Of a stretch of 64,000 nucleotides of DNA, positions 1 through 64,000 are shown piece after piece. Within the stretch, counting starts at the first letter, position 1. Each line of letters begins with the position of its first letter. Source of the stretch: Selenomonadaceae bacterium (lineage in GTDB: Bacteria > Bacillota > Negativicutes > Selenomonadales > Selenomonadaceae); NCBI GenBank assembly GCA_036733925.1, contig DAIMZO010000001.1:31605-95604 (forward strand), read 5' to 3'. A model generated the notes under the pieces. It was not told the origin of the DNA. It did no database searches and saw nothing but the letters and a program-made list of their open reading frames with translations. Made by a program: the position numbers and the translations under genes.

Positions 1-90
1 GATATGACGCTGGAGGAGAAGGGAGCCATCAGCCATCGCGGCAAGGCGCTCCGCGAGCTCGTGAAGAAGATGGAGGATTACCTGAAATGA
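1..90 (+). CDS. rdgB: 3' end of RdgB/HAM1-type non-canonical purine NTP pyrophosphatase (5' part outside window)
   Basis: Open frame from base 1 to TGA 88-90 reads ...GAISHRGKALRELVKKMEDYLK*, which resembles the SHRG-K-A C-terminal signature of RdgB. Its stop overlaps the next ATG (ATGA). Confidence 0.55.
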   Translation, partial: DMTLEEKGAISHRGKALRELVKKMEDYLK

Positions 91-575
91 TCGTTGGAGT
101 TGTAAGCGACAGCCACGGGAACACGCGCGCCATCGACCAGATGCTGACGTTCCTCGCAGAGCAGGGCATCGAGCCCGACGCGTGGCTCCACGCCGGCGAT
201 ATGGCGCCGGATGCCGATTACCTCGCGCTGCTCACGCAGAAAGAGGCCTGCAAGGTTGCCGGGAACTGCGACTGGCCGGACTCGCGCGTGCCCTACGAGC
301 GCATCGTAGAGCTCGCGGGGCACCGCATCCTGCTGACGCACGGCCATACCTACGGCGCGCAGTACACGCTCGAGCTCATGGTGCAGGCGGCATCGGCGAA
401 GGACTGCGACGCGATCGTCTTCGGGCACACGCATGCCGCGACCTATTTCCCGGGCGCCATTACGATATTGAATCCGGGCAGCGTCGCACGTCCGCGCGAT
501 GACGGGCAGGGATCGTTCGCCCTGCTGACGCTCGAAAAAAATCAGGCGGTTTCCGCAAAAATTTTCCGGATTTAG
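87..575 (+). CDS. yfcE: YfcE/MJ0936-family metallophosphoesterase
   Basis: 162 aa. Has MIVGVVSDSHGN, GDM, LTHGH and FGHTH metallophosphoesterase motifs. Confidence 0.85.
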   Translation: MIVGVVSDSHGNTRAIDQMLTFLAEQGIEPDAWLHAGDMAPDADYLALLTQKEACKVAGNCDWPDSRVPYERIVELAGHRILLTHGHTYGAQYTLELMVQAASAKDCDAIVFGHTHAATYFPGAITILNPGSVARPRDDGQGSFALLTLEKNQAVSAKIFRI

Positions 576-701
576 AAGGAAAATTTTTGCGAATATCCAA
601 TATAGAACAATAGTGTAGTATACATTTTTGGGTCTGTGAGGAAATCACAAAAAGTGAACTCGGTTCATATTTTATGCGGCTTCATGGCACATTCTTCTTG
701 C

Positions 702-730
702 TTGTAAGACAAGATGAAATGTGCTACTAT
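702..730 (+). promoter_or_regulatory. candidate sigma-A promoter of the fumarase/sdh block (TTGTAA-17-TACTAT)
   Basis: Hexamers at 702-707 and 725-730 with a 17 nt spacer, about 45 nt upstream of the fumarase start. Confidence 0.4.
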
Positions 731-775
731 AGAGCTAAAGGTGTATGATAAGTTGTATTTATGGGAGGGATTACT

Positions 776-1618
776 TTGCGAGAACTCGACGTAAAGACAA
801 TCACGGAAAACGTGGCCGAGATGTGCAAGGAAGCAGCTTACTATCTGCCGGAAGATGTTGTGGCGGCGCTCAAGAAGGGCCGCGAGACGGAGAAGTCTCC
901 GGTAGGGCAGAACGTGCTCGACCAGATCATCAAGAATGCGGAGATCGCAAAGAATGAAGATCGTCCATACTGTCAGGATACGGGTCTCACGATTGTCTTC
1001 CTCGAAGTCGGTCAGGATCTTCATATCGTCGGCGGCGATTTGGAAGAAGCGGTCAACAAGGGCATCGGCAAGGGCTACACGGATGGCTACCTGCGCAAAT
1101 CCGTTGTCGGCGAGCCGCTGTTCAACCGCGTGAACACGGGCGACAACACGCCGGGCGTCATCTACACGAAGATCGTCCCGGGCGACAAGCTCAAGATCAC
1201 GGTCGAGCCGAAGGGTTTCGGTTCGGAGAACAAGGGCGGCGTCAAGATGCTCGTTCCGGCCGATGGCGTTGAGGGCGTGAAGAAAGCCGTCATGGACATC
1301 ATCCTCCATGCGAGCATGAACCCGTGTCCGCCGGAAGTCGTCGGTATCGGCATCGGCGGCACGATGGACAAGGCTGCGCTCATGAGCAAGGTCGCGCTGA
1401 CGCGTTCCGTCGATTCGCATAATCCGATGCCGGAATACGCGAAACTCGAGGATGAACTCCTCGATCTCATCAACCAGACGGGTATCGGACCGCAGCTCGG
1501 CGGCTCGACGACCTGCCTCGGCGTCAACATCGAATGGGGCCCGACGCATATCGCTGGCCTGCCGGTCGCTGTGACGATCTGCTGCCACGCTTGCCGTCAT
1601 AAGACCCGCACGCTTTGA
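776..1618 (+). CDS. class I (Fe-S) fumarate hydratase, alpha subunit (N-terminal catalytic domain type)
   Basis: The ORF 761-1618 translation has YCQDTG and GIGIGGT motifs of Fe-S hydro-lyases. TTG at 776 is preferred as start because GGGAGGG (763-769) lies 6 nt upstream. ATG 761 is the alternative. Confidence 0.9.
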   Translation: MRELDVKTITENVAEMCKEAAYYLPEDVVAALKKGRETEKSPVGQNVLDQIIKNAEIAKNEDRPYCQDTGLTIVFLEVGQDLHIVGGDLEEAVNKGIGKGYTDGYLRKSVVGEPLFNRVNTGDNTPGVIYTKIVPGDKLKITVEPKGFGSENKGGVKMLVPADGVEGVKKAVMDIILHASMNPCPPEVVGIGIGGTMDKAALMSKVALTRSVDSHNPMPEYAKLEDELLDLINQTGIGPQLGGSTTCLGVNIEWGPTHIAGLPVAVTICCHACRHKTRTL

Positions 1619-1661
1619 TGCGCGGACGTTTCGATGATCTGTGAGATAGGAGGATATAAAA

Positions 1662-2228
1662 ATGGCAGAACCAATCAAAATCCATACGCCGTTTACGGAA
1701 GAGATGTCGCACAAGCTCCATATCGGTGACGCGGTGCTCATCACGGGCGAGATCTACGCGGCACGCGACGCAGCGCACAAGAAGATGACGGAGGCTCTCG
1801 CACGCGGCGAGGAGCTCCCAATCGACTGGCACAACAAGATGGTCTATTACCTCGGCCCGACGCCGGCAAAACCGGGCGACCCGATCGGTTCCTGCGGCCC
1901 GACGACATCCGGCCGCATGGACGCTTACACACCGACGATGCTCGACCAGGGCATCAAGGGCATGATCGGCAAAGGCTCCCGCACGAAGGAAGTCGTCGAG
2001 TCCATGAAGAAGAACGGCGTCACGTATTTCGCGGCAGTCGGCGGCGCAGCAGCCCTGATTGCGAAATCCGTCAAGAAATACGAAGTGCTCGCGTATCCGG
2101 AACTCGGCCCGGAGGCTCTCGCAAAGCTTACGGTTGAGGATTTCCCGGCCATCGTCGTCATCGACTGCGAGGGCAACAACCTCTACGACGTCAATCAGGA
2201 GAAGTTCCGCACGCTGAAAGGCTATTGA
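1662..2228 (+). CDS. class I fumarate hydratase, beta subunit
   Basis: 188 aa. GEIYAARDAAHKK and GKG motifs are typical of the Fe-S hydro-lyase beta/C-terminal domain. Lies adjacent to the alpha subunit. Confidence 0.9.
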   Translation: MAEPIKIHTPFTEEMSHKLHIGDAVLITGEIYAARDAAHKKMTEALARGEELPIDWHNKMVYYLGPTPAKPGDPIGSCGPTTSGRMDAYTPTMLDQGIKGMIGKGSRTKEVVESMKKNGVTYFAAVGGAAALIAKSVKKYEVLAYPELGPEALAKLTVEDFPAIVVIDCEGNNLYDVNQEKFRTLKGY

Positions 2229-2248
2229 TACAGGTATAAGATGGGATG

Positions 2249-2294
2249 ACAGCAAGGCTCCCCGCGGCGTTCCGCCGCCCGTGGGCCTTGCTGT
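2249..2294 (+). other. intercistronic stem-loop between fumarase and sdhC
   Basis: Perfect 10 bp outer stem ACAGCAAGGC/GCCTTGCTGT (2249-2258 / 2285-2294) encloses an inner GCGGCG-ttc-CGCCGC hairpin (2264-2278). No U-tract follows. Confidence 0.4.
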
Positions 2295-2326
2295 ATACCC
2301 TGGAGAGAGTTTTTAGGAGGTACAGA

Positions 2327-2953
2327 ATGTATCATACAAGTTTCTATTTGCGCCGCCTGCATTCCTTAGTCGGTCTGCTCGTGCTCGGCGTGGTCATCTT
2401 CGAGCATATCTTCACGAACTCGATGGCTATGGGCGGCGCGGCAGCGCTGAACGGTGCACTCGCTATGATGGAACTCATCCCACGTCCGGTATTCCTCGCG
2501 ATTGAGGTATGCGGCATCGGCATTCCGCTGCTGTTCCATGGGATTTATGGTATCTACATCGCCCTGCAGGCCAACACGAACGCGCGTCATTACGGCTATT
2601 CCCGCAACTGGCAGTTCACGCTGCAGCGCGCGACGGCATGGTATCTGGTTGCCTTCCTGATCTGGCATGTCGGTTATCTCCGCGTCTTCACGAAGGGCGT
2701 AACGGGCACGCCGATTTCTTATGAGCTGCTCCAGAACCTCTTCACGAGCAGCCCGATTACGACGATTCTCTACATCATCGGTATGTTTGCGGCAATCTTC
2801 CACTTCACGAACGGCATCACGACGTTCTGCATGACCTGGGGCATTGCCAAGGGGCCGCGCTGCCAGAAAGTCATCAACTTCCTCTCGATGTGCCTCTGCG
2901 TCGTCCTCTGCCTCATCACGCTTGCGTTCATGGCAAGCTACTTCGTGATGTAA
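2327..2953 (+). CDS. sdhC: succinate dehydrogenase/fumarate reductase cytochrome b subunit (single-subunit, b558 type)
   Basis: Multi-TM protein with conserved His residues, directly upstream of the flavoprotein gene. ATG 2327 is preceded by AGGAGG. The longer ORF from 2246 is rejected as start. Confidence 0.85.
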   Translation: MYHTSFYLRRLHSLVGLLVLGVVIFEHIFTNSMAMGGAAALNGALAMMELIPRPVFLAIEVCGIGIPLLFHGIYGIYIALQANTNARHYGYSRNWQFTLQRATAWYLVAFLIWHVGYLRVFTKGVTGTPISYELLQNLFTSSPITTILYIIGMFAAIFHFTNGITTFCMTWGIAKGPRCQKVINFLSMCLCVVLCLITLAFMASYFVM

Positions 2954-2984
2954 GGCGAGCTGTGTAAGAAAAGGAGACAAATCC

Positions 2985-4892
2985 ATGGCTAAAAAACCAG
3001 AAAAGAAGATTATCGTCGTAGGCGGCGGCCTTTCCGGCCTCATGGCTACGCTGAAGATTTGCGAGGACGGCGGCAAGGTCGACCTGTTCTCCTATTGCCC
3101 GGTCAAGCGCTCCCATTCCCTCTGCGCGCAGGGCGGCATCAACGCCTGCATGGATACGAAGGGCGAGCATGACTCCATCTATGAGCATTTCGACGATACG
3201 GTCTACGGCGGCGACTTCCTCGCAGATCAGCTCGCAGTAAAGGGCATGGTCGAGGCTGCCCCGAAACTCATCAAGATGTTCGACCGCATGGGCGTCCCGT
3301 TCACGCGCACGGCTGAGGGCGTGCTCGACCTCCGCAACTTCGGCGGCCAGAAGAACAAGCGCACGGTCTTCGCGGGCTCCACGACGGGCCAGCAGCTCCT
3401 CTATGCGCTCGACGAGCAGGTTCGCCGCTGGGAAGTCAAGGGCGGCGTCAAGAAGTATGAGTTCTGGGAATTCATCAGGGTCATCAAGAGCAAGGACGGC
3501 ATCTGCCGCGGCATCGTCGCGCAGAACATGAACTCGAATGAGATTGTTGCGTTCCGTGCGGACGCGGTCATCCTCGCGACGGGCGGCCCGGGTCAGGTCT
3601 ACGGCCGCTGCACGGCTTCGACCATCTGCAACGGCTCCGCGGTCTCCGCTGTCTATCAGCAGGGTGCGGATCTCGGCAACCCGGAGTTCCTGCAGATCCA
3701 TCCGACGGCTATCCCGGGCTCCGACAAGAACCGCCTGATGAGCGAGGCTTGCCGCGGCGAGGGCGGACGCGTCTGGGTCTATCGCGAGAACCCGACGACG
3801 CACGAGAAAGAGCGCTGGTACTTCCTCGAGGATATGTATCCGGCATACGGCAACCTCGTGCCGCGTGACGTCGCATCCCGCGCCATCTACAAAGTCGTCG
3901 TGCACATGGGCCTCGGCATGCACAACCCGAACCGCGTCTACCTCGACCTCTCGCATATCCCGGCGGCTTATCTCGAGCGCAAGCTCGGCGGCATCCTCGA
4001 GATGTACAACGACTTCATGGGTCAGGATCCGCGCAAGGTTCCGATGGAAATCTTCCCGTCGATCCACTATTCGATGGGCGGCATCTGGGTCGACCGCATG
4101 CATCATACGAACATCCCGGGCCTGCTCGCATCCGGCGAGTGCGATTATCAGTACCATGGCGCAAACCGCCTCGGTGCGAACTCGCTGCTCTCCGCTACGT
4201 ATTCCGGCACGATCTCCGGTCCGGAGGCCCTGCGCGTCGCGCGCAGCGGCGAGCTCGGCGAGGAGCTCACGGATGAGGAGCTCGAGGCAGCACGTCAGGA
4301 GTGCGTCGATGAGTTCGACAAGATCCGCAACATGAACGGTTCGGTCAACGCGCATCAGCTCCACCACAAGCTCGGCGACATCATGTACAAGTACGTATCC
4401 GTTGAGCGCGATAACAACGGCCTTGAGCAGTGCGTGACGGAGCTCAAGGACCTCCTGAAAGAGTGGAACGACATCGGCGTCACGGATCACGGCACTTGGG
4501 CAAACCAGGAGGCTATGTTCGTCCGCCAGCTCCGCAACATGATCATCTACGCGATGGCCATCACGAAATCCGCTCTGCTGCGTGATGAGAGCCGCGGTGC
4601 GCATGCGAAGATTGTCCTGAAATCCGACTGGGATCAGCTCGATGACGCGCGCAAGGAAGGCCTTAAGAAGAAGTACGGCAAGTTCCACTTCGACGAGAAG
4701 ACGGGCCGCGCTATGACGGATGACGGCAAGGATGACCTCGTATTCTTCGAACGCGACGACAAGCGTTTCATGCGCACGACCATCGTTGACTTCGATGCGG
4801 ACAAGGAAGAGCCGGAAGTCACCTACCGTGAATTCGAGCACTCTCTCATCAAGCCGCGTCTGCGCAACTACGCCGTAGCTAAGAAAGAGTAA
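2985..4892 (+). CDS. sdhA: succinate dehydrogenase/fumarate reductase flavoprotein subunit
   Basis: 635 aa. Has the VVGGGLSGL FAD-binding fold, HSLCAQGGI (covalent FAD His), HPTA and HYSMGG motifs. Confidence 0.95.
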   Translation: MAKKPEKKIIVVGGGLSGLMATLKICEDGGKVDLFSYCPVKRSHSLCAQGGINACMDTKGEHDSIYEHFDDTVYGGDFLADQLAVKGMVEAAPKLIKMFDRMGVPFTRTAEGVLDLRNFGGQKNKRTVFAGSTTGQQLLYALDEQVRRWEVKGGVKKYEFWEFIRVIKSKDGICRGIVAQNMNSNEIVAFRADAVILATGGPGQVYGRCTASTICNGSAVSAVYQQGADLGNPEFLQIHPTAIPGSDKNRLMSEACRGEGGRVWVYRENPTTHEKERWYFLEDMYPAYGNLVPRDVASRAIYKVVVHMGLGMHNPNRVYLDLSHIPAAYLERKLGGILEMYNDFMGQDPRKVPMEIFPSIHYSMGGIWVDRMHHTNIPGLLASGECDYQYHGANRLGANSLLSATYSGTISGPEALRVARSGELGEELTDEELEAARQECVDEFDKIRNMNGSVNAHQLHHKLGDIMYKYVSVERDNNGLEQCVTELKDLLKEWNDIGVTDHGTWANQEAMFVRQLRNMIIYAMAITKSALLRDESRGAHAKIVLKSDWDQLDDARKEGLKKKYGKFHFDEKTGRAMTDDGKDDLVFFERDDKRFMRTTIVDFDADKEEPEVTYREFEHSLIKPRLRNYAVAKKE

Positions 4893-4909
4893 GAGGGAGG
4901 ATACATAGA

Positions 4910-5662
4910 ATGGCAGAACAGAAAATGGTAAGATTCATCATCGAACGCCAGGACGGCCCGAAGGACAAGCCGTATGAGCAGCAGTTCGATGTTCCGTACC
5001 GCCCCGGACTCAATGTCGTTGCGGCGCTCATGGAAATCCAGAAGAACCCGGTAACCGTCGATGGCAAGCGCGTCGCTCCTGTCGTTTGGGAGTGCAACTG
5101 CCTTGAGAAGGTCTGCGGCGCCTGCATGATGGTCATCAACGGCAAAGCCCGTCAGGCCTGCTGCTCGCTCGTCGACAAGCTCGACCAGCCGATCCATCTG
5201 GCACCGGCCCGCACGTTCCCGGTCATCCGCGACCTGCTGATCGACCGCTCCGTGATGTTCGAGTCCCTGAAGCGCATCCACGGCTGGATTGAGGTCGATG
5301 GCACTTGGGAGGTCAAGGACGCGCCAATCCAGAATCCGTACACGGCTCAGACGGCTTACGAGATCTCGCACTGCATGACCTGCGGCTGCTGCCTCGAGGC
5401 ATGCCCGAACGTTGGCCCGCAGTCCGACTTCATCGGCCCGGCTCCGACGGTCCAGGCTTATCTCTTCAACCTGCATCCGCTCGGGAAGTTCGATGCGCCG
5501 ACGCGCCTGAACGCGCTGATGGAAAAAGGCGGCATCACGAGCTGCGGCAACAGCCAGAACTGCGTCGAGGTCTGCCCGAAGAACATCAAGCTGACGACCT
5601 ACCTCGCACAGCTGAACCGCGACGTCAACAAGCAGGCTCTGCGCAACATCTTCGATCATTGA
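4910..5662 (+). CDS. sdhB: succinate dehydrogenase/fumarate reductase iron-sulfur subunit
   Basis: 250 aa. Cys clusters CxxxxCGxC, CMTCGCCLEACP and CxxCxxxCP fit 2Fe-2S/4Fe-4S/3Fe-4S centres. Confidence 0.95.
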   Translation: MAEQKMVRFIIERQDGPKDKPYEQQFDVPYRPGLNVVAALMEIQKNPVTVDGKRVAPVVWECNCLEKVCGACMMVINGKARQACCSLVDKLDQPIHLAPARTFPVIRDLLIDRSVMFESLKRIHGWIEVDGTWEVKDAPIQNPYTAQTAYEISHCMTCGCCLEACPNVGPQSDFIGPAPTVQAYLFNLHPLGKFDAPTRLNALMEKGGITSCGNSQNCVEVCPKNIKLTTYLAQLNRDVNKQALRNIFDH

Positions 5663-5697
5663 TCAAGACCCGCGCGGCCTGAGAACAGACTCGATAT

Positions 5698-5747
5698 GAA
5701 AAGCCCCATAGGGCATCCGCAATGCTGCGGGCCCTATGGGGCTTTTT
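5698..5747. terminator. bidirectional rho-independent terminator
   Basis: AAAAGCCCCATAGGGC ... GCCCTATGGGGCTTTTT: a 16 bp stem flanked by A-run and T-run, between the converging sdhB and the minus-strand regulator. Confidence 0.8.
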
Positions 5748-5783
5748 CTGTCTGCAAGGGAAATGCTGCGGGAGAAACAGGAT

Positions 5784-7299
5784 TCATCCGGTGCAGACGG
5801 CGGAATCTGCCTCAGCATCGTACTGCTCCAGTTCGTCGGCCAGGTTCAGGAGGTAGTCGTGCACGGATTTCTTGTCTTTGCGTTCCGGTGGGATATGGCG
5901 GATGCAGCGCTCGAGCGTGACGGAGGCGGCGGAGACGATACTCGCCTCGTCGCTCAGGCGGAACCCTTCCTTGTCCATCTGGATCAGCCAGGTATACTGC
6001 TTGCACCAGCAGTTGATGGCAGGCAGCGGCGCGTTGTCGGTCTCCGAGACCAGGACCACCGAAAAGTTGTCATAGCGGATCAGATCGTTGGCCAGCGTGC
6101 GGAGCTGGTGTGCGTAACGGTGGGGATGAATCTTGACATGGATCCCGCTGGCAAGGGAAAGGCTGCCGCTGACAAACGGCTGCGTATGGGCGCGGCGCAC
6201 CATTTCCTCGAGCTGGAAGATCTGGACGAACGGTTCCTTCCGGTCGGACAGTTCGTCGATATAGTCCGCTTCGGTTTCCGTGCCGACTTTGTTCAGTGCG
6301 AGGCATGCCGCGCGGGCCTCCTTGGACAAGGGGTTATCCTGCATGATGGCCTGCAGAAGTTCTTTCGGGGAGAAGAGGAAGGCCGGGGCGGGCAGGAAGG
6401 CGTAGAGCGCACCGCGCCGCCTCGATCGGAACATATTCGCCGCGATGCTGGGGAAGTCCCGTATGGGGATGTTCTCGAAGATCGGGCGGCAGCGGTGGAT
6501 GACCTGCTCCGCGAGGGACTCGTGCCGCATGATGAGCGGCAGATTTGTGAACGCCATCAGAGTGGCGGGGATATTGCCGGATGAGACCGCCATCAGGGAC
6601 AGCGTACGCCGCAGCAGGAAAAGCGAGGGGCGGAATAACGTATCGTCGTAATACTCGAAATAGTACCAGTCGACATTCCGCCGAAAGATCAGCGGGCTGA
6701 TTGCGGTGAACAGCTGGATGGAGTGCTCGCGGCTCGCGGAATAGTGGATGACGAAACGGACGCGGAAGCCGCAGGACAGCAGGTGGAGCAGCCGTTTCGT
6801 GAAGCGGGCCGCGAAGGTCTCATCCGTGACGAGCCAGCGGTACTCCGAGGTGTCGATGAAGATCAGCTCGCCGGGTTTGGAGAGGTTCTCCGCGCAGGCC
6901 AGCAGCTTCGATATGGCGCTGCGGATCCCGTCACTCCCATCGAAAAGGAATGCCGTCGTCTGCTCCCCGCCTTCCAGCAGCGGCATCGAGGAGGGATGCT
7001 GTCCGGGCAGCTTCTGCAGCGAGAGCGCCTTCCAGAGCAGGAGCTTCGGGTCATCCTGTGCTGAAATCTTATCCGAGGGCAGCATCTGGGAGAGCACCTC
7101 GGAGAATTCCTGCGGCATCTGTTTGGCAGAATCCGCCAGATAGGCGATGACGTCATCGAAGTAGACCGAGGCTTCGCCCGCCGCTTTTCCATTTGCTGAC
7201 GAGGCTCGCGTCGACATGCAGGTATCTGGCCATCGTGACGGTTTGGATCTTCATGGCGTCCATGAGAAAGCCGAGCGGTGAAAGGTGAGTAATACGCAT
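5784..7299 (-). pseudogene. XRE-type HTH regulator with large uncharacterised C-terminal domain, split by a frameshift near 7190-7200
   Basis: ATG at 7299 (GGAGG upstream) opens MRITHLSPLGFLMDAMKIQTVTMARYLHVDASLVSKWKSGGR, which stops at 7153. The 477-aa ORF (5784-7217) continues in another frame, overlapping at a GGCGGGCG run. Confidence 0.6.
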
Positions 7300-7344
7300 A
7301 GGGACAATCCTCCATTGAGAAAAAGAAAACAGAGTGGACAATTT

Positions 7345-7367
7345 TTGTCAGGAGCATTCTTTGACAA
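7345..7367. promoter_or_regulatory. inverted repeat TTGTCA-N11-TGACAA in divergent regulator/eamA intergenic region (candidate operator)
   Basis: Seen directly at 7345-7350 and 7362-7367. Lies between the HTH gene start and the candidate eamA promoter TTGCAC-17-TATTAT (7382-7410). Confidence 0.35.
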
Positions 7368-7520
7368 TCACGCAGAATCTCTTGCACAACTGGCTATCGT
7401 CCTATATTATAACATTATCTATATACAAAAATAAATAAAATCATCCAATTTCTATCGAAAAATGTTAATCCGTGTACATTGTATACAAACAACGCAGGAA
7501 AACAATAGGAGGCGAACGAT

Positions 7521-8393
7521 ATGCGCAGTCTCGTCTATATCTTGACCGCGGGTGTTCTCTGGGGCATCATCTCGATTTTTGTTTCCCGTCTTCAGGCGGC
7601 CGGCTTTGCATCACTGGAAGTGGTCGCCCTGCGGGCTCTATCGGCGGCGGGGTTCCTCTTCATCTGGATCCTCTGCCGGCATCCATCGGGTTTCCGGATC
7701 GAGCTGCGGGATATCCTGGTTTTCCTTGGCACCGGGATCGGCAGCATCGTCTTTTTCAACTACTGCTATTTCCATGCCATCCAGCTGATTGGCGGGGCGG
7801 CTGTACCGGCCCTGCTGCTGTATACGGCGCCCGCCTTTGTCCTGCTGCTCTCGGCAATCTTCTTCAAAGAGCGCGTGACGAAGGGCAAAGCGTTGGCGCT
7901 TCTCGTCATCTTGTTCGGCCTCTCCCTCGTGACCGGCGTCTGGGGCGGCGGTGAGGCGATATCGCTGCCGGCGCTTCTGCTGGGCTTGGGCTCCGGTCTC
8001 GGCTACGCGCTGTACAGCATCTTCGGCAAATCTGTGGTCGGGAAATACCGGGCGGAGACAATCACGTTCTATACGTTTCTCGTTGCGGCCATCGCCTCGA
8101 CGCTGTTTTCCAGCGTGATTCCGCATGCCATCGGCCTGCTGTCGCCGGACGTCGTCCTTTCGACCGTCTGCCTCGGCCTTTTCTGCACGGCCCTGCCATT
8201 CTTCCTCTATACGGCGGGGCTGTCCGGGATGGAGGCCGGGCGCGCGTCGCTCGCCGCGACAATCGAGCCTGTGGCGGCAGCGCTTACAGGCGTCCTATAT
8301 TTCGGCGAACGGATTTCACCCGCGGAGGGGATCGGCATGCTGCTCGTACTGCTTGCCATCTTGTCGCTGAACCTGGCATTGAGCAGGAAATAA
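7521..8393 (+). CDS. EamA/DMT-family transporter
   Basis: 290 aa, about 10 TM helices with two EamA-like halves. AGGAGG RBS. Confidence 0.9.
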   Translation: MRSLVYILTAGVLWGIISIFVSRLQAAGFASLEVVALRALSAAGFLFIWILCRHPSGFRIELRDILVFLGTGIGSIVFFNYCYFHAIQLIGGAAVPALLLYTAPAFVLLLSAIFFKERVTKGKALALLVILFGLSLVTGVWGGGEAISLPALLLGLGSGLGYALYSIFGKSVVGKYRAETITFYTFLVAAIASTLFSSVIPHAIGLLSPDVVLSTVCLGLFCTALPFFLYTAGLSGMEAGRASLAATIEPVAAALTGVLYFGERISPAEGIGMLLVLLAILSLNLALSRK

Positions 8394-8453
8394 ACCTTTG
8401 TATCTGTACAAGAACTGTCATGGTACAGTATCATGACAAAGCCATGAAATGTA

Positions 8454-8482
8454 TTGAAAACTTGTAACATATCCGTTATGAT
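8454..8482 (+). promoter_or_regulatory. candidate sigma-A promoter TTGAAA-17-TATGAT for the amidase/hydantoinase genes
   Basis: Hexamers at 8454-8459 and 8477-8482. An inverted repeat TGTCATG-N9-CATGACA lies just upstream at 8416-8438. Confidence 0.4.
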
Positions 8483-8573
8483 AAGGACAACAGTTGAACC
8501 GGCCTTCATCCGGAGGAAGCCCGAAGCCAGCTGTTCCCGTTTTTCTTTCCTGATGAGAGTGAGGTCGAGTATC

Positions 8574-9305
8574 ATGGCAAACAAGGACTACAAATTCGTG
8601 GATCATTATAACTTCGATGAAACGCTGCTGAAAAAAGCTTTTGCGGAAGCCCGTGCAATCTACAAGGAACGCGGCTTCATGAGGAAGATGGGATATGGCA
8701 AGGCGCCGGCTATCACGACGGTCGATATGGCGAAGGCCTGGATGAGCGAGGGTCACCCGTTCACCTGCGACCATTCCGAAGAGGTCTGTGCGGAGGCGCT
8801 GAAGGTACTGGAGGCCGGGCGCAAGGCTGGCGTGCCGATCTTCCATACGACGACCGGCTATGTCGGCAAGACGCAGTGGGATCTGCCGCGCTGGGATGAG
8901 AAAATCCCGATGAGCACGCTCGATATCGACAGCGACTGGATGGAGATCGATCCGAAGCTCAAGCCGCGTCCGGAGGAGCCCGTCATCCACAAGAAATACG
9001 CTTCGAATTTCTTCGGCACGCATCTCGCGCAGACGCTCAATTATCTCGGTGTGGATACCGTCATCGTCATGGGCGCGACGGCCTGCGCCTGCGTCCGCCA
9101 CACGGTTATGGATTCCACGGGCTACGGCTTCAAGACCATCGTACCGGAGGGGACGGTCGGCGACCGCGTCCCGGGCGTCATCGAATGGAACCTCTTCGAT
9201 ATGGAAGCGAAGTTCTGCGACGTCGTTCCCGTCGATGAAGTCGTGAAATATCTGGAAGGGATTGACAGCTCGGTGTATACGAAGCATGCCCGCGCGCTGG
9301 ACTGA
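8574..9305 (+). CDS. isochorismatase-family cysteine hydrolase (candidate N-carbamoylsarcosine amidase)
   Basis: Has the GATACACVRHTVMD nucleophile-Cys motif of isochorismatase-like hydrolases. ATG 8574 follows GAGGT. Sits directly upstream of hyuA/hyuB. Confidence 0.75.
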   Translation: MANKDYKFVDHYNFDETLLKKAFAEARAIYKERGFMRKMGYGKAPAITTVDMAKAWMSEGHPFTCDHSEEVCAEALKVLEAGRKAGVPIFHTTTGYVGKTQWDLPRWDEKIPMSTLDIDSDWMEIDPKLKPRPEEPVIHKKYASNFFGTHLAQTLNYLGVDTVIVMGATACACVRHTVMDSTGYGFKTIVPEGTVGDRVPGVIEWNLFDMEAKFCDVVPVDEVVKYLEGIDSSVYTKHARALD

Positions 9306-9360
9306 GCGGGAAAGCACAGGAGCTGGAACCAATGAAAAATGAACAGGAAGACAATGGTGT

Positions 9361-9418
9361 CTGCCTTTTTCAAAGCGTCAGGTTTTCCCTGGCGGTTTGA
9401 AAAAAGGCAGGCATTTTT
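9361..9418 (+). promoter_or_regulatory. long hairpin plus T-run between amidase and hyuA (internal attenuator/terminator candidate)
   Basis: CTGCCTTTTTCAAA ... TTTGAAAAAAGGCAG arms (9361-9374 / 9396-9410) with an inner CGTCAGG/CCTGGCG stem, followed by GCATTTTT. Confidence 0.4.
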
Positions 9419-9438
9419 GCTTGAAGGAGGTATTTGCG

Positions 9439-11511
9439 ATGAAGCGGATGGGCGTAGATGTCGGCGGTACGTTTACGGATTTCATTTACGTAGACGACGC
9501 CGGAAAGATTGAAGTGTACAAGACCTCGACAACGCCGGAGAATCCTTCAATCGGCATGATGGAGGGCATCAACGCGATTTGCGACAAGCTCAATCTGCCG
9601 CATGACGCGATTGACGAGATTTTCCACGGCACGACGATTGCGACGAACATGGTGCTCGAGCATAAGGGCGCCCGCGCGGGCATGATCACAACGAAGGGGT
9701 TCCGCGATATCATCCATATCGCGCGCCATAAGCGGCCGACGAACTTCTCCATCGTCGAAGATATCCCTTGGCAGAAGTATCCGGTCTGCAAGCGCCAGGA
9801 CCGCTACGGCGTGACGGAGCGCATGGTCGCACCGGATGGCAGGGAGCTGATTCCGCTTGACGAGGACGAAGTCCGTCAAGCCGTGCGCAAGATGAAGGCG
9901 GAGAAGGTCGAGGCCATCGCGGTCTGCTTCTTGTTCTCCTTCCTGAATCCGGCGCATGAGGAACGCGTCAGGGAAATCATCGAGGAGGAATACCCGGAGG
10001 TCTACCTCTCCCTCAGCTGCGAGGTTCTGCCGCAGTTCCGCGAGTACGAGCGATTCACGACGACGGGCCTCAACGCGTACATCGGTCCGACGACCTCGCG
10101 TTATATCCGCTCGCTCGAGAAGACGCTGCGCGACCAGGGCTATACAGCGAACGTCCACCTGATGCAGTCATTCGGCGGCGTGGCATCGACGGAGGCAGCG
10201 CAGAAAAAGCCGGTCAACCTGCTGCTCTCCGGTCCGGTCGGCGGCGTGCTCGGTGCCATCTGGACGACGAAGCTCACGCCAATCCAGAACGTCATCACGC
10301 TCGATATCGGCGGCACGTCGGCGGATATCTCGGTGCTGGCGAACCTGAAGCCGACGATGAAGCACCTCTTGGATACGAAGGTCGGCGGCTACTCCGCGAT
10401 GGTTCCGATGATCGATGTCGGCACGATTGGCGCGGGCGGCGGCTCCATCGCCTACATCGATGAGGGCGGCTTCTTCCGCGTCGGCCCGCAGAGCGCGGGC
10501 GCTGTGCCGGGCCCGGCATGCTATAACCGCGGCGGCACGGAGGCGACGGTATCGGATGCGAACATCATCCTCGGACGTCTCGGCACGAAACTTCTCGGCG
10601 GCCGCATGGAGATTAAGCCGGAGCTCGCGAAGAAAGCCATCATGGAGCATGTCGGCGAGCCGCTCGGCGAATCGCTCGATGAAGCTGCGCTCGGTATCAT
10701 CGATGTCATGAACAACAACATGATCCAGGAGATCGAGAAGGAATCCGTCCGCCGCGGCTTCGACCCGCGCGAGTTCTCGCTGTTCGCCTGCGGCGGCGCC
10801 GGTGCGCTCCATGCCTGCAGCGTGGCGCGCGAGCTCGGCATGAAGCACGTGATTATCCCGCGGAATCCGGGCGCGCTCTGCGCGGTCGGCCTCGTCAACA
10901 CGGATCTCATGTACGATTTCTCCAAGACGGAGATGCAGCTTTCGACGAAAGTCAATCTCGACGTGCTCGACAAAGACTACCAGATGCTCGAGGAAGAGGC
11001 GGAGGCCCGTCTGGGCGCGGATCATATGCCGGAGGACAAGATTGTCATCCAGCGCGTCGCCGACTGCCGCTACGAAGGCCAGGGCTACGAGATGCGCGTT
11101 CCCGTCATCGGCGGCAAGGTCACGGAAGAGACCATCGAGAAGATGAAGGAGTCGTTCCATCAGGCGCATAAGAAGCAGTTCGGCCGTTCGTTCCGCAAGG
11201 TCGCCGTGGAGATCGTCAATATCCGCGTCATCGGCACCGGCGCGATTGAGAATCTGGAGGCCGTGAAGATCCCGACCGGGGGTGGCGATATCTCGCGGGC
11301 ACAGGTCGATGAACGTCAGGTCACGTTCAAGGGCAAGGAGCATCCAGTACATCTGGCGACGAAGGTCTACGACCGCAGCCTGTTCTGCGCCGGCGATACG
11401 ATCCCGGGGCCGGCGGTCATCAATCAGATGGATACGACGATTGTCATCGAGCCGGGCTGCACGGGGCATGTCAACGACTACGGCATCATCATCATCGACA
11501 TTGACGCTTGA
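9439..11511 (+). CDS. hyuA: hydantoinase/oxoprolinase family, A (ATP-hydrolysing) subunit
   Basis: MGVDVGGTFTDF N-terminus and DIGGTSADIS motif. About 690 aa. ATG 9439 follows GGAGG. Confidence 0.9.
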   Translation: MKRMGVDVGGTFTDFIYVDDAGKIEVYKTSTTPENPSIGMMEGINAICDKLNLPHDAIDEIFHGTTIATNMVLEHKGARAGMITTKGFRDIIHIARHKRPTNFSIVEDIPWQKYPVCKRQDRYGVTERMVAPDGRELIPLDEDEVRQAVRKMKAEKVEAIAVCFLFSFLNPAHEERVREIIEEEYPEVYLSLSCEVLPQFREYERFTTTGLNAYIGPTTSRYIRSLEKTLRDQGYTANVHLMQSFGGVASTEAAQKKPVNLLLSGPVGGVLGAIWTTKLTPIQNVITLDIGGTSADISVLANLKPTMKHLLDTKVGGYSAMVPMIDVGTIGAGGGSIAYIDEGGFFRVGPQSAGAVPGPACYNRGGTEATVSDANIILGRLGTKLLGGRMEIKPELAKKAIMEHVGEPLGESLDEAALGIIDVMNNNMIQEIEKESVRRGFDPREFSLFACGGAGALHACSVARELGMKHVIIPRNPGALCAVGLVNTDLMYDFSKTEMQLSTKVNLDVLDKDYQMLEEEAEARLGADHMPEDKIVIQRVADCRYEGQGYEMRVPVIGGKVTEETIEKMKESFHQAHKKQFGRSFRKVAVEIVNIRVIGTGAIENLEAVKIPTGGGDISRAQVDERQVTFKGKEHPVHLATKVYDRSLFCAGDTIPGPAVINQMDTTIVIEPGCTGHVNDYGIIIIDIDA

Positions 11512-11545
11512 AAAAGAAGAATAGCAGTGGAAAGGAAGGATTGCT

Positions 11546-13336
11546 ATGGGCAAGATGATTGAAGGACTGAACATCCCACGCGTGGAAGTCGATCCGGTTA
11601 CCCTGCAGGTGCTCGGCGGCGCGTTCAAGATGGTTGCCCAGGAAATGGGCATGGTACTTTACCGGATGAGCTACTCGAGCATCATCCGCGAATCGGAGGA
11701 TATCGGCGCCGGCATCGTCGACATCGTCGGCCGCCAGCTCTGCGAAAGCGAGAGCACGCCGATGCACGTCGGCTCAATCGGCGGCAACGTCAAGGGCATC
11801 CTGACGCGCTGGAAGCTTGAGGATATCCACGAAGGCGATATCTTCATCCACAACCATCCGTATTATGGCACGAGCCATTCGCCGGATATCCATATCTGCC
11901 TGCCAATCTTCTATCAGGGCAAGCTCATCAGCTTCTCCTGCGTGCAGGCGCATCTGCTCGACAACGGCTCGCATACGCCGGGCATGGATGTATTCGCCCG
12001 CGATATCTACGCGGAGACGCGCATCTACTACGGCCTGAAGCTCTACGACCGCGGGAAGAAGAACGACCAGCTCTGGCAGATGATTCTCGACAATGTGCGC
12101 ACGCCGTCCATGAACGAGAATGACCTGAAGGCAATGATCGCTTCGGCGCGCCACGGCATCAAGCGCTTTACGGAGCTCGTCGATAAATACGGACTGGAAA
12201 CCGTCTTTTCCGCCATCGAGGATTGGATGGATTATTCTGAGCGCATGCTGCGCAGCGCCATCGCGAAAGTACCGGATGGCACGTACTACGCAGAGGGCTG
12301 GCTGGATAACGACGGCATCAATCTCGACAAACCGCTGAAGGTCTGCACGACCACGACAATCCACGGCGACAGCCTGACCATCGACCTGACGGGCAGCGCG
12401 GACGAAGTATATACCGCCTTCAACTGTTCGTTTGAGGGGACAACCCGCACCTCCATCAACTACATCATGCACGCCTTGTTCCTCGATGACGATATCTACA
12501 AGCAGTATATCCCGCAGAACGACGGTATGCGCCGTCCGGTCGAGATCATCGCGCCGAAGGGCTGCATCTTCAACCCAAATTTCCCGCGCGCGACGTTCTC
12601 CCGCTTCAATCAGGCCAATCTGCTTGCGGACTGCGTCATGCGTTCCCTGGCGGATGTCATGCCGGAGCGCGTTTCGGCCGGTACCAGCGCGCATATCCAT
12701 TTCGTCAGCTACAACGGATTCAACAAGGAGAAAGGCGAATACTGGGTCTATCTGGAAGTCGATGAGGGTTCGTACGGCGGGCGCTATGGCAAAGAGGCCA
12801 TCGATTCCTGCGACGCCCTCGTCGCGAATACGCGGAATGACCCGATCGAGGAGATTGAGTGGCACTATCCGCTGCGCGTCGAACGCTATGAGCTGAATCC
12901 AGAAAAGGTCGCACCGGGTAAATGGCGCGGAGGCCTCGGCATCATCCGCGAAACGCGTTTCCTGCAGGAAGGCACCGTCACCTGTGAGGGCGACCGGCAC
13001 ATGGAGGCGCCGAAGGGCATCTTCGGCGGCATGGACGGCCATTCCGCCAGCATGACGAAGAACCCGGGCACGGATCACGCCGTCAGCCTGCAGGCAAAAC
13101 TTTCCGATGAGGAATTCGGCAAGGGTGATGTCCTGCAGATCCGCACACCGTGCGGCGGCGGTTACGGCAATCCGCTCGAGCGCAACCCGAAGTCCGTGCT
13201 GTCCGACGTGCTCGATGACTTCACGGATATCGAGGACGCGCGCGAATCGTACGGTGTCGTCATCGACCCGGCGACGATGAAAATCGATGAAGCTGCCACG
13301 GAAAAGCTCCGTGCGGAACTGACGCAGGCAGGCTGA
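11546..13336 (+). CDS. hyuB: hydantoinase B/oxoprolinase family, B subunit
   Basis: 596 aa. DPVTLQVL...F..V..EMG N-terminus and GGGYGNPLERNP C-terminal motif are typical of HyuB. Confidence 0.9.
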   Translation: MGKMIEGLNIPRVEVDPVTLQVLGGAFKMVAQEMGMVLYRMSYSSIIRESEDIGAGIVDIVGRQLCESESTPMHVGSIGGNVKGILTRWKLEDIHEGDIFIHNHPYYGTSHSPDIHICLPIFYQGKLISFSCVQAHLLDNGSHTPGMDVFARDIYAETRIYYGLKLYDRGKKNDQLWQMILDNVRTPSMNENDLKAMIASARHGIKRFTELVDKYGLETVFSAIEDWMDYSERMLRSAIAKVPDGTYYAEGWLDNDGINLDKPLKVCTTTTIHGDSLTIDLTGSADEVYTAFNCSFEGTTRTSINYIMHALFLDDDIYKQYIPQNDGMRRPVEIIAPKGCIFNPNFPRATFSRFNQANLLADCVMRSLADVMPERVSAGTSAHIHFVSYNGFNKEKGEYWVYLEVDEGSYGGRYGKEAIDSCDALVANTRNDPIEEIEWHYPLRVERYELNPEKVAPGKWRGGLGIIRETRFLQEGTVTCEGDRHMEAPKGIFGGMDGHSASMTKNPGTDHAVSLQAKLSDEEFGKGDVLQIRTPCGGGYGNPLERNPKSVLSDVLDDFTDIEDARESYGVVIDPATMKIDEAATEKLRAELTQAG

Positions 13337-13537
13337 AACAGGCCGCGCAAAGAATGGGGCAATCCGCAGTACTACGACCTCTGCGTCAATACGAGCGGAA
13401 AAGCTCTGGACATCCTTTCCGAGCACATCATCGGCTACATCCAGATGAATCAGCCCGAATCCCCCACGCCGCTCAGCACAGAACCGGTTGCCGCAGCACC
13501 CGTAGATACGACCGCTCCCGCGGCCGAACTGGTCTGA
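13337..13537 (+). pseudogene. 3' remnant of a cytidylate-kinase-like (AAA) family gene
   Basis: Start-less frame reads NRPRKEWGNPQYYDLCVNTSGKALDILSEHIIGYIQMN..., resembling the C-terminus of cytidylate kinase-like family proteins. It has no upstream start and begins immediately after, and in frame with, the hyuB TGA. Confidence 0.45.
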
Positions 13538-13555
13538 ATGCTGACATAGTTCCAC

Positions 13556-13604
13556 AAAAAGATGGTGTGCCAGAATGCTTCTGCATTTTGGCACACCATC
13601 TTTT
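13556..13604. terminator. bidirectional rho-independent terminator
   Basis: AAAAAGATGGTGTGCCA-loop-TGGCACACCATCTTTT between the + strand module and the converging ulaA. Confidence 0.8.
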
Positions 13605-13665
13605 ATTGCCTCTGCATATTTTACCCGATGGAGATATTTTTCGGAAAGTGTCAAGCCACGATGAA

Positions 13666-15012
13666 TCAGGCTTTTGCCGGATCCTTTATCAATTTGCTGG
13701 CGATGCAGACCAGTGCAAGGAAGCCGAAGATACCGACAATCAGGGCCGCTTCACCGAGGGCGCCGATATTGCCGAGGATGATGCCCGGGATGAGGTAGTC
13801 CGTATCGGCGAACGTCGAGCTGGCAAGGCTGAGATTGCCGAGAACCGGCAGGATGAAGAGTGGGAGCCAGCTGATCAGGAGACTGTTGACGGCAGCGCCG
13901 ATGATGGCACCGCGGCGGCCACCAAAGGCATTGCCGTAAATCGCAGCGGCAGCACCGCAGAAGAAGTGTCCGACAACACCCGGGATGATGACGACGGTGC
14001 CGAGCGCGACCATGCCGAACATGGAGAGAGTGCCGACAATGAAGCTGACAAAGAAGCCGAGCAGTACAGCATTCGGAGCGTACGGGAAGATGATCGGTAC
14101 ATCCAGTGCTGGTTTCGAATTCGGCACCAGCTTCATGGCGATGCCCTGGAAAGCAGGGACGATTTCAGCTAAGATCATGCGGACGCCCTGCAGGACGACG
14201 GCAAAACCCGCTGCAAAAGTACCAGCCTGAACGATGGCATAAACGAGATAATTCGTGCCTTTGCTGAGGTTCGTCTCGACGAATTCCTGTCCGGTCATCA
14301 GGGCGAGAATGAGGTAGACGATGGCCATGACAATCGTGATGGATACCGTGGAATCGCGCAGGAAGGACATGCTTTTCGGCACGTTGATATCTTCCGTGCT
14401 GTGTTCCTTATTGCCGAACCATTTTCCGCACCAGCCGGCGAGCGCATAGCCGATATTGCCCGTGTGGCCCATGGCGACGGTATCGCCACCCGTGATGGCG
14501 CGCATGAAAGGCTGGCAGAGAGCCGGGGTCACCGTCAGCAATGTACCTTCGAAAATGCCGCCGAGGATGATGGTGAAGATACCCGTGCCGAAACCGGCCG
14601 AAACGAGGATGACAGCAGTCAGGCAAGAGACATAGAGCATGGCCTGACCGGTCAGGAAGATGTTTTTGAATTTCGTGAAACGGGCCAATGCGATATTGAC
14701 CAGCATGCCGACGAACATAATCATGGCCGTTACAGAGCCGTAATCGACCAATGCGATGGCTACAACGGCCTCATTGCTCGGGACAACGCCTTGGACACCT
14801 AGAGAGAACTGGAACATCTTGGCAAATGGATCCAGCGAATTCACGATAATGCCGGCACCGCCTGTTAAAATCAGGAAGCCCGCAAATGTCTTGATACCGC
14901 CCTGAATGACCTGTGTCGTCTTTTTGTGCTGCAGGATCAGTCCAAGAACGGCTAACAGGCCGACGAGAAGTGCCGGGGTCTGGACAATGCTGACAAAGAG
15001 ATTCTGAATCAT
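13666..15012 (-). CDS. ulaA: PTS ascorbate-family (SgaT/UlaA) EIIC permease
   Basis: 448 aa polytopic protein. N-terminus MIQNLFVSIVQTPALLVGLLAVLGLILQ is typical of SgaT/UlaA. GGAGG RBS. Confidence 0.9.
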   Translation of the reverse strand: MIQNLFVSIVQTPALLVGLLAVLGLILQHKKTTQVIQGGIKTFAGFLILTGGAGIIVNSLDPFAKMFQFSLGVQGVVPSNEAVVAIALVDYGSVTAMIMFVGMLVNIALARFTKFKNIFLTGQAMLYVSCLTAVILVSAGFGTGIFTIILGGIFEGTLLTVTPALCQPFMRAITGGDTVAMGHTGNIGYALAGWCGKWFGNKEHSTEDINVPKSMSFLRDSTVSITIVMAIVYLILALMTGQEFVETNLSKGTNYLVYAIVQAGTFAAGFAVVLQGVRMILAEIVPAFQGIAMKLVPNSKPALDVPIIFPYAPNAVLLGFFVSFIVGTLSMFGMVALGTVVIIPGVVGHFFCGAAAAIYGNAFGGRRGAIIGAAVNSLLISWLPLFILPVLGNLSLASSTFADTDYLIPGIILGNIGALGEAALIVGIFGFLALVCIASKLIKDPAKA

Positions 15013-15041
15013 GATTTAGCCTCCTTCCTGATGTCTATGCA

Positions 15042-15338
15042 TCAATCATGCGCAATGCTGTTATCGTCCAAGATCTTATTGACTGCCTCTTTGATTTCGT
15101 TCTGATCAATCAGGCTGTTCAACAGGACAACGCGGTCAGAAGGAAGCATGGAGACGGCATCGCCAAGCGTCTTCTCTACGAAGAAATAGTCCGCCATATC
15201 CGCGGTCGTGCTGCCAACATCGGAATGCTCCACGGAGATTTCGTCCGTGACATTTTCCGCATGGAGCAGGTTCTGGATGTTCATCTGAACCATGAAGCTG
15301 CTGCCGAGACCAGACTGGCAAATGCATAAGAATTTCAT
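15042..15338 (-). CDS. ulaB: PTS EIIB (SgaB/UlaB type)
   Basis: MKFLCICQSGLGSS phospho-Cys motif. ATG 15338 follows GGGGAGGAA. Confidence 0.85.
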   Translation of the reverse strand: MKFLCICQSGLGSSFMVQMNIQNLLHAENVTDEISVEHSDVGSTTADMADYFFVEKTLGDAVSMLPSDRVVLLNSLIDQNEIKEAVNKILDDNSIAHD

Positions 15339-15399
15339 TTTTTGTTCCTCCCCAATCAAATACCTATCTGCATGATGAAAGTAATTCTGGATCTATGTT

Positions 15400-15837
15400 T
15401 CAGCTGTTGAGAATATGAAGCAGATCCTGCTTGGAATCTGCCGCGAGAACTTTTTTCAGGAATGCGCTGTCCATCAGAAGGACAGCCAATTTCTGGATCA
15501 ACTCGATGTGGCTTTTGCTATCTGGCGTGGCCAGAAAAATCCAAAGCCTTGCCTTGTGCGCGGCATCATCGAGCAGCGCAGCTGGATTCTTTGAAAGAAG
15601 CAGTGCCATAGACGCTTTTTTTGTGCTTGGCAACGGTCTTGCATGCGCGAGAACGATATCCGGCCCGATATTCATATAAGGCCCTTTCTCTAAGCATGTA
15701 TGGATGATTTCATCTACATAATCTTGAGCAATCACCCCGTCATCCAAGAGCGGTTTCCCAGCCATCCGGATCATATCTTTCCAGGATATGTCCGGCTGGT
15801 CGGTATATTGCACATAACGATCATTGAAAAGCCCCAT
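15400..15837 (-). CDS. ulaC: PTS EIIA (type 2, SgaA/UlaC-like)
   Basis: 145 aa. Has the GPDIVLAHAR active-site His context of EIIA-2. Confidence 0.85.
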   Translation of the reverse strand: MGLFNDRYVQYTDQPDISWKDMIRMAGKPLLDDGVIAQDYVDEIIHTCLEKGPYMNIGPDIVLAHARPLPSTKKASMALLLSKNPAALLDDAAHKARLWIFLATPDSKSHIELIQKLAVLLMDSAFLKKVLAADSKQDLLHILNS

Positions 15838-15910
15838 TTGCTATTTCCCCCTTTCTTCTATCGCGATTTATCTTACATTGCTTATGATACTATACTATTC
15901 GATTTACAGC

Positions 15911-15955
15911 AAGTGCAATACGATATTGACAAAAGTGCAAAAATTGAACTACTAT
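15911..15955. promoter_or_regulatory. divergent PTS/regulator control region: direct repeats AAGTGCAA x2 and TTGACA-18-TACTAT
   Basis: AAGTGCAA occurs at 15911-15918 and 15933-15940 (22 bp period), flanking TTGACA (15926-15931). TACTAT is at 15950-15955. Confidence 0.35.
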
Positions 15956-15982
15956 AGAAAAAAAGGATTTTTGGAGGGAAAA

Positions 15983-18079
15983 ATGATTGCATTCTGCAGC
16001 TATAAAAATGGGAATAGACTGCTCAGCCTGCTCCTGCAGTCCGGGCATGCCATATCGATGGAGGGGCTGGAAGAAGCCTTGGGACTTTCTCGCCGCAGTA
16101 TCCTTTATCTGATCAAGAAGGTAAATCGTGCTTTAGATGCCGGAGATATCCCGTCCATCCAGAATAAAAAGGGGCAGGGCTATTTCCTGACGGACGCATC
16201 CCGGCAGCTGCTTTCTGTCTACGATACAGAACATGATGAGATGAATATCCTGACGCAGCCCAAGAAATGGCATATCCCGCTGAAGGATCTCCGACGCGAT
16301 GAACGCGATCTCTTGATCTGTTACATCCTCATCACGCAGCCGCCGGTATCCATACAGACATTCATGGGCATTTTTCAGGTATCCAGGAATACGATCCTGC
16401 AGGAACTTCGTCATCTTCAGGAACAGGGTGATGCGTCGCCTCTCTTCAAGATTGAAGTGACTTCGTCTGGCAGGATTGCGGCAGGCAGCGAACTGCAGCA
16501 AAGAAGATGGATTATCGAAAATCTTCCTGCAGTCCTGCGTTTATTGGAACGATATTACACGCTGCGCACGAGTGCGGATATTCCTGCTATTCTGCAGTCC
16601 TATGAAAGCATGATGGGCAGTCATCTGACGGATGATTCTCGTCATTTCATGACGTATTTTCTTTCCTGGTATGATGTCCGGTTATCCGGAAAGCATCTCC
16701 TGCCAGCATCAAGCGATATTCCGGAAGAGCAGGATGCCTTGCTCATGGACTGGGCATCCGCCTTTTTTGCACGGCATGATCTGACGGATCCACAGGAATG
16801 CAAGTATTTATGCACGGTCATGAACTTGCAGGCCTGTGCATCGATTACGCAGAAAACGGCGCTCTACGATAAACTGCATAGATCTGCGGAATCCCTTACA
16901 GAACGATTCGAATCCTTGACTGGCATGACAATCGGTGAGAATCGCAAGACGCTCATCGACCGGTTGACCGTTCATCTGATTTCAGCCTATCATCGTCTGA
17001 GGAATCATATCCAGTATCATAACCCGATGCTGGATAGCATAAAAAAAGAATATCAGAATTTATTCTATATCACGCAGGCAGCTGTGCGATCACAGGAAAA
17101 CCTTTGGCAGGCTCATTTTTCGGATGATGAAATCGCCTTGATTGCCACGTATTTTGGCGGAGAATTATTGAGCGGCAAAGGGAAGGAAGAATCCCGCCAG
17201 ATCCTGGTGGTCTGTTCCAGCGGCATCGGTACGTCGCAATTCCTTTTGCTGCAGCTCCGTGAACGGTATCCGAAGCTGCAGTTCACCGGCCCTCTGAGCA
17301 CGTCGGAATGCCTGAAGATGTCCCTGCAGGACGTCGGCCTGATTATCACCACGACCTCTTTGCAGCTGTTTACAGGTGTGCCGTGCCCCATTATGAAGGT
17401 TTCGCCGCTTCCTGCTGAGCGGGAATGGGAAGCTCTGCACAGTCGCCTGGTGGAACTGGATTTCCCGATTCATTCGCATCTTCGAGAGAGTGTCAGAAGC
17501 CTGATCCGCATCATATCCGATTACGCGCGGATTGAGGATGTGGAAGGCTTGCAGCATGCGCTCAGCAGGTATCTCTATCAGAAAAATCATTATGCATCCG
17601 GGCAGCAGATGAATCTGGATACCGATTCTCTGCTGAAATATGTCACTTATTGCAATAACGGAAAAGATGATCCGGAGAATAGCAAAGGTGGATCCTATTG
17701 GAAAACAGCAATCCGATTTTCCTGTCAATCGTTATTGCAGGGGCATTTCATCATCCAACCATACATCGACCGCATTCTGAAGCTTTTATCGCGGTACGGG
17801 GATTACATGATCCTCGGGAAGGGTGTATTATTGGCACATGCAAAAACCAAAGACGGCGTTCTTTCCAGCTCGGCTTCTCTTACCTTATTCCGCAATCCCG
17901 TCATGATGCAAAGCGGCAAAGAAGTCCGTTGCATCATCTGCCTTGCCCCGCAGAATCAGACCGACCATACCGGATTTCTGGCAATATTGCTGCAGAGGCT
18001 GAATGACGCATCCTGGTGCCAGAAATTTTTCTCTATCCGCGGCCAGAAGGAACTGGAGAATTTTATCTGGAATGGATAA
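15983..18079 (+). CDS. PRD-domain transcriptional regulator with EIIB(Gat)-like and EIIA-2 domains (BglG/MtlR/LicR class)
   Basis: N-terminal HTH, PRD repeats, VVCSSGIGTSQFLL (EIIB Cys) and a C-terminal EIIA-like domain. ATG 15983 follows GGAGGG. Confidence 0.85.
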   Translation: MIAFCSYKNGNRLLSLLLQSGHAISMEGLEEALGLSRRSILYLIKKVNRALDAGDIPSIQNKKGQGYFLTDASRQLLSVYDTEHDEMNILTQPKKWHIPLKDLRRDERDLLICYILITQPPVSIQTFMGIFQVSRNTILQELRHLQEQGDASPLFKIEVTSSGRIAAGSELQQRRWIIENLPAVLRLLERYYTLRTSADIPAILQSYESMMGSHLTDDSRHFMTYFLSWYDVRLSGKHLLPASSDIPEEQDALLMDWASAFFARHDLTDPQECKYLCTVMNLQACASITQKTALYDKLHRSAESLTERFESLTGMTIGENRKTLIDRLTVHLISAYHRLRNHIQYHNPMLDSIKKEYQNLFYITQAAVRSQENLWQAHFSDDEIALIATYFGGELLSGKGKEESRQILVVCSSGIGTSQFLLLQLRERYPKLQFTGPLSTSECLKMSLQDVGLIITTTSLQLFTGVPCPIMKVSPLPAEREWEALHSRLVELDFPIHSHLRESVRSLIRIISDYARIEDVEGLQHALSRYLYQKNHYASGQQMNLDTDSLLKYVTYCNNGKDDPENSKGGSYWKTAIRFSCQSLLQGHFIIQPYIDRILKLLSRYGDYMILGKGVLLAHAKTKDGVLSSSASLTLFRNPVMMQSGKEVRCIICLAPQNQTDHTGFLAILLQRLNDASWCQKFFSIRGQKELENFIWNG

Positions 18080-18173
18080 AGCAATGTGTTCTTCTGTCTT
18101 TTTTGGTATGATGGAGACAGGAAAGAACACTGCCCGATACACAGTGGACGGTAAGGGAATATTGTTTCAAGCA

Positions 18174-18202
18174 TTGCATTTTGAGCAGAGTTGGACTATA
18201 AT
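18174..18202 (+). promoter_or_regulatory. candidate sigma-A promoter TTGCAT-17-TATAAT of the thi operon
   Basis: Hexamers at 18174-18179 and 18197-18202, about 20 nt upstream of the riboswitch P1. Confidence 0.5.
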
Positions 18203-18220
18203 AGAAAAGAAAATTGTATA

Positions 18221-18322
18221 GCACGGGGAGCCTGCAGGGGACGGTCGTCCTCCGAGCGGCTGAGAGGGCAGTGGAGCTGCCGACCCGGAACCTGATTTGG
18301 ATAATGCCAACGTAGGGAGTGC
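18221..18322 (+). promoter_or_regulatory. TPP (THI-box) riboswitch aptamer
   Basis: GCACGGGGAGCC...GGCTGAGAGGG...ACCCGGAACCTGATTTGGATAATGCCAACGTAGGGAGTGC contains the CUGAGA and ACCUGAU.UGGAUAAUGCCA.CGUAGGGA cores. P1 is GCAC/GTGC. Confidence 0.9.
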
Positions 18323-18341
18323 AGGAATTTTGCAAGAAGCG

Positions 18342-18371
18342 GAGACCGTCCAGATTGGGGCGGTCTTTTTG
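18342..18371 (+). terminator. riboswitch expression-platform terminator
   Basis: GAGACCG-loop-CGGTCTTTTT immediately after the aptamer and before the thiS RBS. Confidence 0.7.
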
Positions 18372-18413
18372 ATAGAGAAAGTCTGGCGTTGCCTCGAAAA
18401 AGGAGAGAGCGAT

Positions 18414-18611
18414 ATGGTGAAAATCAATGGCGAGATGGAGCAGGCGGCGGGAAAAAGCGTCGCGGCGTACCTCGAAGAGGCCGGCTATGACAGCCGCGCC
18501 GTCGCGGTCGAGCGCAATGAGGTCATCCTGCCGAAGGAGCAGTATGCTTCGACGTTGCTGGCGGACGGCGATACGGTGGAGATCGTCTGCTTCATGGGCG
18601 GCGGCTGCTGA
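18414..18611 (+). CDS. thiS: sulfur carrier protein ThiS
   Basis: 65 aa MVKINGE...DTVEIVCFMGGGC. AGGAGAG RBS. Lies upstream of thiG. Confidence 0.85.
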   Translation: MVKINGEMEQAAGKSVAAYLEEAGYDSRAVAVERNEVILPKEQYASTLLADGDTVEIVCFMGGGC

Positions 18612-18661
18612 AAAGCTTGCCGCTGGCATCTTGGTGAAACGGAAGAGGAAGGAAAATCGAT

Positions 18662-19441
18662 ATGGATCAGAATGAGGAAGATGTGCTGGAACTCGGCGGA
18701 CGGAAATTCCATTCGCGCTTTATTCTCGGCTCGGGGAAGTATTCGCTGAAGCTCATCGAGGCGGCGGTGAAGGATGCGGGCGCGGAGCTCGTGACGGTCG
18801 CCGTGCGCCGCGCGAACACGAAGGAGCATGAGAATATCCTCGACTACGTGCCGGAGGGCGTGACGCTGTTGCCGAATACGTCCGGCGCGCGCACGGCGGA
18901 CGAGGCCGTGCGCATCGCGCATCTCGCGCGCGAGCTCGGCTGCGGGGATTTCGTGAAGATTGAGATCATGCGCGACACGAAGTACCTGCTGCCGGATAAC
19001 GAGGCGACAATCCGGGCAACGGAGACGCTCGCCAAGGAAGGCTTCATCGTGCTGCCCTACATGTATCCGGATCTCAACACGGCGCGCGACCTCGTGGATG
19101 CGGGCGCGGCCGCGGTCATGCCGCTCGCGGCGCCGATCGGTTCGAACAAGGGCCTTGTGACGAAGGAGTTCATCCAGATCCTGATCGATGAGATTGACCT
19201 GCCAATCATCGTGGACGCGGGCATCGGCAGCCCGGCGCAGGCCTGCGAGGCCATGCAGATGGGCGCGGCCGCGGTCATGGCGAACACGGCGCTCGCGACG
19301 GCCGGCGACCTGCCGCTCATGGCCTCGGCGTTCCGCGAGGCGATTTCGGCGGGGCGCAAGGCGTACCGCGCCGGGCTTGGCCGCGTGCTCTCGCGCGGCG
19401 CGTCCGCGTCGGATCCACTGACGGGATTCCTGCGGGACTGA
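18662..19441 (+). CDS. thiG: thiazole synthase ThiG
   Basis: 259 aa. [22 protein letters not shown] and VDAGIG motifs. Confidence 0.95.
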
Positions 19442-19454
19442 GGAGGGCGGCAGC

Positions 19455-20714
19455 ATGAGCGAAGAGAAAAACAATTTTTTCATCGATTCGAAGAAACTCA
19501 GCCCGAAGGCGCTTGAGAAGAAGCATCGTCTGGAAAACGATCCGTCCTGCCGCAAAGATCCGATGGAATATTTCCCGGATATGGAGCAGATCCATCCGGA
19601 CGTGCGCGAGAAGGTCATCGCACAGATGAACGGCTATGATCCGTCGAAATACACGTCCATCGACGTGCAGCGCGCGCTCGCGCATCCGCGCTGCAGCATC
19701 GAGGATTTCAAGGCGCTGCTCTCGGATGCGGCGGCCCCGTTCCTCGAGGAGATGGCGCAGCGCGCGCGGCGCGAGACGAGCCGGCATTTCGGCAACACGG
19801 TCTACCTGTTCACGCCGCTCTACATCGCGAATTACTGCGAGAACTACTGCGTCTACTGCGGGTTCAACTGCTACAACGATATTGAGCGCCTGCAGCTGAC
19901 GCCGGAGCAGGTCGCGCACGAGATGAAGGTCATCGCGGACAGCGGCATGGAGGAAATCCTGATCCTGACGGGCGAGAGCAAGGCGAAGAGCGATGTGCAC
20001 TACATCGGCGAGGCGTGCAAGCTCGCGCGGAAATATTTCAAGAACGTCGGGCTCGAGGTCTATCCGATGAATACGGAGGATTACCGGTATCTGCACGGAT
20101 GCGGCGCGGACTACGTGACGGTGTTCCAGGAGACCTACGACCTCAAGAAATACGAGACCCTGCATCTGCTCGGGCACAAGCGCGTCTGGCCGTACCGGTT
20201 CGAGGCACAGGAGCGTGCGCTGATGGGCGGCATGCGCGGCGTCGGCTTCTCTGCGCTGCTCGGGCTCTCGGACTACCATAAGGATGCGCTCGCGACGGCG
20301 CTCCATGTCTACTATCTGCAGCGCAAATACCCCCAGGCGGAGTTCTCGCTCTCGTGCCCGCGGCTGCGCCCCATCATCAACAACGAGAAGATCAACCCGC
20401 AGGACGTCAGCGAAAAGGTGCTCTGCCGGATCCTCTGCGCCTACCGCATCTTCCTGCCGTATGTCGGCATCACGGTCTCCTCGCGCGAGAACGCGCGGTT
20501 CCGTAACGGCATCGCGAAGATCTGCGCGACGAAGATCTCGGCAGGTGTCTCGACGGGCATCGGCGACCACGAGGAGAAATACACGGGCCATGAGACCGGC
20601 AAGACCGGCGACGAGCAGTTCGAGATCTCCGATACGCGCAGCATCCGCAATATGTACGGCGATATGGAGAGCGAGGGCCTGCAGCCGGTCCTGAACGATT
20701 ATCTTTATGTCTGA
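19455..20714 (+). CDS. thiH: 2-iminoacetate synthase ThiH (radical SAM)
   Basis: Has the CENYCVYCGF CxxxCxxC motif. Size and operon position match ThiH. Confidence 0.9.
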   Translation: MSEEKNNFFIDSKKLSPKALEKKHRLENDPSCRKDPMEYFPDMEQIHPDVREKVIAQMNGYDPSKYTSIDVQRALAHPRCSIEDFKALLSDAAAPFLEEMAQRARRETSRHFGNTVYLFTPLYIANYCENYCVYCGFNCYNDIERLQLTPEQVAHEMKVIADSGMEEILILTGESKAKSDVHYIGEACKLARKYFKNVGLEVYPMNTEDYRYLHGCGADYVTVFQETYDLKKYETLHLLGHKRVWPYRFEAQERALMGGMRGVGFSALLGLSDYHKDALATALHVYYLQRKYPQAEFSLSCPRLRPIINNEKINPQDVSEKVLCRILCAYRIFLPYVGITVSSRENARFRNGIAKICATKISAGVSTGIGDHEEKYTGHETGKTGDEQFEISDTRSIRNMYGDMESEGLQPVLNDYLYV

Positions 20715-21351
20715 CCGCATAGGGGAGGCGGGAGCGCTGTCCCGCGTGATCTGCGTGACAAACCGGCAACTCGTCTCGGGCGTGAGCAAGGCGGAGGGCG
20801 GCGAGGACTGGGCGCCGTTCCTGCATCGGCTCACGGCCATCGCGGCTGCGCGGCCGTGGGCCATTGTCCTGCGAGAAAAAGACCTGTCGCCGGACGCCTA
20901 CGAGGAACTCGCGCGCCGGGTTCTTGCCATCTGCCGTCATGCTGCAGTGCCCTGCATCCTGCATAGCCATGCGGAGATTGCGCGGCGGCTCGGGGCAGAC
21001 GGCCTGCACATGCCGCTTGCTTGCCTGCGCGGAACGCCAGCAGAGCAGCGGCGCGCGTTTCCAGCGCTCGGCACATCCTGCCATTCCGTCGAGGATCTGC
21101 TCGAGGCGGAGCAGATCGGCTGCAGCTATGCATTCCTCGGGCACATCTACGCGACGGCGTGCAAGCCGGGCCTGCCGCCGCGCGGGAGGGGACTCCTGCG
21201 GCACGGCTGCGCCGCGGTGCATATCCCGGTCTACGCCATCGGCGGCATCACGCCTGCGCGGCTGCAGGAAGTCCTGAGCGATGGCGCGGCTGGCGCCTGC
21301 GTCATGAGCGGCTTCATGCGCGGCGATGTCTGGCTGACGGAAGAAGAATGA
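20707..21351 (+). CDS. thiE: thiamine-phosphate synthase ThiE (TenI-like not excluded)
   Basis: 214 aa TIM-barrel-like sequence with GADGLHMP and YAIGGI motifs. Overlaps the thiH stop. Confidence 0.7.
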   Translation: MSDRIGEAGALSRVICVTNRQLVSGVSKAEGGEDWAPFLHRLTAIAAARPWAIVLREKDLSPDAYEELARRVLAICRHAAVPCILHSHAEIARRLGADGLHMPLACLRGTPAEQRRAFPALGTSCHSVEDLLEAEQIGCSYAFLGHIYATACKPGLPPRGRGLLRHGCAAVHIPVYAIGGITPARLQEVLSDGAAGACVMSGFMRGDVWLTEEE

Positions 21352-21496
21352 TTTTTCAGCAAGCGTGTCCTGCCTTTCAGGAAAAGGCGGGGCACGCTTG
21401 CTATTTCCCGCGGAAATGAGTAAGATAGAGATAATAGGTAAAGTGTATCCAAGGAAGGATCCACGCCGAAAAAGGGGACGTAACGGAAGAATTAGG

Positions 21497-23242
21497 ATGA
21501 TGAAGATGAAACGAAGCAATCGTATACCCTTGAGCCCAATCCTGAAGCGGGTGAAGCTTTATTTCGATTTGCTGAAGCGAAGTACAGACGCTTACCTTTA
21601 TGTCGAGGATATCCCATCGAAAATCGCGATGCTCTCGCCGAACCTCGTGCAGGACTTTGACCTGCCGAGCGAGGTCATGGAGAATTTGCACGAACGCTGG
21701 GCGCAATTGATCCATCCGGAGGAGCGGGTGAATTATGAGACGTCTTTGCGGGAGATTGTGGGAAATGAGAACGTCTTTGACTGGTCGAACGAATACCGTG
21801 TGAAGACGCGCAAAGGCGAATACATCTGGGTGCGGGCCCGCGGGCGGATCGGCATGGACAGCGAGGGGAAGCCGCTGCTGTCCGTCGGCGTCATGACGCG
21901 CATGGCGCGGCGCAATCAGGCGGACGAGGTCACGGGGTTGCTCAATAAGTATCAGTTCGAGCGCGGCGTGAAGGCCGCGCTTGCGAACTGGCGCGAGACG
22001 CAGGAGGGCGGCGCCGTCCTGATTTTCGGACTCGACAATTTCAAGATTGTCAATGAGACGAACAACCGGAGTTTCGGCGATCAGGCGCTCAAGCATGTCG
22101 CGCGCGCGGTCGAGAAGATTCTGCCGGAGGGCATGACGCTCTACAAGCTTGACGGCGATGAGTATGCGACCATATACCCGGGCGCCGATGAAAAGAAGGT
22201 CGAGGAGCTTTTCGAGAGCCTGCAGAGCACGCTCTCGCACCCGCATACGATTGACGGGCGGCCGTTCTTCTGCACGGTTTCGGCGGGGACGGCCTTCTAT
22301 CCGGCGGCGGGCAAGGACTACCTCGTCCTGCACAAGCATGCCGAGGCCGCGATGGATTTCGCGAAGCAGGAGGGCAAGAATCGGAACTGCCTGTTCACGA
22401 AAGAGCAGTACAACCGCTGGGTGCGCTCAATCTCCATCCGGGATGCGCTGTTCTCGAGCGTCGAGAACGGCTGTGAGGGGTTCAGCCTGTTCTATCAGCC
22501 GCAGGTCGACGCGCGGACGCAGAAGCTCATCGGCGCGGAGGCGCTTCTGCGCTGGAAAAGCCCGAAGGGCCGCATGGTCGCGCCGATGGAGTTCATCCCG
22601 GTTCTCGAGGAGACGAAGCTGATCATCCTCGTCGGCAAATGGATTTTCGAGCAGGCCGTCAAGACCTGCAAGAAATGGCGGGAAATCCAGCCCAATTTCC
22701 GCATGAGCATCAACCTGAGCTATGAGCAGGTCCGCGACCTGTCATTCCAGGACTTTGTGCTGACCTGTCTCGAGGCCTACCGCATGCCGCCAGATTCCGT
22801 GACGCTTGAGCTCACGGAGAGCAAAATCGTCGCGGACTGGAGCTTCGTCAACAAGCAGTTTGACCGGTTCCGGCAGTCCGGCGTCCGCATCGCGATGGAC
22901 GATTTCGGCACGGGCTATTCCTCGCTCTCCTCGCTGAAGAACCTGTCCTGCGATATCGTGAAGATTGACCGCGCATTCGTCAAGGAGATCCTAGAGAACG
23001 AATTTGACCGCGAGCTCGTGAAATACACGGTGGCGCTCTGCCACAGCATCGGGATTTATTGCTGCATCGAGGGCGTGGAGGATAACGATGTGTTCCGGCT
23101 GCTGCGCGATACCTGCATGGCGGACTCAATCCAGGGCTATCTGTTCGGCCACCCGGAGAGCGAGGAGAACTTCGAGAAAAACTTCTTCCACAGCGGCGGC
23201 GTGATGCCGGAACTGCCGCCGGAAGAACGCGCAAAATGGTAA
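21497..23242 (+). CDS. PAS - degenerate GGDEF - EAL signalling protein (predicted c-di-GMP phosphodiesterase)
   Basis: PAS-like region ([18 protein letters not shown]). GGDEF position reads DGDEY (22151-22165). EAL domain is intact ([32 protein letters not shown]). Start uncertain between 21365 and 21506. Confidence 0.85.
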
Positions 23243-23252
23243 AGGAGACAAA

Positions 23253-23744
23253 ATGCCAAGAGACAAAGAAAAAGAGAACATCACGCTTCTCGGCGAGAAG
23301 AATGTTCCCTATGACTACGACTACCATCCAGAGCGGCTCGAGACCTTCGAGAACAAGCATCCGGATCATGATTACTGGGTCAAGTTCAACTGCCCAGAGT
23401 TTACGGCGCTCTGCCCAATCACCGGGCAGCCGGACTATGCGACCATCTACATTTCGTATGTGCCCGATATCCGCATGGTCGAGAGCAAGTCGTTGAAGCT
23501 CTACCTCGTGAGCTTCCGGAACCACGGGGATTTCCACGAGGATGTGGTCAACGTCATCCTGAAGGATCTCGTGAAGCTCATGGATCCGAAGTACATCGAG
23601 GTCTGGGGCAAGTTCCTGCCGCGCGGCGGCATCTCCATCGACCCGTATACGAACTACGGCAGGCCGGGCACGAAATACGAGAAGCTCGCGGAGCACCGCT
23701 TCATGGAGCACGACCTCTATCCGGAAAAGGTGGATAACCGATGA
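23253..23744 (+). CDS. queF: NADPH-dependent 7-cyano-7-deazaguanine (preQ0) reductase
   Basis: 163 aa. [23 protein letters not shown] is the QueF type I signature. Confidence 0.9.
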
Positions 23745-24565
23745 AAAGACAGAAACGCATCGCACTCGTCAACGATATCACGGGCTTCGGCCGCTGCTCG
23801 GTGGCCGTGGAACTCCCGCTGATCTCGGCGATGAAGGTGCAGGCGTGCCCGCTGCCGACGGCAATCCTTTCGGCGCACACCGGCTTTCCGAATCATTTCC
23901 TCGACGATTATACGGATCGCATGAAGCCGTATATCGACAGCTGGGAGCAGAATCACCTTGAATTTGACGGCATCGCGACGGGGTTCCTCGGCTCGGCGGA
24001 ACAGATTGACATCGTCATCGACTTCATCCGGCGGTTCAAGCGGCCCGCGACGCGCGTGATGGTCGACCCCGTGATGGGGGACTACGGGAAGCTCTACTCG
24101 TCGTATACGGAGGAAATGTGCGTCCGCATGCGGAGGCTCCTCGCGTATGCGGATATCGTGACGCCGAACCTGACGGAGGCCTGCCAGCTGCTCGGGCGGC
24201 CGTATCCGGCAGGCGGCCGCGTCGACGAGCAGGAACTCGCGTACATGGCCGCGGAGCTTGCGGACCGCGGGCCGGCGCAGGTCGTGATCACGGGGCTCAG
24301 TGAGGGCGATGAGATCGAGAACTATATCTACGAGGCGAACCGCGGCAAGATGCTGCGGCAGAAGAAGATCGGCGGGGATCGGTCGGGGAGCGGCGACGCT
24401 TTTGCGGCCATCGTCAGCGCGAGCCTGATCAACGGCGACAGCCTTGAGCACGCGGTGAAGCGGGCGGCGGACTTCATCAGCAAATGCCTCGCCTACGCCG
24501 TGGAGCTCGACCTCCCGTGGAACTACGGCCTGCCGTTCGAGGAGTATCTGATCGAGCTTCGGTGA
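23741..24565 (+). CDS. pdxK: pyridoxal/pyridoxamine kinase
   Basis: 274 aa ribokinase-fold protein. Has N-terminal [14 protein letters not shown] and C-terminal GSGDAFAA anion-hole motifs. ATGA overlap with queF. Confidence 0.85.
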
Positions 24566-24581
24566 CACCTCAGATCAGCCT

Positions 24582-24614
24582 GCCCCTTCCGGCTTCGAAG
24601 AAGCCGGAAGGGGC
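24582..24614 (+). terminator. very stable GC-rich hairpin (terminator-like, no U-tract)
   Basis: GCCCCTTCCGGCTTC-gaa-GAAGCCGGAAGGGGC, a perfect 15 bp stem. Confidence 0.45.
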
Positions 24615-24650
24615 AAGTACCGGACAATTCTATCTTTAGGAGGCATCGTT

Positions 24651-25313
24651 ATGATAGTCTATGCAACGCATGCGGGCGGGCACTATCTGCCGCTCGACGA
24701 ATCCCTGAAAGAACAGCCGGAGGGGAAGCGCAATCTCTATGTCAACATCACGAACCAGTGCAACTGCAGCTGCACGTTCTGCCTGCGCAATATGAAGAAA
24801 ATGGGGGCGGAGGCGTCGCTCTGGCTCAAGAACGGCGAGCCGACGGTAGACGAAGTGAAGAAAGCGCTTGACGCGGTGCCTTGGGACTATATCCGGGAAG
24901 TCGTGTTCTGCGGTTTCGGTGAGCCGACCATGCGCCTGCCGGAGCTGCTCGAGCTGCTGGCCTATGTCAAAAAGACGCATCCGGGCATGCCGACGCGCCT
25001 GAACACGAACGGGCTTGCGGAACTCCAGTATGGGGCGGACGTCGCGAGCAAGTTCCAAGGCATCCTCGACACCGTTTCCATCAGCCTCAACGCGTCGAAC
25101 GCTGAACGCTATTACGAGCTGACGCGCGCGCGTTTCGGGCTCGCGTCCTACGAGGGCATACTGACTTTCGCCGAACATTGCAAGAAATACGTGCCGAACG
25201 TCGTCATGACGATTGTCGACAAGGTAGAAGGCCTCGAGGAAATCGAGAAGTGCAAGCAGATCTGCGCGGCGCGGCATCTGAAGCTCCGCATCCGCCCATA
25301 CGAGGACTCCTGA
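24651..25313 (+). CDS. radical SAM protein (small, TatD-associated-type architecture)
   Basis: 220 aa. NITNQCNCSCTFCLR CxxxCxxC motif near the N-terminus. AGGAGG RBS. Confidence 0.8.
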   Translation: MIVYATHAGGHYLPLDESLKEQPEGKRNLYVNITNQCNCSCTFCLRNMKKMGAEASLWLKNGEPTVDEVKKALDAVPWDYIREVVFCGFGEPTMRLPELLELLAYVKKTHPGMPTRLNTNGLAELQYGADVASKFQGILDTVSISLNASNAERYYELTRARFGLASYEGILTFAEHCKKYVPNVVMTIVDKVEGLEEIEKCKQICAARHLKLRIRPYEDS

Positions 25314-25330
25314 TTTATAGAGAAACGAAT

Positions 25331-25374
25331 TAGACCGGTTCACAACGCGATGCGTGCGAACCGGTCTATTTTTT
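25331..25374 (+). terminator. rho-independent terminator
   Basis: TAGACCGGTTC-loop-GAACCGGTCTA followed by TTTTTTGTTT. Confidence 0.8.
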
Positions 25375-25822
25375 GTTTAACATAGATACCTGTTTCCCTT
25401 TTCTATTCAGTTTTCGCGACGAACCTTCTCGAGCAAGTCCCTCGCTTTCCTCGGATATGAATCTTCGCTTTATCTTTATGTTCAGCTGAAACATGATCCG
25501 GGACACCGTCACATCTTTCCATTTATCTGACGTTGTGCGCCTGACTTCCGCCGGCCTCGGGGCTTCCGCGGCAGCTCCCTGAGCTATCGTCATCGGCCCT
25601 AACCACGCCTGATGCTGGATATTCTTTTTCTTCAACTATGCACTTGCTAGTCAGTTCGGAAAGAAGACTGGTGATGCAGAATGATCAAATAACCTTCACA
25701 TCCTTTCTATGTTACTAGAAAGCGGTTATCCGTAAGAGAAAGGCCAATTGGTTCTGAGCTTCCGCCACCCGCTCGCCCTACAGGACTCCTGGACTTCTGG
25801 CTAGCTCCTTTTCTCTTTTCAC
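25375..25822 (-). ncRNA. candidate ~450 nt structured non-coding transcript (unclassified)
   Basis: Gene-free ~590 bp gap. A minus-strand promoter lies at 25827-25855. The minus strand is purine-rich with nested hairpins (e.g. 25689-25729, 25478-25494). No RBS-preceded ORF. It runs into the hairpin at 25331-25374. Confidence 0.3.
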
Positions 25823-25826
25823 TTAC

Positions 25827-25855
25827 AGTATAGCATTATATTCAGATAATTGCAA
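25827..25855 (-). promoter_or_regulatory. candidate sigma-A promoter on minus strand (TTGCAA-17-TATACT)
   Basis: Minus-strand -35 at 25855-25850 and -10 at 25832-25827 with a 17 nt spacer. It points into the gene-free region. Confidence 0.4.
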
Positions 25856-25990
25856 GACCTATTGTCAATAAATTTGATAAAAATAGAGAGAATTCGACGG
25901 AATACGAGATAGAAACAAGAAAAAACTTTTGGTACATGGCACGCAGAATATAGTATAATAAGTAGGATGGAGTGGAAGAGAGGTATCGAA

Positions 25991-26833
25991 ATGAAACATC
26001 TGATTATCGTTCGTGGCGGCGGAGAACTCGCGACGGGTGTGATTCACTGCCTGCACCGCGCGGGTTTCCGCGTACTCGCACTCGAAAAGGCGCTGCCGAC
26101 GGCGACGCGCCGCCGCGTCGCGTTCTCGGACGCTATGTACCGCGGGAAGATGACGGTGGAGCGCGTGACCTGCTACAAGGCGGAGAGTCTCGAGGAGGCG
26201 AAGAAGCGCCTGAAGAATGGCGACGTCGTGATGCTCGACGATCCGGCAGGCAAATGCATCGAGAAGCTTTCGCCTGCCGTCGTCATCGACGCGATCACCG
26301 GCAAACATAACTATGGCACGAACCGGGCCATGGCGCCGCATACGATTGCGCTCGGCGCGGGGTTCTGCGCGGGCCGCGATGTCGACACGGTCGTTGAGAT
26401 CGCACGCGGGCACAACCTCGGCCGCCTGATCTACGAGGGCTACAGCGCGAAGGACGACCGCAGCAACGGCTATGTCGGCGTGGATCGCAATATCGAGCAT
26501 CTCGTTTTCGCGCCGGTTGGCGGGACGGTCGATGTACTCCGCACGATTTCCCAGTTCGTCAAGAAAGGGGAGTCCATCGCGCATATCCATGGCGAGGACG
26601 GCAGCATCGTCGAGATCCGGGCTACGATAGACGGCGTCCTGCGCGGCGCGGTGCACAGCGGCAGCGAGGCCGAGAAGGGACAGCGCATCGCGGATATCCA
26701 CCCGACGATGGGGCAGGAAGAGTGTTTCACGATTTCGGATAAGGCGCGCTGCATCGGCGGCAGCGTGCTCGAGGACGTCATGGCGTGGTGGCATGCGAGC
26801 CATCACCGCCGCGGCTTCCTCTCGCGCCTGTGA
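25991..26833 (+). CDS. yqeB: YqeB/EF2563-family selenium-dependent molybdenum hydroxylase accessory protein
   Basis: MKHLIIVRGGGELATGVIHCLHRAGF N-terminus is typical of the YqeB family. ATG 25991 follows AGAGAGG. Confidence 0.75.
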   Translation: MKHLIIVRGGGELATGVIHCLHRAGFRVLALEKALPTATRRRVAFSDAMYRGKMTVERVTCYKAESLEEAKKRLKNGDVVMLDDPAGKCIEKLSPAVVIDAITGKHNYGTNRAMAPHTIALGAGFCAGRDVDTVVEIARGHNLGRLIYEGYSAKDDRSNGYVGVDRNIEHLVFAPVGGTVDVLRTISQFVKKGESIAHIHGEDGSIVEIRATIDGVLRGAVHSGSEAEKGQRIADIHPTMGQEECFTISDKARCIGGSVLEDVMAWWHASHHRRGFLSRL

Positions 26834-27516
26834 GCGCGGGGAAGGGCAGCATAGCAGAGGCTTTGCTGTCCTTTTTATTTCCGCCGCACTGCCCGCACTG
26901 CCATGCCTATGTGGAAAAGCGCGGGGACTGGTGCCCGGAATGCCTTGCAGAGACCGCGCATTTCACGCTCTACCCGGGCTTCGGGAGCGTCGCGCGTGCC
27001 TGTTCGTTCGGCGCGTACCGGGGTGGCCTGCGTGACCTGATCCGCGGCCTGAAATACCAGCGGAAGGAGAGCGTGCTGCCGTATATCGGGGCAGTGCTGC
27101 ATTTCGTGTCGGAGGGCGGGCAGCGGGCGATGCTCAAGGATTTCCTGCTCCCCGGAATCCTCGCCGTGCCCGTCCCGCTTATCGAAAAGCGGCGCAAAGA
27201 GCGCGGCTTCAACCAGACGGAGCGCATCTTCGCGGTTTGCAAGCAGAAAACGGCATACGAGATGCACCAGGCCCTCATGCGGACACGGGAGACGCGGCCG
27301 ATGTACGGCCTCGGGCGCAGCGCGCGCCGCGAGAATCTGCGCGGGGCCTTCGCGCTTGCGGATGGGGCAGCGGCAGAGGAGCTCCGCGGACGCCGCATCC
27401 TGCTGCTCGACGACATCCTGACGACGGGAGCGACGCTCGACGCCTGTGCTTCCGTGCTGCGCAGGGCGGGAGCCAGCGAGGTTCTCGGTATGGTGCTCGC
27501 GAGCGACCATCGATGA
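26785..27516 (+). CDS. comF: ComF-family protein (phosphoribosyltransferase domain)
   Basis: Zinc-finger-like CPHC...CPEC N-terminus and ILLLDDILTTGATL PRTase motif. GTG 26785 follows GAGGA. GTG 26830 is an alternative start. Confidence 0.8.
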   Translation: MVACEPSPPRLPLAPVSAGKGSIAEALLSFLFPPHCPHCHAYVEKRGDWCPECLAETAHFTLYPGFGSVARACSFGAYRGGLRDLIRGLKYQRKESVLPYIGAVLHFVSEGGQRAMLKDFLLPGILAVPVPLIEKRRKERGFNQTERIFAVCKQKTAYEMHQALMRTRETRPMYGLGRSARRENLRGAFALADGAAAEELRGRRILLLDDILTTGATLDACASVLRRAGASEVLGMVLASDHR

Positions 27517-27612
27517 GTCCGATAAACTAATGTTATTTTTTTATAAAAATTCTATTGACAATGAATTTCAATTGCTATAAAATAAGAGGATAAGAAGGGA
27601 GGATGAAGTATT

Positions 27613-27819
27613 ATGTTTCAGAAAACGGATTTTTGGATTGGTCTCGCAGTAGGTGCCGTTGCCGGTATCTTCGGCTATCGCTTCATGCAGGAGCGCGAGC
27701 AGCAGATGGCAGCACTCCAGCAGGGCGCACCGACGGAGGATGTTCCGGTTGCTGAGCTGCAGCGTCAGAAGGAAGAACTTGAGGATCTGATCGCTGCACA
27801 GGAAGCTAAGCAGAAATAA
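27613..27819 (+). CDS. small single-TM protein with coiled-coil tail (function unknown)
   Basis: 68 aa. GGGAGGA RBS, hydrophobic WIGLAVGAVAGIFGY segment, own terminator downstream. Confidence 0.6.
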   Translation: MFQKTDFWIGLAVGAVAGIFGYRFMQEREQQMAALQQGAPTEDVPVAELQRQKEELEDLIAAQEAKQK

Positions 27820-27855
27820 GTTCATCGGTTTTTCAAGCTGCGATGAAGCGGGGGA

Positions 27856-27885
27856 GGGAACTGCACAAGGGCAGTTCCCTTTTCT
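27856..27885 (+). terminator. rho-independent terminator
   Basis: GGGAACTGC-acaagg-GCAGTTCCC followed by TTTTC. Confidence 0.75.
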
Positions 27886-27909
27886 TGTAGCAAGTCAGGG
27901 GGGGATGGC

Positions 27910-28209
27910 GTGAGCCTTTTCGATAGTTTGCAGATACCGACGAATCAGCTGGATCTGTTTATCCGTTCAGTGAAGATTTCGTCGTATATCCCGGGGCGCG
28001 TGCGCCTGTACAGCAAGAAGCTCATCGGGAACGCGGACCTCGAACGGCAGATCCAGGAACAGCTCGGCGCGTTCGTGGAGATCGACGCGGTGAAGACGAA
28101 TACGGTGACGGGATCGATCCTGATCCTGTATACGCCGGCAATCTTGCAGCGGAATGCGGAACTGCGCAAAGTGGAGCAATATATCATGACGCATGTCAAG
28201 AAGCGTTGA
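27910..28209 (+). CDS. HMA2-like (heavy-metal-associated-like) domain protein
   Basis: 99 aa, GTG start after a G-rich RBS. IPGRVRLYS...VTGSILILYTP pattern is shared with the next ORF and the ATPase N-terminus. Confidence 0.65.
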   Translation: MSLFDSLQIPTNQLDLFIRSVKISSYIPGRVRLYSKKLIGNADLERQIQEQLGAFVEIDAVKTNTVTGSILILYTPAILQRNAELRKVEQYIMTHVKKR

Positions 28210-28240
28210 CATCGTTCAGTTTTTTCAGAGGAGGCACAAG

Positions 28241-28888
28241 ATGTCCTATGTATCGGGATTCATGATGGGGGCGGCCATCGGCAAGGGGCTCCGTCAGATG
28301 TTTGCCGGCGCGCCGGCGAGGACGGAACAGGCAGGAAGGAAGGCGCTGGCTGCAGGGAAACGCACGGTGAAAAGCGGCGTGCAGAAAGGCGTGCAGAAGC
28401 TCGCGGGCGAAAAGGCGCTGCAGCTCGTCGCGAGCCTGCCGGGCCGCCGCCGCTACCGTGCGAAGGCGATTTCGCCGGAGCTCGCCATCCTGCTCGAGGT
28501 CAAGCTCGGAGAGCTCGGCTATATCAAGACGGTGTCCGTCAGCGCAACGACGGGCAGTATCCTGCTGACGTTCGACCCGTCGGCCGCGGATCGCGTAGAC
28601 CGGCTCGCGTTCTGGCTCGAGATCAATATCTTCTCGGCGGTGCGGTCAGGGAATTTCCTGGACGAGCGCCATGCGGGGGCTGTCACGCGCAGCATCCGGC
28701 ATTCTGCGCGGAACCTGTCGTCGTGGATGAAGGATCACACAGGTGGCACGCTTGACCTGTCGGCCCTTGCGGCGGTGATCTTCATGATCCGCGGTATGCG
28801 GAAAATGCTTATGTATAATCAGAACCCATCGGGCCCGCAGATGCTCTGGTGGGCGTTGTCGTTGCTGAGAGGATGGCGAACCGTATGA
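28241..28888 (+). CDS. HMA2-like domain protein with C-terminal membrane segment
   Basis: LPGRRRYRAK...TTGSILLTFDP repeats the motif of the previous ORF. Has a hydrophobic C-terminus. GAGGAGG RBS before ATG 28241. Confidence 0.65.
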   Translation: MSYVSGFMMGAAIGKGLRQMFAGAPARTEQAGRKALAAGKRTVKSGVQKGVQKLAGEKALQLVASLPGRRRYRAKAISPELAILLEVKLGELGYIKTVSVSATTGSILLTFDPSAADRVDRLAFWLEINIFSAVRSGNFLDERHAGAVTRSIRHSARNLSSWMKDHTGGTLDLSALAAVIFMIRGMRKMLMYNQNPSGPQMLWWALSLLRGWRTV

Positions 28889-30984
28889 AATACGGAACTT
28901 GCTGCATGAATCTGGGCCTCGCCCTGCCACGCGAGGAGCGGGCGAGGATGGCGGCGGAGATCCGCCGCTTCCGCTCGGTAAAGGCGGTGTCGGTCGAGGA
29001 AAGGCGCGTGCGCATCTGGTACGTTGGCGCATTGCCCATCGAGCGTATCCGCTCCCTGGTCCTCGCGGATTTGCACCGCGTCAAAGAGGCGTCGGTGACG
29101 CCGGCGGAGCGCCTTGCGGAATACCGGCGCGACGCGCTGGTCTCGCTCGCGGTATTCGCGGGCATGCAGATCGTGAAGCGCGCCGCGCCGCAGCTTTTCG
29201 TCGGGACGAAGATCCTGCGCTCGGCGGTCACGCTGGCCATCGCGCGCAAATTCATCCATAACGGCGTGCACGGCATGATTGCGGACCGCCAGCCGAATGC
29301 AGACACGCTGACGGCGACGGCGGTCATCGCGTCGGTGCTCGCGGGCAAGCCGGAGTCGAGCCTGACGCTCCTGACGCTGAGCAACGGCGCGGAGATGCTG
29401 ACGAGCTACGCCGCGGAACGCGCGCGCACGCAGATTTCCGGCCTGCTGTCGCTCGATCAGCGCTTCGTCTGGCTCGTCGGGCCGGACGGCGTCGAGCGGA
29501 AGGTACCGGTCGAGCAGGTCAAGGCGGGCGATACGATTTCGGCGCATACCGGCGAGAAGATTGTCGTCGATGGCCGCGTGCGCTCGGGCGACGCCGCCAT
29601 CAATCAGGCGTCCATCACGGGCGAGTCGAACCCCGCGATGAAGCAGAAGGGTTCGCCCGTCTACGCCGGCTCGGTCGTCGAGGCCGGCGAGCTCGTGATC
29701 CGCGTCGAGAAGGTCGGCAAGGATACGAGCCTCGCGCATATCGTGCACCTCGTCGAAGAGGCGCAGAACCGCAAGGCGCCGGTGCAGAATTTCGCGGATC
29801 AGATGGCGAACTTCCTCGTGCCGGTCTCGTTCATCGCGGCGGCTATCGTCTACGGCGCGACGCGCGACTGGCAGCGCGTGCTGAACCTGCTGTTCATCGA
29901 TTTTTCTTGCGGGCTGAAGCTCTCGACGGCGACGGCAATCTCGGCGGCGATCTCGGCGGCGGCAAAGCGCGGCATCCTCGTCAAGGGCGGCAACTACATC
30001 GAGGCGCTCGCCGAGACGGATACGGTCGTCCTCGACAAGACGGGGACGCTGACCATCGGTATCCCGCAAATCTCGTTCATCAAGACGGCGAAGGGCGTCG
30101 ACGAGAAGGAGATGATCCTGCTTGCAGCGTCGGCGGAGGAGCACTCCGTGCATCCGCTCGCCGTGGCCATCCAGAAATACGTCAAGGAAAAGGATTGGCA
30201 GGTGCCGCAGCATCTCTCGTCGAAGACGGTGGTCGCGCGCGGCATGCTCGCCGAGGTGCCGGACTTCGAAGGCTATTCCGGCGGCACAATCCGCGTCGGC
30301 TCGAAGAAATTCCTGCGTGAGAACGGCGTGAAGGATGAGGAAGCGCTCGACGCCGAGCTCGCGGGCAAGAACCTCCTGTACGTCGCCCGTGACCAGAAAC
30401 TGCTCGGCGTCATCGGCATCGAGGATCCGATCCGCCCGAACATGAAGAAGACCTTGAACCAGATGCGCCGCCATGGCATCGACGAGATCGTCATGCTGAC
30501 CGGGGACTCGAAGGCCGTCGCGGCGGAAGTCGCGCGCGATATGGATATCGATTCGTACTGCGCGGAGATCCTGCCGGAGGATAAGTCCAGCTATGTCAAC
30601 AAGCTCAAGCAGGGCGGCACGGTCATGATGGTCGGCGACGGCGTCAACGACGCGCCGGCGCTCGCGTTCGCGGATGTCGGCGTCTCGCTCGGCGGCCGCC
30701 AGACCGATATCGCGGCGGATTCCGCGGCGGTCACGATTCATACGGAGGATCCGGAGAAGCTTATGGAGGCGCTGGAACTCGGCCGCCGTACGATGCGGCT
30801 GGTGCATCAGAACTTCCGCGCGACGATCCTCGTGAACTCCGCCGCGATGATGCTCGGCGCGCTCGGGCGCATCAATCCGCTCTGGGCCGCGGTCATCCAC
30901 AACACGGCGACGCTTGCCGTCGTGCTGAACAGCTGCCGCATCCTGCGCACGCCGCGGCGCGGTTTCGCGCATCGGCGGGTCTGA
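28885..30984 (+). CDS. P1B-type (heavy-metal) P-type ATPase with non-canonical SCG transmembrane motif
   Basis: DKTGTLT (30034-30048), TGDS and GDGVNDAPAL motifs are present. The position of the CPC/CPx motif reads FSCGLKLSTA (SCG at 29905-29913). ATGA-coupled start at 28885. Confidence 0.9.
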   Translation: MKYGTCCMNLGLALPREERARMAAEIRRFRSVKAVSVEERRVRIWYVGALPIERIRSLVLADLHRVKEASVTPAERLAEYRRDALVSLAVFAGMQIVKRAAPQLFVGTKILRSAVTLAIARKFIHNGVHGMIADRQPNADTLTATAVIASVLAGKPESSLTLLTLSNGAEMLTSYAAERARTQISGLLSLDQRFVWLVGPDGVERKVPVEQVKAGDTISAHTGEKIVVDGRVRSGDAAINQASITGESNPAMKQKGSPVYAGSVVEAGELVIRVEKVGKDTSLAHIVHLVEEAQNRKAPVQNFADQMANFLVPVSFIAAAIVYGATRDWQRVLNLLFIDFSCGLKLSTATAISAAISAAAKRGILVKGGNYIEALAETDTVVLDKTGTLTIGIPQISFIKTAKGVDEKEMILLAASAEEHSVHPLAVAIQKYVKEKDWQVPQHLSSKTVVARGMLAEVPDFEGYSGGTIRVGSKKFLRENGVKDEEALDAELAGKNLLYVARDQKLLGVIGIEDPIRPNMKKTLNQMRRHGIDEIVMLTGDSKAVAAEVARDMDIDSYCAEILPEDKSSYVNKLKQGGTVMMVGDGVNDAPALAFADVGVSLGGRQTDIAADSAAVTIHTEDPEKLMEALELGRRTMRLVHQNFRATILVNSAAMMLGALGRINPLWAAVIHNTATLAVVLNSCRILRTPRRGFAHRRV

Positions 30985-31140
30985 TCCGGATCTCCTTTTT
31001 TGTCGTCGATTCCGTCGCGGGAAAAAAGGAAATCCGCGGTTCCCTGTCGAATCTTAACGGCATGAGAAGATGCGAGGGGAAATCCCCGAATTTCTGCAGG
31101 CCGCTCATTGGCGCGGCCCCGATGATGGAGTGACTTGCTT

Positions 31141-31569
31141 ATGGCTGGGAAACTGAAGAACTGCCCGATCTGCGGCAAACTGTATATGGATACGGGCCTG
31201 CATGTCTGCAGGGACTGCTACGACAAGCGAGAGAAGATGGAGTCGGAGATCATCAATTTCGTGCGCGACAACCCGAACTCGACCGTGCCGGAAATCATCG
31301 ACGCGACCGGTGCCAGCGAGAAGCTCATCAAAGAGATGATCCGGCAGGGCCGCTTCATCCAGATTGGCGTGAAGATGACCTATCCGTGCAAGAAATGCGG
31401 CGCGCCAATCATGACGGGCGAGATCTGCAAGTCCTGCATGGCGGAAATGCAGAAAGATCTGCAGGCGCAGGCCGCGAAGATCACGGCGGCCAAGCAGGCG
31501 GAGAAAGAGCGTCGCCAGCGTGGCATGTATTCACTGCATGAAAACCGGAAAAGTAACCGGAAAAAGTAA
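31141..31569 (+). CDS. yvyF: flagellar-region zinc-ribbon protein (YvyF family)
   Basis: CPICGK...CRDC and CKKCG...CKSC Cys pairs. Sits immediately upstream of flgM as in Bacillus. Confidence 0.75.
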   Translation: MAGKLKNCPICGKLYMDTGLHVCRDCYDKREKMESEIINFVRDNPNSTVPEIIDATGASEKLIKEMIRQGRFIQIGVKMTYPCKKCGAPIMTGEICKSCMAEMQKDLQAQAAKITAAKQAEKERRQRGMYSLHENRKSNRKK

Positions 31570-31579
31570 CCGGAAAAGG
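31543..31579 (+). repeat. 12/13-nt tandem repeat (AACCGGAAAA(A)GT) x3 spanning the yvyF stop codon
   Basis: Copies at 31543-31554, 31555-31567 (one extra A) and 31568-31579. The TAA stop at 31567-31569 straddles the junction of copies 2 and 3. Confidence 0.8.
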
Positions 31580-31605
31580 AACTGAAAAAAAGGAACAAAA
31601 GAGAG

Positions 31606-31641
31606 AAAAAGGGCGCGAGGCTTAAGTCTTGCGCCCTTTTT
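31606..31641 (+). terminator. rho-independent terminator after yvyF
   Basis: AAAAAGGGCGCGAG-loop-CTTGCGCCCTTTTT. Confidence 0.7.
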
Positions 31642-31649
31642 CTCGATAC
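31623..31649 (+). promoter_or_regulatory. candidate sigma-28 (SigD/FliA) promoter for flgM operon: TAAG-N15-CTCGATAC
   Basis: Shares the GCTTAAGTCTT box with the flagellin promoter. The -10 matches 5 of 8 positions of GCCGATAA. Embedded in the descending arm of the yvyF terminator. Confidence 0.4.
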
Positions 31650-31693
31650 AGTTACTAGGAAAACGATTTATTTCTTTTAAGGTGGTGAGGGTT

Positions 31694-31975
31694 ATGACCA
31701 TCAATCATGGAATTCAGGCGGTATCGAGCGTCTACGCGAATACGCCGGTTTCGTCGGCCGCGCGCAAGACACCGGCGGCGAAGGCACGGGCGCAGGGCGA
31801 TGAATTCGTCGTGTCGAACGAGGCGAAGAGCTTCAGCAGCATGCTCGAGGAACTGCGGAACATGGATGAAGTCCGCGAGGATAAGGTCGCGGCGGTCACG
31901 CAGCAGATCGAGGCGGGAACATATTCGGTCTCGTCGGAAAATGTTGCGGCAAGCCTTTTACATGCGAGATTCTAA
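31694..31975 (+). CDS. flgM: anti-sigma-28 factor FlgM
   Basis: 93 aa. The C-terminal VREDKVAAVTQQIEAGTYSVSSENVAASLL is the FlgM signature. Confidence 0.85.
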   Translation: MTINHGIQAVSSVYANTPVSSAARKTPAAKARAQGDEFVVSNEAKSFSSMLEELRNMDEVREDKVAAVTQQIEAGTYSVSSENVAASLLHARF

Positions 31976-31993
31976 GGCAGAGGTGATACCGTT

Positions 31994-32479
31994 ATGTGGC
32001 GTGAACTCATCGTGCTGCTCCAGCAGATCCGCGATGCCTATGCAAGGAGCATCGAAATCGGGAAAAAGAAGCACAATGCCCTCGTCGGGCTGGATTTCCG
32101 GGCACTGGACGAACTGAACAAGCAGGAAGAGAAGCTCACCGGTGAGATCCGTCAGCTCGAGGAGAAACGCCTGAAATTGATGGCGGAGCTCTCCAAGGAG
32201 CAGGCCGGTATCGAACAGGACATCAAGCTCAGCCGGCTGATCGCGAAGCTTCCGTCTGGTCCGATCCGTTCGTCGCTCTATACGCTTTACGCGGAGCTTT
32301 CGAAAAAGGTCAAGGCGGCCAAACAGCTTTCGGACGACAACCGTGTGCTGATTCGCGCGGCTATGTCGGCGGTTTCCTACCATCTGAACCGCGTCGGCGG
32401 CGTGCGCGCGAACTCCACGTACGGTAGCGGCGGCGATGAGGGCGGTACGCAGCGGCGGAATCTGGACTTTCACGCATAA
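31994..32479 (+). CDS. flgN: FlgN-family flagellar export chaperone
   Basis: 161 aa helical protein. The LL..I......IE.GK.K..AL.. pattern and the position after flgM fit FlgN. Confidence 0.8.
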   Translation: MWRELIVLLQQIRDAYARSIEIGKKKHNALVGLDFRALDELNKQEEKLTGEIRQLEEKRLKLMAELSKEQAGIEQDIKLSRLIAKLPSGPIRSSLYTLYAELSKKVKAAKQLSDDNRVLIRAAMSAVSYHLNRVGGVRANSTYGSGGDEGGTQRRNLDFHA

Positions 32480-32518
32480 GATGTAGAGCTGATTCCGGAT
32501 CAGAAAGGAGGCTATGGG

Positions 32519-33040
32519 ATGGAGCAAGGAGAAAAAACGGGGGGGGAGGCATCGGCCTATGGTGTGGATGCCGATACGGATGCCGTTTCCCTGCTTTACC
32601 AGCAGCTCGGGCTCCTGAACGATGCCTCGGCGCGGGTAAAGGCCTTGCAGGAAACGCTGAAGCACAGCACATCCGGCAAGGGCGTGCGCGAAGCGGTCAA
32701 GGAGCTCGAGAAGAGCCTGACAGGGCTGTTTTCGTTTGAAAAGGTACAAGAAGCGTTCCTGCGGCAGCGAGGCTTCCATGCGATGAGCGACAGTCTTGCG
32801 GCACTGCCGTTGGCAAGACAGGCGGCCACGCAGAAGCTCCTGCGCGCGAATGCCGCGCTCGAGCGGCGGCTGCGCAGGCAGCTCGTCAGCGCGCAGACCC
32901 TCCTGCAGCACAGCAAGGAGTTTGTCGACTTCCACGTCAACGTCATGAATCAGGCACAGGCGAGCGAGACCTACGCGCCGCCGGGTGCCGCAACCATAGA
33001 GAATCCCCGCGGCGTCAAGATGTTTGACGCCAATGTTTAA
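32519..33040 (+). CDS. second FlgN-like helical protein (hypothetical)
   Basis: 173 aa, AAGGAGG RBS. C-terminus (SETY...G...MFDANV) parallels the flgN C-terminus (NSTYGSGG...LDFHA). Contains a G8 homopolymer at 32539-32546. Confidence 0.55.
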   Translation: MEQGEKTGGEASAYGVDADTDAVSLLYQQLGLLNDASARVKALQETLKHSTSGKGVREAVKELEKSLTGLFSFEKVQEAFLRQRGFHAMSDSLAALPLARQAATQKLLRANAALERRLRRQLVSAQTLLQHSKEFVDFHVNVMNQAQASETYAPPGAATIENPRGVKMFDANV

Positions 33041-33063
33041 GAAAGAAAGTATAGGTGACCGAA

Positions 33064-34812
33064 ATGCGTTCAACCTTTGCCGGACTCAACACGATGGTGC
33101 GCGGCATCAACGCGAACCAGGTTTCTCTCGATACCGTCGGGCATAACATCACGAATGCGGCGACAACCGGCTATTCCCGTCAGAGCGTGAACCTCGTGGC
33201 GGCGAAGTCGCAGTCGTATCCGACCGTTAACGGAGACGCACGCGTCGGCTCGGGCGTAGAGTCTCTCTCCATCACGCGCGCGCGCAACGTCTACGCGGAC
33301 AAGCAGTACTGGGCTGAGACGGCGACGCAGAACTATTATTCGACGACGCAGACCAACTACGATAAGGTCGAGGCCATTTTCGATGACTCGGATAAGACAG
33401 GCATCCAGAACGCCCTATCGGAGTTCTACAACGCCCTGCAGGATCTCTCGACCGGCGCGAGCACGGCGAGCAACCGCACCGCGGTCGTCGAGAAAGCGAC
33501 GAACTTCGTCGACAAGGTGCAGACGGCGGCCGAACAGATGCAGTCGCAGATCAAGTCGCAGTACGATGACCTGTCGAGCGCGGTGACGGATGTCAACTCA
33601 ATCACGGAGCAGATTGTCGAGCTGAACAAGAACATCATGACGACCGAGGCCAATGGTGCGTCGGCAAACGACCTGCGCGACCAGCGCGATCTGCTCGTCG
33701 ATAAATTGTCGAAATACACGAGCGTCAATGTCTATGAGAGTTCGGACGGCATGTATTCCGTCGTGTCGAACGGCATCACGCTCGTCGGCGGCGTCAACCG
33801 CCTGACGCTCCAGATGTCGGATCCGATCAGCAACGCGGATTACGGCATCAACGACTACAACATCCAGATCAAGGAGTCCGGCATCAACTTCATGCCGACG
33901 AACGGCACGATGAAGGCCCTGCAGGACACAATCGCCGAGGACAAAGGGTATATCGATGATCTGTCGGCGATTTCCGGCACGTTCCTGACGACGTTCAACA
34001 ACATCCATCAGCAGGGCGCCGGCATCGACGGCTCGGATTCGGAGCTCGGTAAAAGCGGTGGCCCGTCGTTCGGGCTGAACTTCTTCGGCGACGATGATAC
34101 GGTCTACCAGTGGGATGATACGAAGCAGGCCGTCACGGCGACGAAGCTCAGCAGCATCCAGCGCACGATCGAGCCGCAGAAGGGCAAGGTCTCCAACGCG
34201 TCAATCACCGTGAATATCACCGGTAAGGTCGATAGCACGCAGGAGCTCAAGGGCATCAACATCATCAAGGCGCTTGGCGTCAACACGGCCATCAAGGCGG
34301 ACAACAACAAGATTGCGGCACGCATCTTCCAGGTCACGCAGGACGTGACCTCCACAGGGGCGAACGCCGGCACCTATTCGGCCTCGCTGAACGGCACGGC
34401 CGACGGCACGAACGCGGTCAACTTCGCGAGCGTCATCAACATGGAGCAGAAGAATGTCTCGAATACGGCGACGGTCAAGCTGAACGGCAAGGCAGTCAAC
34501 ACCGTGACGGACGGCGCGGACACGACGACCGAGCGCATGATCGGCAAGAACTCCATCAACGCCTACTACAACGCGATGATGAGCCAGCTCGGCAGCGACT
34601 CCGAGTCGATGGACGACAAGGCGGACGCGCAGGATGACCTCGTCGAGCAGATCACGGACTGGCGCTCGTCGACCTCTGGCGTCGACTGGAACGAGGAGCT
34701 CTCGAACATGATCATGTTCCAGCAGGGCTACAGCGCGTGCTCGCGCTGCCTGACGACGATGGACGAGATGCTCGACCGGCTCGTCAACAACACCGGTACG
34801 GTCGGCAGGTAA
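33064..34812 (+). CDS. flgK: flagellar hook-associated protein 1 FlgK
   Basis: MRSTFAGLNTMVRGINANQVSLDTVGHNITNA N-terminus and SGVDWNEELSNMIMFQQGYSA C-terminus. Confidence 0.9.
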   Translation: MRSTFAGLNTMVRGINANQVSLDTVGHNITNAATTGYSRQSVNLVAAKSQSYPTVNGDARVGSGVESLSITRARNVYADKQYWAETATQNYYSTTQTNYDKVEAIFDDSDKTGIQNALSEFYNALQDLSTGASTASNRTAVVEKATNFVDKVQTAAEQMQSQIKSQYDDLSSAVTDVNSITEQIVELNKNIMTTEANGASANDLRDQRDLLVDKLSKYTSVNVYESSDGMYSVVSNGITLVGGVNRLTLQMSDPISNADYGINDYNIQIKESGINFMPTNGTMKALQDTIAEDKGYIDDLSAISGTFLTTFNNIHQQGAGIDGSDSELGKSGGPSFGLNFFGDDDTVYQWDDTKQAVTATKLSSIQRTIEPQKGKVSNASITVNITGKVDSTQELKGINIIKALGVNTAIKADNNKIAARIFQVTQDVTSTGANAGTYSASLNGTADGTNAVNFASVINMEQKNVSNTATVKLNGKAVNTVTDGADTTTERMIGKNSINAYYNAMMSQLGSDSESMDDKADAQDDLVEQITDWRSSTSGVDWNEELSNMIMFQQGYSACSRCLTTMDEMLDRLVNNTGTVGR

Positions 34813-34834
34813 CAGACAGCAGAGGTGAGAGAAA

Positions 34835-36184
34835 ATGGCAATCCGGGTAGCAAGCACCCAGAACGTTTATAACTACCAGAAATCGTTGAACGAGGCGAGC
34901 AAGCGGCAGTCGGATCTCTTGGAGCAGGGCGACGGCAGCAAGCTGCACCGCCCGTCTGACGACAGCGTGGCCTATGCGAAATATCTGCGTTATCAGATTT
35001 CGGATAACGAGAACACGCAGTATCAGGAGAACGTCGATACGGCGATTTCCTGGATGAAGACGTCGGACTCGGCACTGGTCAGCATGACGGATATCCAGAC
35101 GACGTTCAAGGAAAAGACAGTTTCCGCGGCGAACGAAACGAACAACACGAACGACATGCAGGCCATCGCCAAAGAGATGATGGCCGAGATCCAGCAGCTC
35201 GTTTCGCTAGGCAACACGCAGCAGGGTGACCGCTATGTGTTCGCGGGGCAGAGCGATACGACGATGCCGTTCGCGATGTCCGTGGACGAGGTCGACCGCG
35301 GCCTCGCAAAGACGCTTTCCGATAAGCAGTCCGCGTATTTCACGAATGCGGACGATGCGGGAACCGTGCAGCAGATGCTGACGCTGAGCGGCAGCGATGG
35401 CAACACCTACTACCTCAACACGAAAGACGGCTATATCTACACGAAGGATTTCGTCGAGAGCGGCTATCAGGACAAGGTGGCGAAGGATGCCAACGCGACG
35501 GTTGACCATAGCAAGGATGCGGTCGGGCAACTGACGGGCTGGGACACGGCAAAAGGTGGCACGGAAAAGGTTTCGAAATATTTCCACAACACTGGCGAGA
35601 TCATCGACAGCACGAAGGAGCTTTCCGGTGCGACGAACGTCGGCTCCGGCGATGTCAGCAAACTGACGTTCAAGTTCGCGACGGTCAAGCAGAAAATCGT
35701 CACCTATAACGGCGACGAGAACGGCATCTCGATGGTCAAGAAGAACGGCACGACAGAGCCGACCTCCGATACGATCAATGTGACCGGCTCGGATATCTGG
35801 GGGAAGGATATCTTCGATGACGCGAACTCCGGCAACTCGACTTCCGGCACGGCGATGCTCAACGAGATGCTGACGGTCTGTTCGAAGGTCAGCGCCGATG
35901 ACCACAGCTGGCTTTCCGGCGATGGGCAGACGATTTCCGATCAGGCGCACGCGACGACCGTCAACACGGAGACGAAGCTCGGCGCCCGCCAGCAGCTCTA
36001 CACGTCGGTCAAGACGATGCTCGGCAACCAGAACGAGAACATCACGAACGATATCACGACGGTCAGCTCGACGGATGTCGCGCAGCTCTCCGTGAAGCTC
36101 ATGGAGGAGACGACCATCTACAATATGAGTCTCGCGCTCGGCGCCCGCCTGCTGCCGTCCAGCCTCGCGGATTACCTGTCTTAA
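34835..36184 (+). CDS. flgL: flagellar hook-associated protein 3 FlgL (long variant)
   Basis: Flagellin-like N- and C-terminal helices (RPSDDSVAYAKYLRY ... LSVKLMEETTIYNMSLALGARLLPSSLADYL) with an enlarged central domain. Confidence 0.85.
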   Translation: MAIRVASTQNVYNYQKSLNEASKRQSDLLEQGDGSKLHRPSDDSVAYAKYLRYQISDNENTQYQENVDTAISWMKTSDSALVSMTDIQTTFKEKTVSAANETNNTNDMQAIAKEMMAEIQQLVSLGNTQQGDRYVFAGQSDTTMPFAMSVDEVDRGLAKTLSDKQSAYFTNADDAGTVQQMLTLSGSDGNTYYLNTKDGYIYTKDFVESGYQDKVAKDANATVDHSKDAVGQLTGWDTAKGGTEKVSKYFHNTGEIIDSTKELSGATNVGSGDVSKLTFKFATVKQKIVTYNGDENGISMVKKNGTTEPTSDTINVTGSDIWGKDIFDDANSGNSTSGTAMLNEMLTVCSKVSADDHSWLSGDGQTISDQAHATTVNTETKLGARQQLYTSVKTMLGNQNENITNDITTVSSTDVAQLSVKLMEETTIYNMSLALGARLLPSSLADYLS

Positions 36185-36255
36185 AACCGCGTGACGCGGC
36201 CCCGCTTTCATGCTAAAATGAAAGCGGGATATCCCATGGAAGGGAGATGAAGCCA

Positions 36256-36834
36256 ATGGAATACCTGAACATCCGCCTGACGCAGCCGATGATCGGCATG
36301 CACACGCAGCTCGGCCAGCTCGAGGCGCATTCGACGCCGGCCCGCCTGCATTCGGAGAACCGTCAGGCCCGCTCGAACGTCGGTATCGAGCAGTCATCGA
36401 TTTCCATTGATACCTATCCGAGCCGCCATTCCTACGGCTTCACGGATCATGCCGATTTTGCGAAGGAACACGGGGAGCAGGGCTTCTCGGATCTTGCGGA
36501 ATCGACGTCCGGTCACACGCAGGAAGCGTGGAACTATATCGACAATGCGGCGCGCCCCGGCAGCGACGAGCCGGCCGCGACGTATACGCGCGAGGTATGG
36601 TCGCAGCTCAAGAAGCAGCGGTATATCGTCGCGAACCTCATCCCCAATCCCGAGATACACGGGACACCAGCGAAGGTCGTCGGTGATATTGACCCTGGCG
36701 ATGTCACGGTCGACATCGATACCGACGCGTTCGCGCAGACGCACTTCACACCAGGGCAGGTGGAAGTCTATATGAAACAGAAAGGCGAAGTTCGCCAATG
36801 GGTCACGGAAGGCCATTACGATATTTATGCCTGA
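36256..36834 (+). CDS. YviE-like (DUF6470-type) flagellar-region protein
   Basis: Sits between flgL and fliW as yviE does in Bacillus. ATG 36256 is better spaced from GGGAG than ATG 36247. Confidence 0.55.
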   Translation: MEYLNIRLTQPMIGMHTQLGQLEAHSTPARLHSENRQARSNVGIEQSSISIDTYPSRHSYGFTDHADFAKEHGEQGFSDLAESTSGHTQEAWNYIDNAARPGSDEPAATYTREVWSQLKKQRYIVANLIPNPEIHGTPAKVVGDIDPGDVTVDIDTDAFAQTHFTPGQVEVYMKQKGEVRQWVTEGHYDIYA

Positions 36835-36873
36835 CGCAGGGCGCCGGGCAGATGATGGAGGCGTAACAGAACA

Positions 36874-37323
36874 ATGAGCAGAAAGGTGCATACGCTCCGC
36901 TTCGGTGACATTACCATCGACGAGGACAAGGTCATTCATTTCGAGGAAGGCATCCCGGCCTTCGAGGACGAACACGAGTTCGCAATCATCCCCTACGATG
37001 ACGCGAGCCCCTATGTGTTCCTGCAGTCGCTTTCGACGCCGGATCTCGCATTCCTGATGACCGTGCCGTTCGTCTTTTTCCCGGATTACGAGTTCGAGCT
37101 CGATGACGCGAACCAGCAGAAACTCGGCCTTGAGAAAGAGGAGGATCTGCTGATCTACACCTTGCTGACGATTCCCGCTGGCAAGGTGGCGGACATGACG
37201 GCAAACCTCATGGCCCCAATCGTCATCAATGCGCAGACGAAGCAGGCTAAGCAGGTCGTGCTCGAGAACAGCCCATATACGACAAAGCACAGGCTTTTCC
37301 AGAACAAGAAAGAGGAGGCCTGA
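36874..37323 (+). CDS. fliW: flagellar assembly factor FliW
   Basis: ITIDEDKVIHFEEGIPAFEDEHEFAIIP motif. Adjacent to csrA. Confidence 0.9.
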   Translation: MSRKVHTLRFGDITIDEDKVIHFEEGIPAFEDEHEFAIIPYDDASPYVFLQSLSTPDLAFLMTVPFVFFPDYEFELDDANQQKLGLEKEEDLLIYTLLTIPAGKVADMTANLMAPIVINAQTKQAKQVVLENSPYTTKHRLFQNKKEEA

Positions 37324-37326
37324 GGT

Positions 37327-37554
37327 ATGCTCGTATTGACTCGTAAACCCAAACAGCAGATCATGATCGGCGAGAACATCGTCATCAACATCGTCGAGGT
37401 GCAGGGCGACAACGTCCGCATCGCCATCGACGCGCCGCGGGAGGTCAAGATCTACCGCGGGGAGATATACCGTGCCATTCAGGAGGAGAACAAGCAGGCG
37501 GCTGTGCAGGTACCAAAGGATTTGGATCTGAGCAGCGCGTTGCCGAAGAAGTAA
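37327..37554 (+). CDS. csrA: carbon storage regulator CsrA
   Basis: MLVLTRKPKQQIMIGENIVINIVEVQGDNVRIAIDAPREVKIYRGEIY. Confidence 0.95.
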   Translation: MLVLTRKPKQQIMIGENIVINIVEVQGDNVRIAIDAPREVKIYRGEIYRAIQEENKQAAVQVPKDLDLSSALPKK

Positions 37555-37600
37555 CCTGCGGGCATATAAGGACAGCGTTTTTTTCTATGGAGGGATAATC

Positions 37601-38074
37601 ATGATTGGGGCAGTTTCAGGCGCGCAGAACATGACGGCGGCCGCGAGCACGGCCGGGAGCGTCGTGCAGAGCGCGGATTACGCCGTGCGCGACACACAGG
37701 ACGCGCAGGCCGTGGAGGGCGCGCAGTCCGGCGGGACGCTGCAGACCTTGAACGAGCAGGCGATTGCCGGCGCGGTCAAGCAGGCGCAGGAAACCCAGGA
37801 CGCGAAAGCGGACAAGAAACAGCAGGACGAGCAGGACAATCAGAAGCTCAGTGAGGATCAGGTCGATTACATCACCAAAGAGCTGAACAAGCTCATGAGC
37901 AAGATCAACTGCAATCTGCAGTTCACCTATCACAAGGAACTCAACACCATGTCCGTCAAGATGCTGGACAAGAAGACCCATGAAGTGATCAAGGAGGTTC
38001 CGCCGGAGAAACTGATCAAGCACATGATCAAGGCGAAGGACTGGCTCGGGGCCTTCCTCGATAAGAAGATTTAA
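37601..38074 (+). CDS. flaG: FlaG-family protein
   Basis: C-terminal LQFTYHKELNTMSVKMLDKKTHEVIKEVPPEKLI is the FlaG signature. Confidence 0.8.
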   Translation: MIGAVSGAQNMTAAASTAGSVVQSADYAVRDTQDAQAVEGAQSGGTLQTLNEQAIAGAVKQAQETQDAKADKKQQDEQDNQKLSEDQVDYITKELNKLMSKINCNLQFTYHKELNTMSVKMLDKKTHEVIKEVPPEKLIKHMIKAKDWLGAFLDKKI

Positions 38075-38125
38075 GCGCGGATTCCAGGTTCTGCCATGGC
38101 AGGACGTGCAGAGGAGGAATAGAAA

Positions 38126-39871
38126 ATGTCCGTTACAAGAGGTATATACGGTCTCTCGGGCTCCGGTATCGACGTTGACTCCATGGTCAAGGTCGGCATG
38201 ATGAGCTATCAGAACCGTTACGACAAGATGTACAAGCAGGAGGTCAAGAACGAGTGGATGAAAGAGGCCTACTCCGACATCTACAACGACCTCAACACAT
38301 TCAATATGTCAACGCTGTCGAGCTACAAGATGACGTCGAAGACGAGCCCGATGCTCGCGACGAGTTCAAATACGACGGCCGTGACGGCCGTTGCGAATGC
38401 CGACGCCGCGACGATGTCCCATACCGTGACGGTCTCGGATCTCGCGTCGAATGCGTATTTGCTGACGGGCGGCGATTCGTCGGCGAATATCAAGGGACTC
38501 ACGCGTGCGAATACGGATAGCACCGCATCGAGCAGTGTGAAGCTCAAGGATATCGTGTTCACGGCGGATCAGCAGGCAAACTACGAAGAAGCGCTGAAAA
38601 ATGGTACCATCAAGGACACGGATACGCTCATCAGCTTCCAGATCGCGGATGGGGATTCCACGAACAGCAATGCGAAAACGGCGACGATTTCGCTGACTTA
38701 TGCGGATCTGTTCACCAGCGAAGAGACGATGAACGACCTCGCCTCGAAAATCAATTCGTCCGGCGTCAATATCCGTGCATCGTTCGATGCGACGAACGAC
38801 GCGTTCTCGCTCTATCAGAAAGATGGCGGAACCAAGAATAAGATCATCCTTTCCGCAGCGCCGACAACCGGGACGGACGCGGTCAGCCCAGATGCGCAGA
38901 CCAATGGAACGAACCTGCTGAACAACCTGAATCTGTATGAGGTCACGCAGAGCGTCGACAAGACGACGGGAGAGAAATCAAGTTCTCTTTCCAAGAAGGT
39001 TTCTGTGGCAGCGGACAGCAGTTATACGGCTTCTGGTACGCAGGCGACTGTGGTCATCGACGGCAAAACATACGATTCTGACACGGGCCGCGTGACGGTC
39101 GGCGGCGTCACGTACACGCTGAACTCAATCGGTTCGTCGACGGTTTCCGTTTCGCAGGATACGGATACGCTGGTCAAGAACGTGCAGGCGTTCGTCGATG
39201 ACTACAACAAGATGTTCGACGAGCTCACGGACAAATACTACGAGACGCAGTACAGCGACTACGGTGTCCTGACGAAGACGCAGGAAAACGGCATGACGGC
39301 TGACCAGATCACGAAGTGGAACGAGAAGGCGAAATCCGGCCTGCTCTACCATGATCAGACGCTCAGCAAGATCATCTCGGCGATGCGCGAGGCCATCGCG
39401 ACGCCGGTCGACTCGTCGACAAGCTCCTACAACTCGATGATGTCCATCGGCATTTCGTCTTCGACGGATCAGGGACACCTGACGCTCGACACGAATAAGC
39501 TCAAGACCGCACTCGCGGCAGATCCGGACTGCGTGCGCAATATCTTCGCGGCGTCCGGCGACGTCACGACGACGAAGAACGGCGAGACCACGACGACGAC
39601 GGATTACGACAGCGAGGGCGTGCTGAACCGCATCAGCAATTCGCTCTACACGAACCTCAAGGCGCTGAAATCCTACGCGGGCACCTCGACGGAGTCGTCC
39701 GATGGCTCCACGCTCGGCACGCTGATCGAGACGCTCAAGACAAAGATGTCGGATTTCCAGGTTCAGATGGACGCGTACGAGGAGCAGCTCTACGACAAAT
39801 ACGACGCGATGGAGACCGCCATCCAGCAGCTCTCCGCACAGCTCGGCTACATCACCGGCAGCTCGTCGTGA
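38126..39871 (+). CDS. fliD: flagellar filament cap protein FliD
   Basis: 581 aa. N-terminal GLSGSGIDVDSMV and C-terminal YDKYDAMETAIQQLSAQLGYI motifs. Confidence 0.9.
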   Translation: MSVTRGIYGLSGSGIDVDSMVKVGMMSYQNRYDKMYKQEVKNEWMKEAYSDIYNDLNTFNMSTLSSYKMTSKTSPMLATSSNTTAVTAVANADAATMSHTVTVSDLASNAYLLTGGDSSANIKGLTRANTDSTASSSVKLKDIVFTADQQANYEEALKNGTIKDTDTLISFQIADGDSTNSNAKTATISLTYADLFTSEETMNDLASKINSSGVNIRASFDATNDAFSLYQKDGGTKNKIILSAAPTTGTDAVSPDAQTNGTNLLNNLNLYEVTQSVDKTTGEKSSSLSKKVSVAADSSYTASGTQATVVIDGKTYDSDTGRVTVGGVTYTLNSIGSSTVSVSQDTDTLVKNVQAFVDDYNKMFDELTDKYYETQYSDYGVLTKTQENGMTADQITKWNEKAKSGLLYHDQTLSKIISAMREAIATPVDSSTSSYNSMMSIGISSSTDQGHLTLDTNKLKTALAADPDCVRNIFAASGDVTTTKNGETTTTTDYDSEGVLNRISNSLYTNLKALKSYAGTSTESSDGSTLGTLIETLKTKMSDFQVQMDAYEEQLYDKYDAMETAIQQLSAQLGYITGSSS

Positions 39872-39921
39872 TGCGCGCGGCCATAGGATCTACATAACGG
39901 ACACGAAATAGGAGGAATATC

Positions 39922-40335
39922 ATGGTCAATCCAGCAGCGGAAGCCTACAAGCGTCAGCAGGTCATGACAGCAACGCCGGAGGCGCTCACGCTGATGCTCT
40001 ATAATGGCTGCCTGAAATTTATCGATGAAGGGATTCAGCATGTCGATGCCAAGGATTGGGAGAAGGCGAATATCGCACTGCAGAAGGCGCAGAACATCAT
40101 CAGCGAGTTCCGCATCACGCTGAACATGGATTATGATATCTCCCACCAGCTCATGCCGCTCTACAACTACGCCTACGACCGTCTCGTCGAGGGCAATATG
40201 AAGAGCGACACCAACCAAATCCAGGAGGCGCGCGACATCATCAAAGAGCTGCGTGACGCCTGGGCACAGGCCATGAAGAAGGCGCGCGCCGAAAAAGGTA
40301 CGCAGGGCGCGCAGGGAGGCAGCTATGTCGGATGA
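39922..40335 (+). CDS. fliS: flagellin export chaperone FliS
   Basis: YKRQQVMTATPEALTLMLYNG... is typical of FliS. Confidence 0.9.
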   Translation: MVNPAAEAYKRQQVMTATPEALTLMLYNGCLKFIDEGIQHVDAKDWEKANIALQKAQNIISEFRITLNMDYDISHQLMPLYNYAYDRLVEGNMKSDTNQIQEARDIIKELRDAWAQAMKKARAEKGTQGAQGGSYVG

Positions 40336-40699
40336 GAAAAATCCGGACCCAACGACGCAGAAAGCGCGGGATCTCTGGCAGATGTACCGCATGCTCTCGC
40401 AAGAGCTCCTGAAATTCATCGACAAAGAGGATATCGACGAGTTCCTCGATCTCGTGCGTCAGCGCGGCATCGTCGTCGACCGCATGAAGGCCATCGACGA
40501 GGCGAAGATGCAGGCGTTCCGGCAGACGCAGGAATGTCAGGGCTATATCCAGGAAATCCGCCCGCTCGACATGCAGATCGTCTACAAGGCGCGCGCGTGG
40601 CTCAACAAGAGCCGCCGCAAGAACGCGATGATTCGCAGCTACGACCTCAACGCGCTGTCCGTGAATCCTGCGGGGAATCTCGTCAATCAGAAGTATTGA
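40325..40699 (+). CDS. FliT-like helical protein (by position)
   Basis: 124 aa helical ORF overlapping the fliS stop, in the position occupied by fliT in Bacillus. Confidence 0.5.
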   Translation: MSDEKNPDPTTQKARDLWQMYRMLSQELLKFIDKEDIDEFLDLVRQRGIVVDRMKAIDEAKMQAFRQTQECQGYIQEIRPLDMQIVYKARAWLNKSRRKNAMIRSYDLNALSVNPAGNLVNQKY

Positions 40700-40746
40700 A
40701 AGGGTGCAGAAAGGGCGAAAAAAAGAAAAAAACTTCGAAAAACGCT

Positions 40747-40773
40747 TAAGTCTTTCCAGACCACTTCCGATAA
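40747..40773 (+). promoter_or_regulatory. sigma-28 (SigD/FliA) promoter of flagellin: TAAG-N15-TCCGATAA
   Basis: -35 at 40747-40750 and -10 at 40766-40773, matching 7 of 8 positions of GCCGATAA with the canonical 15 nt spacer. Confidence 0.65.
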
Positions 40774-40850
40774 TACTAGTGAAAGCAAGGGGAAAGGAAC
40801 AGCAAGGCAGGTCAGCTAGCAGCCTGCCGGGGTGTCCCGAGGCCCTTGAA

Positions 40851-40915
40851 CGGACGGGCATGGATGTCCGCCCAAAATGGTAAATGAGGGAGCGCGATGC
40901 TCCCACTCAAGGAGG
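40851..40915 (+). promoter_or_regulatory. flagellin 5' UTR with two candidate CsrA binding sites
   Basis: Hairpin CGGAC-gggcatGGAt-GTCCG (40851-40870) presents GGA in its loop. A second GGA lies in the SD AAGGAGG (40909-40915). Confidence 0.45.
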
Positions 40916-40924
40916 AAAAATATC

Positions 40925-42232
40925 ATGGCAATGGTAGTCAAAAACAACATGTCGGCAATCAGCACGCTGAATACGCTGAACAAGAACTCGTCCGCACTCA
41001 GCAAGAGCCTGCAGAAGGTCTCTTCGGGCATGAAGATCAACTCGGCAGCTGACGATGCTTCCGGGTATGCCATCTCTGAGCGTATGCGCGTCCAGATTCG
41101 CGGCCTCGATCAGGCAAACCAGAACACGCAGAACGGCAGCAGCATGATGAAGGTCGCTGAGGGCGCAGTTTCCTCGACGGTGGACATCCTGAAGACCCTC
41201 AAGGAGAAGGTCATCAACGCAGCCAACGATACGAACACGGACGCAGACCGTCAGACGATTCAGAAAGAGCTCAACCAGAGCATCGACCAGATTGACGACA
41301 ACGCGAACGTCACGTACAACGGCAAATATCTCGTCGATGGTTCGAAGAACACGGTCGGCACGGCAACGTATACGGCGCTGACGAATGAGAGCCTTTCCAC
41401 GGATACGGCTTCGAATTCGGCTCTGACGAGTCTGGCGTCCCGTTCCGGCGATGCGCTCGAGATTTCGACGGACGATAAAATTACGATTTCGTTCGTTCAG
41501 GGCGGCAAGACTTACACGACGAACTACACGGTCGGCTCGACGACGCTCAGCGATATTCTGACGAGCGCAAATGGTATGTCATCCGCTTTCAACACCTCGA
41601 TTACCACGGGCTCTGCTGTCGGCACGGCGACGTCCGGCGCAATGACCTACACGGCAAGCGGTGCAAGCGGCATCACGTTCACGGCAGCTACGGCTGGCGT
41701 TACGTCTCAGGTCGCTGCCCTGACAATCAGCATCACGGATAAGGAAGGCAATGTCAAGAAGTCCGCGAACGCTTCGCTCGATGCGTTCAATGAGACGGTT
41801 CGTGCGCAGAACAAGTCCGAGGACAACGCTATCACGTTGCAGGTCGGCACGAAAGCCAACCAGAGCATCAAGGTCGGCCTGACGGATATGCGCTCTGAGG
41901 CGCTCGGCCTGAAGGGCTCCGATGGCACGAAGCTCAACATCTCGACGCAGGCTAAGGCAAACGCTGCGGTCAACGTCCTCGACAACGCGGTGCAGAAAGC
42001 ACTCGATCAGCAGACGACAATCGGTTCCGTTGAGTCCCGCCTCGATTACACGAGCAGCAACTTGACGACGGCTTCCGAGAACGTCCAGAGCTCCGAGTCC
42101 ACAATCCGCGATGCCGATATGGCAAAGGAAATGACGGAATACACGAAGAACAACGTTCTTCTGCAGGCCGCACAGTCCATGCTCGCACAGGCAAACCAGA
42201 ACAGCAGCTCGGTACTGAGCCTGCTCCAGTAA
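40925..42232 (+). CDS. fliC: flagellin
   Basis: MAMVVKNNMSAISTLNTLNKN...SSGMKINSAADDASGYAISERM N-terminus and ...NVLLQAAQSMLAQANQNSSSVLSLLQ C-terminus. The central domain is S/T-rich. Confidence 0.95.
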   Translation: MAMVVKNNMSAISTLNTLNKNSSALSKSLQKVSSGMKINSAADDASGYAISERMRVQIRGLDQANQNTQNGSSMMKVAEGAVSSTVDILKTLKEKVINAANDTNTDADRQTIQKELNQSIDQIDDNANVTYNGKYLVDGSKNTVGTATYTALTNESLSTDTASNSALTSLASRSGDALEISTDDKITISFVQGGKTYTTNYTVGSTTLSDILTSANGMSSAFNTSITTGSAVGTATSGAMTYTASGASGITFTAATAGVTSQVAALTISITDKEGNVKKSANASLDAFNETVRAQNKSEDNAITLQVGTKANQSIKVGLTDMRSEALGLKGSDGTKLNISTQAKANAAVNVLDNAVQKALDQQTTIGSVESRLDYTSSNLTTASENVQSSESTIRDADMAKEMTEYTKNNVLLQAAQSMLAQANQNSSSVLSLLQ

Positions 42233-42260
42233 TCTGGAATCGGCCATCGGCAAAATCCAA

Positions 42261-42289
42261 CCTCTCCCCTCCTGGGGGGAGGTTTTTTT
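42261..42289 (+). terminator. rho-independent terminator after flagellin
   Basis: CTCCCC-loop-GGGGAG followed by a T7 run. Confidence 0.75.
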
Positions 42290-42303
42290 GTAGGGAGAAC
42301 GCA

Positions 42304-44895
42304 ATGCAGCTAAGTGCTTGTTATATCGTAGGGACAGAGGCGGAGGATCTCGCGCATTCCATTGCTTCACTGGCGGGCGCCTATGACGAACTCATCGTCG
42401 TGCAGACAGCGGACAGCCCGGCGGTGCGCGGCGTGATTGAGCGCTATGGCGCGCGCACCGCTGTGAGCCCCTGGCAGGAAAATTTCTCAATCCCGCGCAA
42501 CGCCGCGCTCGGGCTCGTCCGCGGGGACTGGGTGCTGTTCCTGGACGCGGACGAATCCTTCCGCTCGAGCGTGGGACTGCGCGCGGCAATTGAAGAGGCC
42601 GTGCAGCGGGAGCCGGAGGCCGAGGGGTTCCTGTTGCCACGCATCGATATCGAACCGGAAAATGGGAGCGAAATCGCGCGGGGCATGTCCCTGCGCCTGT
42701 TCCGGCATTTGGACGATATCGTCTATCAGGGCAGCGTGCATGAGAATGCCTGTCACCGCGACGGCAGTCCCCTGCGCTTCGCGGTGGCCGGGGATGCGCT
42801 GACGCTGATCCATACGGGATACTCCCGGGATGCAGCACGGCGCAAGAAAGACCGGAACCTCCGCATGATGCGGCGCGCCATCGAAAGGAACGGCCCGATT
42901 CCGGCCTATGACGGCCCAATGGCGCAGTCGTATTTCGGCGAGGGGAAGTACCGGGAGGCCGCGCGCTATGCCCGGCGCGCGCTGGAATCGGAGATCCGGG
43001 AAGCCGTGCCGGACAGCGGCATCTATCACGTATGGATCGAGTCGCTGCGCCAGCTCGGCGCACCGCTCGACGAGCAGCTGGCGGCAGCGGAGCGCGCGGT
43101 GCAGGAGCTTCCAGCTTTCCCGGAACTATGGGGCGAGCTCGGCATGATTCTCTGCGGCCTCGGGCGCCTGCCCGAGGCAGACAGGGCGTTCCAGAGGGCA
43201 TTTGCGCTGTATGCGGATCCCGGGAATGTCTCGCACCGATCCGGCTATATGACGGCGGCCATTGCGGATCAATTGAAGGAAAAACAGGATGCCGTGGAGA
43301 GAATCTTGAAAGGAGATGGGACGATGAAACAGCCTCTGCGTATTTTTGCGGGGTATATCGTGCCGGAGGAGAATGAAGACCTGCGCCGTTCCATACGGAG
43401 CGTGCAATCGACGGTCGACCATATCCTGGTCTGTCACACAGCGGAAAAGCAGATGGGAGCATTGGAGCGTACAGTTGGCGCGGAGGTATTCTTCCGCCCT
43501 TGGGATGGAGACTTTGCCGCGGCCCGCAACGCTGTCCTGCAGCGCGCGGCGGGGCGCTGCGACTGGCTCATCTTCCTCGATGCCGATGAATCGTTCACCG
43601 AGGCGTCGCAGGCGCATCTGCGTGCAATCATCGAGCGGGCAGATGTACGGGCCGAGGGCCTGCTGATCCCGCTCGTGAATATCGACGCCGACCATGGAGG
43701 AGAAACGCAGGATAAGATGCTCGCCATGCGCGTCATCCGCATGCTGCCGGGAATCCATTACGTCGGAAGAATCCACGAAAGCCTCCGCCATGCGGATGGG
43801 ACAACGCTGGTCTCCGAGCGCATCCACGAGAAGGATCTGCAGATCCTTCATACAGGCTATTCCGCTAAGAGGCGTGCCGCAAAGGGGCAGAGGAATCTGG
43901 CGATGCTCGAGCAGGAGATGCGCGAGACCAAGCATCCGGAACTGCTCTATCATTATTTCGCAGATACTTATTTCGCGATGGACCGGCTGGAGGAAGCGGA
44001 GCATTATGCGAGACTCGACGTCGGGCTCGGCCGGCAGCCGCGGACGTTTGCCTCGAAATCCTACCGGATCCTGCTCCAGATCCTCGGGAAACAGCCGGAA
44101 CGGCGCGCAGAGTATGGAAGCATCGTCCGGGACGCCGTGCGCGACTTCCCGGAGCTGCCGGAATTCCGGGCGGAGTACGCGACCGTGCTCGCGCAGGAGA
44201 AGCGATGGAAAGAGGCAGCAGACGAGATGGAACAGGCCCTTTCCCTGCTCGGCAAACCGCAGGAAGGCACGGAGATCAGCCTGTTCCCGCCGGAGTTGCT
44301 CGAGACCGCGAAAAAAGAACTCGCCCGGTGGCGGGAGAAAACCCGTCCCGCGTCGGCGGAGCACTGCCTCGCGGCGCTCGCGCAGGCAGAGGGAAGGCTG
44401 CTCATGGCCCTGCTCGCCATGGGAGATCCGGACTACCGGGCAGACCGGACGAAAGCGGAGCTGCCGGAGCGCACGCGGCGGATCCTCGACGCGCAGCATG
44501 GCATAGGCACACTGCGCGTCGAGGATGCGGACGGATACCTTTCCGTTCTCGAGGTCGTGCTGCTCGCGGATTGTCCGGCGCTCTGGGCGCGCTACGCGGA
44601 GATGGCGGCGGTGCTGCCGCGGAAGATACGCCTTCAGGCAGCCGCGCATTTTGAGGCGCGCGGGGCAATCCGGGAAGCGCGGATGCTCTATGACAGCCTT
44701 CTTGTGGAAGGCGAGCAGGATGCCGGGGTAACTCTGCACCGCGGGATATGCGCGTATCGGCTCGGAGACCGCGCAGCAGCCCGGCGCGATTTCGACCGGC
44801 TCGGGCAGGATGGCGTGCAGCTGGATGAAAAGGAGCGCCATATCCTCGAATCGTATCGGATATGGAGCAGGAGCAAAGGGGAGGAACGGTCATGA
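42304..44895 (+). CDS. tandem [GT2 glycosyltransferase - TPR] x2 protein
   Basis: 863 aa. Two paralogous modules each carry ..PW..(N/D)F...RN.AL...DW.LFLDADE and .HTGYS....K..RNL motifs followed by TPR-like helices. The second module starts at ATG 43324, which has its own AAAGGAG. Confidence 0.8.
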   Translation: MQLSACYIVGTEAEDLAHSIASLAGAYDELIVVQTADSPAVRGVIERYGARTAVSPWQENFSIPRNAALGLVRGDWVLFLDADESFRSSVGLRAAIEEAVQREPEAEGFLLPRIDIEPENGSEIARGMSLRLFRHLDDIVYQGSVHENACHRDGSPLRFAVAGDALTLIHTGYSRDAARRKKDRNLRMMRRAIERNGPIPAYDGPMAQSYFGEGKYREAARYARRALESEIREAVPDSGIYHVWIESLRQLGAPLDEQLAAAERAVQELPAFPELWGELGMILCGLGRLPEADRAFQRAFALYADPGNVSHRSGYMTAAIADQLKEKQDAVERILKGDGTMKQPLRIFAGYIVPEENEDLRRSIRSVQSTVDHILVCHTAEKQMGALERTVGAEVFFRPWDGDFAAARNAVLQRAAGRCDWLIFLDADESFTEASQAHLRAIIERADVRAEGLLIPLVNIDADHGGETQDKMLAMRVIRMLPGIHYVGRIHESLRHADGTTLVSERIHEKDLQILHTGYSAKRRAAKGQRNLAMLEQEMRETKHPELLYHYFADTYFAMDRLEEAEHYARLDVGLGRQPRTFASKSYRILLQILGKQPERRAEYGSIVRDAVRDFPELPEFRAEYATVLAQEKRWKEAADEMEQALSLLGKPQEGTEISLFPPELLETAKKELARWREKTRPASAEHCLAALAQAEGRLLMALLAMGDPDYRADRTKAELPERTRRILDAQHGIGTLRVEDADGYLSVLEVVLLADCPALWARYAEMAAVLPRKIRLQAAAHFEARGAIREARMLYDSLLVEGEQDAGVTLHRGICAYRLGDRAAARRDFDRLGQDGVQLDEKERHILESYRIWSRSKGEERS

Positions 44896-47234
44896 TCCGG
44901 ATATCGGCCTGTGTGATTGTCAGGAATGAAGAGGAGAATCTGCCAGTATGGCTGGAAAACGTCCGCCCGTTTGCGGATGAGATCCTTGTCGTCGATACCG
45001 GTTCGACGGATGCGACGCGAGAAATCGCGCGCCGCGCAGGGGCGGAGCTCTATGACTTTCCCTGGCGGAACGACTTCTCCGCGGCGAAGAATTACGCGCT
45101 CGATCAGGCGACGGGCGACTGGATTGTGTTCCTCGATGCCGATGAATATTTTGCCCCAGAGTCGCAGGCGGAGCTCCGCGGTTATCTGGAACAGATGGAC
45201 GGCGACTTCCGCATTGCCGGCCTCGTCACGCCGCTTTACAATATCGATACGGACATGGATAACCGCATCGTGAACAAGCAGTATCAGATGCGCGTTTTCC
45301 GGCGCGACCGCTATCTGCGCTTTGAAGGGAGCATCCATGAAGCGGTCATCAACCATGAGCCCGACGGGAAAAAGCGCACGCTCCGCAAGGTAGAACAATT
45401 CGTCATCTATCATACGGGATATTCCACGCATATCCTGAAGGAAAAGGGCAAGCGCAATCTCGCCTTGCTCAAGAAGGCAATTGCGCGTGACGGGGAGATG
45501 CCAATTTATGATAACTACCTGTCCGATTGCTATGCGATTGCCGGCGATTATGAGAAAGCCGCTTATTACGCGGAAAAAGCACTGAAGGCGAATCCAGCAG
45601 ATGTCGGTGTCGGGCAGAGAGAAAAGCTGTATACGACGCTCATTTCTGCCAATTTTCAGTTGAAAGCGCCGTGGGCTAGGCGCTATGCGCTGCTGGAGCG
45701 CGCGGAAAAGGAGGTGCCCGGGACGTTTATCTTTCCCGGGTGGCGCGCAGGGATGCTGTTGGAGGACGGCAGGCTTGCGGAGGCAAAAAAAATCCTGTCC
45801 CGATGCCTCGCCATGGGATATCAGGAGAAAGAACCGAGCGACGCCTGCATGACGACAGATGGCATGGTCAAGCTTCCTCATTTTGAAGCACGGATGGCAG
45901 AAATCCAGCGCGCCTGCGGGGATGAGGCGGCAGAAGAAGCGCATCTGCAGAAGTCGCTTGAGCTTTGGCCTGAGCAGAAGGGAGTCCTGCGGCGTTATCT
46001 CGAATGCATCGGGAAGCGGCCGCCGCAGTGGCAGATCCAGGAGCTCGAACGGCTGTTCGCGGGCCGTCAGAAAAAGATCCTCGAGGAGGAACTGGCCCGG
46101 AAATTCCCGTCACCGGTCACGCAGCATTTCCTGAAGCACGCAGAGGGTTCCTATGCGGCTGCTTTCGCCTCTGGCGACCTCTGCGGCGCCGCGCAGCTCG
46201 CTGCCGCAGAGGTGCGCGAAACGCGCCAGAGAGGGGAAGGGCAGGATGGCTGGAACGCGGTGCAGAAAAAGGCATGGGCTATGCTCGCGGTCCATCCAGC
46301 AGCAGAGCCGAAAATCAGCATCCTGCTGCCGACCTTCGAGCGCCCAGAGCTGTTTGAGGAGACGCTGAGGAGCGCCCTCGCACAGGACTATGCGCCGCTC
46401 GAAATCCTGGTTTGCGACAACAGCCGGGACGACCGGACGGAAACGCTCGTGCAGAAATATCTCGGGGATGCGAGGCTATCGTACTGCCATCAGCGCAATG
46501 CGCGGACGAAGGCGGAGAATTTCCAGTCCTTCCGCCAGCTCGCGACGGGCGATTATTTCCAATGGCTCATGGATGATGATCTGCTCCTGCCCAAGAAGCT
46601 CAGCAAGATGGCGGCTATTCTCAAAACGAATCCGCAGGTCCGTCTCGTGACGTCGGAACGCGCTTTTATCGATGCAGAGGGCCGGATCATCGAGCAGCCG
46701 CGCCCGTTCTCGATTCAGGGGGAGTACGGCGTATTTGACGGTGCGGAGCTTAGCCGGATCATGCTGCGGGAATGCCGCAATCCGGTCGGGGAGCCGTCGG
46801 CGGTACTGTTCCGCCGCAATGACCTCGAGGATCATTATTTCGATGCGGCATGCCGCGGCTACCGGACGATATCCGACGTCGCGATGTGGCTGGAACTCAT
46901 GGAGAAAGGCGATATCGCCGTATTTGCGGAGCCGCTTTCCTGCTATCGCCGCCACGCGGGACAGGAGGGGCAGCAGCCCGATGTGCTCGTGCTCTCGCGT
47001 ATCGAGTGGTTCGAGCTCAATACCGATTATCTGGAGAAACGGCATGCCTTCGGCTATGGGAAGCCGGACTACCTCGCGGCATGCCGGAAACTGCTCGCGG
47101 TCAGTGAGAGACTCCTTCCGCTGGAGGCGCAGGTGCGGCCGGCACTATGGGAGCTGTACGAGGGCTGCCTCGGAACCATACGTCATATTCTGAAGGAGGC
47201 CAAAGAAGTTGAACCGGGAAAAGAAAATCCTTGA
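44892..47234 (+). CDS. GT2 - TPR - GT2 multidomain glycosyltransferase
   Basis: The N-terminal module is paralogous to the previous gene (FPWRNDFSAAKNYAL..GDWIVFLDADE, YHTGYS). The C-terminal module is a classical GT2 (ISILLPTFERPELFEETLRSALAQDY...VCDNSRDD). ATGA overlap with the upstream gene. Confidence 0.8.
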   Translation: MIRISACVIVRNEEENLPVWLENVRPFADEILVVDTGSTDATREIARRAGAELYDFPWRNDFSAAKNYALDQATGDWIVFLDADEYFAPESQAELRGYLEQMDGDFRIAGLVTPLYNIDTDMDNRIVNKQYQMRVFRRDRYLRFEGSIHEAVINHEPDGKKRTLRKVEQFVIYHTGYSTHILKEKGKRNLALLKKAIARDGEMPIYDNYLSDCYAIAGDYEKAAYYAEKALKANPADVGVGQREKLYTTLISANFQLKAPWARRYALLERAEKEVPGTFIFPGWRAGMLLEDGRLAEAKKILSRCLAMGYQEKEPSDACMTTDGMVKLPHFEARMAEIQRACGDEAAEEAHLQKSLELWPEQKGVLRRYLECIGKRPPQWQIQELERLFAGRQKKILEEELARKFPSPVTQHFLKHAEGSYAAAFASGDLCGAAQLAAAEVRETRQRGEGQDGWNAVQKKAWAMLAVHPAAEPKISILLPTFERPELFEETLRSALAQDYAPLEILVCDNSRDDRTETLVQKYLGDARLSYCHQRNARTKAENFQSFRQLATGDYFQWLMDDDLLLPKKLSKMAAILKTNPQVRLVTSERAFIDAEGRIIEQPRPFSIQGEYGVFDGAELSRIMLRECRNPVGEPSAVLFRRNDLEDHYFDAACRGYRTISDVAMWLELMEKGDIAVFAEPLSCYRRHAGQEGQQPDVLVLSRIEWFELNTDYLEKRHAFGYGKPDYLAACRKLLAVSERLLPLEAQVRPALWELYEGCLGTIRHILKEAKEVEPGKENP

Positions 47235-50200
47235 ACGCCTGCGGGAAATGGAGCGGGCATACGACCGGGGGGATCGGCAGGGCACTCTGTCCATCGCCAA
47301 GGAAATCCTGAAGCAGCGTCCGAGAAACCGCCAGATGCTGGAGCGGCTGCTGTCCCTGTTCGTCGACTGCTCGGAGAAGGAGGCGGCGAGGGACTGCCTC
47401 GCGCTGCTCAAGCGCTTTTTCCCGGAGACGGGCTATCAATGTTTCCTCGAGAGCCGTGTCGACGAGATCTGCGGTGAGCTGGAGGAGAGCATACGGATGG
47501 CGGAAAAGGCGCTCTCCTATCCGGATCTGCTGCCGTGGCAGCGGTCGATGACCGAGAATATCCTCGGCCATACCTGCCGCATGCTCGGCGACGCAGAGAA
47601 GGCGGCAAAGCATTATCTGGCATCGGCGCGCATGCGGCATTCCTCCGTTCAGGGGGATGACCGGCTCGCAGTACAGGACTACAGCAACTACCTATTCACG
47701 ATACACAATCTGCCAATCAGCCGCGAGGAGATGTTTGCACGCATCTGCGATTACGGCAAGTATTTCCGATCGGTAAAGCCCTTCGCGCACCAGCGCAGGA
47801 ACCGCCACGAGAAGCTGCGCATCGGGTATCTGTCGCCGGATCTCCGCTTCCACGTGGTCGCGTTCTTCAGCTATGCCCTGCTGAAATCCTATGACAGGAA
47901 CAGCTTCGAGGTCTATGCCTATGCCGCCTGTGAGGAGGACAGCGCGAGCCGGGAGTTTGCGGCGGGCGTCGACGTCTGGCGCAATGTGCGGCTGATGGAG
48001 CCCGAGGAAACGGCGCGGCGGATCTATGAGGACCAGATAGACATCCTGTTCGATTTGTCCGGGCATACGGCGAATAACTGCCTGCCGGTGCTGGCCTACC
48101 GGCCCGCCCCCGTGCAGATTTGCGGAATCGGCTGGTTTGATTCCACGGGGCTTCCCACGGTTGACGCGTTCCTTGCCGACCGGTACACGGATCCGCCCGG
48201 ACTGAACGACGCTTTTTTCACCGAGAAACTGATCCGGCTGCCGCACAGCCATTTCTGCTATATGTGGCATGATAAGCCGATGGGGGTCGGGGCGCCGGCC
48301 TGCCGGCAGAACGGCTATGTGACGTTCGGCTCCTTCAACAATTTCGCGAAGGTCACCGACGAGATGCTCGGACTCTGGAAGCAGATCCTCGCGCGCGTGC
48401 CGCACTCGCGCTTGTATCTCAAGGCGGCTATTTTCAATACGGAGGATGGCTGCGCGCGCGTCCGGGCGCGCCTGCATGCCGCGGGCATCGACGAGGGACG
48501 CGTGCGCTTCGGCCGGCAGGAGCCGGTATACCTGAAGGAGTACCGGCAGGTGGACATCGCGCTCGACACCTTCCCCTATCCGGGCGGCGGGACGACCTGC
48601 GATGCGCTCTATATGGGCGTGCCGGTCATCACGCTGACGGGCAGGCGGCATAACGCGCGGTTCGGCTACAGCCTGCTGATGAATATGGGCCTGCCGGAGC
48701 TCTGCGCGGCGTCACCGGAAGAGTATGTCGAAAAGGCCGTCTCGCTCGCGGCGGATACCAAGCGGCTGACGCAGTACCACCTGACCCTCCGGCGCAGGAT
48801 GCGGGAATCGCCGGTCATGCAGGACGGGCCGTATATGGCGGAAGTGGAGTCCGCCTATCATGCACTCTATCAGGACTGGCTCTGCCAAGGGCAGGAAAAG
48901 GAGCAGGAGGACGCGCAGGCGCGTTGGCGCGGCGCGATGCGGGCCGCGGAGCAGAAGGAGGCATACGGGGATGTCGTCCGCTATGGCAGCCGCCTGCTGA
49001 CAGAGAAATGGGAACAGGCGGCATCTGCAGAGGAGGTGCGTGCCTGCCGCCTCTCGTTCGGCATGGCCTATGCGCGCCTCGCAGAGGGCGGCAATACAGA
49101 TGCGAAACGCGCCGCTTACTGGCTTGCCCGCACGGAGGGAAAGGATGAGCGTGAAGAACTCTGGCGGCTCGCTTTCCTCGGGGAGATGCGGACGGCGGTC
49201 ATGGACTATGCCGGTGCCCGCGATGCGTTCCGGCAGGCCCTGCCGCTGGCATGGGCGCAGCGGAGCGCCGAACCGGAGCTGTGCACCGAGCTTTTCGGGG
49301 AGGCTGCCGGCGTTTTCCTCGACTGTGGTGATCCCGCGGCCGCCTTTGAACTGTATCAGAAGCAGCTGATGACCGCGGGAAAATGGGAAAAGATGCTAAG
49401 CGCGTACAGCTCCTTGCTGCTCGTCGCGCACTACCTGCCGCTGAATCAGGCAGAGCTTTGGAACCTGCATCAGGGCTATGCCGAACTGTTCCGCGGCGTG
49501 GAGCCGCTGCCGCCCGCGCGCTGGAAGAACAAGAAGCTGCGGATCGGCTATCTGTCCGCGGATTTCCGCATGCATGTGATGTTCCCCTTCTATTTCGGGT
49601 TGCTGGCCTGCCATGACTGCACGCGCTTTTCCGTGACCTGCTACAGCCTGAGCCGGACGCAGGACGCTTTTACCGGGGAAGTGCGCCGCAGGGCCGAACG
49701 TTTCGTCGACCTTTCGGCGCTGAATGTTGCGGAGGCGGCAAGGGTCATCCGGGAGGATTGTATCGATATCCTCGTGGATCTCGGCGGGCATTCCGGGGGG
49801 AGCGGGCTGCCAATCCTCGCCTATCGCCCGGCGCCCCTGCAGGTCTCCGGCATCGGGTATCTGGACACGACGGGCCTGCCGGCGGTGGACGCCCTGATTA
49901 CCGATGATGTGCTGGATCTGCCGGAGACCCGGGAAAAGTATATCGGGGAGCGGCGGCTCGTGCTGCCCTGTGCGTTCTGCTATGTGGGGCGCAGCGATAT
50001 CGCACCGTCTACGGGAACGCCGGCCGCGTCGGGAAAGCCGCTGGCGTTCGGCGTATTCAACCACTACCGGAAGATCACGGATGAGATGCTTGACGCGTGG
50101 CGTCAGATCCTCGAACGGGTACCCGGAAGCCGGCTGCTCCTGAAATCGCAGGAATTCGGGAGCGATACCGTCACGGATCTGGCGTATGCACGCTGCCAGA

Positions 50201-50676
50201 AGCTCGGCTTCGATATGACGCGCGTCGGATTCGAGCCGGCGACGCTCGATTATATGGAGCGGTACCGGTCTGTAGATATTGCTCTCGATACGTATCCCTA
50301 TCCGGGCGGCGGGACGACGTTTGACGCACTCTATATGGGGGTTCCGGTCGTCACGCGCTATGGGGAGCGGCGCAACACGCGCTTCGGCCTGAGCATCCTG
50401 AAGAGCGTTGGGCTCGAACAGCTCGCGGCGGACAGTCTCGAGGGATATATCGAGCGCGCGGCGGCGCTGGCAAAGGACATCGAGCTGCTCTCCGCGCTGC
50501 ACCAGCAGCTCCGCGGCATGCTTACCGCGTCTGCGGCAGGAGATCCGCGCGCTTACACGAAGAGAATGGAGCAGGAACTTCTGGCCTTATGGGAGGAAAA
50601 ACAGCGCGGCGTGGAGAATGAAGAAAGAGAAGAAACACAGACAGGCAGGAGTGATCGGAAGACGCAGGAATCGTGA
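47209..50676 (+). CDS. tandem [TPR - GT41/SPINDLY-like O-GlcNAc-transferase-type domain] x2 protein
   Basis: 1155 aa. The motif set LRIGY(L)S.D(L/F)R.H ... DIL.DL.GH(T/S) ... LAYRPAP.Q..GIG(W/Y).D(S/T)TGLP.VDA occurs twice. TTG 47209 follows AAGGAGG. Confidence 0.8.
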   Translation: MNREKKILERLREMERAYDRGDRQGTLSIAKEILKQRPRNRQMLERLLSLFVDCSEKEAARDCLALLKRFFPETGYQCFLESRVDEICGELEESIRMAEKALSYPDLLPWQRSMTENILGHTCRMLGDAEKAAKHYLASARMRHSSVQGDDRLAVQDYSNYLFTIHNLPISREEMFARICDYGKYFRSVKPFAHQRRNRHEKLRIGYLSPDLRFHVVAFFSYALLKSYDRNSFEVYAYAACEEDSASREFAAGVDVWRNVRLMEPEETARRIYEDQIDILFDLSGHTANNCLPVLAYRPAPVQICGIGWFDSTGLPTVDAFLADRYTDPPGLNDAFFTEKLIRLPHSHFCYMWHDKPMGVGAPACRQNGYVTFGSFNNFAKVTDEMLGLWKQILARVPHSRLYLKAAIFNTEDGCARVRARLHAAGIDEGRVRFGRQEPVYLKEYRQVDIALDTFPYPGGGTTCDALYMGVPVITLTGRRHNARFGYSLLMNMGLPELCAASPEEYVEKAVSLAADTKRLTQYHLTLRRRMRESPVMQDGPYMAEVESAYHALYQDWLCQGQEKEQEDAQARWRGAMRAAEQKEAYGDVVRYGSRLLTEKWEQAASAEEVRACRLSFGMAYARLAEGGNTDAKRAAYWLARTEGKDEREELWRLAFLGEMRTAVMDYAGARDAFRQALPLAWAQRSAEPELCTELFGEAAGVFLDCGDPAAAFELYQKQLMTAGKWEKMLSAYSSLLLVAHYLPLNQAELWNLHQGYAELFRGVEPLPPARWKNKKLRIGYLSADFRMHVMFPFYFGLLACHDCTRFSVTCYSLSRTQDAFTGEVRRRAERFVDLSALNVAEAARVIREDCIDILVDLGGHSGGSGLPILAYRPAPLQVSGIGYLDTTGLPAVDALITDDVLDLPETREKYIGERRLVLPCAFCYVGRSDIAPSTGTPAASGKPLAFGVFNHYRKITDEMLDAWRQILERVPGSRLLLKSQEFGSDTVTDLAYARCQKLGFDMTRVGFEPATLDYMERYRSVDIALDTYPYPGGGTTFDALYMGVPVVTRYGERRNTRFGLSILKSVGLEQLAADSLEGYIERAAALAKDIELLSALHQQLRGMLTASAAGDPRAYTKRMEQELLALWEEKQRGVENEEREETQTGRSDRKTQES

Positions 50677-50685
50677 CCTCAAAAA

Positions 50686-50728
50686 ATGGTAGAAATGGCA
50701 ATGGTAATGGTATGGCAATGGTATGGAG
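50686..50728 (+). repeat. ATGG(T/C)A hexamer/pentamer microsatellite (7 units) upstream of the TPR gene
   Basis: ATGGTA gaa ATGGCA ATGGTA ATGGT ATGGCA ATGGT ATGGAG. The last unit supplies the GGAGG RBS for ATG 50738. Confidence 0.85.
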
Positions 50729-50737
50729 GCATTTGGC

Positions 50738-51766
50738 ATGAGCAAGGCCAGTCACAAATTCAATAGGAAAAGGCAGAGAAGACAGCAGGCACAGAACACA
50801 TCGCATAGAGATTCGTTGGCGGGGGAAATCCGTTCGCTCTATCAGGACAGGTCGTACGCTGAGGTCATCAACACCTTGGCGGAGTACATCCAGATGGGCG
50901 GGCGCGATGCGGAAATGTACGCCTTGGGGGCATGGAGCTACTACCGTCTCGGCGATTATGAACGCGCCGGGAAATGGGTGGATGCTACCCTCACGCAGAA
51001 TCCGGGCGATGTTTCCATGCGGATCCTGCTGGCACATCTCTGCCTGCATGACGACCGCGTGGGCGATGCCTTAGCGGTTCTTTCTTTTATTCTCGAAAAG
51101 GATATGGCGCTTGACGGGCAGCAGCGCGTTGAGATCGAGGATATGCTGGCCTTTTATGGCAAGCACGAAGCAGAAATGCTGCAGAAAGATTACCCGGCAT
51201 GCTGGGCCTTCCTGCAAGAGCTCCGGGAGGAAAAGAAAAGCGGGGCGGATACATCCAGCCTTTCTAGCGCGGCGGCTAAGAACCCGCAGCAGATTCTGCA
51301 GGATCTGAAGGAGCGCCTGAAAGCAGAGGATACGGCAGCTGAGAACAAAGACGGCGAAGCCGTATCACCGGAAGGTACGGAAGACAGCGGAACGGTACCG
51401 TCGGAAAATAACGAAGACAGAGAGGCCGTGTTATCGGAAGACAGCGAAGCTGACGGAAAGGCATCGGCAGATGATCCATCCCTGCAGCAGGTGATGGAGG
51501 AGATCTCGGATAAACCGGTTTCCCTCAGCGAGAAAGTTGAGCTTTTCCGGGCGTTTGCCGCGGCCAGCTTCTGGAAGAAGGACTATGCAGGGGCGCGCCA
51601 GCTCCTCTCGCAGGCGCTTGCCATCGATGGACGGGATGATACGGCGCTGCGGGACATGGTCATTACCTGCGCCACGCTCGGCGAGAAGGAAGAAGCGGCC
51701 GGTTACCTCGCGAAAATGAAACATATCGATTTTGCCCTTTTATGGATGCTGCAGCACAATTTCTGA
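50738..51766 (+). CDS. stand-alone TPR protein with acidic low-complexity linker
   Basis: TPR-like helices at both ends with an E/D/S-rich centre. ATG 50738 lies 9 nt after GGAGG. ATG 50723 is the alternative. Confidence 0.65.
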   Translation: MSKASHKFNRKRQRRQQAQNTSHRDSLAGEIRSLYQDRSYAEVINTLAEYIQMGGRDAEMYALGAWSYYRLGDYERAGKWVDATLTQNPGDVSMRILLAHLCLHDDRVGDALAVLSFILEKDMALDGQQRVEIEDMLAFYGKHEAEMLQKDYPACWAFLQELREEKKSGADTSSLSSAAAKNPQQILQDLKERLKAEDTAAENKDGEAVSPEGTEDSGTVPSENNEDREAVLSEDSEADGKASADDPSLQQVMEEISDKPVSLSEKVELFRAFAAASFWKKDYAGARQLLSQALAIDGRDDTALRDMVITCATLGEKEEAAGYLAKMKHIDFALLWMLQHNF

Positions 51767-51817
51767 TCGACGTGCAGGCATCGGAGGAATACGTGGATTC
51801 ACGAGGAGGGCAGAATC

Positions 51818-54697
51818 GTGGGAAAAAGGGTCATGGAGGCCGGGCATAAGACGAGCATTGTGATTCTGAGCTATCACACGCTCGCGTACACGCGCCTCTG
51901 CATAGAAAGTATCCGCACCTATACGGAGCCGGGGACGTATGAAATCATTGTCGTGGACAACGGCTCTCAGGACGGATCGGTGGAATATCTGAAGCAGCAG
52001 GAGGACGTGCACGGCATTTTCAATGCCGAGAATCAGGGCTTCCCGCGCGGCTGCAATCAAGGGATGCAGATCGCAAAGGGGGATGAGATCCTGCTGCTCA
52101 ACAGCGATACGGTCGTGACGGCGCACTGGCTCGGGCAGCTGCGCGCCGGTCTTTACAGTGCTGAGGATGTCGGTGCGGTCGGATGCGTGACGAACTACTG
52201 TTCGAACGGGCAGCAGATCGAGGTGCCGTATCACTCGGTCGAGGAAATGCAGGCATTCGCCGCAGGCTATAACCATACGGATCCGTCGCAATGGGAGGAA
52301 CGGACGACGCTCGTCGGCTACTGCCTGCTGTTCCGGCGGGAAGTCTATCAGAAAATCGGCGGGCTCGATGAAAGGTTCAATCCCGGGAATTTCGAGGATG
52401 ATGACTACTGCGTCCGCATCTGGCAGGCGGGATACCGTTGCCTGCTGCTCAAGGATACGTTCATCCATCATTTCGGCAGCGTTTCCTTTGCGCGCGACGA
52501 GAGCCCGGAGGCGCAGAAGGAAAAGACGGAAAAATATCAGGCGCTGCTCCGGCGGAACCAGCACCTGTTCCAGAAAAAATGGCATTTGCCGGAAAACTAT
52601 AAGAGTATGCCGCCGAAGCAGCTCGTTTCTTTTCTGTCGGGCCGGGAACAGGAATCCGATGCGGCAGGCAATGTGATGAATGACGGCAGGATTGCCATTT
52701 TCGTCCCGCCGGGAGGCAAAGACGAGCGCGATGCGTGCCTGGCATCCATCCGCACGCTGAAGGTGCCGGAAGGCTATGAACTGAAGATCGTGCAATGGCA
52801 GGACAGAGGAGAGAGCCTGCCGGAGATTGAGCGGCAGCTCACGCAGGCGAACGCCGCGAAGTATAAGATTTTTCTCGATCCGCGCGTTTCCTTTGTCGCA
52901 GAGGATGTCCTTTTCTCCGTACTCGAGATATTCCGTTCCAATCCGGAGGTAGGGGCAATCGGCGTATGCGGGAGCCGCTGTTTTTCCCGTGACGAGGCGG
53001 GGCTCGACCGCGTGGGCGGCTTCTTTGCCATGGACGGAAATGGCAAGCCAAGAGAATATAACTGGCCGCTCCAGCATGAGGATGCGGCCTATGAATACGT
53101 ACAGCATCTGAATGGCATGATGTTCGCGACGCAATACGATTTGCCCGCACAGGAAACGGGCGCCGTCTCCTGGCTCGGGGAGCATCTCCTGCGTTCGTTC
53201 GATTACGCGGACTTCGGCTATCGCCTCGCGGTACCGCGGCAGGAGCATCCATGGTGTTTCTTCGCCGCAGATATGCCCGCGTGGCTGGATGGCGTGCCCA
53301 TGGACTGCCTTGACCGGTTTTACCATGGCGGCGTATGGGGAAGCTGCGGGGCCGGCACACAGATCGGGGAAGTCACGGCAGACCACCCTGAGCGGGTGCG
53401 GATCAGCGTGCAGTCCGTCATCGGGGATAAGGTATCCATGACAGCGGGCGCGGGTATCCGTATCGGCGATTCGGTGTCCATCGGACAGGGCGCGGAAATC
53501 GCGGCGTCCGGGGCCGAGCTGGTGATTGGGAACCGTGCAGAAATCGGTGCCGGGGCAGTCCTTGAGGGTGCACTGCGGATCGGCACCGGTGCGGTCGTCG
53601 CGCCGGGCAGCCATGTCTTGGGAGATGTGCCGCCGTATTGCCATGTGCAGGGCAGTCCGGCAAAAATCACCTCCTTTTTTGATGTGGAGAAATGCGCCTG
53701 GCAGTCCGCGCTGCTGGGCGCGAAGCGGGTGGAGCGGCCGGTCCTGACGGTAGCAATCCCAACGTTCAACCGCGCGCGTTTCCTGGCCAAGAGCCTGCAT
53801 GCCATCTGTGCACAGGCGGGGGATAACCCCTTTGTCGAAATCTTCGTTTCGGATAATGCCTCTACGGACGACACGCCGCGGATCACCGGGTTTTATGAAA
53901 AGCAGTATTCCAATGTCCGCATCGTCCGGCAGAAGGAAAATATCGGCGGCGCGAAGAACTTCGATTTCCTGCGGCGGCATGCACGCGGAAAATTCGTGGT
54001 GACGATCGGCGATGACGATTATTTCTGTCCGGATGTCATCCACAGCATGCTGCGCACGATATTCCTGCACCCGGATTCGGCCATCCTCACGATGCTCTGG
54101 GCGCCTTCCGGCTACCGCGAAGAGGCCGGAGACGGCATGGATTACTATCTGCAGAAAGCATCCTTCACTATCACTTATATTACTGCTTTGCTCTTTCGGA
54201 CGGAGTATGTGCGGGATGTGGTTATCCCGGAGAAGTTCGAACATGGGTTCATCCCGCAGGTTGCCGTCCAGATGGAAATCCTGCGGCGTCATCCGGAATT
54301 TGCGACATTCTCCATGCATTACCTGCTGCCGTCGTCCGGCGAAGCCGTCCGCACTTCCGCAGAGGAGCGGAATACGTGGAAGAACAACTCTGGACTTCTG
54401 AATTTCGGGAAAGTCTTTATCGATGAGTACTTCACGATCCTGCAGTATTATATCGGAAAAGGACTGTCGGAAGCGTCGTACCGTATGGAAATGAAGAAGG
54501 AACTGGAAGGGCACTTGCTGCCATGGTCGAAAATGATTCAGCAGGGCACGACGCTTTATCACACCGGAGACGTCCTGAAATACTACGATCAGTATTACCG
54601 GCAGGAACCGTATTATGCGGAGGAACGTCGCCTGCTTGAGGCATACGTGGAGACGGATACCGTTTACCAGGATATGCCGGACGACAGGGGGGTGTGA
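51818..54697 (+). CDS. GT2 - GT-A-like - hexapeptide acyltransferase - GT2 four-module protein
   Basis: 959 aa. N-terminal GT2 (IVILSYHT...VVDNGSQDGS...EDDDYC), central GT-A-like region, LbH repeats (IGDSVSIGQGAEI...IGNRAEIGAGAVL...GSPAKI), and C-terminal GT2 (VAIPTFNRARFL...VSDNASTDDT). GTG 51818 follows GAGGAGGG. Confidence 0.8.
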   Translation: MGKRVMEAGHKTSIVILSYHTLAYTRLCIESIRTYTEPGTYEIIVVDNGSQDGSVEYLKQQEDVHGIFNAENQGFPRGCNQGMQIAKGDEILLLNSDTVVTAHWLGQLRAGLYSAEDVGAVGCVTNYCSNGQQIEVPYHSVEEMQAFAAGYNHTDPSQWEERTTLVGYCLLFRREVYQKIGGLDERFNPGNFEDDDYCVRIWQAGYRCLLLKDTFIHHFGSVSFARDESPEAQKEKTEKYQALLRRNQHLFQKKWHLPENYKSMPPKQLVSFLSGREQESDAAGNVMNDGRIAIFVPPGGKDERDACLASIRTLKVPEGYELKIVQWQDRGESLPEIERQLTQANAAKYKIFLDPRVSFVAEDVLFSVLEIFRSNPEVGAIGVCGSRCFSRDEAGLDRVGGFFAMDGNGKPREYNWPLQHEDAAYEYVQHLNGMMFATQYDLPAQETGAVSWLGEHLLRSFDYADFGYRLAVPRQEHPWCFFAADMPAWLDGVPMDCLDRFYHGGVWGSCGAGTQIGEVTADHPERVRISVQSVIGDKVSMTAGAGIRIGDSVSIGQGAEIAASGAELVIGNRAEIGAGAVLEGALRIGTGAVVAPGSHVLGDVPPYCHVQGSPAKITSFFDVEKCAWQSALLGAKRVERPVLTVAIPTFNRARFLAKSLHAICAQAGDNPFVEIFVSDNASTDDTPRITGFYEKQYSNVRIVRQKENIGGAKNFDFLRRHARGKFVVTIGDDDYFCPDVIHSMLRTIFLHPDSAILTMLWAPSGYREEAGDGMDYYLQKASFTITYITALLFRTEYVRDVVIPEKFEHGFIPQVAVQMEILRRHPEFATFSMHYLLPSSGEAVRTSAEERNTWKNNSGLLNFGKVFIDEYFTILQYYIGKGLSEASYRMEMKKELEGHLLPWSKMIQQGTTLYHTGDVLKYYDQYYRQEPYYAEERRLLEAYVETDTVYQDMPDDRGV

Positions 54698-54699
54698 GC

Positions 54700-55479
54700 A
54701 TGAAAGCAGTAATCCTGGCCGGCGGGTACGGCACGCGGATCTCAGAGGAGTCGCAGTACAAGCCGAAGCCGATGGTCGAGATCGGCGGCATGCCGATCCT
54801 ATGGCATATCATGAAGGAATATTCGGCTTATGGCATACAAGATTTCATCATCTGTGCCGGCTATAAACAAGAAATAATCAAGGAGTGGTTCAACAACTAC
54901 TTCCTGTACATGAGCGACGTGACGTTCGACATGACGGATGGCAAGAAGGTCATCCTGCACGAGCAGCATGCGGAACCGTGGCGTGTGACCGTCGTTGATA
55001 CGGGGGAGGCGACGCTGACGGGCAGCCGCATCAAACGCGTGCAGAAATACGTTGGGAATGAGACCTTCTGCATGACGTACGGCGACGGCGTCTGCGATGT
55101 CGATATCCAGAAGGTCATCGCGTTCCATCGGAAGCATGGCAAGATTGCGACGCTCACGGCGGTCCTGCAGAAGCAGTCGAAGGGCGTGCTGAATATCGGC
55201 GGCGATTTCGCCGTGAAATCCTTCCGCGAGAAATCGCAGATGGACAGTGCGCCCATCAATGCCGGCTACATGGTCTTGGAGCCGGAAATCTTCGACTATC
55301 TGACAGAGGACGGCTGCATCTTTGAGCAGGAGCCCATGCGCCGCCTTGCGGCAGAGGGACAGCTCATGAGCTATCAGCACCGCGGTTTCTGGCAGTGCAT
55401 GGACACGCTTTATGAGAAAATGGAACTAGAACGGCTTTGGGAAAGCGGGGCGGCACCATGGAAAGTATGGGACAAGTGA
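54700..55479 (+). CDS. rfbF: glucose-1-phosphate cytidylyltransferase
   Basis: MKAVILAGGYGTRISEESQYKPKPMVEIGGMPILWHIMK is the RfbF/DdhA signature. Confidence 0.9.
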   Translation: MKAVILAGGYGTRISEESQYKPKPMVEIGGMPILWHIMKEYSAYGIQDFIICAGYKQEIIKEWFNNYFLYMSDVTFDMTDGKKVILHEQHAEPWRVTVVDTGEATLTGSRIKRVQKYVGNETFCMTYGDGVCDVDIQKVIAFHRKHGKIATLTAVLQKQSKGVLNIGGDFAVKSFREKSQMDSAPINAGYMVLEPEIFDYLTEDGCIFEQEPMRRLAAEGQLMSYQHRGFWQCMDTLYEKMELERLWESGAAPWKVWDK

Positions 55480-56576
55480 ATGGCGCGCCCGCCTGGCGTG
55501 ACTTCTATCGGGGCAGGCGCGTGCTCATCACCGGGCATACCGGGTTCAAGGGAATCTGGCTCGTGAAAATGCTCCAGCATCTCGGCGCGGAGGTTGCGGG
55601 CTATGCCTTGGCATCGCCGACGGAGGAAGGTGCAAGGCTCTATCGGGCACTCGGCATCGGCCGGAGCCTCATACAGGATGTGCGCGGCGACGTGCGGAAT
55701 CTGGCGTCTTTGGCGCGCGTGTTCGCGGATTTCCGCCCGGAGGTCGTGCTGCATCTCGCCGCACAGCCAATCGTGCGCGAGAGCTATCGCGACCCCGTCG
55801 GTACGTACGAGACGAACGTCATGGGGACGGTCCATGTCCTCGAATGCGCGCGGCAGACAGAGAGCGTCCGGTCGCTGCTCAATGTGACCACCGACAAGGT
55901 CTATGAGAACCGGGAATGGTGCTGGGGCTACCGCGAGAATGAGCCGCTCGACGGCTTCGACCCGTACTCGAACAGCAAGAGCTGCAGCGAGCTTGTGACG
56001 CACAGCTATGCAAAAAGCTTTTTCGCGGACGGGCGGTGCGCCATCTCGACGGCGCGTGCCGGCAACGTCATCGGCGGCGGAGATTTCTCGCCGGATCGCA
56101 TCGTGCCGGATTGTATCCGCGCAGCGGCTGCCGGGCGCAAGATCCGGGTGCGCAACCCGTATTCGACGCGCCCCTATCAGCATGTGCTCGAGCCGCTCTA
56201 CGCCTATCTCATGCTTGCGGCAGGGCAGCGGAAGCGGCCAGAGCTCGCTGGGGCCTACAATGTCGGCCCGGACGAATGCGACTGTGTGACGACTGGTGAA
56301 CTCGCGACGCTTTTCTGCCAGATCTGGGGAGATGGCGCGGAGTGGGAGAGCGGGGCGGAGCAGGATGCGCCGCATGAGGCCAATTTCCTGAAGCTCGACT
56401 GCTCGAAGCTGAAGGCTGCGTTTGGCTGGCAGCCGCGCTGGCATATCGCCGACGCTATGGCAAAGACGGTCGGATGGGCCAAGGCATGGCAGAAACAGGA
56501 AGACATCGCAGCGGTCATGGAAAGGCAGATCCAAGACTTTATGGAAACAGGGGAAGCGAGGGAAGATCTACGATGA
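55458..56576 (+). CDS. rfbG: CDP-glucose 4,6-dehydratase
   Basis: RVLITGHTGFKGIWL Rossmann motif and YSNSK catalytic motif. Overlaps the rfbF stop. ATG 55467 is the alternative. Confidence 0.9.
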   Translation: MESMGQVNGAPAWRDFYRGRRVLITGHTGFKGIWLVKMLQHLGAEVAGYALASPTEEGARLYRALGIGRSLIQDVRGDVRNLASLARVFADFRPEVVLHLAAQPIVRESYRDPVGTYETNVMGTVHVLECARQTESVRSLLNVTTDKVYENREWCWGYRENEPLDGFDPYSNSKSCSELVTHSYAKSFFADGRCAISTARAGNVIGGGDFSPDRIVPDCIRAAAAGRKIRVRNPYSTRPYQHVLEPLYAYLMLAAGQRKRPELAGAYNVGPDECDCVTTGELATLFCQIWGDGAEWESGAEQDAPHEANFLKLDCSKLKAAFGWQPRWHIADAMAKTVGWAKAWQKQEDIAAVMERQIQDFMETGEAREDLR

Positions 56577-57898
56577 ATCAGCAGGAAATGCACGACAAGA
56601 TCCTAGAGATGGTCAAGGAGTATTGCGATACGTACCACCAGCCAAAGCCGTACCACGAGGGTGACCGCATCCCGTATGCGTCCCGCGTCTACGACCACGA
56701 GGAGATGTGCAACCTCGTCGACAGCGCGCTCGAGTTCTGGCTGACGGCCGGCCGCTATGTGGATGAGTTCGAGAAAGAGCTCGCGAAATACCTCGGCGTC
56801 CGCTTCGTGTCGGTCGTGAACTCGGGTTCGTCCGCGAACCTGCTCGCGTTCATGACGCTGACCTCGCCGAAGCTCGGCGACCGCCGGATCCGCCGCGGCG
56901 ACGAGGTCATCACAGTCGCGGCCGGCTTCCCGACGACCGTTTCACCAATCGTGAACTACGGCGCGGTGCCGGTATTCGTCGACGTCACGATCCCGCAGTA
57001 CAACATCGACGTGACGAAGCTCGAGGCGGCCTTCTCGGACAAAACGAAAGCCGTCATGATCGCCCATACGCTCGGCAACCCGTTTGACCTGCAGGCGGTC
57101 AAGGCGTTCTGCGACAAGCACGGCCTCTGGCTCATCGAGGATAACTGCGACGCGCTCGGCTCGCTCTACACGATCGACGGCGAGGAGAAGTTCACCGGCA
57201 GCGTCGGCGACATCGGCACGTCGAGCTTCTACCCGCCGCATCACATGACGATGGGGCAGGGCGGCGCCGTCTACACGGATAGTCCGCTCCTCAACCGCAT
57301 CGCGCGTTCCTTCCGCGACTGGGGCCGCGACTGCGTCTGCGCGCCCGGCGAGGACAACCACTGCGGCCACCGTTTCGACGGGCAGTACGGCGAGCTGCCG
57401 AAAGGCTACGACCATAAATACGTCTACTCCCATTTCGGCCTGAACCTCAACATCTCCGACATGCAGGCCGCCGTCGGCTGCGCCCAACTCAAGAAGTTCC
57501 CGGGCTTCGTCGAGCGCCGCCGCCATAACTTCAATTACCTCAAAGCGGGCCTCCGTGACCTCGAGGACAAGCTCATCCTGCCCAAGGCTGCCCCGAACAG
57601 CAAGCCGAGCTGGTTCGGTTTCCTCATGACCTGCCGCGAGGGCGTCGACCGGAGGGAAGTCGTGCCCTACATCGAGAGCAAAGGCGTCCAGACCCGCATG
57701 CTCTTCGCTGGCAACCTCATCAAGCACCCATGCTTCGACGAGATGCGTGAGACAGGTGAGGGCTACCGCATCGTCGGCTCCCTCGAGAACACCGACCGCA
57801 TCATGAACGACACCTTCTGGGTCGGCGTCTACCCCGGCATGACTGACGAGAAACTCGACTACATGATCAAAGTCATCCATGAAGCCGTGAAGGCGTAA
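56573..57898 (+). CDS. rfbH: CDP-6-deoxy-L-threo-D-glycero-4-hexulose-3-dehydrase (E1, RfbH/DdhC)
   Basis: ITVAAGFPTTV, SFYPPHHMTMGQGG and SFRDWGRDCVCAPGEDNHCGHRF (Fe-S Cys cluster) match RfbH along its length. ATGA-coupled to rfbG. Confidence 0.9.
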   Translation: MNQQEMHDKILEMVKEYCDTYHQPKPYHEGDRIPYASRVYDHEEMCNLVDSALEFWLTAGRYVDEFEKELAKYLGVRFVSVVNSGSSANLLAFMTLTSPKLGDRRIRRGDEVITVAAGFPTTVSPIVNYGAVPVFVDVTIPQYNIDVTKLEAAFSDKTKAVMIAHTLGNPFDLQAVKAFCDKHGLWLIEDNCDALGSLYTIDGEEKFTGSVGDIGTSSFYPPHHMTMGQGGAVYTDSPLLNRIARSFRDWGRDCVCAPGEDNHCGHRFDGQYGELPKGYDHKYVYSHFGLNLNISDMQAAVGCAQLKKFPGFVERRRHNFNYLKAGLRDLEDKLILPKAAPNSKPSWFGFLMTCREGVDRREVVPYIESKGVQTRMLFAGNLIKHPCFDEMRETGEGYRIVGSLENTDRIMNDTFWVGVYPGMTDEKLDYMIKVIHEAVKA

Positions 57899-57949
57899 AC
57901 GCCGGACTATCGGTTATCTGTACGTTTATACGTTTATAGGAAGAAGTGT

Positions 57950-59554
57950 ATGGCAATGGCAACGAGAGAATTATTAGATTGTACGCTGCGCGATGGTGGC
58001 TACGTCAACGATTGGGAATTCGGGCACGACAAGATTACGGAGATTTTCAAACGTCTGGTGAGTTCGGGGGTCGAATTCATTGAAATCGGATTCCTCGATG
58101 AACGCCGTGAATTTGATAGGAATCGCACGATTTTCCCGGATACGCAGTCTGCTAACAAGATTTTTGCCGGACTCGATAAGGGGAATGCGACCGTCCTCGC
58201 GATGATTGATTATGGCACTTGCGGCATCGAGCATCTGCAGCCGGCCAAGGATACCATCATCGACGGAATCCGCGTGATTTTCAAAGAACATCTGATGTAC
58301 GAAGCGCTGGACTTCTGCAAGCAGGTCAAGGCCCTCGGCTACAAGGTCTTTGCACAGATGGTTTCCGTTACAACCTATACGGACGAGAAACTGAAAGTTT
58401 ACGCGGAGGAATGCAATAAACTCATGCCATTCGCGACGTCCATGGTCGATACGTACGGTCTGCTCGATCAGGAGCATCTGATGCACATCTTCGGCATCCT
58501 GGATGCGAACCTCAATCCGGCCATCAAAGAGGGGTTCCATGCGCACAACAATTTCCAGCTCGGCTATGCTAATGCAAAAGCATTTCTCGCCTGTGACAGT
58601 AGCAGAGATCTGTTGGCGGATGGCACGCTGTATGGCATGGGGAAAAGCGCGGGCAATGCGCCGCTCGAACTGCTCCTCATGTACCGCAATGAGAAACAGG
58701 GTGCGCACTATGACGTCAGTCAGGCGCTCGAGGCTATCGACAATGTAATCCTCGATATCTATCGGAAGCAGTATTGGGGCTATAATATGTTCTTTTATAT
58801 TGCCGCCTCGACGCAGTGCCACCCGAACTATGTGCGCTATTTCATGAACAAGAAGACGCTGTCCGTCAAACAGATTCTGGACATCCTGCACAGCCTGAAA
58901 AAAGAGAAGCAGCTCCTTTACGATGCCAAGTACGCCGAGCAGATGTATCTGGAGTATCAGAGTGTCGAATGCGATGACAAAAAGACGCTGAACGAGCTCA
59001 AGAAACGGTTCAGCAATCAGGATATCCTGCTGATCGGCCCGGGTAGGAACATCCAGCGGCAGAAATCGAAGGTGCGTGACTATATCGTTGAGCACCGTCC
59101 CCTGACTGTTGCCGTGAACTATGCGCCGAAGGACATCAAAGTGGACTACATCTTCCTGACGAAATCCAAGCGCTATACCCAGCTCATGAACGACCTGCAG
59201 GGCAGCATCAACGAGGATGTGGACATCCTTGCGACGTCCAACGTGACGAAGACTGCCGGTACATTCCGCTACGTGCTGAAATACGAATCCCTGATCGATC
59301 CGGACACGGAAATCATCGATAACTCGCTGGTCATGCTCATCAAAGCGATGATGGAAATCGGCGTCAAAGCGGTCAATCTGGCGGGATTCGACGGATACTC
59401 CAAGAGCGAGGATAACTATTTCGACATCAGCCGGGAGTACAGCTTTGTCAAGGAGAAATCCGGCTACCTGAACCAGTACGTCAAGGACTTCCTGCAAAAA
59501 GTCTCCGACGAAATAGCTGTTCAGTTTATCACTCGTTCCTACTATAAAGACTGA
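57950..59554 (+). CDS. HMGL-like aldolase-domain protein fused to a C-terminal Maf/MptE(DUF115)-like region
   Basis: N-terminal LLDCTLRDGGYVNDWEFG is a pyruvate-carboxyltransferase/aldolase TIM-barrel signature. The C-terminal ~190 aa (ILLIGPG...NLAGFDGY) is a separate domain, and its assignment is tentative. Confidence 0.65.
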   Translation: MAMATRELLDCTLRDGGYVNDWEFGHDKITEIFKRLVSSGVEFIEIGFLDERREFDRNRTIFPDTQSANKIFAGLDKGNATVLAMIDYGTCGIEHLQPAKDTIIDGIRVIFKEHLMYEALDFCKQVKALGYKVFAQMVSVTTYTDEKLKVYAEECNKLMPFATSMVDTYGLLDQEHLMHIFGILDANLNPAIKEGFHAHNNFQLGYANAKAFLACDSSRDLLADGTLYGMGKSAGNAPLELLLMYRNEKQGAHYDVSQALEAIDNVILDIYRKQYWGYNMFFYIAASTQCHPNYVRYFMNKKTLSVKQILDILHSLKKEKQLLYDAKYAEQMYLEYQSVECDDKKTLNELKKRFSNQDILLIGPGRNIQRQKSKVRDYIVEHRPLTVAVNYAPKDIKVDYIFLTKSKRYTQLMNDLQGSINEDVDILATSNVTKTAGTFRYVLKYESLIDPDTEIIDNSLVMLIKAMMEIGVKAVNLAGFDGYSKSEDNYFDISREYSFVKEKSGYLNQYVKDFLQKVSDEIAVQFITRSYYKD

Positions 59555-59569
59555 TAGGGGAAATGTACG

Positions 59570-60310
59570 ATGTGTAAGTTCAAAGGTAAAGTGGCTCTGG
59601 TCACTGGTGGCTCCTCAGGAATAGGGGGGGCGACATCTGTCCTTCTGGCACGGAGTGGAGCTGACGTAATATTTGTTGGAAGAGATTCTGTCAAAGGAAA
59701 AGAGCAGGAAGAACGGATACGGTCCGAACATGGGAAGGCAAGATTCATTCCGGCGGACGTTTCGAAACGGTCGGATATCGAGCGATTGAAGGATATCATC
59801 GTTAACGAATATGGCCATTTAGATGTATTGTTCAATAACGCGGGAATCCTATTGACTGGTGCATTGGATGAGCTGACGGATGAAGAATGGGATAAGAGCT
59901 ATGAAGTGAACGTCAAGGCGACTCTGCATATGTGCCAGGCATTCATGGGGATGCTGCAGGCCTCGCATGGCGTTATCCTGAATAATGCCTCTATCAATGG
60001 ATTGCATACCTATATCAAGGGGAAACGCAGCTATATGTATGCAACTTCCAAGGCCGCGAATATTCAGCTGACAAGATATCTGGCAAAGAACTATGCGCCA
60101 GAAGTCCGCGTGAACGCCATTTGCCCGGGGATGACGAAGACGAATTTATTCACGAACCGCGATTTTTCCCGTTTCAAGGATGTCAATCTGCTAGGTCGTA
60201 TGGCGGATCCAATGGAAATTGCGAAAACGGCACGGTTCTTACTGTCCGATGATTCCTCGTTCATGACAGGATCGATTGTTGTCGTAGACGGGGGTGAAAC
60301 CATCCGCTGA
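59570..60310 (+). CDS. short-chain dehydrogenase/reductase (candidate YerF-like ketoreductase)
   Basis: TGGSSGIGGAT, NNAG and Y-x3-K (YATSKAA) SDR motifs. Confidence 0.85.
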   Translation: MCKFKGKVALVTGGSSGIGGATSVLLARSGADVIFVGRDSVKGKEQEERIRSEHGKARFIPADVSKRSDIERLKDIIVNEYGHLDVLFNNAGILLTGALDELTDEEWDKSYEVNVKATLHMCQAFMGMLQASHGVILNNASINGLHTYIKGKRSYMYATSKAANIQLTRYLAKNYAPEVRVNAICPGMTKTNLFTNRDFSRFKDVNLLGRMADPMEIAKTARFLLSDDSSFMTGSIVVVDGGETIR

Positions 60311-60388
60311 AAATGGTGCGGATGGTTTGGATATGGATGGAATCGTATATCGCCTTTTGTGATATGTGAGGATGAGGGAAGAATTTCT

Positions 60389-62194
60389 ATGAAACAGAAG
60401 GTATCGGATTATATAGCAGATTTTTTTGTTCATCATGGACTGAGTCAGGTTTTCTGCGTCGTCGGCGGTGGGGCTATGCATCTGAATGATTCGTTCGGGC
60501 ACCGAGACGATATGCATGTCCTGTATAATCACCATGAGCAGGCATCGGCTATGGCGGCAGAAGCTTATGCTAGGGTAGCCGGAAAACCTGCTGTCCTGTG
60601 CGTGACCAGCGGCCCCGGTGCAATCAATGCGTTGAATGGTGTCGTTGGTGCGTATCAGGATTCCATTCCGATGCTTGTGGTTTCCGGGCAGACGAAATCC
60701 ACCCTTACGGTCAAGCATAGCGGCCTGAACCTTCGGACTCTTGGCAATCAAGAATTTGATATCGTATCGACCTTGGATCATGTAGCGAAATATGCGGAAA
60801 CAATCATGGAGCCGAAAAAAATCCGTTACTGTTTAGAGAAAGCCTATATATCCGCCGTTTCCGGGCGGCCAGGACCGGCGTGGCTGGATATTCCATTGGA
60901 TATTCAGGGTTCTTATGTTGAGACGGATGAATTGGAAGGCTATGAACCGTCTGCGGCTGAAAATCATCATACCGATTTATCGCTGGTCATGCCTAGAATT
61001 TCGAGACTGCTGAAGAAAGCGAAACGGCCGGTGCTTTACGCTGGAAATGGCATTCGGATTGCAGGCGGCAGCGAGCTTTTCAAAAAACTTGTCGATAGGT
61101 ATCGTATTCCCGTTGTGACCTGTTGGGACAGCATCGACCTGATGCCTACGGACAGTCCCTACTACTGCGGCCGCGGTGGTACGATGGGAGACCGCGCCGG
61201 CAATTTTGCCGTCCAGAACAGTGATTTGCTGATCTGTATTGGAACAAGGCTGAACATCTATCAGGTCGGGTATAATGTCAAAACATGGGCAAGAGCGGCG
61301 ACAACGGTCGTAGTAGACATTGATCCGGAAGAGCTGAAAAAGCCGATCCTGCGCGCGGATATTCCAGTTTGTGCGGACGCCGTCGACTTCATGACTGCCT
61401 TTATCGAATCCGTAGATGAGGTGAAAGCTGACGAAGATTGGATCCGTCAATGCCAAGCATGGAAGAAGAACTATCCAGTCGTGCGGCCCGAACAGCTGGC
61501 CCAATCCGGCGCAGTGAATGTCTACGCGTTCATGGATGCCCTGAGCAAGCATCTTCCCGATGCGTCGATAACCGTGGTGACGAATGGATCTGCCAGCGTG
61601 GTCGGGAGCCAGTCTTATTATATCAAGAATCACGACCGTTTTATCATGAACTGCGGATTGTCCTCGATGGGGTATGGGCTCCCCGCTGCAATCGGTGCGT
61701 GTGTGGCAAGTCACCATCATCCTGTTGTTTGCCTAGAGGGCGATGGAAGCATCATGATGAATCTTCAGGAACTGCAGACGATGGTAACGAATCAGCTGTC
61801 AATCAAGCTTTTTGTTATCAATAATCATGGCTATCATCAAATCCGGCAGACGCAGAATAATATTTTCCACAATGGTTTGATTGGTGTAGGGCCGGAGAGT
61901 GGTGATTTAGGTTTTCCAGATTTCCAGAAACTTGCCGCAGCCTTTGGTATCCGTTATGTCGGAATCAAGAACAATCAGCGCATCCAAGATGGCCTGAATG
62001 AAGTTTGGCTGGATGAGGATGCCTGCCTATGCGAAGTCTTCGTGACGACCACGCAGAAGTTCGAACCGAAGTCGGCGACCAAGAAGTTGCCGGACGGAAC
62101 ATTGGTCAGTCCGCCACTGGAGGATATGGCCCCGTTCCTGCCAAGGGAAGAGTTGAAGAAGAATATGTATATTCCGCTGGTTCCAGAGGTATAA
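60389..62194 (+). CDS. thiamine-diphosphate-dependent acetolactate-synthase-like enzyme (candidate YerE-like C-branching enzyme)
   Basis: N-terminal Pyr domain (HEQASAMAAEAYARVAGKPAVLCVTSGPGAINAL) and C-terminal ThDP motif (GDGSIMMNLQELQT...NN). No small regulatory subunit gene is nearby. Confidence 0.85.
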   Translation: MKQKVSDYIADFFVHHGLSQVFCVVGGGAMHLNDSFGHRDDMHVLYNHHEQASAMAAEAYARVAGKPAVLCVTSGPGAINALNGVVGAYQDSIPMLVVSGQTKSTLTVKHSGLNLRTLGNQEFDIVSTLDHVAKYAETIMEPKKIRYCLEKAYISAVSGRPGPAWLDIPLDIQGSYVETDELEGYEPSAAENHHTDLSLVMPRISRLLKKAKRPVLYAGNGIRIAGGSELFKKLVDRYRIPVVTCWDSIDLMPTDSPYYCGRGGTMGDRAGNFAVQNSDLLICIGTRLNIYQVGYNVKTWARAATTVVVDIDPEELKKPILRADIPVCADAVDFMTAFIESVDEVKADEDWIRQCQAWKKNYPVVRPEQLAQSGAVNVYAFMDALSKHLPDASITVVTNGSASVVGSQSYYIKNHDRFIMNCGLSSMGYGLPAAIGACVASHHHPVVCLEGDGSIMMNLQELQTMVTNQLSIKLFVINNHGYHQIRQTQNNIFHNGLIGVGPESGDLGFPDFQKLAAAFGIRYVGIKNNQRIQDGLNEVWLDEDACLCEVFVTTTQKFEPKSATKKLPDGTLVSPPLEDMAPFLPREELKKNMYIPLVPEV

Positions 62195-62207
62195 GGAGAT
62201 AATGGAT

Positions 62208-63266
62208 ATGGAAATTCAATCGAGATTCAAAATCTATTCTGTGAACTTCGTAGATTCTTTGCGGGATATTGCAGATTTGGCAGATAAGCCAGAGACATTC
62301 TTTGTTTTTGATTGTCAGGTTTACACGAAATATCAATCGGAACTGCCAGATCTTCCAGAAGGAAAGCTGTTCCTGATGGATGCGGAAGAAACGAATAAGA
62401 ACATGGATACGGTCTTGGCGATATGCGAACAGATGACCAATATGCCGTCAAAACGGAACACGCATCTCATATCCGTTGGAGGCGGTATTGTCCAGGATAT
62501 TACCGGCTTTGTTGCATCGAGCTTGTACCGCGGAATACGATGGACGTTTTATCCATCTACCTTGCTCGCATCCTGCGATAGCTGCATCGGCGGGAAATCT
62601 TCCTTGAATTACAAAGGCTTCAAGAATCTTCTAGGATCGTTTTACCCTCCAGATGAAATCCGTATCTATCCACAGTTTTTCCATACTTTATCCGCACGGG
62701 ACTATTGCAGCGGGTTGGGCGAAGTCGTGAAATTCAACGTCATTGCGGGCGGTTCTGCGTTCGATAAGATGGAGAAAGACATCGATGCTATTCTGAGCCA
62801 TGATTATGACAAGCTGCAGCAATATATCCAGACATCCCTGCATTTCAAGAAAACGTTTATTGAAGAAGATGAGTTTGACCGTGGCGTACGTATCCTGCTG
62901 AATTTCGCACATACGTTCGGGCATGGATTTGAAGTCAGCAGCAATTATGTCATTCCGCATGGGACGGCGGTTGCTTTGGGGATGATTACGGCAAACAATA
63001 TTTCGGTGCAGCGCGGCTGGATGGATTCGGCATATGCGGAGCGGATCGAAAAAGTATGCCGGAGAATCCTCACCGAAATCGTATGGAAATCGGAATATTT
63101 CCATCTGGACGTCCTGCTGCGCGCCATTCACAAAGACAAGAAACAGACGAGCCATGCGATTACCGCGGTCTTGATCCAGAAAGATGGTACCCTTGGCCTG
63201 GTGCACGATGTTCAGGAATCCGAGATCGAGCAGGCGGTACATCATCTTATAGAATGTCTCGTGTAA
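62208..63266 (+). CDS. 3-dehydroquinate-synthase-like (sugar phosphate cyclase superfamily) enzyme
   Basis: GGGIVQDITGF, PSTLLASCDSCIGGKSSLNY, KNLLGSFYPP, HTFGHGFE and HGTAVALGM align with DHQS motifs. ATG 62208 lies 9 nt after AAGGAG. ATG 62202 is the alternative. Confidence 0.8.
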   Translation: MEIQSRFKIYSVNFVDSLRDIADLADKPETFFVFDCQVYTKYQSELPDLPEGKLFLMDAEETNKNMDTVLAICEQMTNMPSKRNTHLISVGGGIVQDITGFVASSLYRGIRWTFYPSTLLASCDSCIGGKSSLNYKGFKNLLGSFYPPDEIRIYPQFFHTLSARDYCSGLGEVVKFNVIAGGSAFDKMEKDIDAILSHDYDKLQQYIQTSLHFKKTFIEEDEFDRGVRILLNFAHTFGHGFEVSSNYVIPHGTAVALGMITANNISVQRGWMDSAYAERIEKVCRRILTEIVWKSEYFHLDVLLRAIHKDKKQTSHAITAVLIQKDGTLGLVHDVQESEIEQAVHHLIECLV

Positions 63267-63293
63267 ACGTACGTGTCGTGAGGTGTGATATCG

Positions 63294-64000
63294 ATGGCAG
63301 AGGAAGTAAGGGAATTAGAGAATGGGAATCGGGTCGTCGGGCAGGCATACGGGAACGCAAACCTGCAGTTTCAGGGGCATGATTCCAGTATCGTTTTTGG
63401 TGAGAATTGTTATTTTTCCAATGTCCGGCTTTTTATCGGCAGCAATGTCAAGGTTTCATTCGGCAGCAATGTGGTATGGAATCATGGCGATATTTTTTTG
63501 CCGGAGGGCGAATCATCTTTCGTGGTGGAGAATGGATGCAGTCTGGGAGGGGATATAGAAATCGCCCGATACGGTGCCGTTCATATCGGGGAGGGAACGA
63601 CAACGCCTTCTGGAAGAATCGGGATGCCGGGCAATGTCTTTTCGGTCAGCCCGTGGACGTCGCTCGATATCGGCAAAGGATGTGCAATCTCTTGGGGCGT
63701 AACATTCCTGACGAATGACGGGCACACGATTTTCGACGTGCGCACGGGGCAGAACCTCAATTCTACAGAGGAAATCAGCAGGAAGAGGAAAATCGTCGTT
63801 GGCGATCATGTGTGGATCGGCTGCATGTCGACAATTCTCTACGGGAGCGTCATCGGTGATGGGAGCATCATAGGGGCACACAGTCTGGTAAAAAGGCGCA
63901 TACCGAATAACTGTCTGGCGGCGGGCAATCCGACGCGGATCATACGCCGCGATGTAGCTTGGAGCCGCACGAATTGCAACATGGATATGGCACATTGTAT
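63294..64000 (+). CDS. hexapeptide-repeat (LbH) acetyltransferase, 3' end outside window
   Basis: My own translation from ATG 63294 (GAGGTG RBS) stays open to the window end. ...VVGDHVWIGCMSTILYGSVIGDGSIIGAHSLVKRRIPNNCLAAGNPTRIIR is a typical LbH O-acetyltransferase C-terminus. It is not in the supplied ORF track because no stop lies in the window. Confidence 0.8.
   Translation, partial: MAEEVRELENGNRVVGQAYGNANLQFQGHDSSIVFGENCYFSNVRLFIGSNVKVSFGSNVVWNHGDIFLPEGESSFVVENGCSLGGDIEIARYGAVHIGEGTTTPSGRIGMPGNVFSVSPWTSLDIGKGCAISWGVTFLTNDGHTIFDVRTGQNLNSTEEISRKRKIVVGDHVWIGCMSTILYGSVIGDGSIIGAHSLVKRRIPNNCLAAGNPTRIIRRDVAWSRTNCNMDMAHC

Follow-up and report, generated by a model that had tools for sequence, protein, structure and literature searches.

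Several described systems come close to the locus analysed here. In the yersiniose A pathway of Yersinia pseudotuberculosis O:VI (ddhA-D, YerE, YerF), an enterobacterial O-antigen cluster, CDP-4-keto-3,6-dideoxy-D-glucose is the substrate for an acetohydroxyacid synthase (AHAS)-like, ThDP-dependent enzyme that adds an acyl group at C-4, followed by ketoreduction. A related scheme has been published for the acyl-branched sugars erwiniose (ErwE/F/I/J), caryophyllose (MMAR_2331/2332) and gastriose (MygE/F/I), with ddh-type genes, a 4-hydroxy-2-oxo-acid aldolase, a YerE-like ThDP enzyme and an NAD(P)H reductase, where the presence of a neighboring aldolase is read as the sign of a longer donor for the ThDP enzyme (PMC9306805). 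JanthE from Janthinobacterium sp. HH01 (PDB 8RPH/8RPI/8RPJ) is a YerE-like enzyme which couples 2-oxo acids to ketones (PMC12188165, PMC12247030), its physiological substrates not being established (PMC12188165). In clostridia, flagellar glycosylation islands without the E3 reductase have already been described, which carry rfbF, rfbG and rfbH as predicted CDP-paratose/3,6-dideoxyhexose genes between flagellar genes, together with adjoining TPR-GT2 flagellin glycosyltransferase candidates (PMC13317340).

The window examined here, i.e. the whole stretch of 64,000 nt, stems from a gut bacterium, probably a member of the Selenomonadaceae, and the sugar cassette adjoins its flagellin genes. A set of flagellar genes (flgK, flgL-like, FlaG, fliD and flagellin, all on the plus strand) is followed by TPR/GT2/GT41-like proteins and the sugar genes (Table 1). 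The arrangement in this Negativicute resembles the Clostridium islands, from which it differs in that their sugar is finished by RfbS (paratose synthase); PMC13317340 mentions neither a ThDP enzyme nor an aldolase or DHQS-like gene. On balance we favor reading positions 54700-64000 as a cytoplasmic pathway for a CDP-activated 3,6-dideoxyhexose with an acyl branch at C-4, which the soluble glycosyltransferases probably attach to flagellin. The first-pass annotation of 54700-62194 had placed its listed genes correctly, but had overlooked the aldolase fusion inside this interval; the DHQS-like gene, located just 3' of it, was absent there as well, and so was the GC3 break described below.

Table 1. 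Features of the flagellin and sugar region in the 64,000-nt window.
Feature	Position	Strand	Evidence
Flagellin, presumed glycosylation target	40877..42232	+	Pfam Flagellin_N + Flagellin_C
TPR-GT2 protein, soluble, presumed flagellin glycosyltransferase/modifier	42304..44895	+	Pfam; no TM-like segments
GT2-GT2 protein, soluble, presumed flagellin glycosyltransferase/modifier	44862..47234	+	Pfam; no TM-like segments
GT41-like protein, soluble, presumed flagellin glycosyltransferase/modifier	47209..50676	+	Pfam; no TM-like segments
TPR protein, soluble, presumed flagellin modification set	50723..51766	+	Pfam; no TM-like segments
GT2-GT2_5-hexapeptide-GT2 protein, soluble, presumed flagellin glycosyltransferase/modifier	51818..54697	+	Pfam; no TM-like segments
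rfbF/ddhA, glucose-1-phosphate cytidylyltransferase	54700..55479	+	TIGR02623 385.7 bits, cut-off 300
rfbG/ddhB, CDP-glucose 4,6-dehydratase	55476 (GTG) or 55467 (ATG)..56576	+	TIGR02622 431 bits, cut-off 278
rfbH/ddhC, E1, CDP-4-keto-6-deoxyglucose 3-dehydrase (PMP + 2Fe-2S)	56573..57898	+	NF011936 718 bits, cut-off 423
AT-rich spacer, 51 nt, at composition break	57899..57949		Sequence read
DRE-TIM (HMGL-like, DmpG/BphI-type) pyruvate-aldolase fusion, 534 aa	57950..59554	+	PF00682
Classical SDR, 246 aa, FabG/acetoin-reductase-like	59570..60310	+	adh_short
JanthE-type, YerE-like ThDP carboligase, three domains	60389..62194	+	TPP_enzyme_N/M/C
DHQS-like 'AroB-related putative sugar phosphate phospholyase (cyclizing)'	62202..63266	+	TIGR04425 447 bits, cut-off 400
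Hexapeptide-repeat acyltransferase, cut by window end	63294..64000	+	PF00132

The rfbF, rfbG and rfbH assignments of the first-pass annotation are genuine, as all three genes exceed their NCBIfam equivalog cut-offs. The three are translationally coupled, as stated there, with an ATGA overlap for rfbG/rfbH (56573-56576) but not for rfbF/rfbG, which overlap by GTGA with the GTG start at 55476, or by 13 nt if translation starts at ATG 55467. Upstream, the TGA of the preceding glycosyltransferase occupies 54695-54697 and the ATG of rfbF lies at 54700. RfbH shows the E1-type cysteine set C-X61-C-X-C-X7-C (C192, C254, C256, C264) and the run FYPPHH, with His replacing the Schiff-base Lys of aminotransferases. 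Judging by this strong homology, the three enzymes would turn glucose-1-phosphate into CDP-4-keto-3,6-dideoxy-D-glucose, as in the yersiniose A pathway. That pathway includes an E3 (ddhD), whereas a motif scan of all window ORFs for the plant-type 2Fe-2S motif found none, in line with the earlier statement that rfbI/ddhD is absent from the window; since no E3 is present, RfbH would have to be supplied with electrons by a ferredoxin or flavodoxin system of general use. GC3 breaks at 57.9 kb, from 0.88 in rfbH to 0.69 in the aldolase fusion and 0.53-0.55 in the SDR, ThDP and DHQS-like genes. This low-GC cassette, with the aldolase as its first and the DHQS-like gene as its last member, looks recently acquired, and because its GC3 is unlike that of rfbFGH, the physical linkage seen here is taken to be recent, a point against our main reading. 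Two Logan contigs start at window position 57948.

The ThDP enzyme had been described as acetolactate-synthase-like, without an adjoining AHAS small subunit and next to the SDR, and this description stands, the second neighbor being the DHQS-like gene. JanthE is the closest solved relative (best PDB match 8RPH with 439 bits, 38% identity over the full length), compared with AHAS at about 230 bits (28–31% identity to the two compared) and PpYerE at 204 bits (27%). In a neighbor-joining tree with E. coli AHAS I and yeast AHAS as the only two outgroups, and with YpYerE, ErwE and MMAR_2332 left out, the window family, JanthE and PpYerE split from AHAS in 200/200 bootstraps, in agreement with the YerE-like placement proposed before. 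The window enzyme and JanthE have in common a C-terminal tail (…DGTLVSPPLED…) that AHAS lack, as well as the pocket residues Lys (K567) and Tyr (Y297); they differ in the ThDP motif, CDG in JanthE and the canonical GDG in the window enzyme, and in the pocket positions V121, Y268 and P293, where the window enzyme has N, M and Y instead. It is highly improbable that the gene encodes an ordinary acetolactate/acetohydroxyacid synthase of branched-chain amino acid or acetoin metabolism. Although TIGR00118 (AHAS large subunit) is the best NCBIfam model and relatives are named 'acetolactate synthase' in a JGI source, the score of 354 bits lies far below the cut-off of 538, ilv neighbors are missing and synteny with rfbH is conserved; together with the tree and the tail, an anabolic acetolactate synthase is effectively refuted.

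This synteny extends through the family: an rfbH-like gene was found within 10 kb of the ThDP homologue in 53 of 80 species genomes (28/39 among fully covered loci) and directly upstream of it in 25/65. The conserved adjacency to rfbH and the homology to characterised ketone-accepting carboligases suggest that the enzyme would decarboxylate a 2-oxo acid and attack the ketone at C-4 with the acyl anion, so that an acyl-branched tertiary alcohol results, and we consider addition of the branch to the CDP-ketosugar likely. Within the family, the window enzyme belongs to subclade A (94% bootstrap), in which 10/10 loci carry the aldolase fusion together with the DHQS-like gene, while most members form a plain clade (B) found in rfbFGH-ThDP-reductase clusters without aldolase. 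Two positions separate them, N/G and Y in subclade A versus D (73/73) and R (73/73) in clade B, and these correspond to the JanthE pocket residues V121 and P293 (pocket from PMC12188165). The pathway had been called unexpected in Firmicutes, a view we do not share, as several hundred species genomes from anaerobes of gut and rumen encode members of the ThDP family and rfbFGH flagellar islands of clostridia are published (PMC13317340).

Of the proposed YerE/YerF-like pairing, a YerE-like carboligase beside CDP-4-keto-3,6-dideoxyglucose genes remains, but the enzyme is no close YerE orthologue, its identity to PpYerE being about equal to that to AHAS, and the SDR is probably not the counterpart of YerF. 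The reductase following the ThDP gene in relatives is an extended SDR of ~310 aa and not a classical one of 246 aa; in Veillonella parvula, for example, the gene order is identical and continues with the extended SDR. No homologue of this YerF-like protein was found in the window, which counts against our main reading; a YerF-type reductase may lie past position 64000. Among NCBIfam models, the window SDR scores best with the glucose 1-dehydrogenase subfamily and with BudC, reaching neither cut-off. As 8/10 subclade-A loci have a homologue (≥40% identity) no more than 10 kb away from the ThDP gene, it may be regarded as a putative ketoreductase of the cassette.

The aldolase fusion, in many loci the immediate neighbor of the ThDP gene, consists of a pyruvate-aldolase domain (residues ~1–320) and a Rossmann-like C-terminal domain of ~214 aa. 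In the PDB it matches best 3DXI, labelled 'putative aldolase', and 4-hydroxy-2-oxovalerate aldolases. Pfam gave no match for the C-terminal domain, and a comparison of its AF2 model (pLDDT 84) with PDB folds gave none at E≤0.001. The aldolase is presumed to make the 2-oxo-acid donor, and we lean towards this being the donor used by the ThDP enzyme: it would probably not be plain pyruvate, but more likely, following the erwiniose/caryophyllose scheme, a 4-hydroxy-2-oxo acid for which pyruvate is joined to an aldehyde, the latter probably being a phosphorylated aldose. The presence of an FGGY kinase or HAD phosphatase in the equivalent position in some relatives is consistent with a phosphorylated intermediate. 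Window and scheme are likened here by gene logic, the sequences of ErwE, MMAR_2332 and MygE lying outside the comparison. The window aldolase and ErwI both belong to the BphI/DmpG superfamily, but the former is a divergent DRE-TIM protein with an additional fused domain: the Arg-Asp pair and the HxH metal ligands are kept, while catalytic His21 of DmpG is replaced by Tyr. The loss of this His and an equivalog score of 79 bits, far below the cut-off of 229, speak against our main reading. In addition, the window lacks an ErwJ/BphJ dehydrogenase partner, and the published scheme lacks the DHQS-like member that is conserved in the cassette.

The first-pass annotation had predicted a yersiniose-like sugar. 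On this reading, an acetyl branch derived from pyruvate would be reduced to 1-hydroxyethyl by the SDR, giving a yersiniose-type octose, and the aldolase and DHQS-like enzyme would make something else. We regard this as unlikely. A YerE-like enzyme linked to rfbH fits it, as do the plain clusters of clade B, which indicate that a simple version exists, the resemblance of the SDR to acetoin/butanediol dehydrogenases, which reduce acyloins, and the acceptance of pyruvate by JanthE (PMC12188165). However, ErwE, which also has a neighboring aldolase, rejects pyruvate (PMC9306805), the plain clusters employ the extended SDR, and the two additional genes lie in the same low-GC3 cassette here and go with this ThDP subclade in 10/10 loci, with two pocket positions set apart from the plain clade. 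A two-carbon branch is therefore not the best reading, and the gene content would be better accommodated by the long acyl-branched scheme of erwiniose and caryophyllose.

The DHQS-like enzyme has both DHQS Pfam domains and keeps all 13 checked DHQS metal, phosphate and carboxylate ligands, which are conserved in 11/12 cassette members (L020 has a gap at K356). It differs from AroB in its score for TIGR01357 (aroB), 275 bits and below the cut-off of 305, in exceeding the cut-off of the separate, uncharacterised family TIGR04425, and in its location in a nucleotide-sugar cassette and not among shikimate-pathway genes. The complete DAHP-binding site points, speculatively, to a seven-carbon 3-deoxy-2-ulosonate phosphate as donor, e.g. 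from pyruvate and erythrose-4-phosphate; such a DAHP-like C7 acid is a tentative candidate, and we would sooner doubt than assume it. A DHQS-type removal of the phosphate and reduction of the resulting ketone by the classical SDR might then follow, with a caryophyllose-like six-carbon deoxy-polyol branch as the simplest outcome. The DHQS-type reaction normally yields a carbocycle, which is no longer a 2-oxo acid for the ThDP enzyme, and this also counts against our main reading.

The same enzyme could be part of a self-contained carbocycle pathway, in which the aldolase provides a DAHP-like acid, the DHQS-like enzyme converts it to a dehydroquinate-like ketone as acceptor for the ThDP enzyme, and RfbFGH supply an ordinary 3,6-dideoxyhexose. 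A cyclic ketone is chemically expected from the fully conserved active site, cyclic ketones serve as substrates for JanthE and other YerE-like enzymes (PMC12247030), composition breaks between rfbH and the cassette, and within 10 kb one related locus (L014) carries none of rfbF, rfbG and rfbH and another (L007) rfbF only. Yet rfbH is present within 10 kb in 6/9 of the related subclade-A loci and at least one of the three genes in 8/9, the ThDP-rfbH tie is family-wide even where the DHQS-like gene is absent, and the window shows no evident enzyme by which a free carbocyclic acid could be activated or transferred. We consider this pathway quite improbable and retain the acyl-branched dideoxyhexose.

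Regarding the target of the sugar, the flagellin glycosylation setting proposed earlier is consistent with the late flagellar genes upstream, the soluble TPR-containing glycosyltransferases and the lack of TM segments in all proteins between 40877 and 64000. In Pectinatus haikarae, too, the cassette comes after a comparable TPR-GT2 / GT2-hexapeptide-GT2 set. Among related loci, only L007 showed a flagellin gene no more than 10 kb away from the ThDP gene, with the cassette right after two flagellin genes, and in non-motile V. parvula the same module lies inside a Wzx/Bac_transf polysaccharide locus; the flagellin assignment thus derives from position. Selenomonadaceae carry LPS, and a recently acquired cassette could serve another glycoconjugate of this diderm Firmicute (LPS O-antigen, capsule), having come to lie beside flagellar genes by insertion only. 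This seems doubtful to us, as the module has the orientation of flagellin and of the five soluble TPR/GT2/GT41 proteins and follows them in tight packing, and flippase, polymerase and initiating phosphoglycosyltransferase genes are absent from 40877-64000. O-acylation of the sugar by the hexapeptide-repeat acyltransferase at the window end is possible. The aldolase and DHQS-like genes of the window suggest a side chain of more than the two carbons found in yersiniose, and a more unusual one.

The rfb genes of the window are followed by a classical SDR and a three-domain ThDP enzyme, both where the first-pass annotation had placed them, and the latter conserves the catalytic glutamate (E50) and the GDG…NN cofactor motif (G451-D452-G453 and N478-N479). 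When the PDB was searched with this enzyme, the top match by far was JanthE (8RPH, 439 bits), with AHAS at about 230 bits and PpYerE (5AHK) at 204 bits. JanthE is a YerE-like enzyme from Janthinobacterium that joins 2-oxo acids to ketones (PMC12188165, PMC12247030). Its alignment with the window enzyme runs from end to end and takes in the pocket lysine K567, and both finish in a C-terminal tail of about 40 residues that is missing from AHAS. In a neighbor-joining tree the window family grouped with JanthE in 200/200 bootstraps, and the split of the window family, JanthE and PpYerE from E. coli AHAS I and yeast AHAS was likewise recovered in 200/200; the reference sequences of this tree came from the PDB, with the two AHAS as the only outgroups and with YpYerE, ErwE and MMAR_2332 left out. 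The AHAS model TIGR00118 gave 354 bits against a cut-off of 538, the remaining AHAS models fell further short of theirs, and the gene neighbors are the SDR and a DHQS-like gene rather than a small subunit or an ilv/als context. Placed in this way against anabolic AHAS the enzyme did not cluster with them, and the earlier proposal of a YerE-like enzyme holds on the bit scores as well as on the bootstrap split. Identity to PpYerE (27%) is no higher than to AHAS (28-31%), and JanthE in turn hardly favors PpYerE (231 bits) over AHAS I (219 bits); for these reasons the protein is filed as a predicted JanthE-type, YerE-like carboligase rather than as a YerE orthologue. The acceptor arginine of AHAS (RFDDR) was considered as a discriminator between the family and AHAS and was dropped, as the large sister clade of the window's own subclade keeps Arg in 73/73 sequences; this residue separates the two ThDP subclades, not the family from AHAS.

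As read in the first pass, rfbF, rfbG and rfbH are clearly recognizable, each scoring above its NCBIfam equivalog cut-off. The RfbH sequence contains the cysteines C192-X61-C254-X-C256-X7-C264 and, within 'FYPPHH', a His at the position of the aminotransferase Schiff-base lysine; 2Fe-2S cysteines and a His in place of the PLP lysine are hallmarks of an E1. The start of rfbF lies 3 nt behind the stop of the upstream glycosyltransferase gene. Regarding the translational coupling by ATGA overlaps claimed for the three genes, this applies to rfbG/rfbH, while rfbF and rfbG overlap by GTGA or by 13 nt. The E3 (rfbI/ddhD) is missing from the window, as had been noted, since none of its ORFs matched in a scan for plant-type 2Fe-2S motifs. 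Scanning about 85 related loci for ORFs with 2Fe-2S and RxYS motifs yielded nothing except two false positives, and a full E3 was absent from every related locus scanned. In the related locus L023 a 224-aa FNR-like NAD-binding protein (9324-9998) directly follows rfbH and may be what is left of an E3, or a minimal one. By analogy with SpnQ, E1-type enzymes can draw their electrons from general ferredoxin or flavodoxin systems. Clostridial flagellar islands with rfbFGH likewise lack rfbI (PMC13317340), and because of these two points the missing E3 was not counted against the pathway.

Features of the window and of related loci, with profile evidence
Feature	Coordinates	Strand	Evidence
rfbF, glucose-1-phosphate cytidylyltransferase	54700-55479	+	TIGR02623 equivalog, 385.7 bits (above cut-off 300)
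rfbG, CDP-glucose 4,6-dehydratase	55476 or 55467 to 56576	+	TIGR02622 equivalog, 431 bits (above cut-off 278)
rfbH, E1 3-dehydrase	56573-57898	+	NF011936, 718 bits (above cut-off 423)
Aldolase fusion, 534 aa, between rfbH and SDR	57950-59554	+	HMGL-like/DRE-TIM PF00682, 74.8 bits, first ~320 residues
Classical SDR	59570-60310		
Three-domain ThDP enzyme	60389-62194	+	TPP_enzyme_N/M/C
DHQS-like gene, directly 3' of ThDP gene	62202-63266	+	TIGR04425, 447 bits (above cut-off 400)
Hexapeptide acyltransferase	starts 63294, runs off window end		
Extended SDR, examples from related loci	L015 11862-12794; L005 12886-13806; L088 11062-11994; ~57 further loci		

To survey the ThDP family, one genome per species was scanned; several hundred relatives were found, and 80 loci were kept. 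The relatives come from Lachnospiraceae, Oscillospiraceae, Selenomonadaceae, Treponema and even Methanomassiliicoccales. An rfbH-like gene lies ≤10 kb from the ThDP gene in 53/80 species loci (28 of the 39 fully covered loci), and in 25/65 cases it ends <300 nt upstream of the ThDP gene. Also ≤10 kb away, and mostly directly 3' of the ThDP gene, 60/80 species loci contain a homologue of an extended SDR (~310 aa), which belongs to the Epimerase family and has no specific NCBIfam. The common module of the family, rfbF-rfbG-rfbH-ThDP-extended SDR, parallels the ddhA-ddhB-ddhC-yerE-yerF order of the yersiniose genes, and we regard this parallel as strong evidence that the ThDP family would act on the RfbH product. 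The extended SDR is likely the counterpart of YerF. This role had originally been given to the SDR of the window, but the consistent partner of the relatives has no homologue in the window (tblastn), and the 246-aa classical SDR belongs instead with the low-GC cassette of aldolase fusion, SDR, ThDP enzyme and DHQS-like enzyme downstream of rfbFGH. In locus L038 (10001-15412) a single aldolase fusion has a ThDP gene on either side; the two are paralogues, with 53% and 43% identity to the window enzyme. Two Methanomassiliicoccales (archaeal) MAG contigs, L020 and L036, carry ThDP, aldolase and DHQS-like genes, L036 with rfbF and rfbH in addition, and these archaeal cassettes reflect either inter-domain transfer or bin contamination.

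In the subclade of the window enzyme (94% bootstrap, members 58-71% identical to it) 10/10 members have both the DHQS-like gene and the aldolase fusion close by, 8/10 the classical SDR and several a small VOC/glyoxalase-like protein. Members of the sister clade are 51-57% identical to the window enzyme and mostly have the plain module; in about ten of these loci the ThDP gene has the aldolase fusion as its direct neighbor, and some of them add a HAD phosphatase. At the position of JanthE V121 the window subclade has N or G and 73/73 sister sequences have D, and at that of P293 9/10 subclade members have Y and 73/73 sister sequences R; V121 and P293 line the substrate pocket of JanthE (PMC12188165). 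The nearest solved relatives of the aldolase domain are 3DXI, a 'putative aldolase', and the 4-hydroxy-2-oxovalerate aldolases DmpG and BphI. The Arg-Asp ('TLRDG') and the HxH ('HAH') metal ligands of DmpG align with the window aldolase, whereas the catalytic His21 of DmpG is replaced by Tyr ('RDGGY'), and the score against TIGR03217 (75.5 bits) is below the cut-off of 286. A DmpF/BphJ-like acylating aldehyde dehydrogenase is absent, and the aldolase carries a fused extra domain instead. These C-terminal ~214 residues (58910-59554; AlphaFold model with pLDDT 84) are confidently predicted to form a Rossmann-like domain, with GPG, KR and AGFDGY as conserved motifs. Nothing meaningful was found for the domain in Pfam at E≤10, nothing past residue 318 of the aldolase in a PDB sequence search, and no PDB match to the model at E≤0.001 with Foldseek, where the best matches, pantothenate synthetase and SteA, are weak and Rossmann-like (TM≤0.43). 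A Maf/MptE-like identity of the domain was supported by none of the tests.

Steitz et al. showed that a YerE-like gene with an aldolase as its neighbor signals a longer donor; ErwE takes 4-hydroxy-2-oxo acids from the BphI-like ErwI and rejects pyruvate, and the caryophyllose and gastriose pathways follow the same aldolase logic (PMC9306805). The four kinds of genes of the acyl-branched sugar scheme, namely ddh genes, a pyruvate aldolase, a YerE-like enzyme and an NAD(P)H reductase, are co-located in 54700-62194. A two-carbon, yersiniose-like branch had been predicted for this locus in the first pass. In view of the aldolase near the YerE-like gene, the rejection of pyruvate by ErwE, the aldolase and DHQS-like genes throughout the subclade and the changed pocket positions, the long-donor scheme fits the window better than this two-carbon branch.

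Veillonella parvula is a non-motile human commensal, and two of its metagenomic scaffolds (L088/L089, 2612-11994) contain rfbF-rfbG-rfbH-aldolase fusion-SDR-ThDP-DHQS-like-extended SDR in identical order, with module proteins 59-73% identical to those of the window. The locus also holds an initiating transferase (Bac_transf), Glf, GtrA, glycosyltransferases and a Wzx-type flippase, and its DHQS-like protein occurs in 1182 sequence-index blocks and 634 contigs of the search table. In the related locus L007 the module directly follows two flagellin genes, and in Pectinatus haikarae it lies behind a TPR-GT2 / GT2-hexapeptide-GT2 set similar to that of the window. Since the V. parvula polysaccharide locus has the identical gene order, the module is common to envelope polysaccharide loci and flagellar islands. 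A literature search for a Veillonella branched sugar gave nothing relevant; mannitol is a constituent of the one V. parvula O-antigen with a solved structure (DSM 2008), and the review consulted mentions no branched sugar. A radical-SAM/SPASM protein adjoins the cassette in the related loci L003 (14671-17873), L011 (11855-13504) and L013 (14135-15196), with an FkbM-type methyltransferase by the cassette in L003 and L011, which hints at further sugar tailoring.

Upstream of the module in the window, flgK, a flgL-like gene, FlaG, fliD and flagellin are followed on the same strand by five TPR/GT2/GT41 proteins. TM-like segments are absent from all 14 proteins between flagellin (inclusive) and the end of the window, which suits the glycosylation of proteins in the cytoplasm rather than the assembly of a lipid-linked polysaccharide, and judged by position and the soluble transferases flagellin would be the target in the window. 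The flagellar island includes a GT41 (O-GlcNAc-transferase-like) protein of 1155 aa (47209-50676), which is reminiscent of the Listeria flagellin glycosyltransferase GmaR. Within the short 10-kb flanks of the relatives, flagellins lie beside the cassette only in L007. GC3 stands at 0.88 in rfbH, at 0.69 in the gene of the aldolase fusion and at 0.53-0.55 in those of the SDR, the ThDP enzyme and the DHQS-like protein, and a 51-nt AT-rich spacer with the short tandem 'gtacgtttatacgtttata' is located at this break (57899-57949). Two independent 4.6-kb metagenome contigs (Logan; L001/L002) start exactly at the spacer boundary, and together with the GC3 break this suggests that the cassette is a recent acquisition, a recently inserted or strain-variable unit. 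Across 44.5-64 kb the numbers of promoter and terminator matches did not exceed those in shuffled sequence, and intergenic terminators were absent. Long antisense ORFs (374-940 aa) extend over real genes at 51740-54562, 55410-56534 and 57974-59497 (all on the minus strand) and are taken as presumed artefacts of high GC3, not as genes. Elsewhere in the window, 13666-18079 has a GC of 0.495 versus a window mean of 0.575 and encodes a minus-strand PTS EIIC-GAT permease as well as a PRD/EIIA/HTH regulator. The host probably belongs to the Selenomonadaceae; its SdhA shares a 90%-identity cluster with Mitsuokella jalaludinii.

The model TIGR04425, matched by the DHQS-like protein, describes an uncharacterised family, 'AroB-related putative sugar phosphate phospholyase (cyclizing)', and the score against aroB TIGR01357 (275 bits) stays below the cut-off of 305; the gene sits in a nucleotide-sugar cassette, not in a shikimate-pathway context. 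The window protein keeps, at 13/13 positions, the metal, phosphate and carboxylate ligands with which DHQS binds DAHP, their roles being those in the A. nidulans DHQS structure. Of the 11 cassette homologues 10 have the complete set, and the remaining one (L020) has a gap at K356. The conserved ligands point to a 3-deoxy-2-ulosonate 7-phosphate as the putative substrate, which a pyruvate aldolase could form from pyruvate and erythrose-4-phosphate. An FGGY sugar kinase is encoded between the DHQS-like and ThDP genes in L013 (8709-10004) and L014 (8654-9991), and a HAD phosphatase adjoins the aldolase fusion in the related loci L023 (11821-12570), L017 (~6.4 kb) and L061 (~6.5 kb); their equivalent places are consistent with a phosphorylated intermediate. 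Because the side chain of caryophyllose would correspond to DAHP less CO2, with the phosphate eliminated and one ketone reduced, a caryophyllose-like dodecose is the simplest prediction for the product. The carbocycle in which a genuine DHQS reaction ends has ceased to be a 2-oxo acid; in the DHQS-like step cyclisation might be avoided, might come after branching, or the cyclic ketone might itself be the acceptor. We consider it rather improbable that the DHQS-like enzyme, by phosphate elimination and intramolecular aldol reaction on a DAHP-derived C7 branch, makes a quinate-like carbocycle C-C-joined to the 3,6-dideoxyhexose, displayed on flagellin here and on envelope polysaccharide in some V. 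parvula; if true, this would be a monosaccharide class without earlier description. Literature searches on TIGR04425 and on the combination of flagellin, dehydroquinate synthase and ThDP found nothing relevant.

ThDP-dependent C-4 branching of CDP-4-keto-3,6-dideoxyglucose is already known, and rfbFGH in Firmicute flagellar islands has been described (PMC13317340). As far as the literature consulted shows, three points are new: the JanthE-type clade as the predicted branching enzyme of gut anaerobes, the conserved link of this clade with the aldolase fusion and the DHQS-like enzyme, and the siting of a JanthE-type branching module in a flagellar island. Anaerobes of the gut, the rumen and the mouth commonly carry the predicted module, which is present in several hundred species genomes, those of Veillonella parvula, Selenomonas and Pectinatus among them. 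It moves from one setting to another, between loci for O-antigen or capsule and islands for flagellar glycosylation, and one sub-type has recruited the DHQS-like enzyme and a new aldolase fusion. JanthE-like enzymes hereby gain a physiological context from the rfbH-linked clusters, and if the prediction is true the enzymes of the module would be of interest to biocatalysis for making tertiary alcohols with functionalised donors. The known acyl-branched deoxysugars, yersiniose, erwiniose and caryophyllose, occur in a few Proteobacteria and in mycobacteria and shape antigenicity there, and flagellin is a ligand of TLR5. If true, abundant human commensals would show an undescribed long-branched or carbocyclic sugar on their flagellin or LPS.
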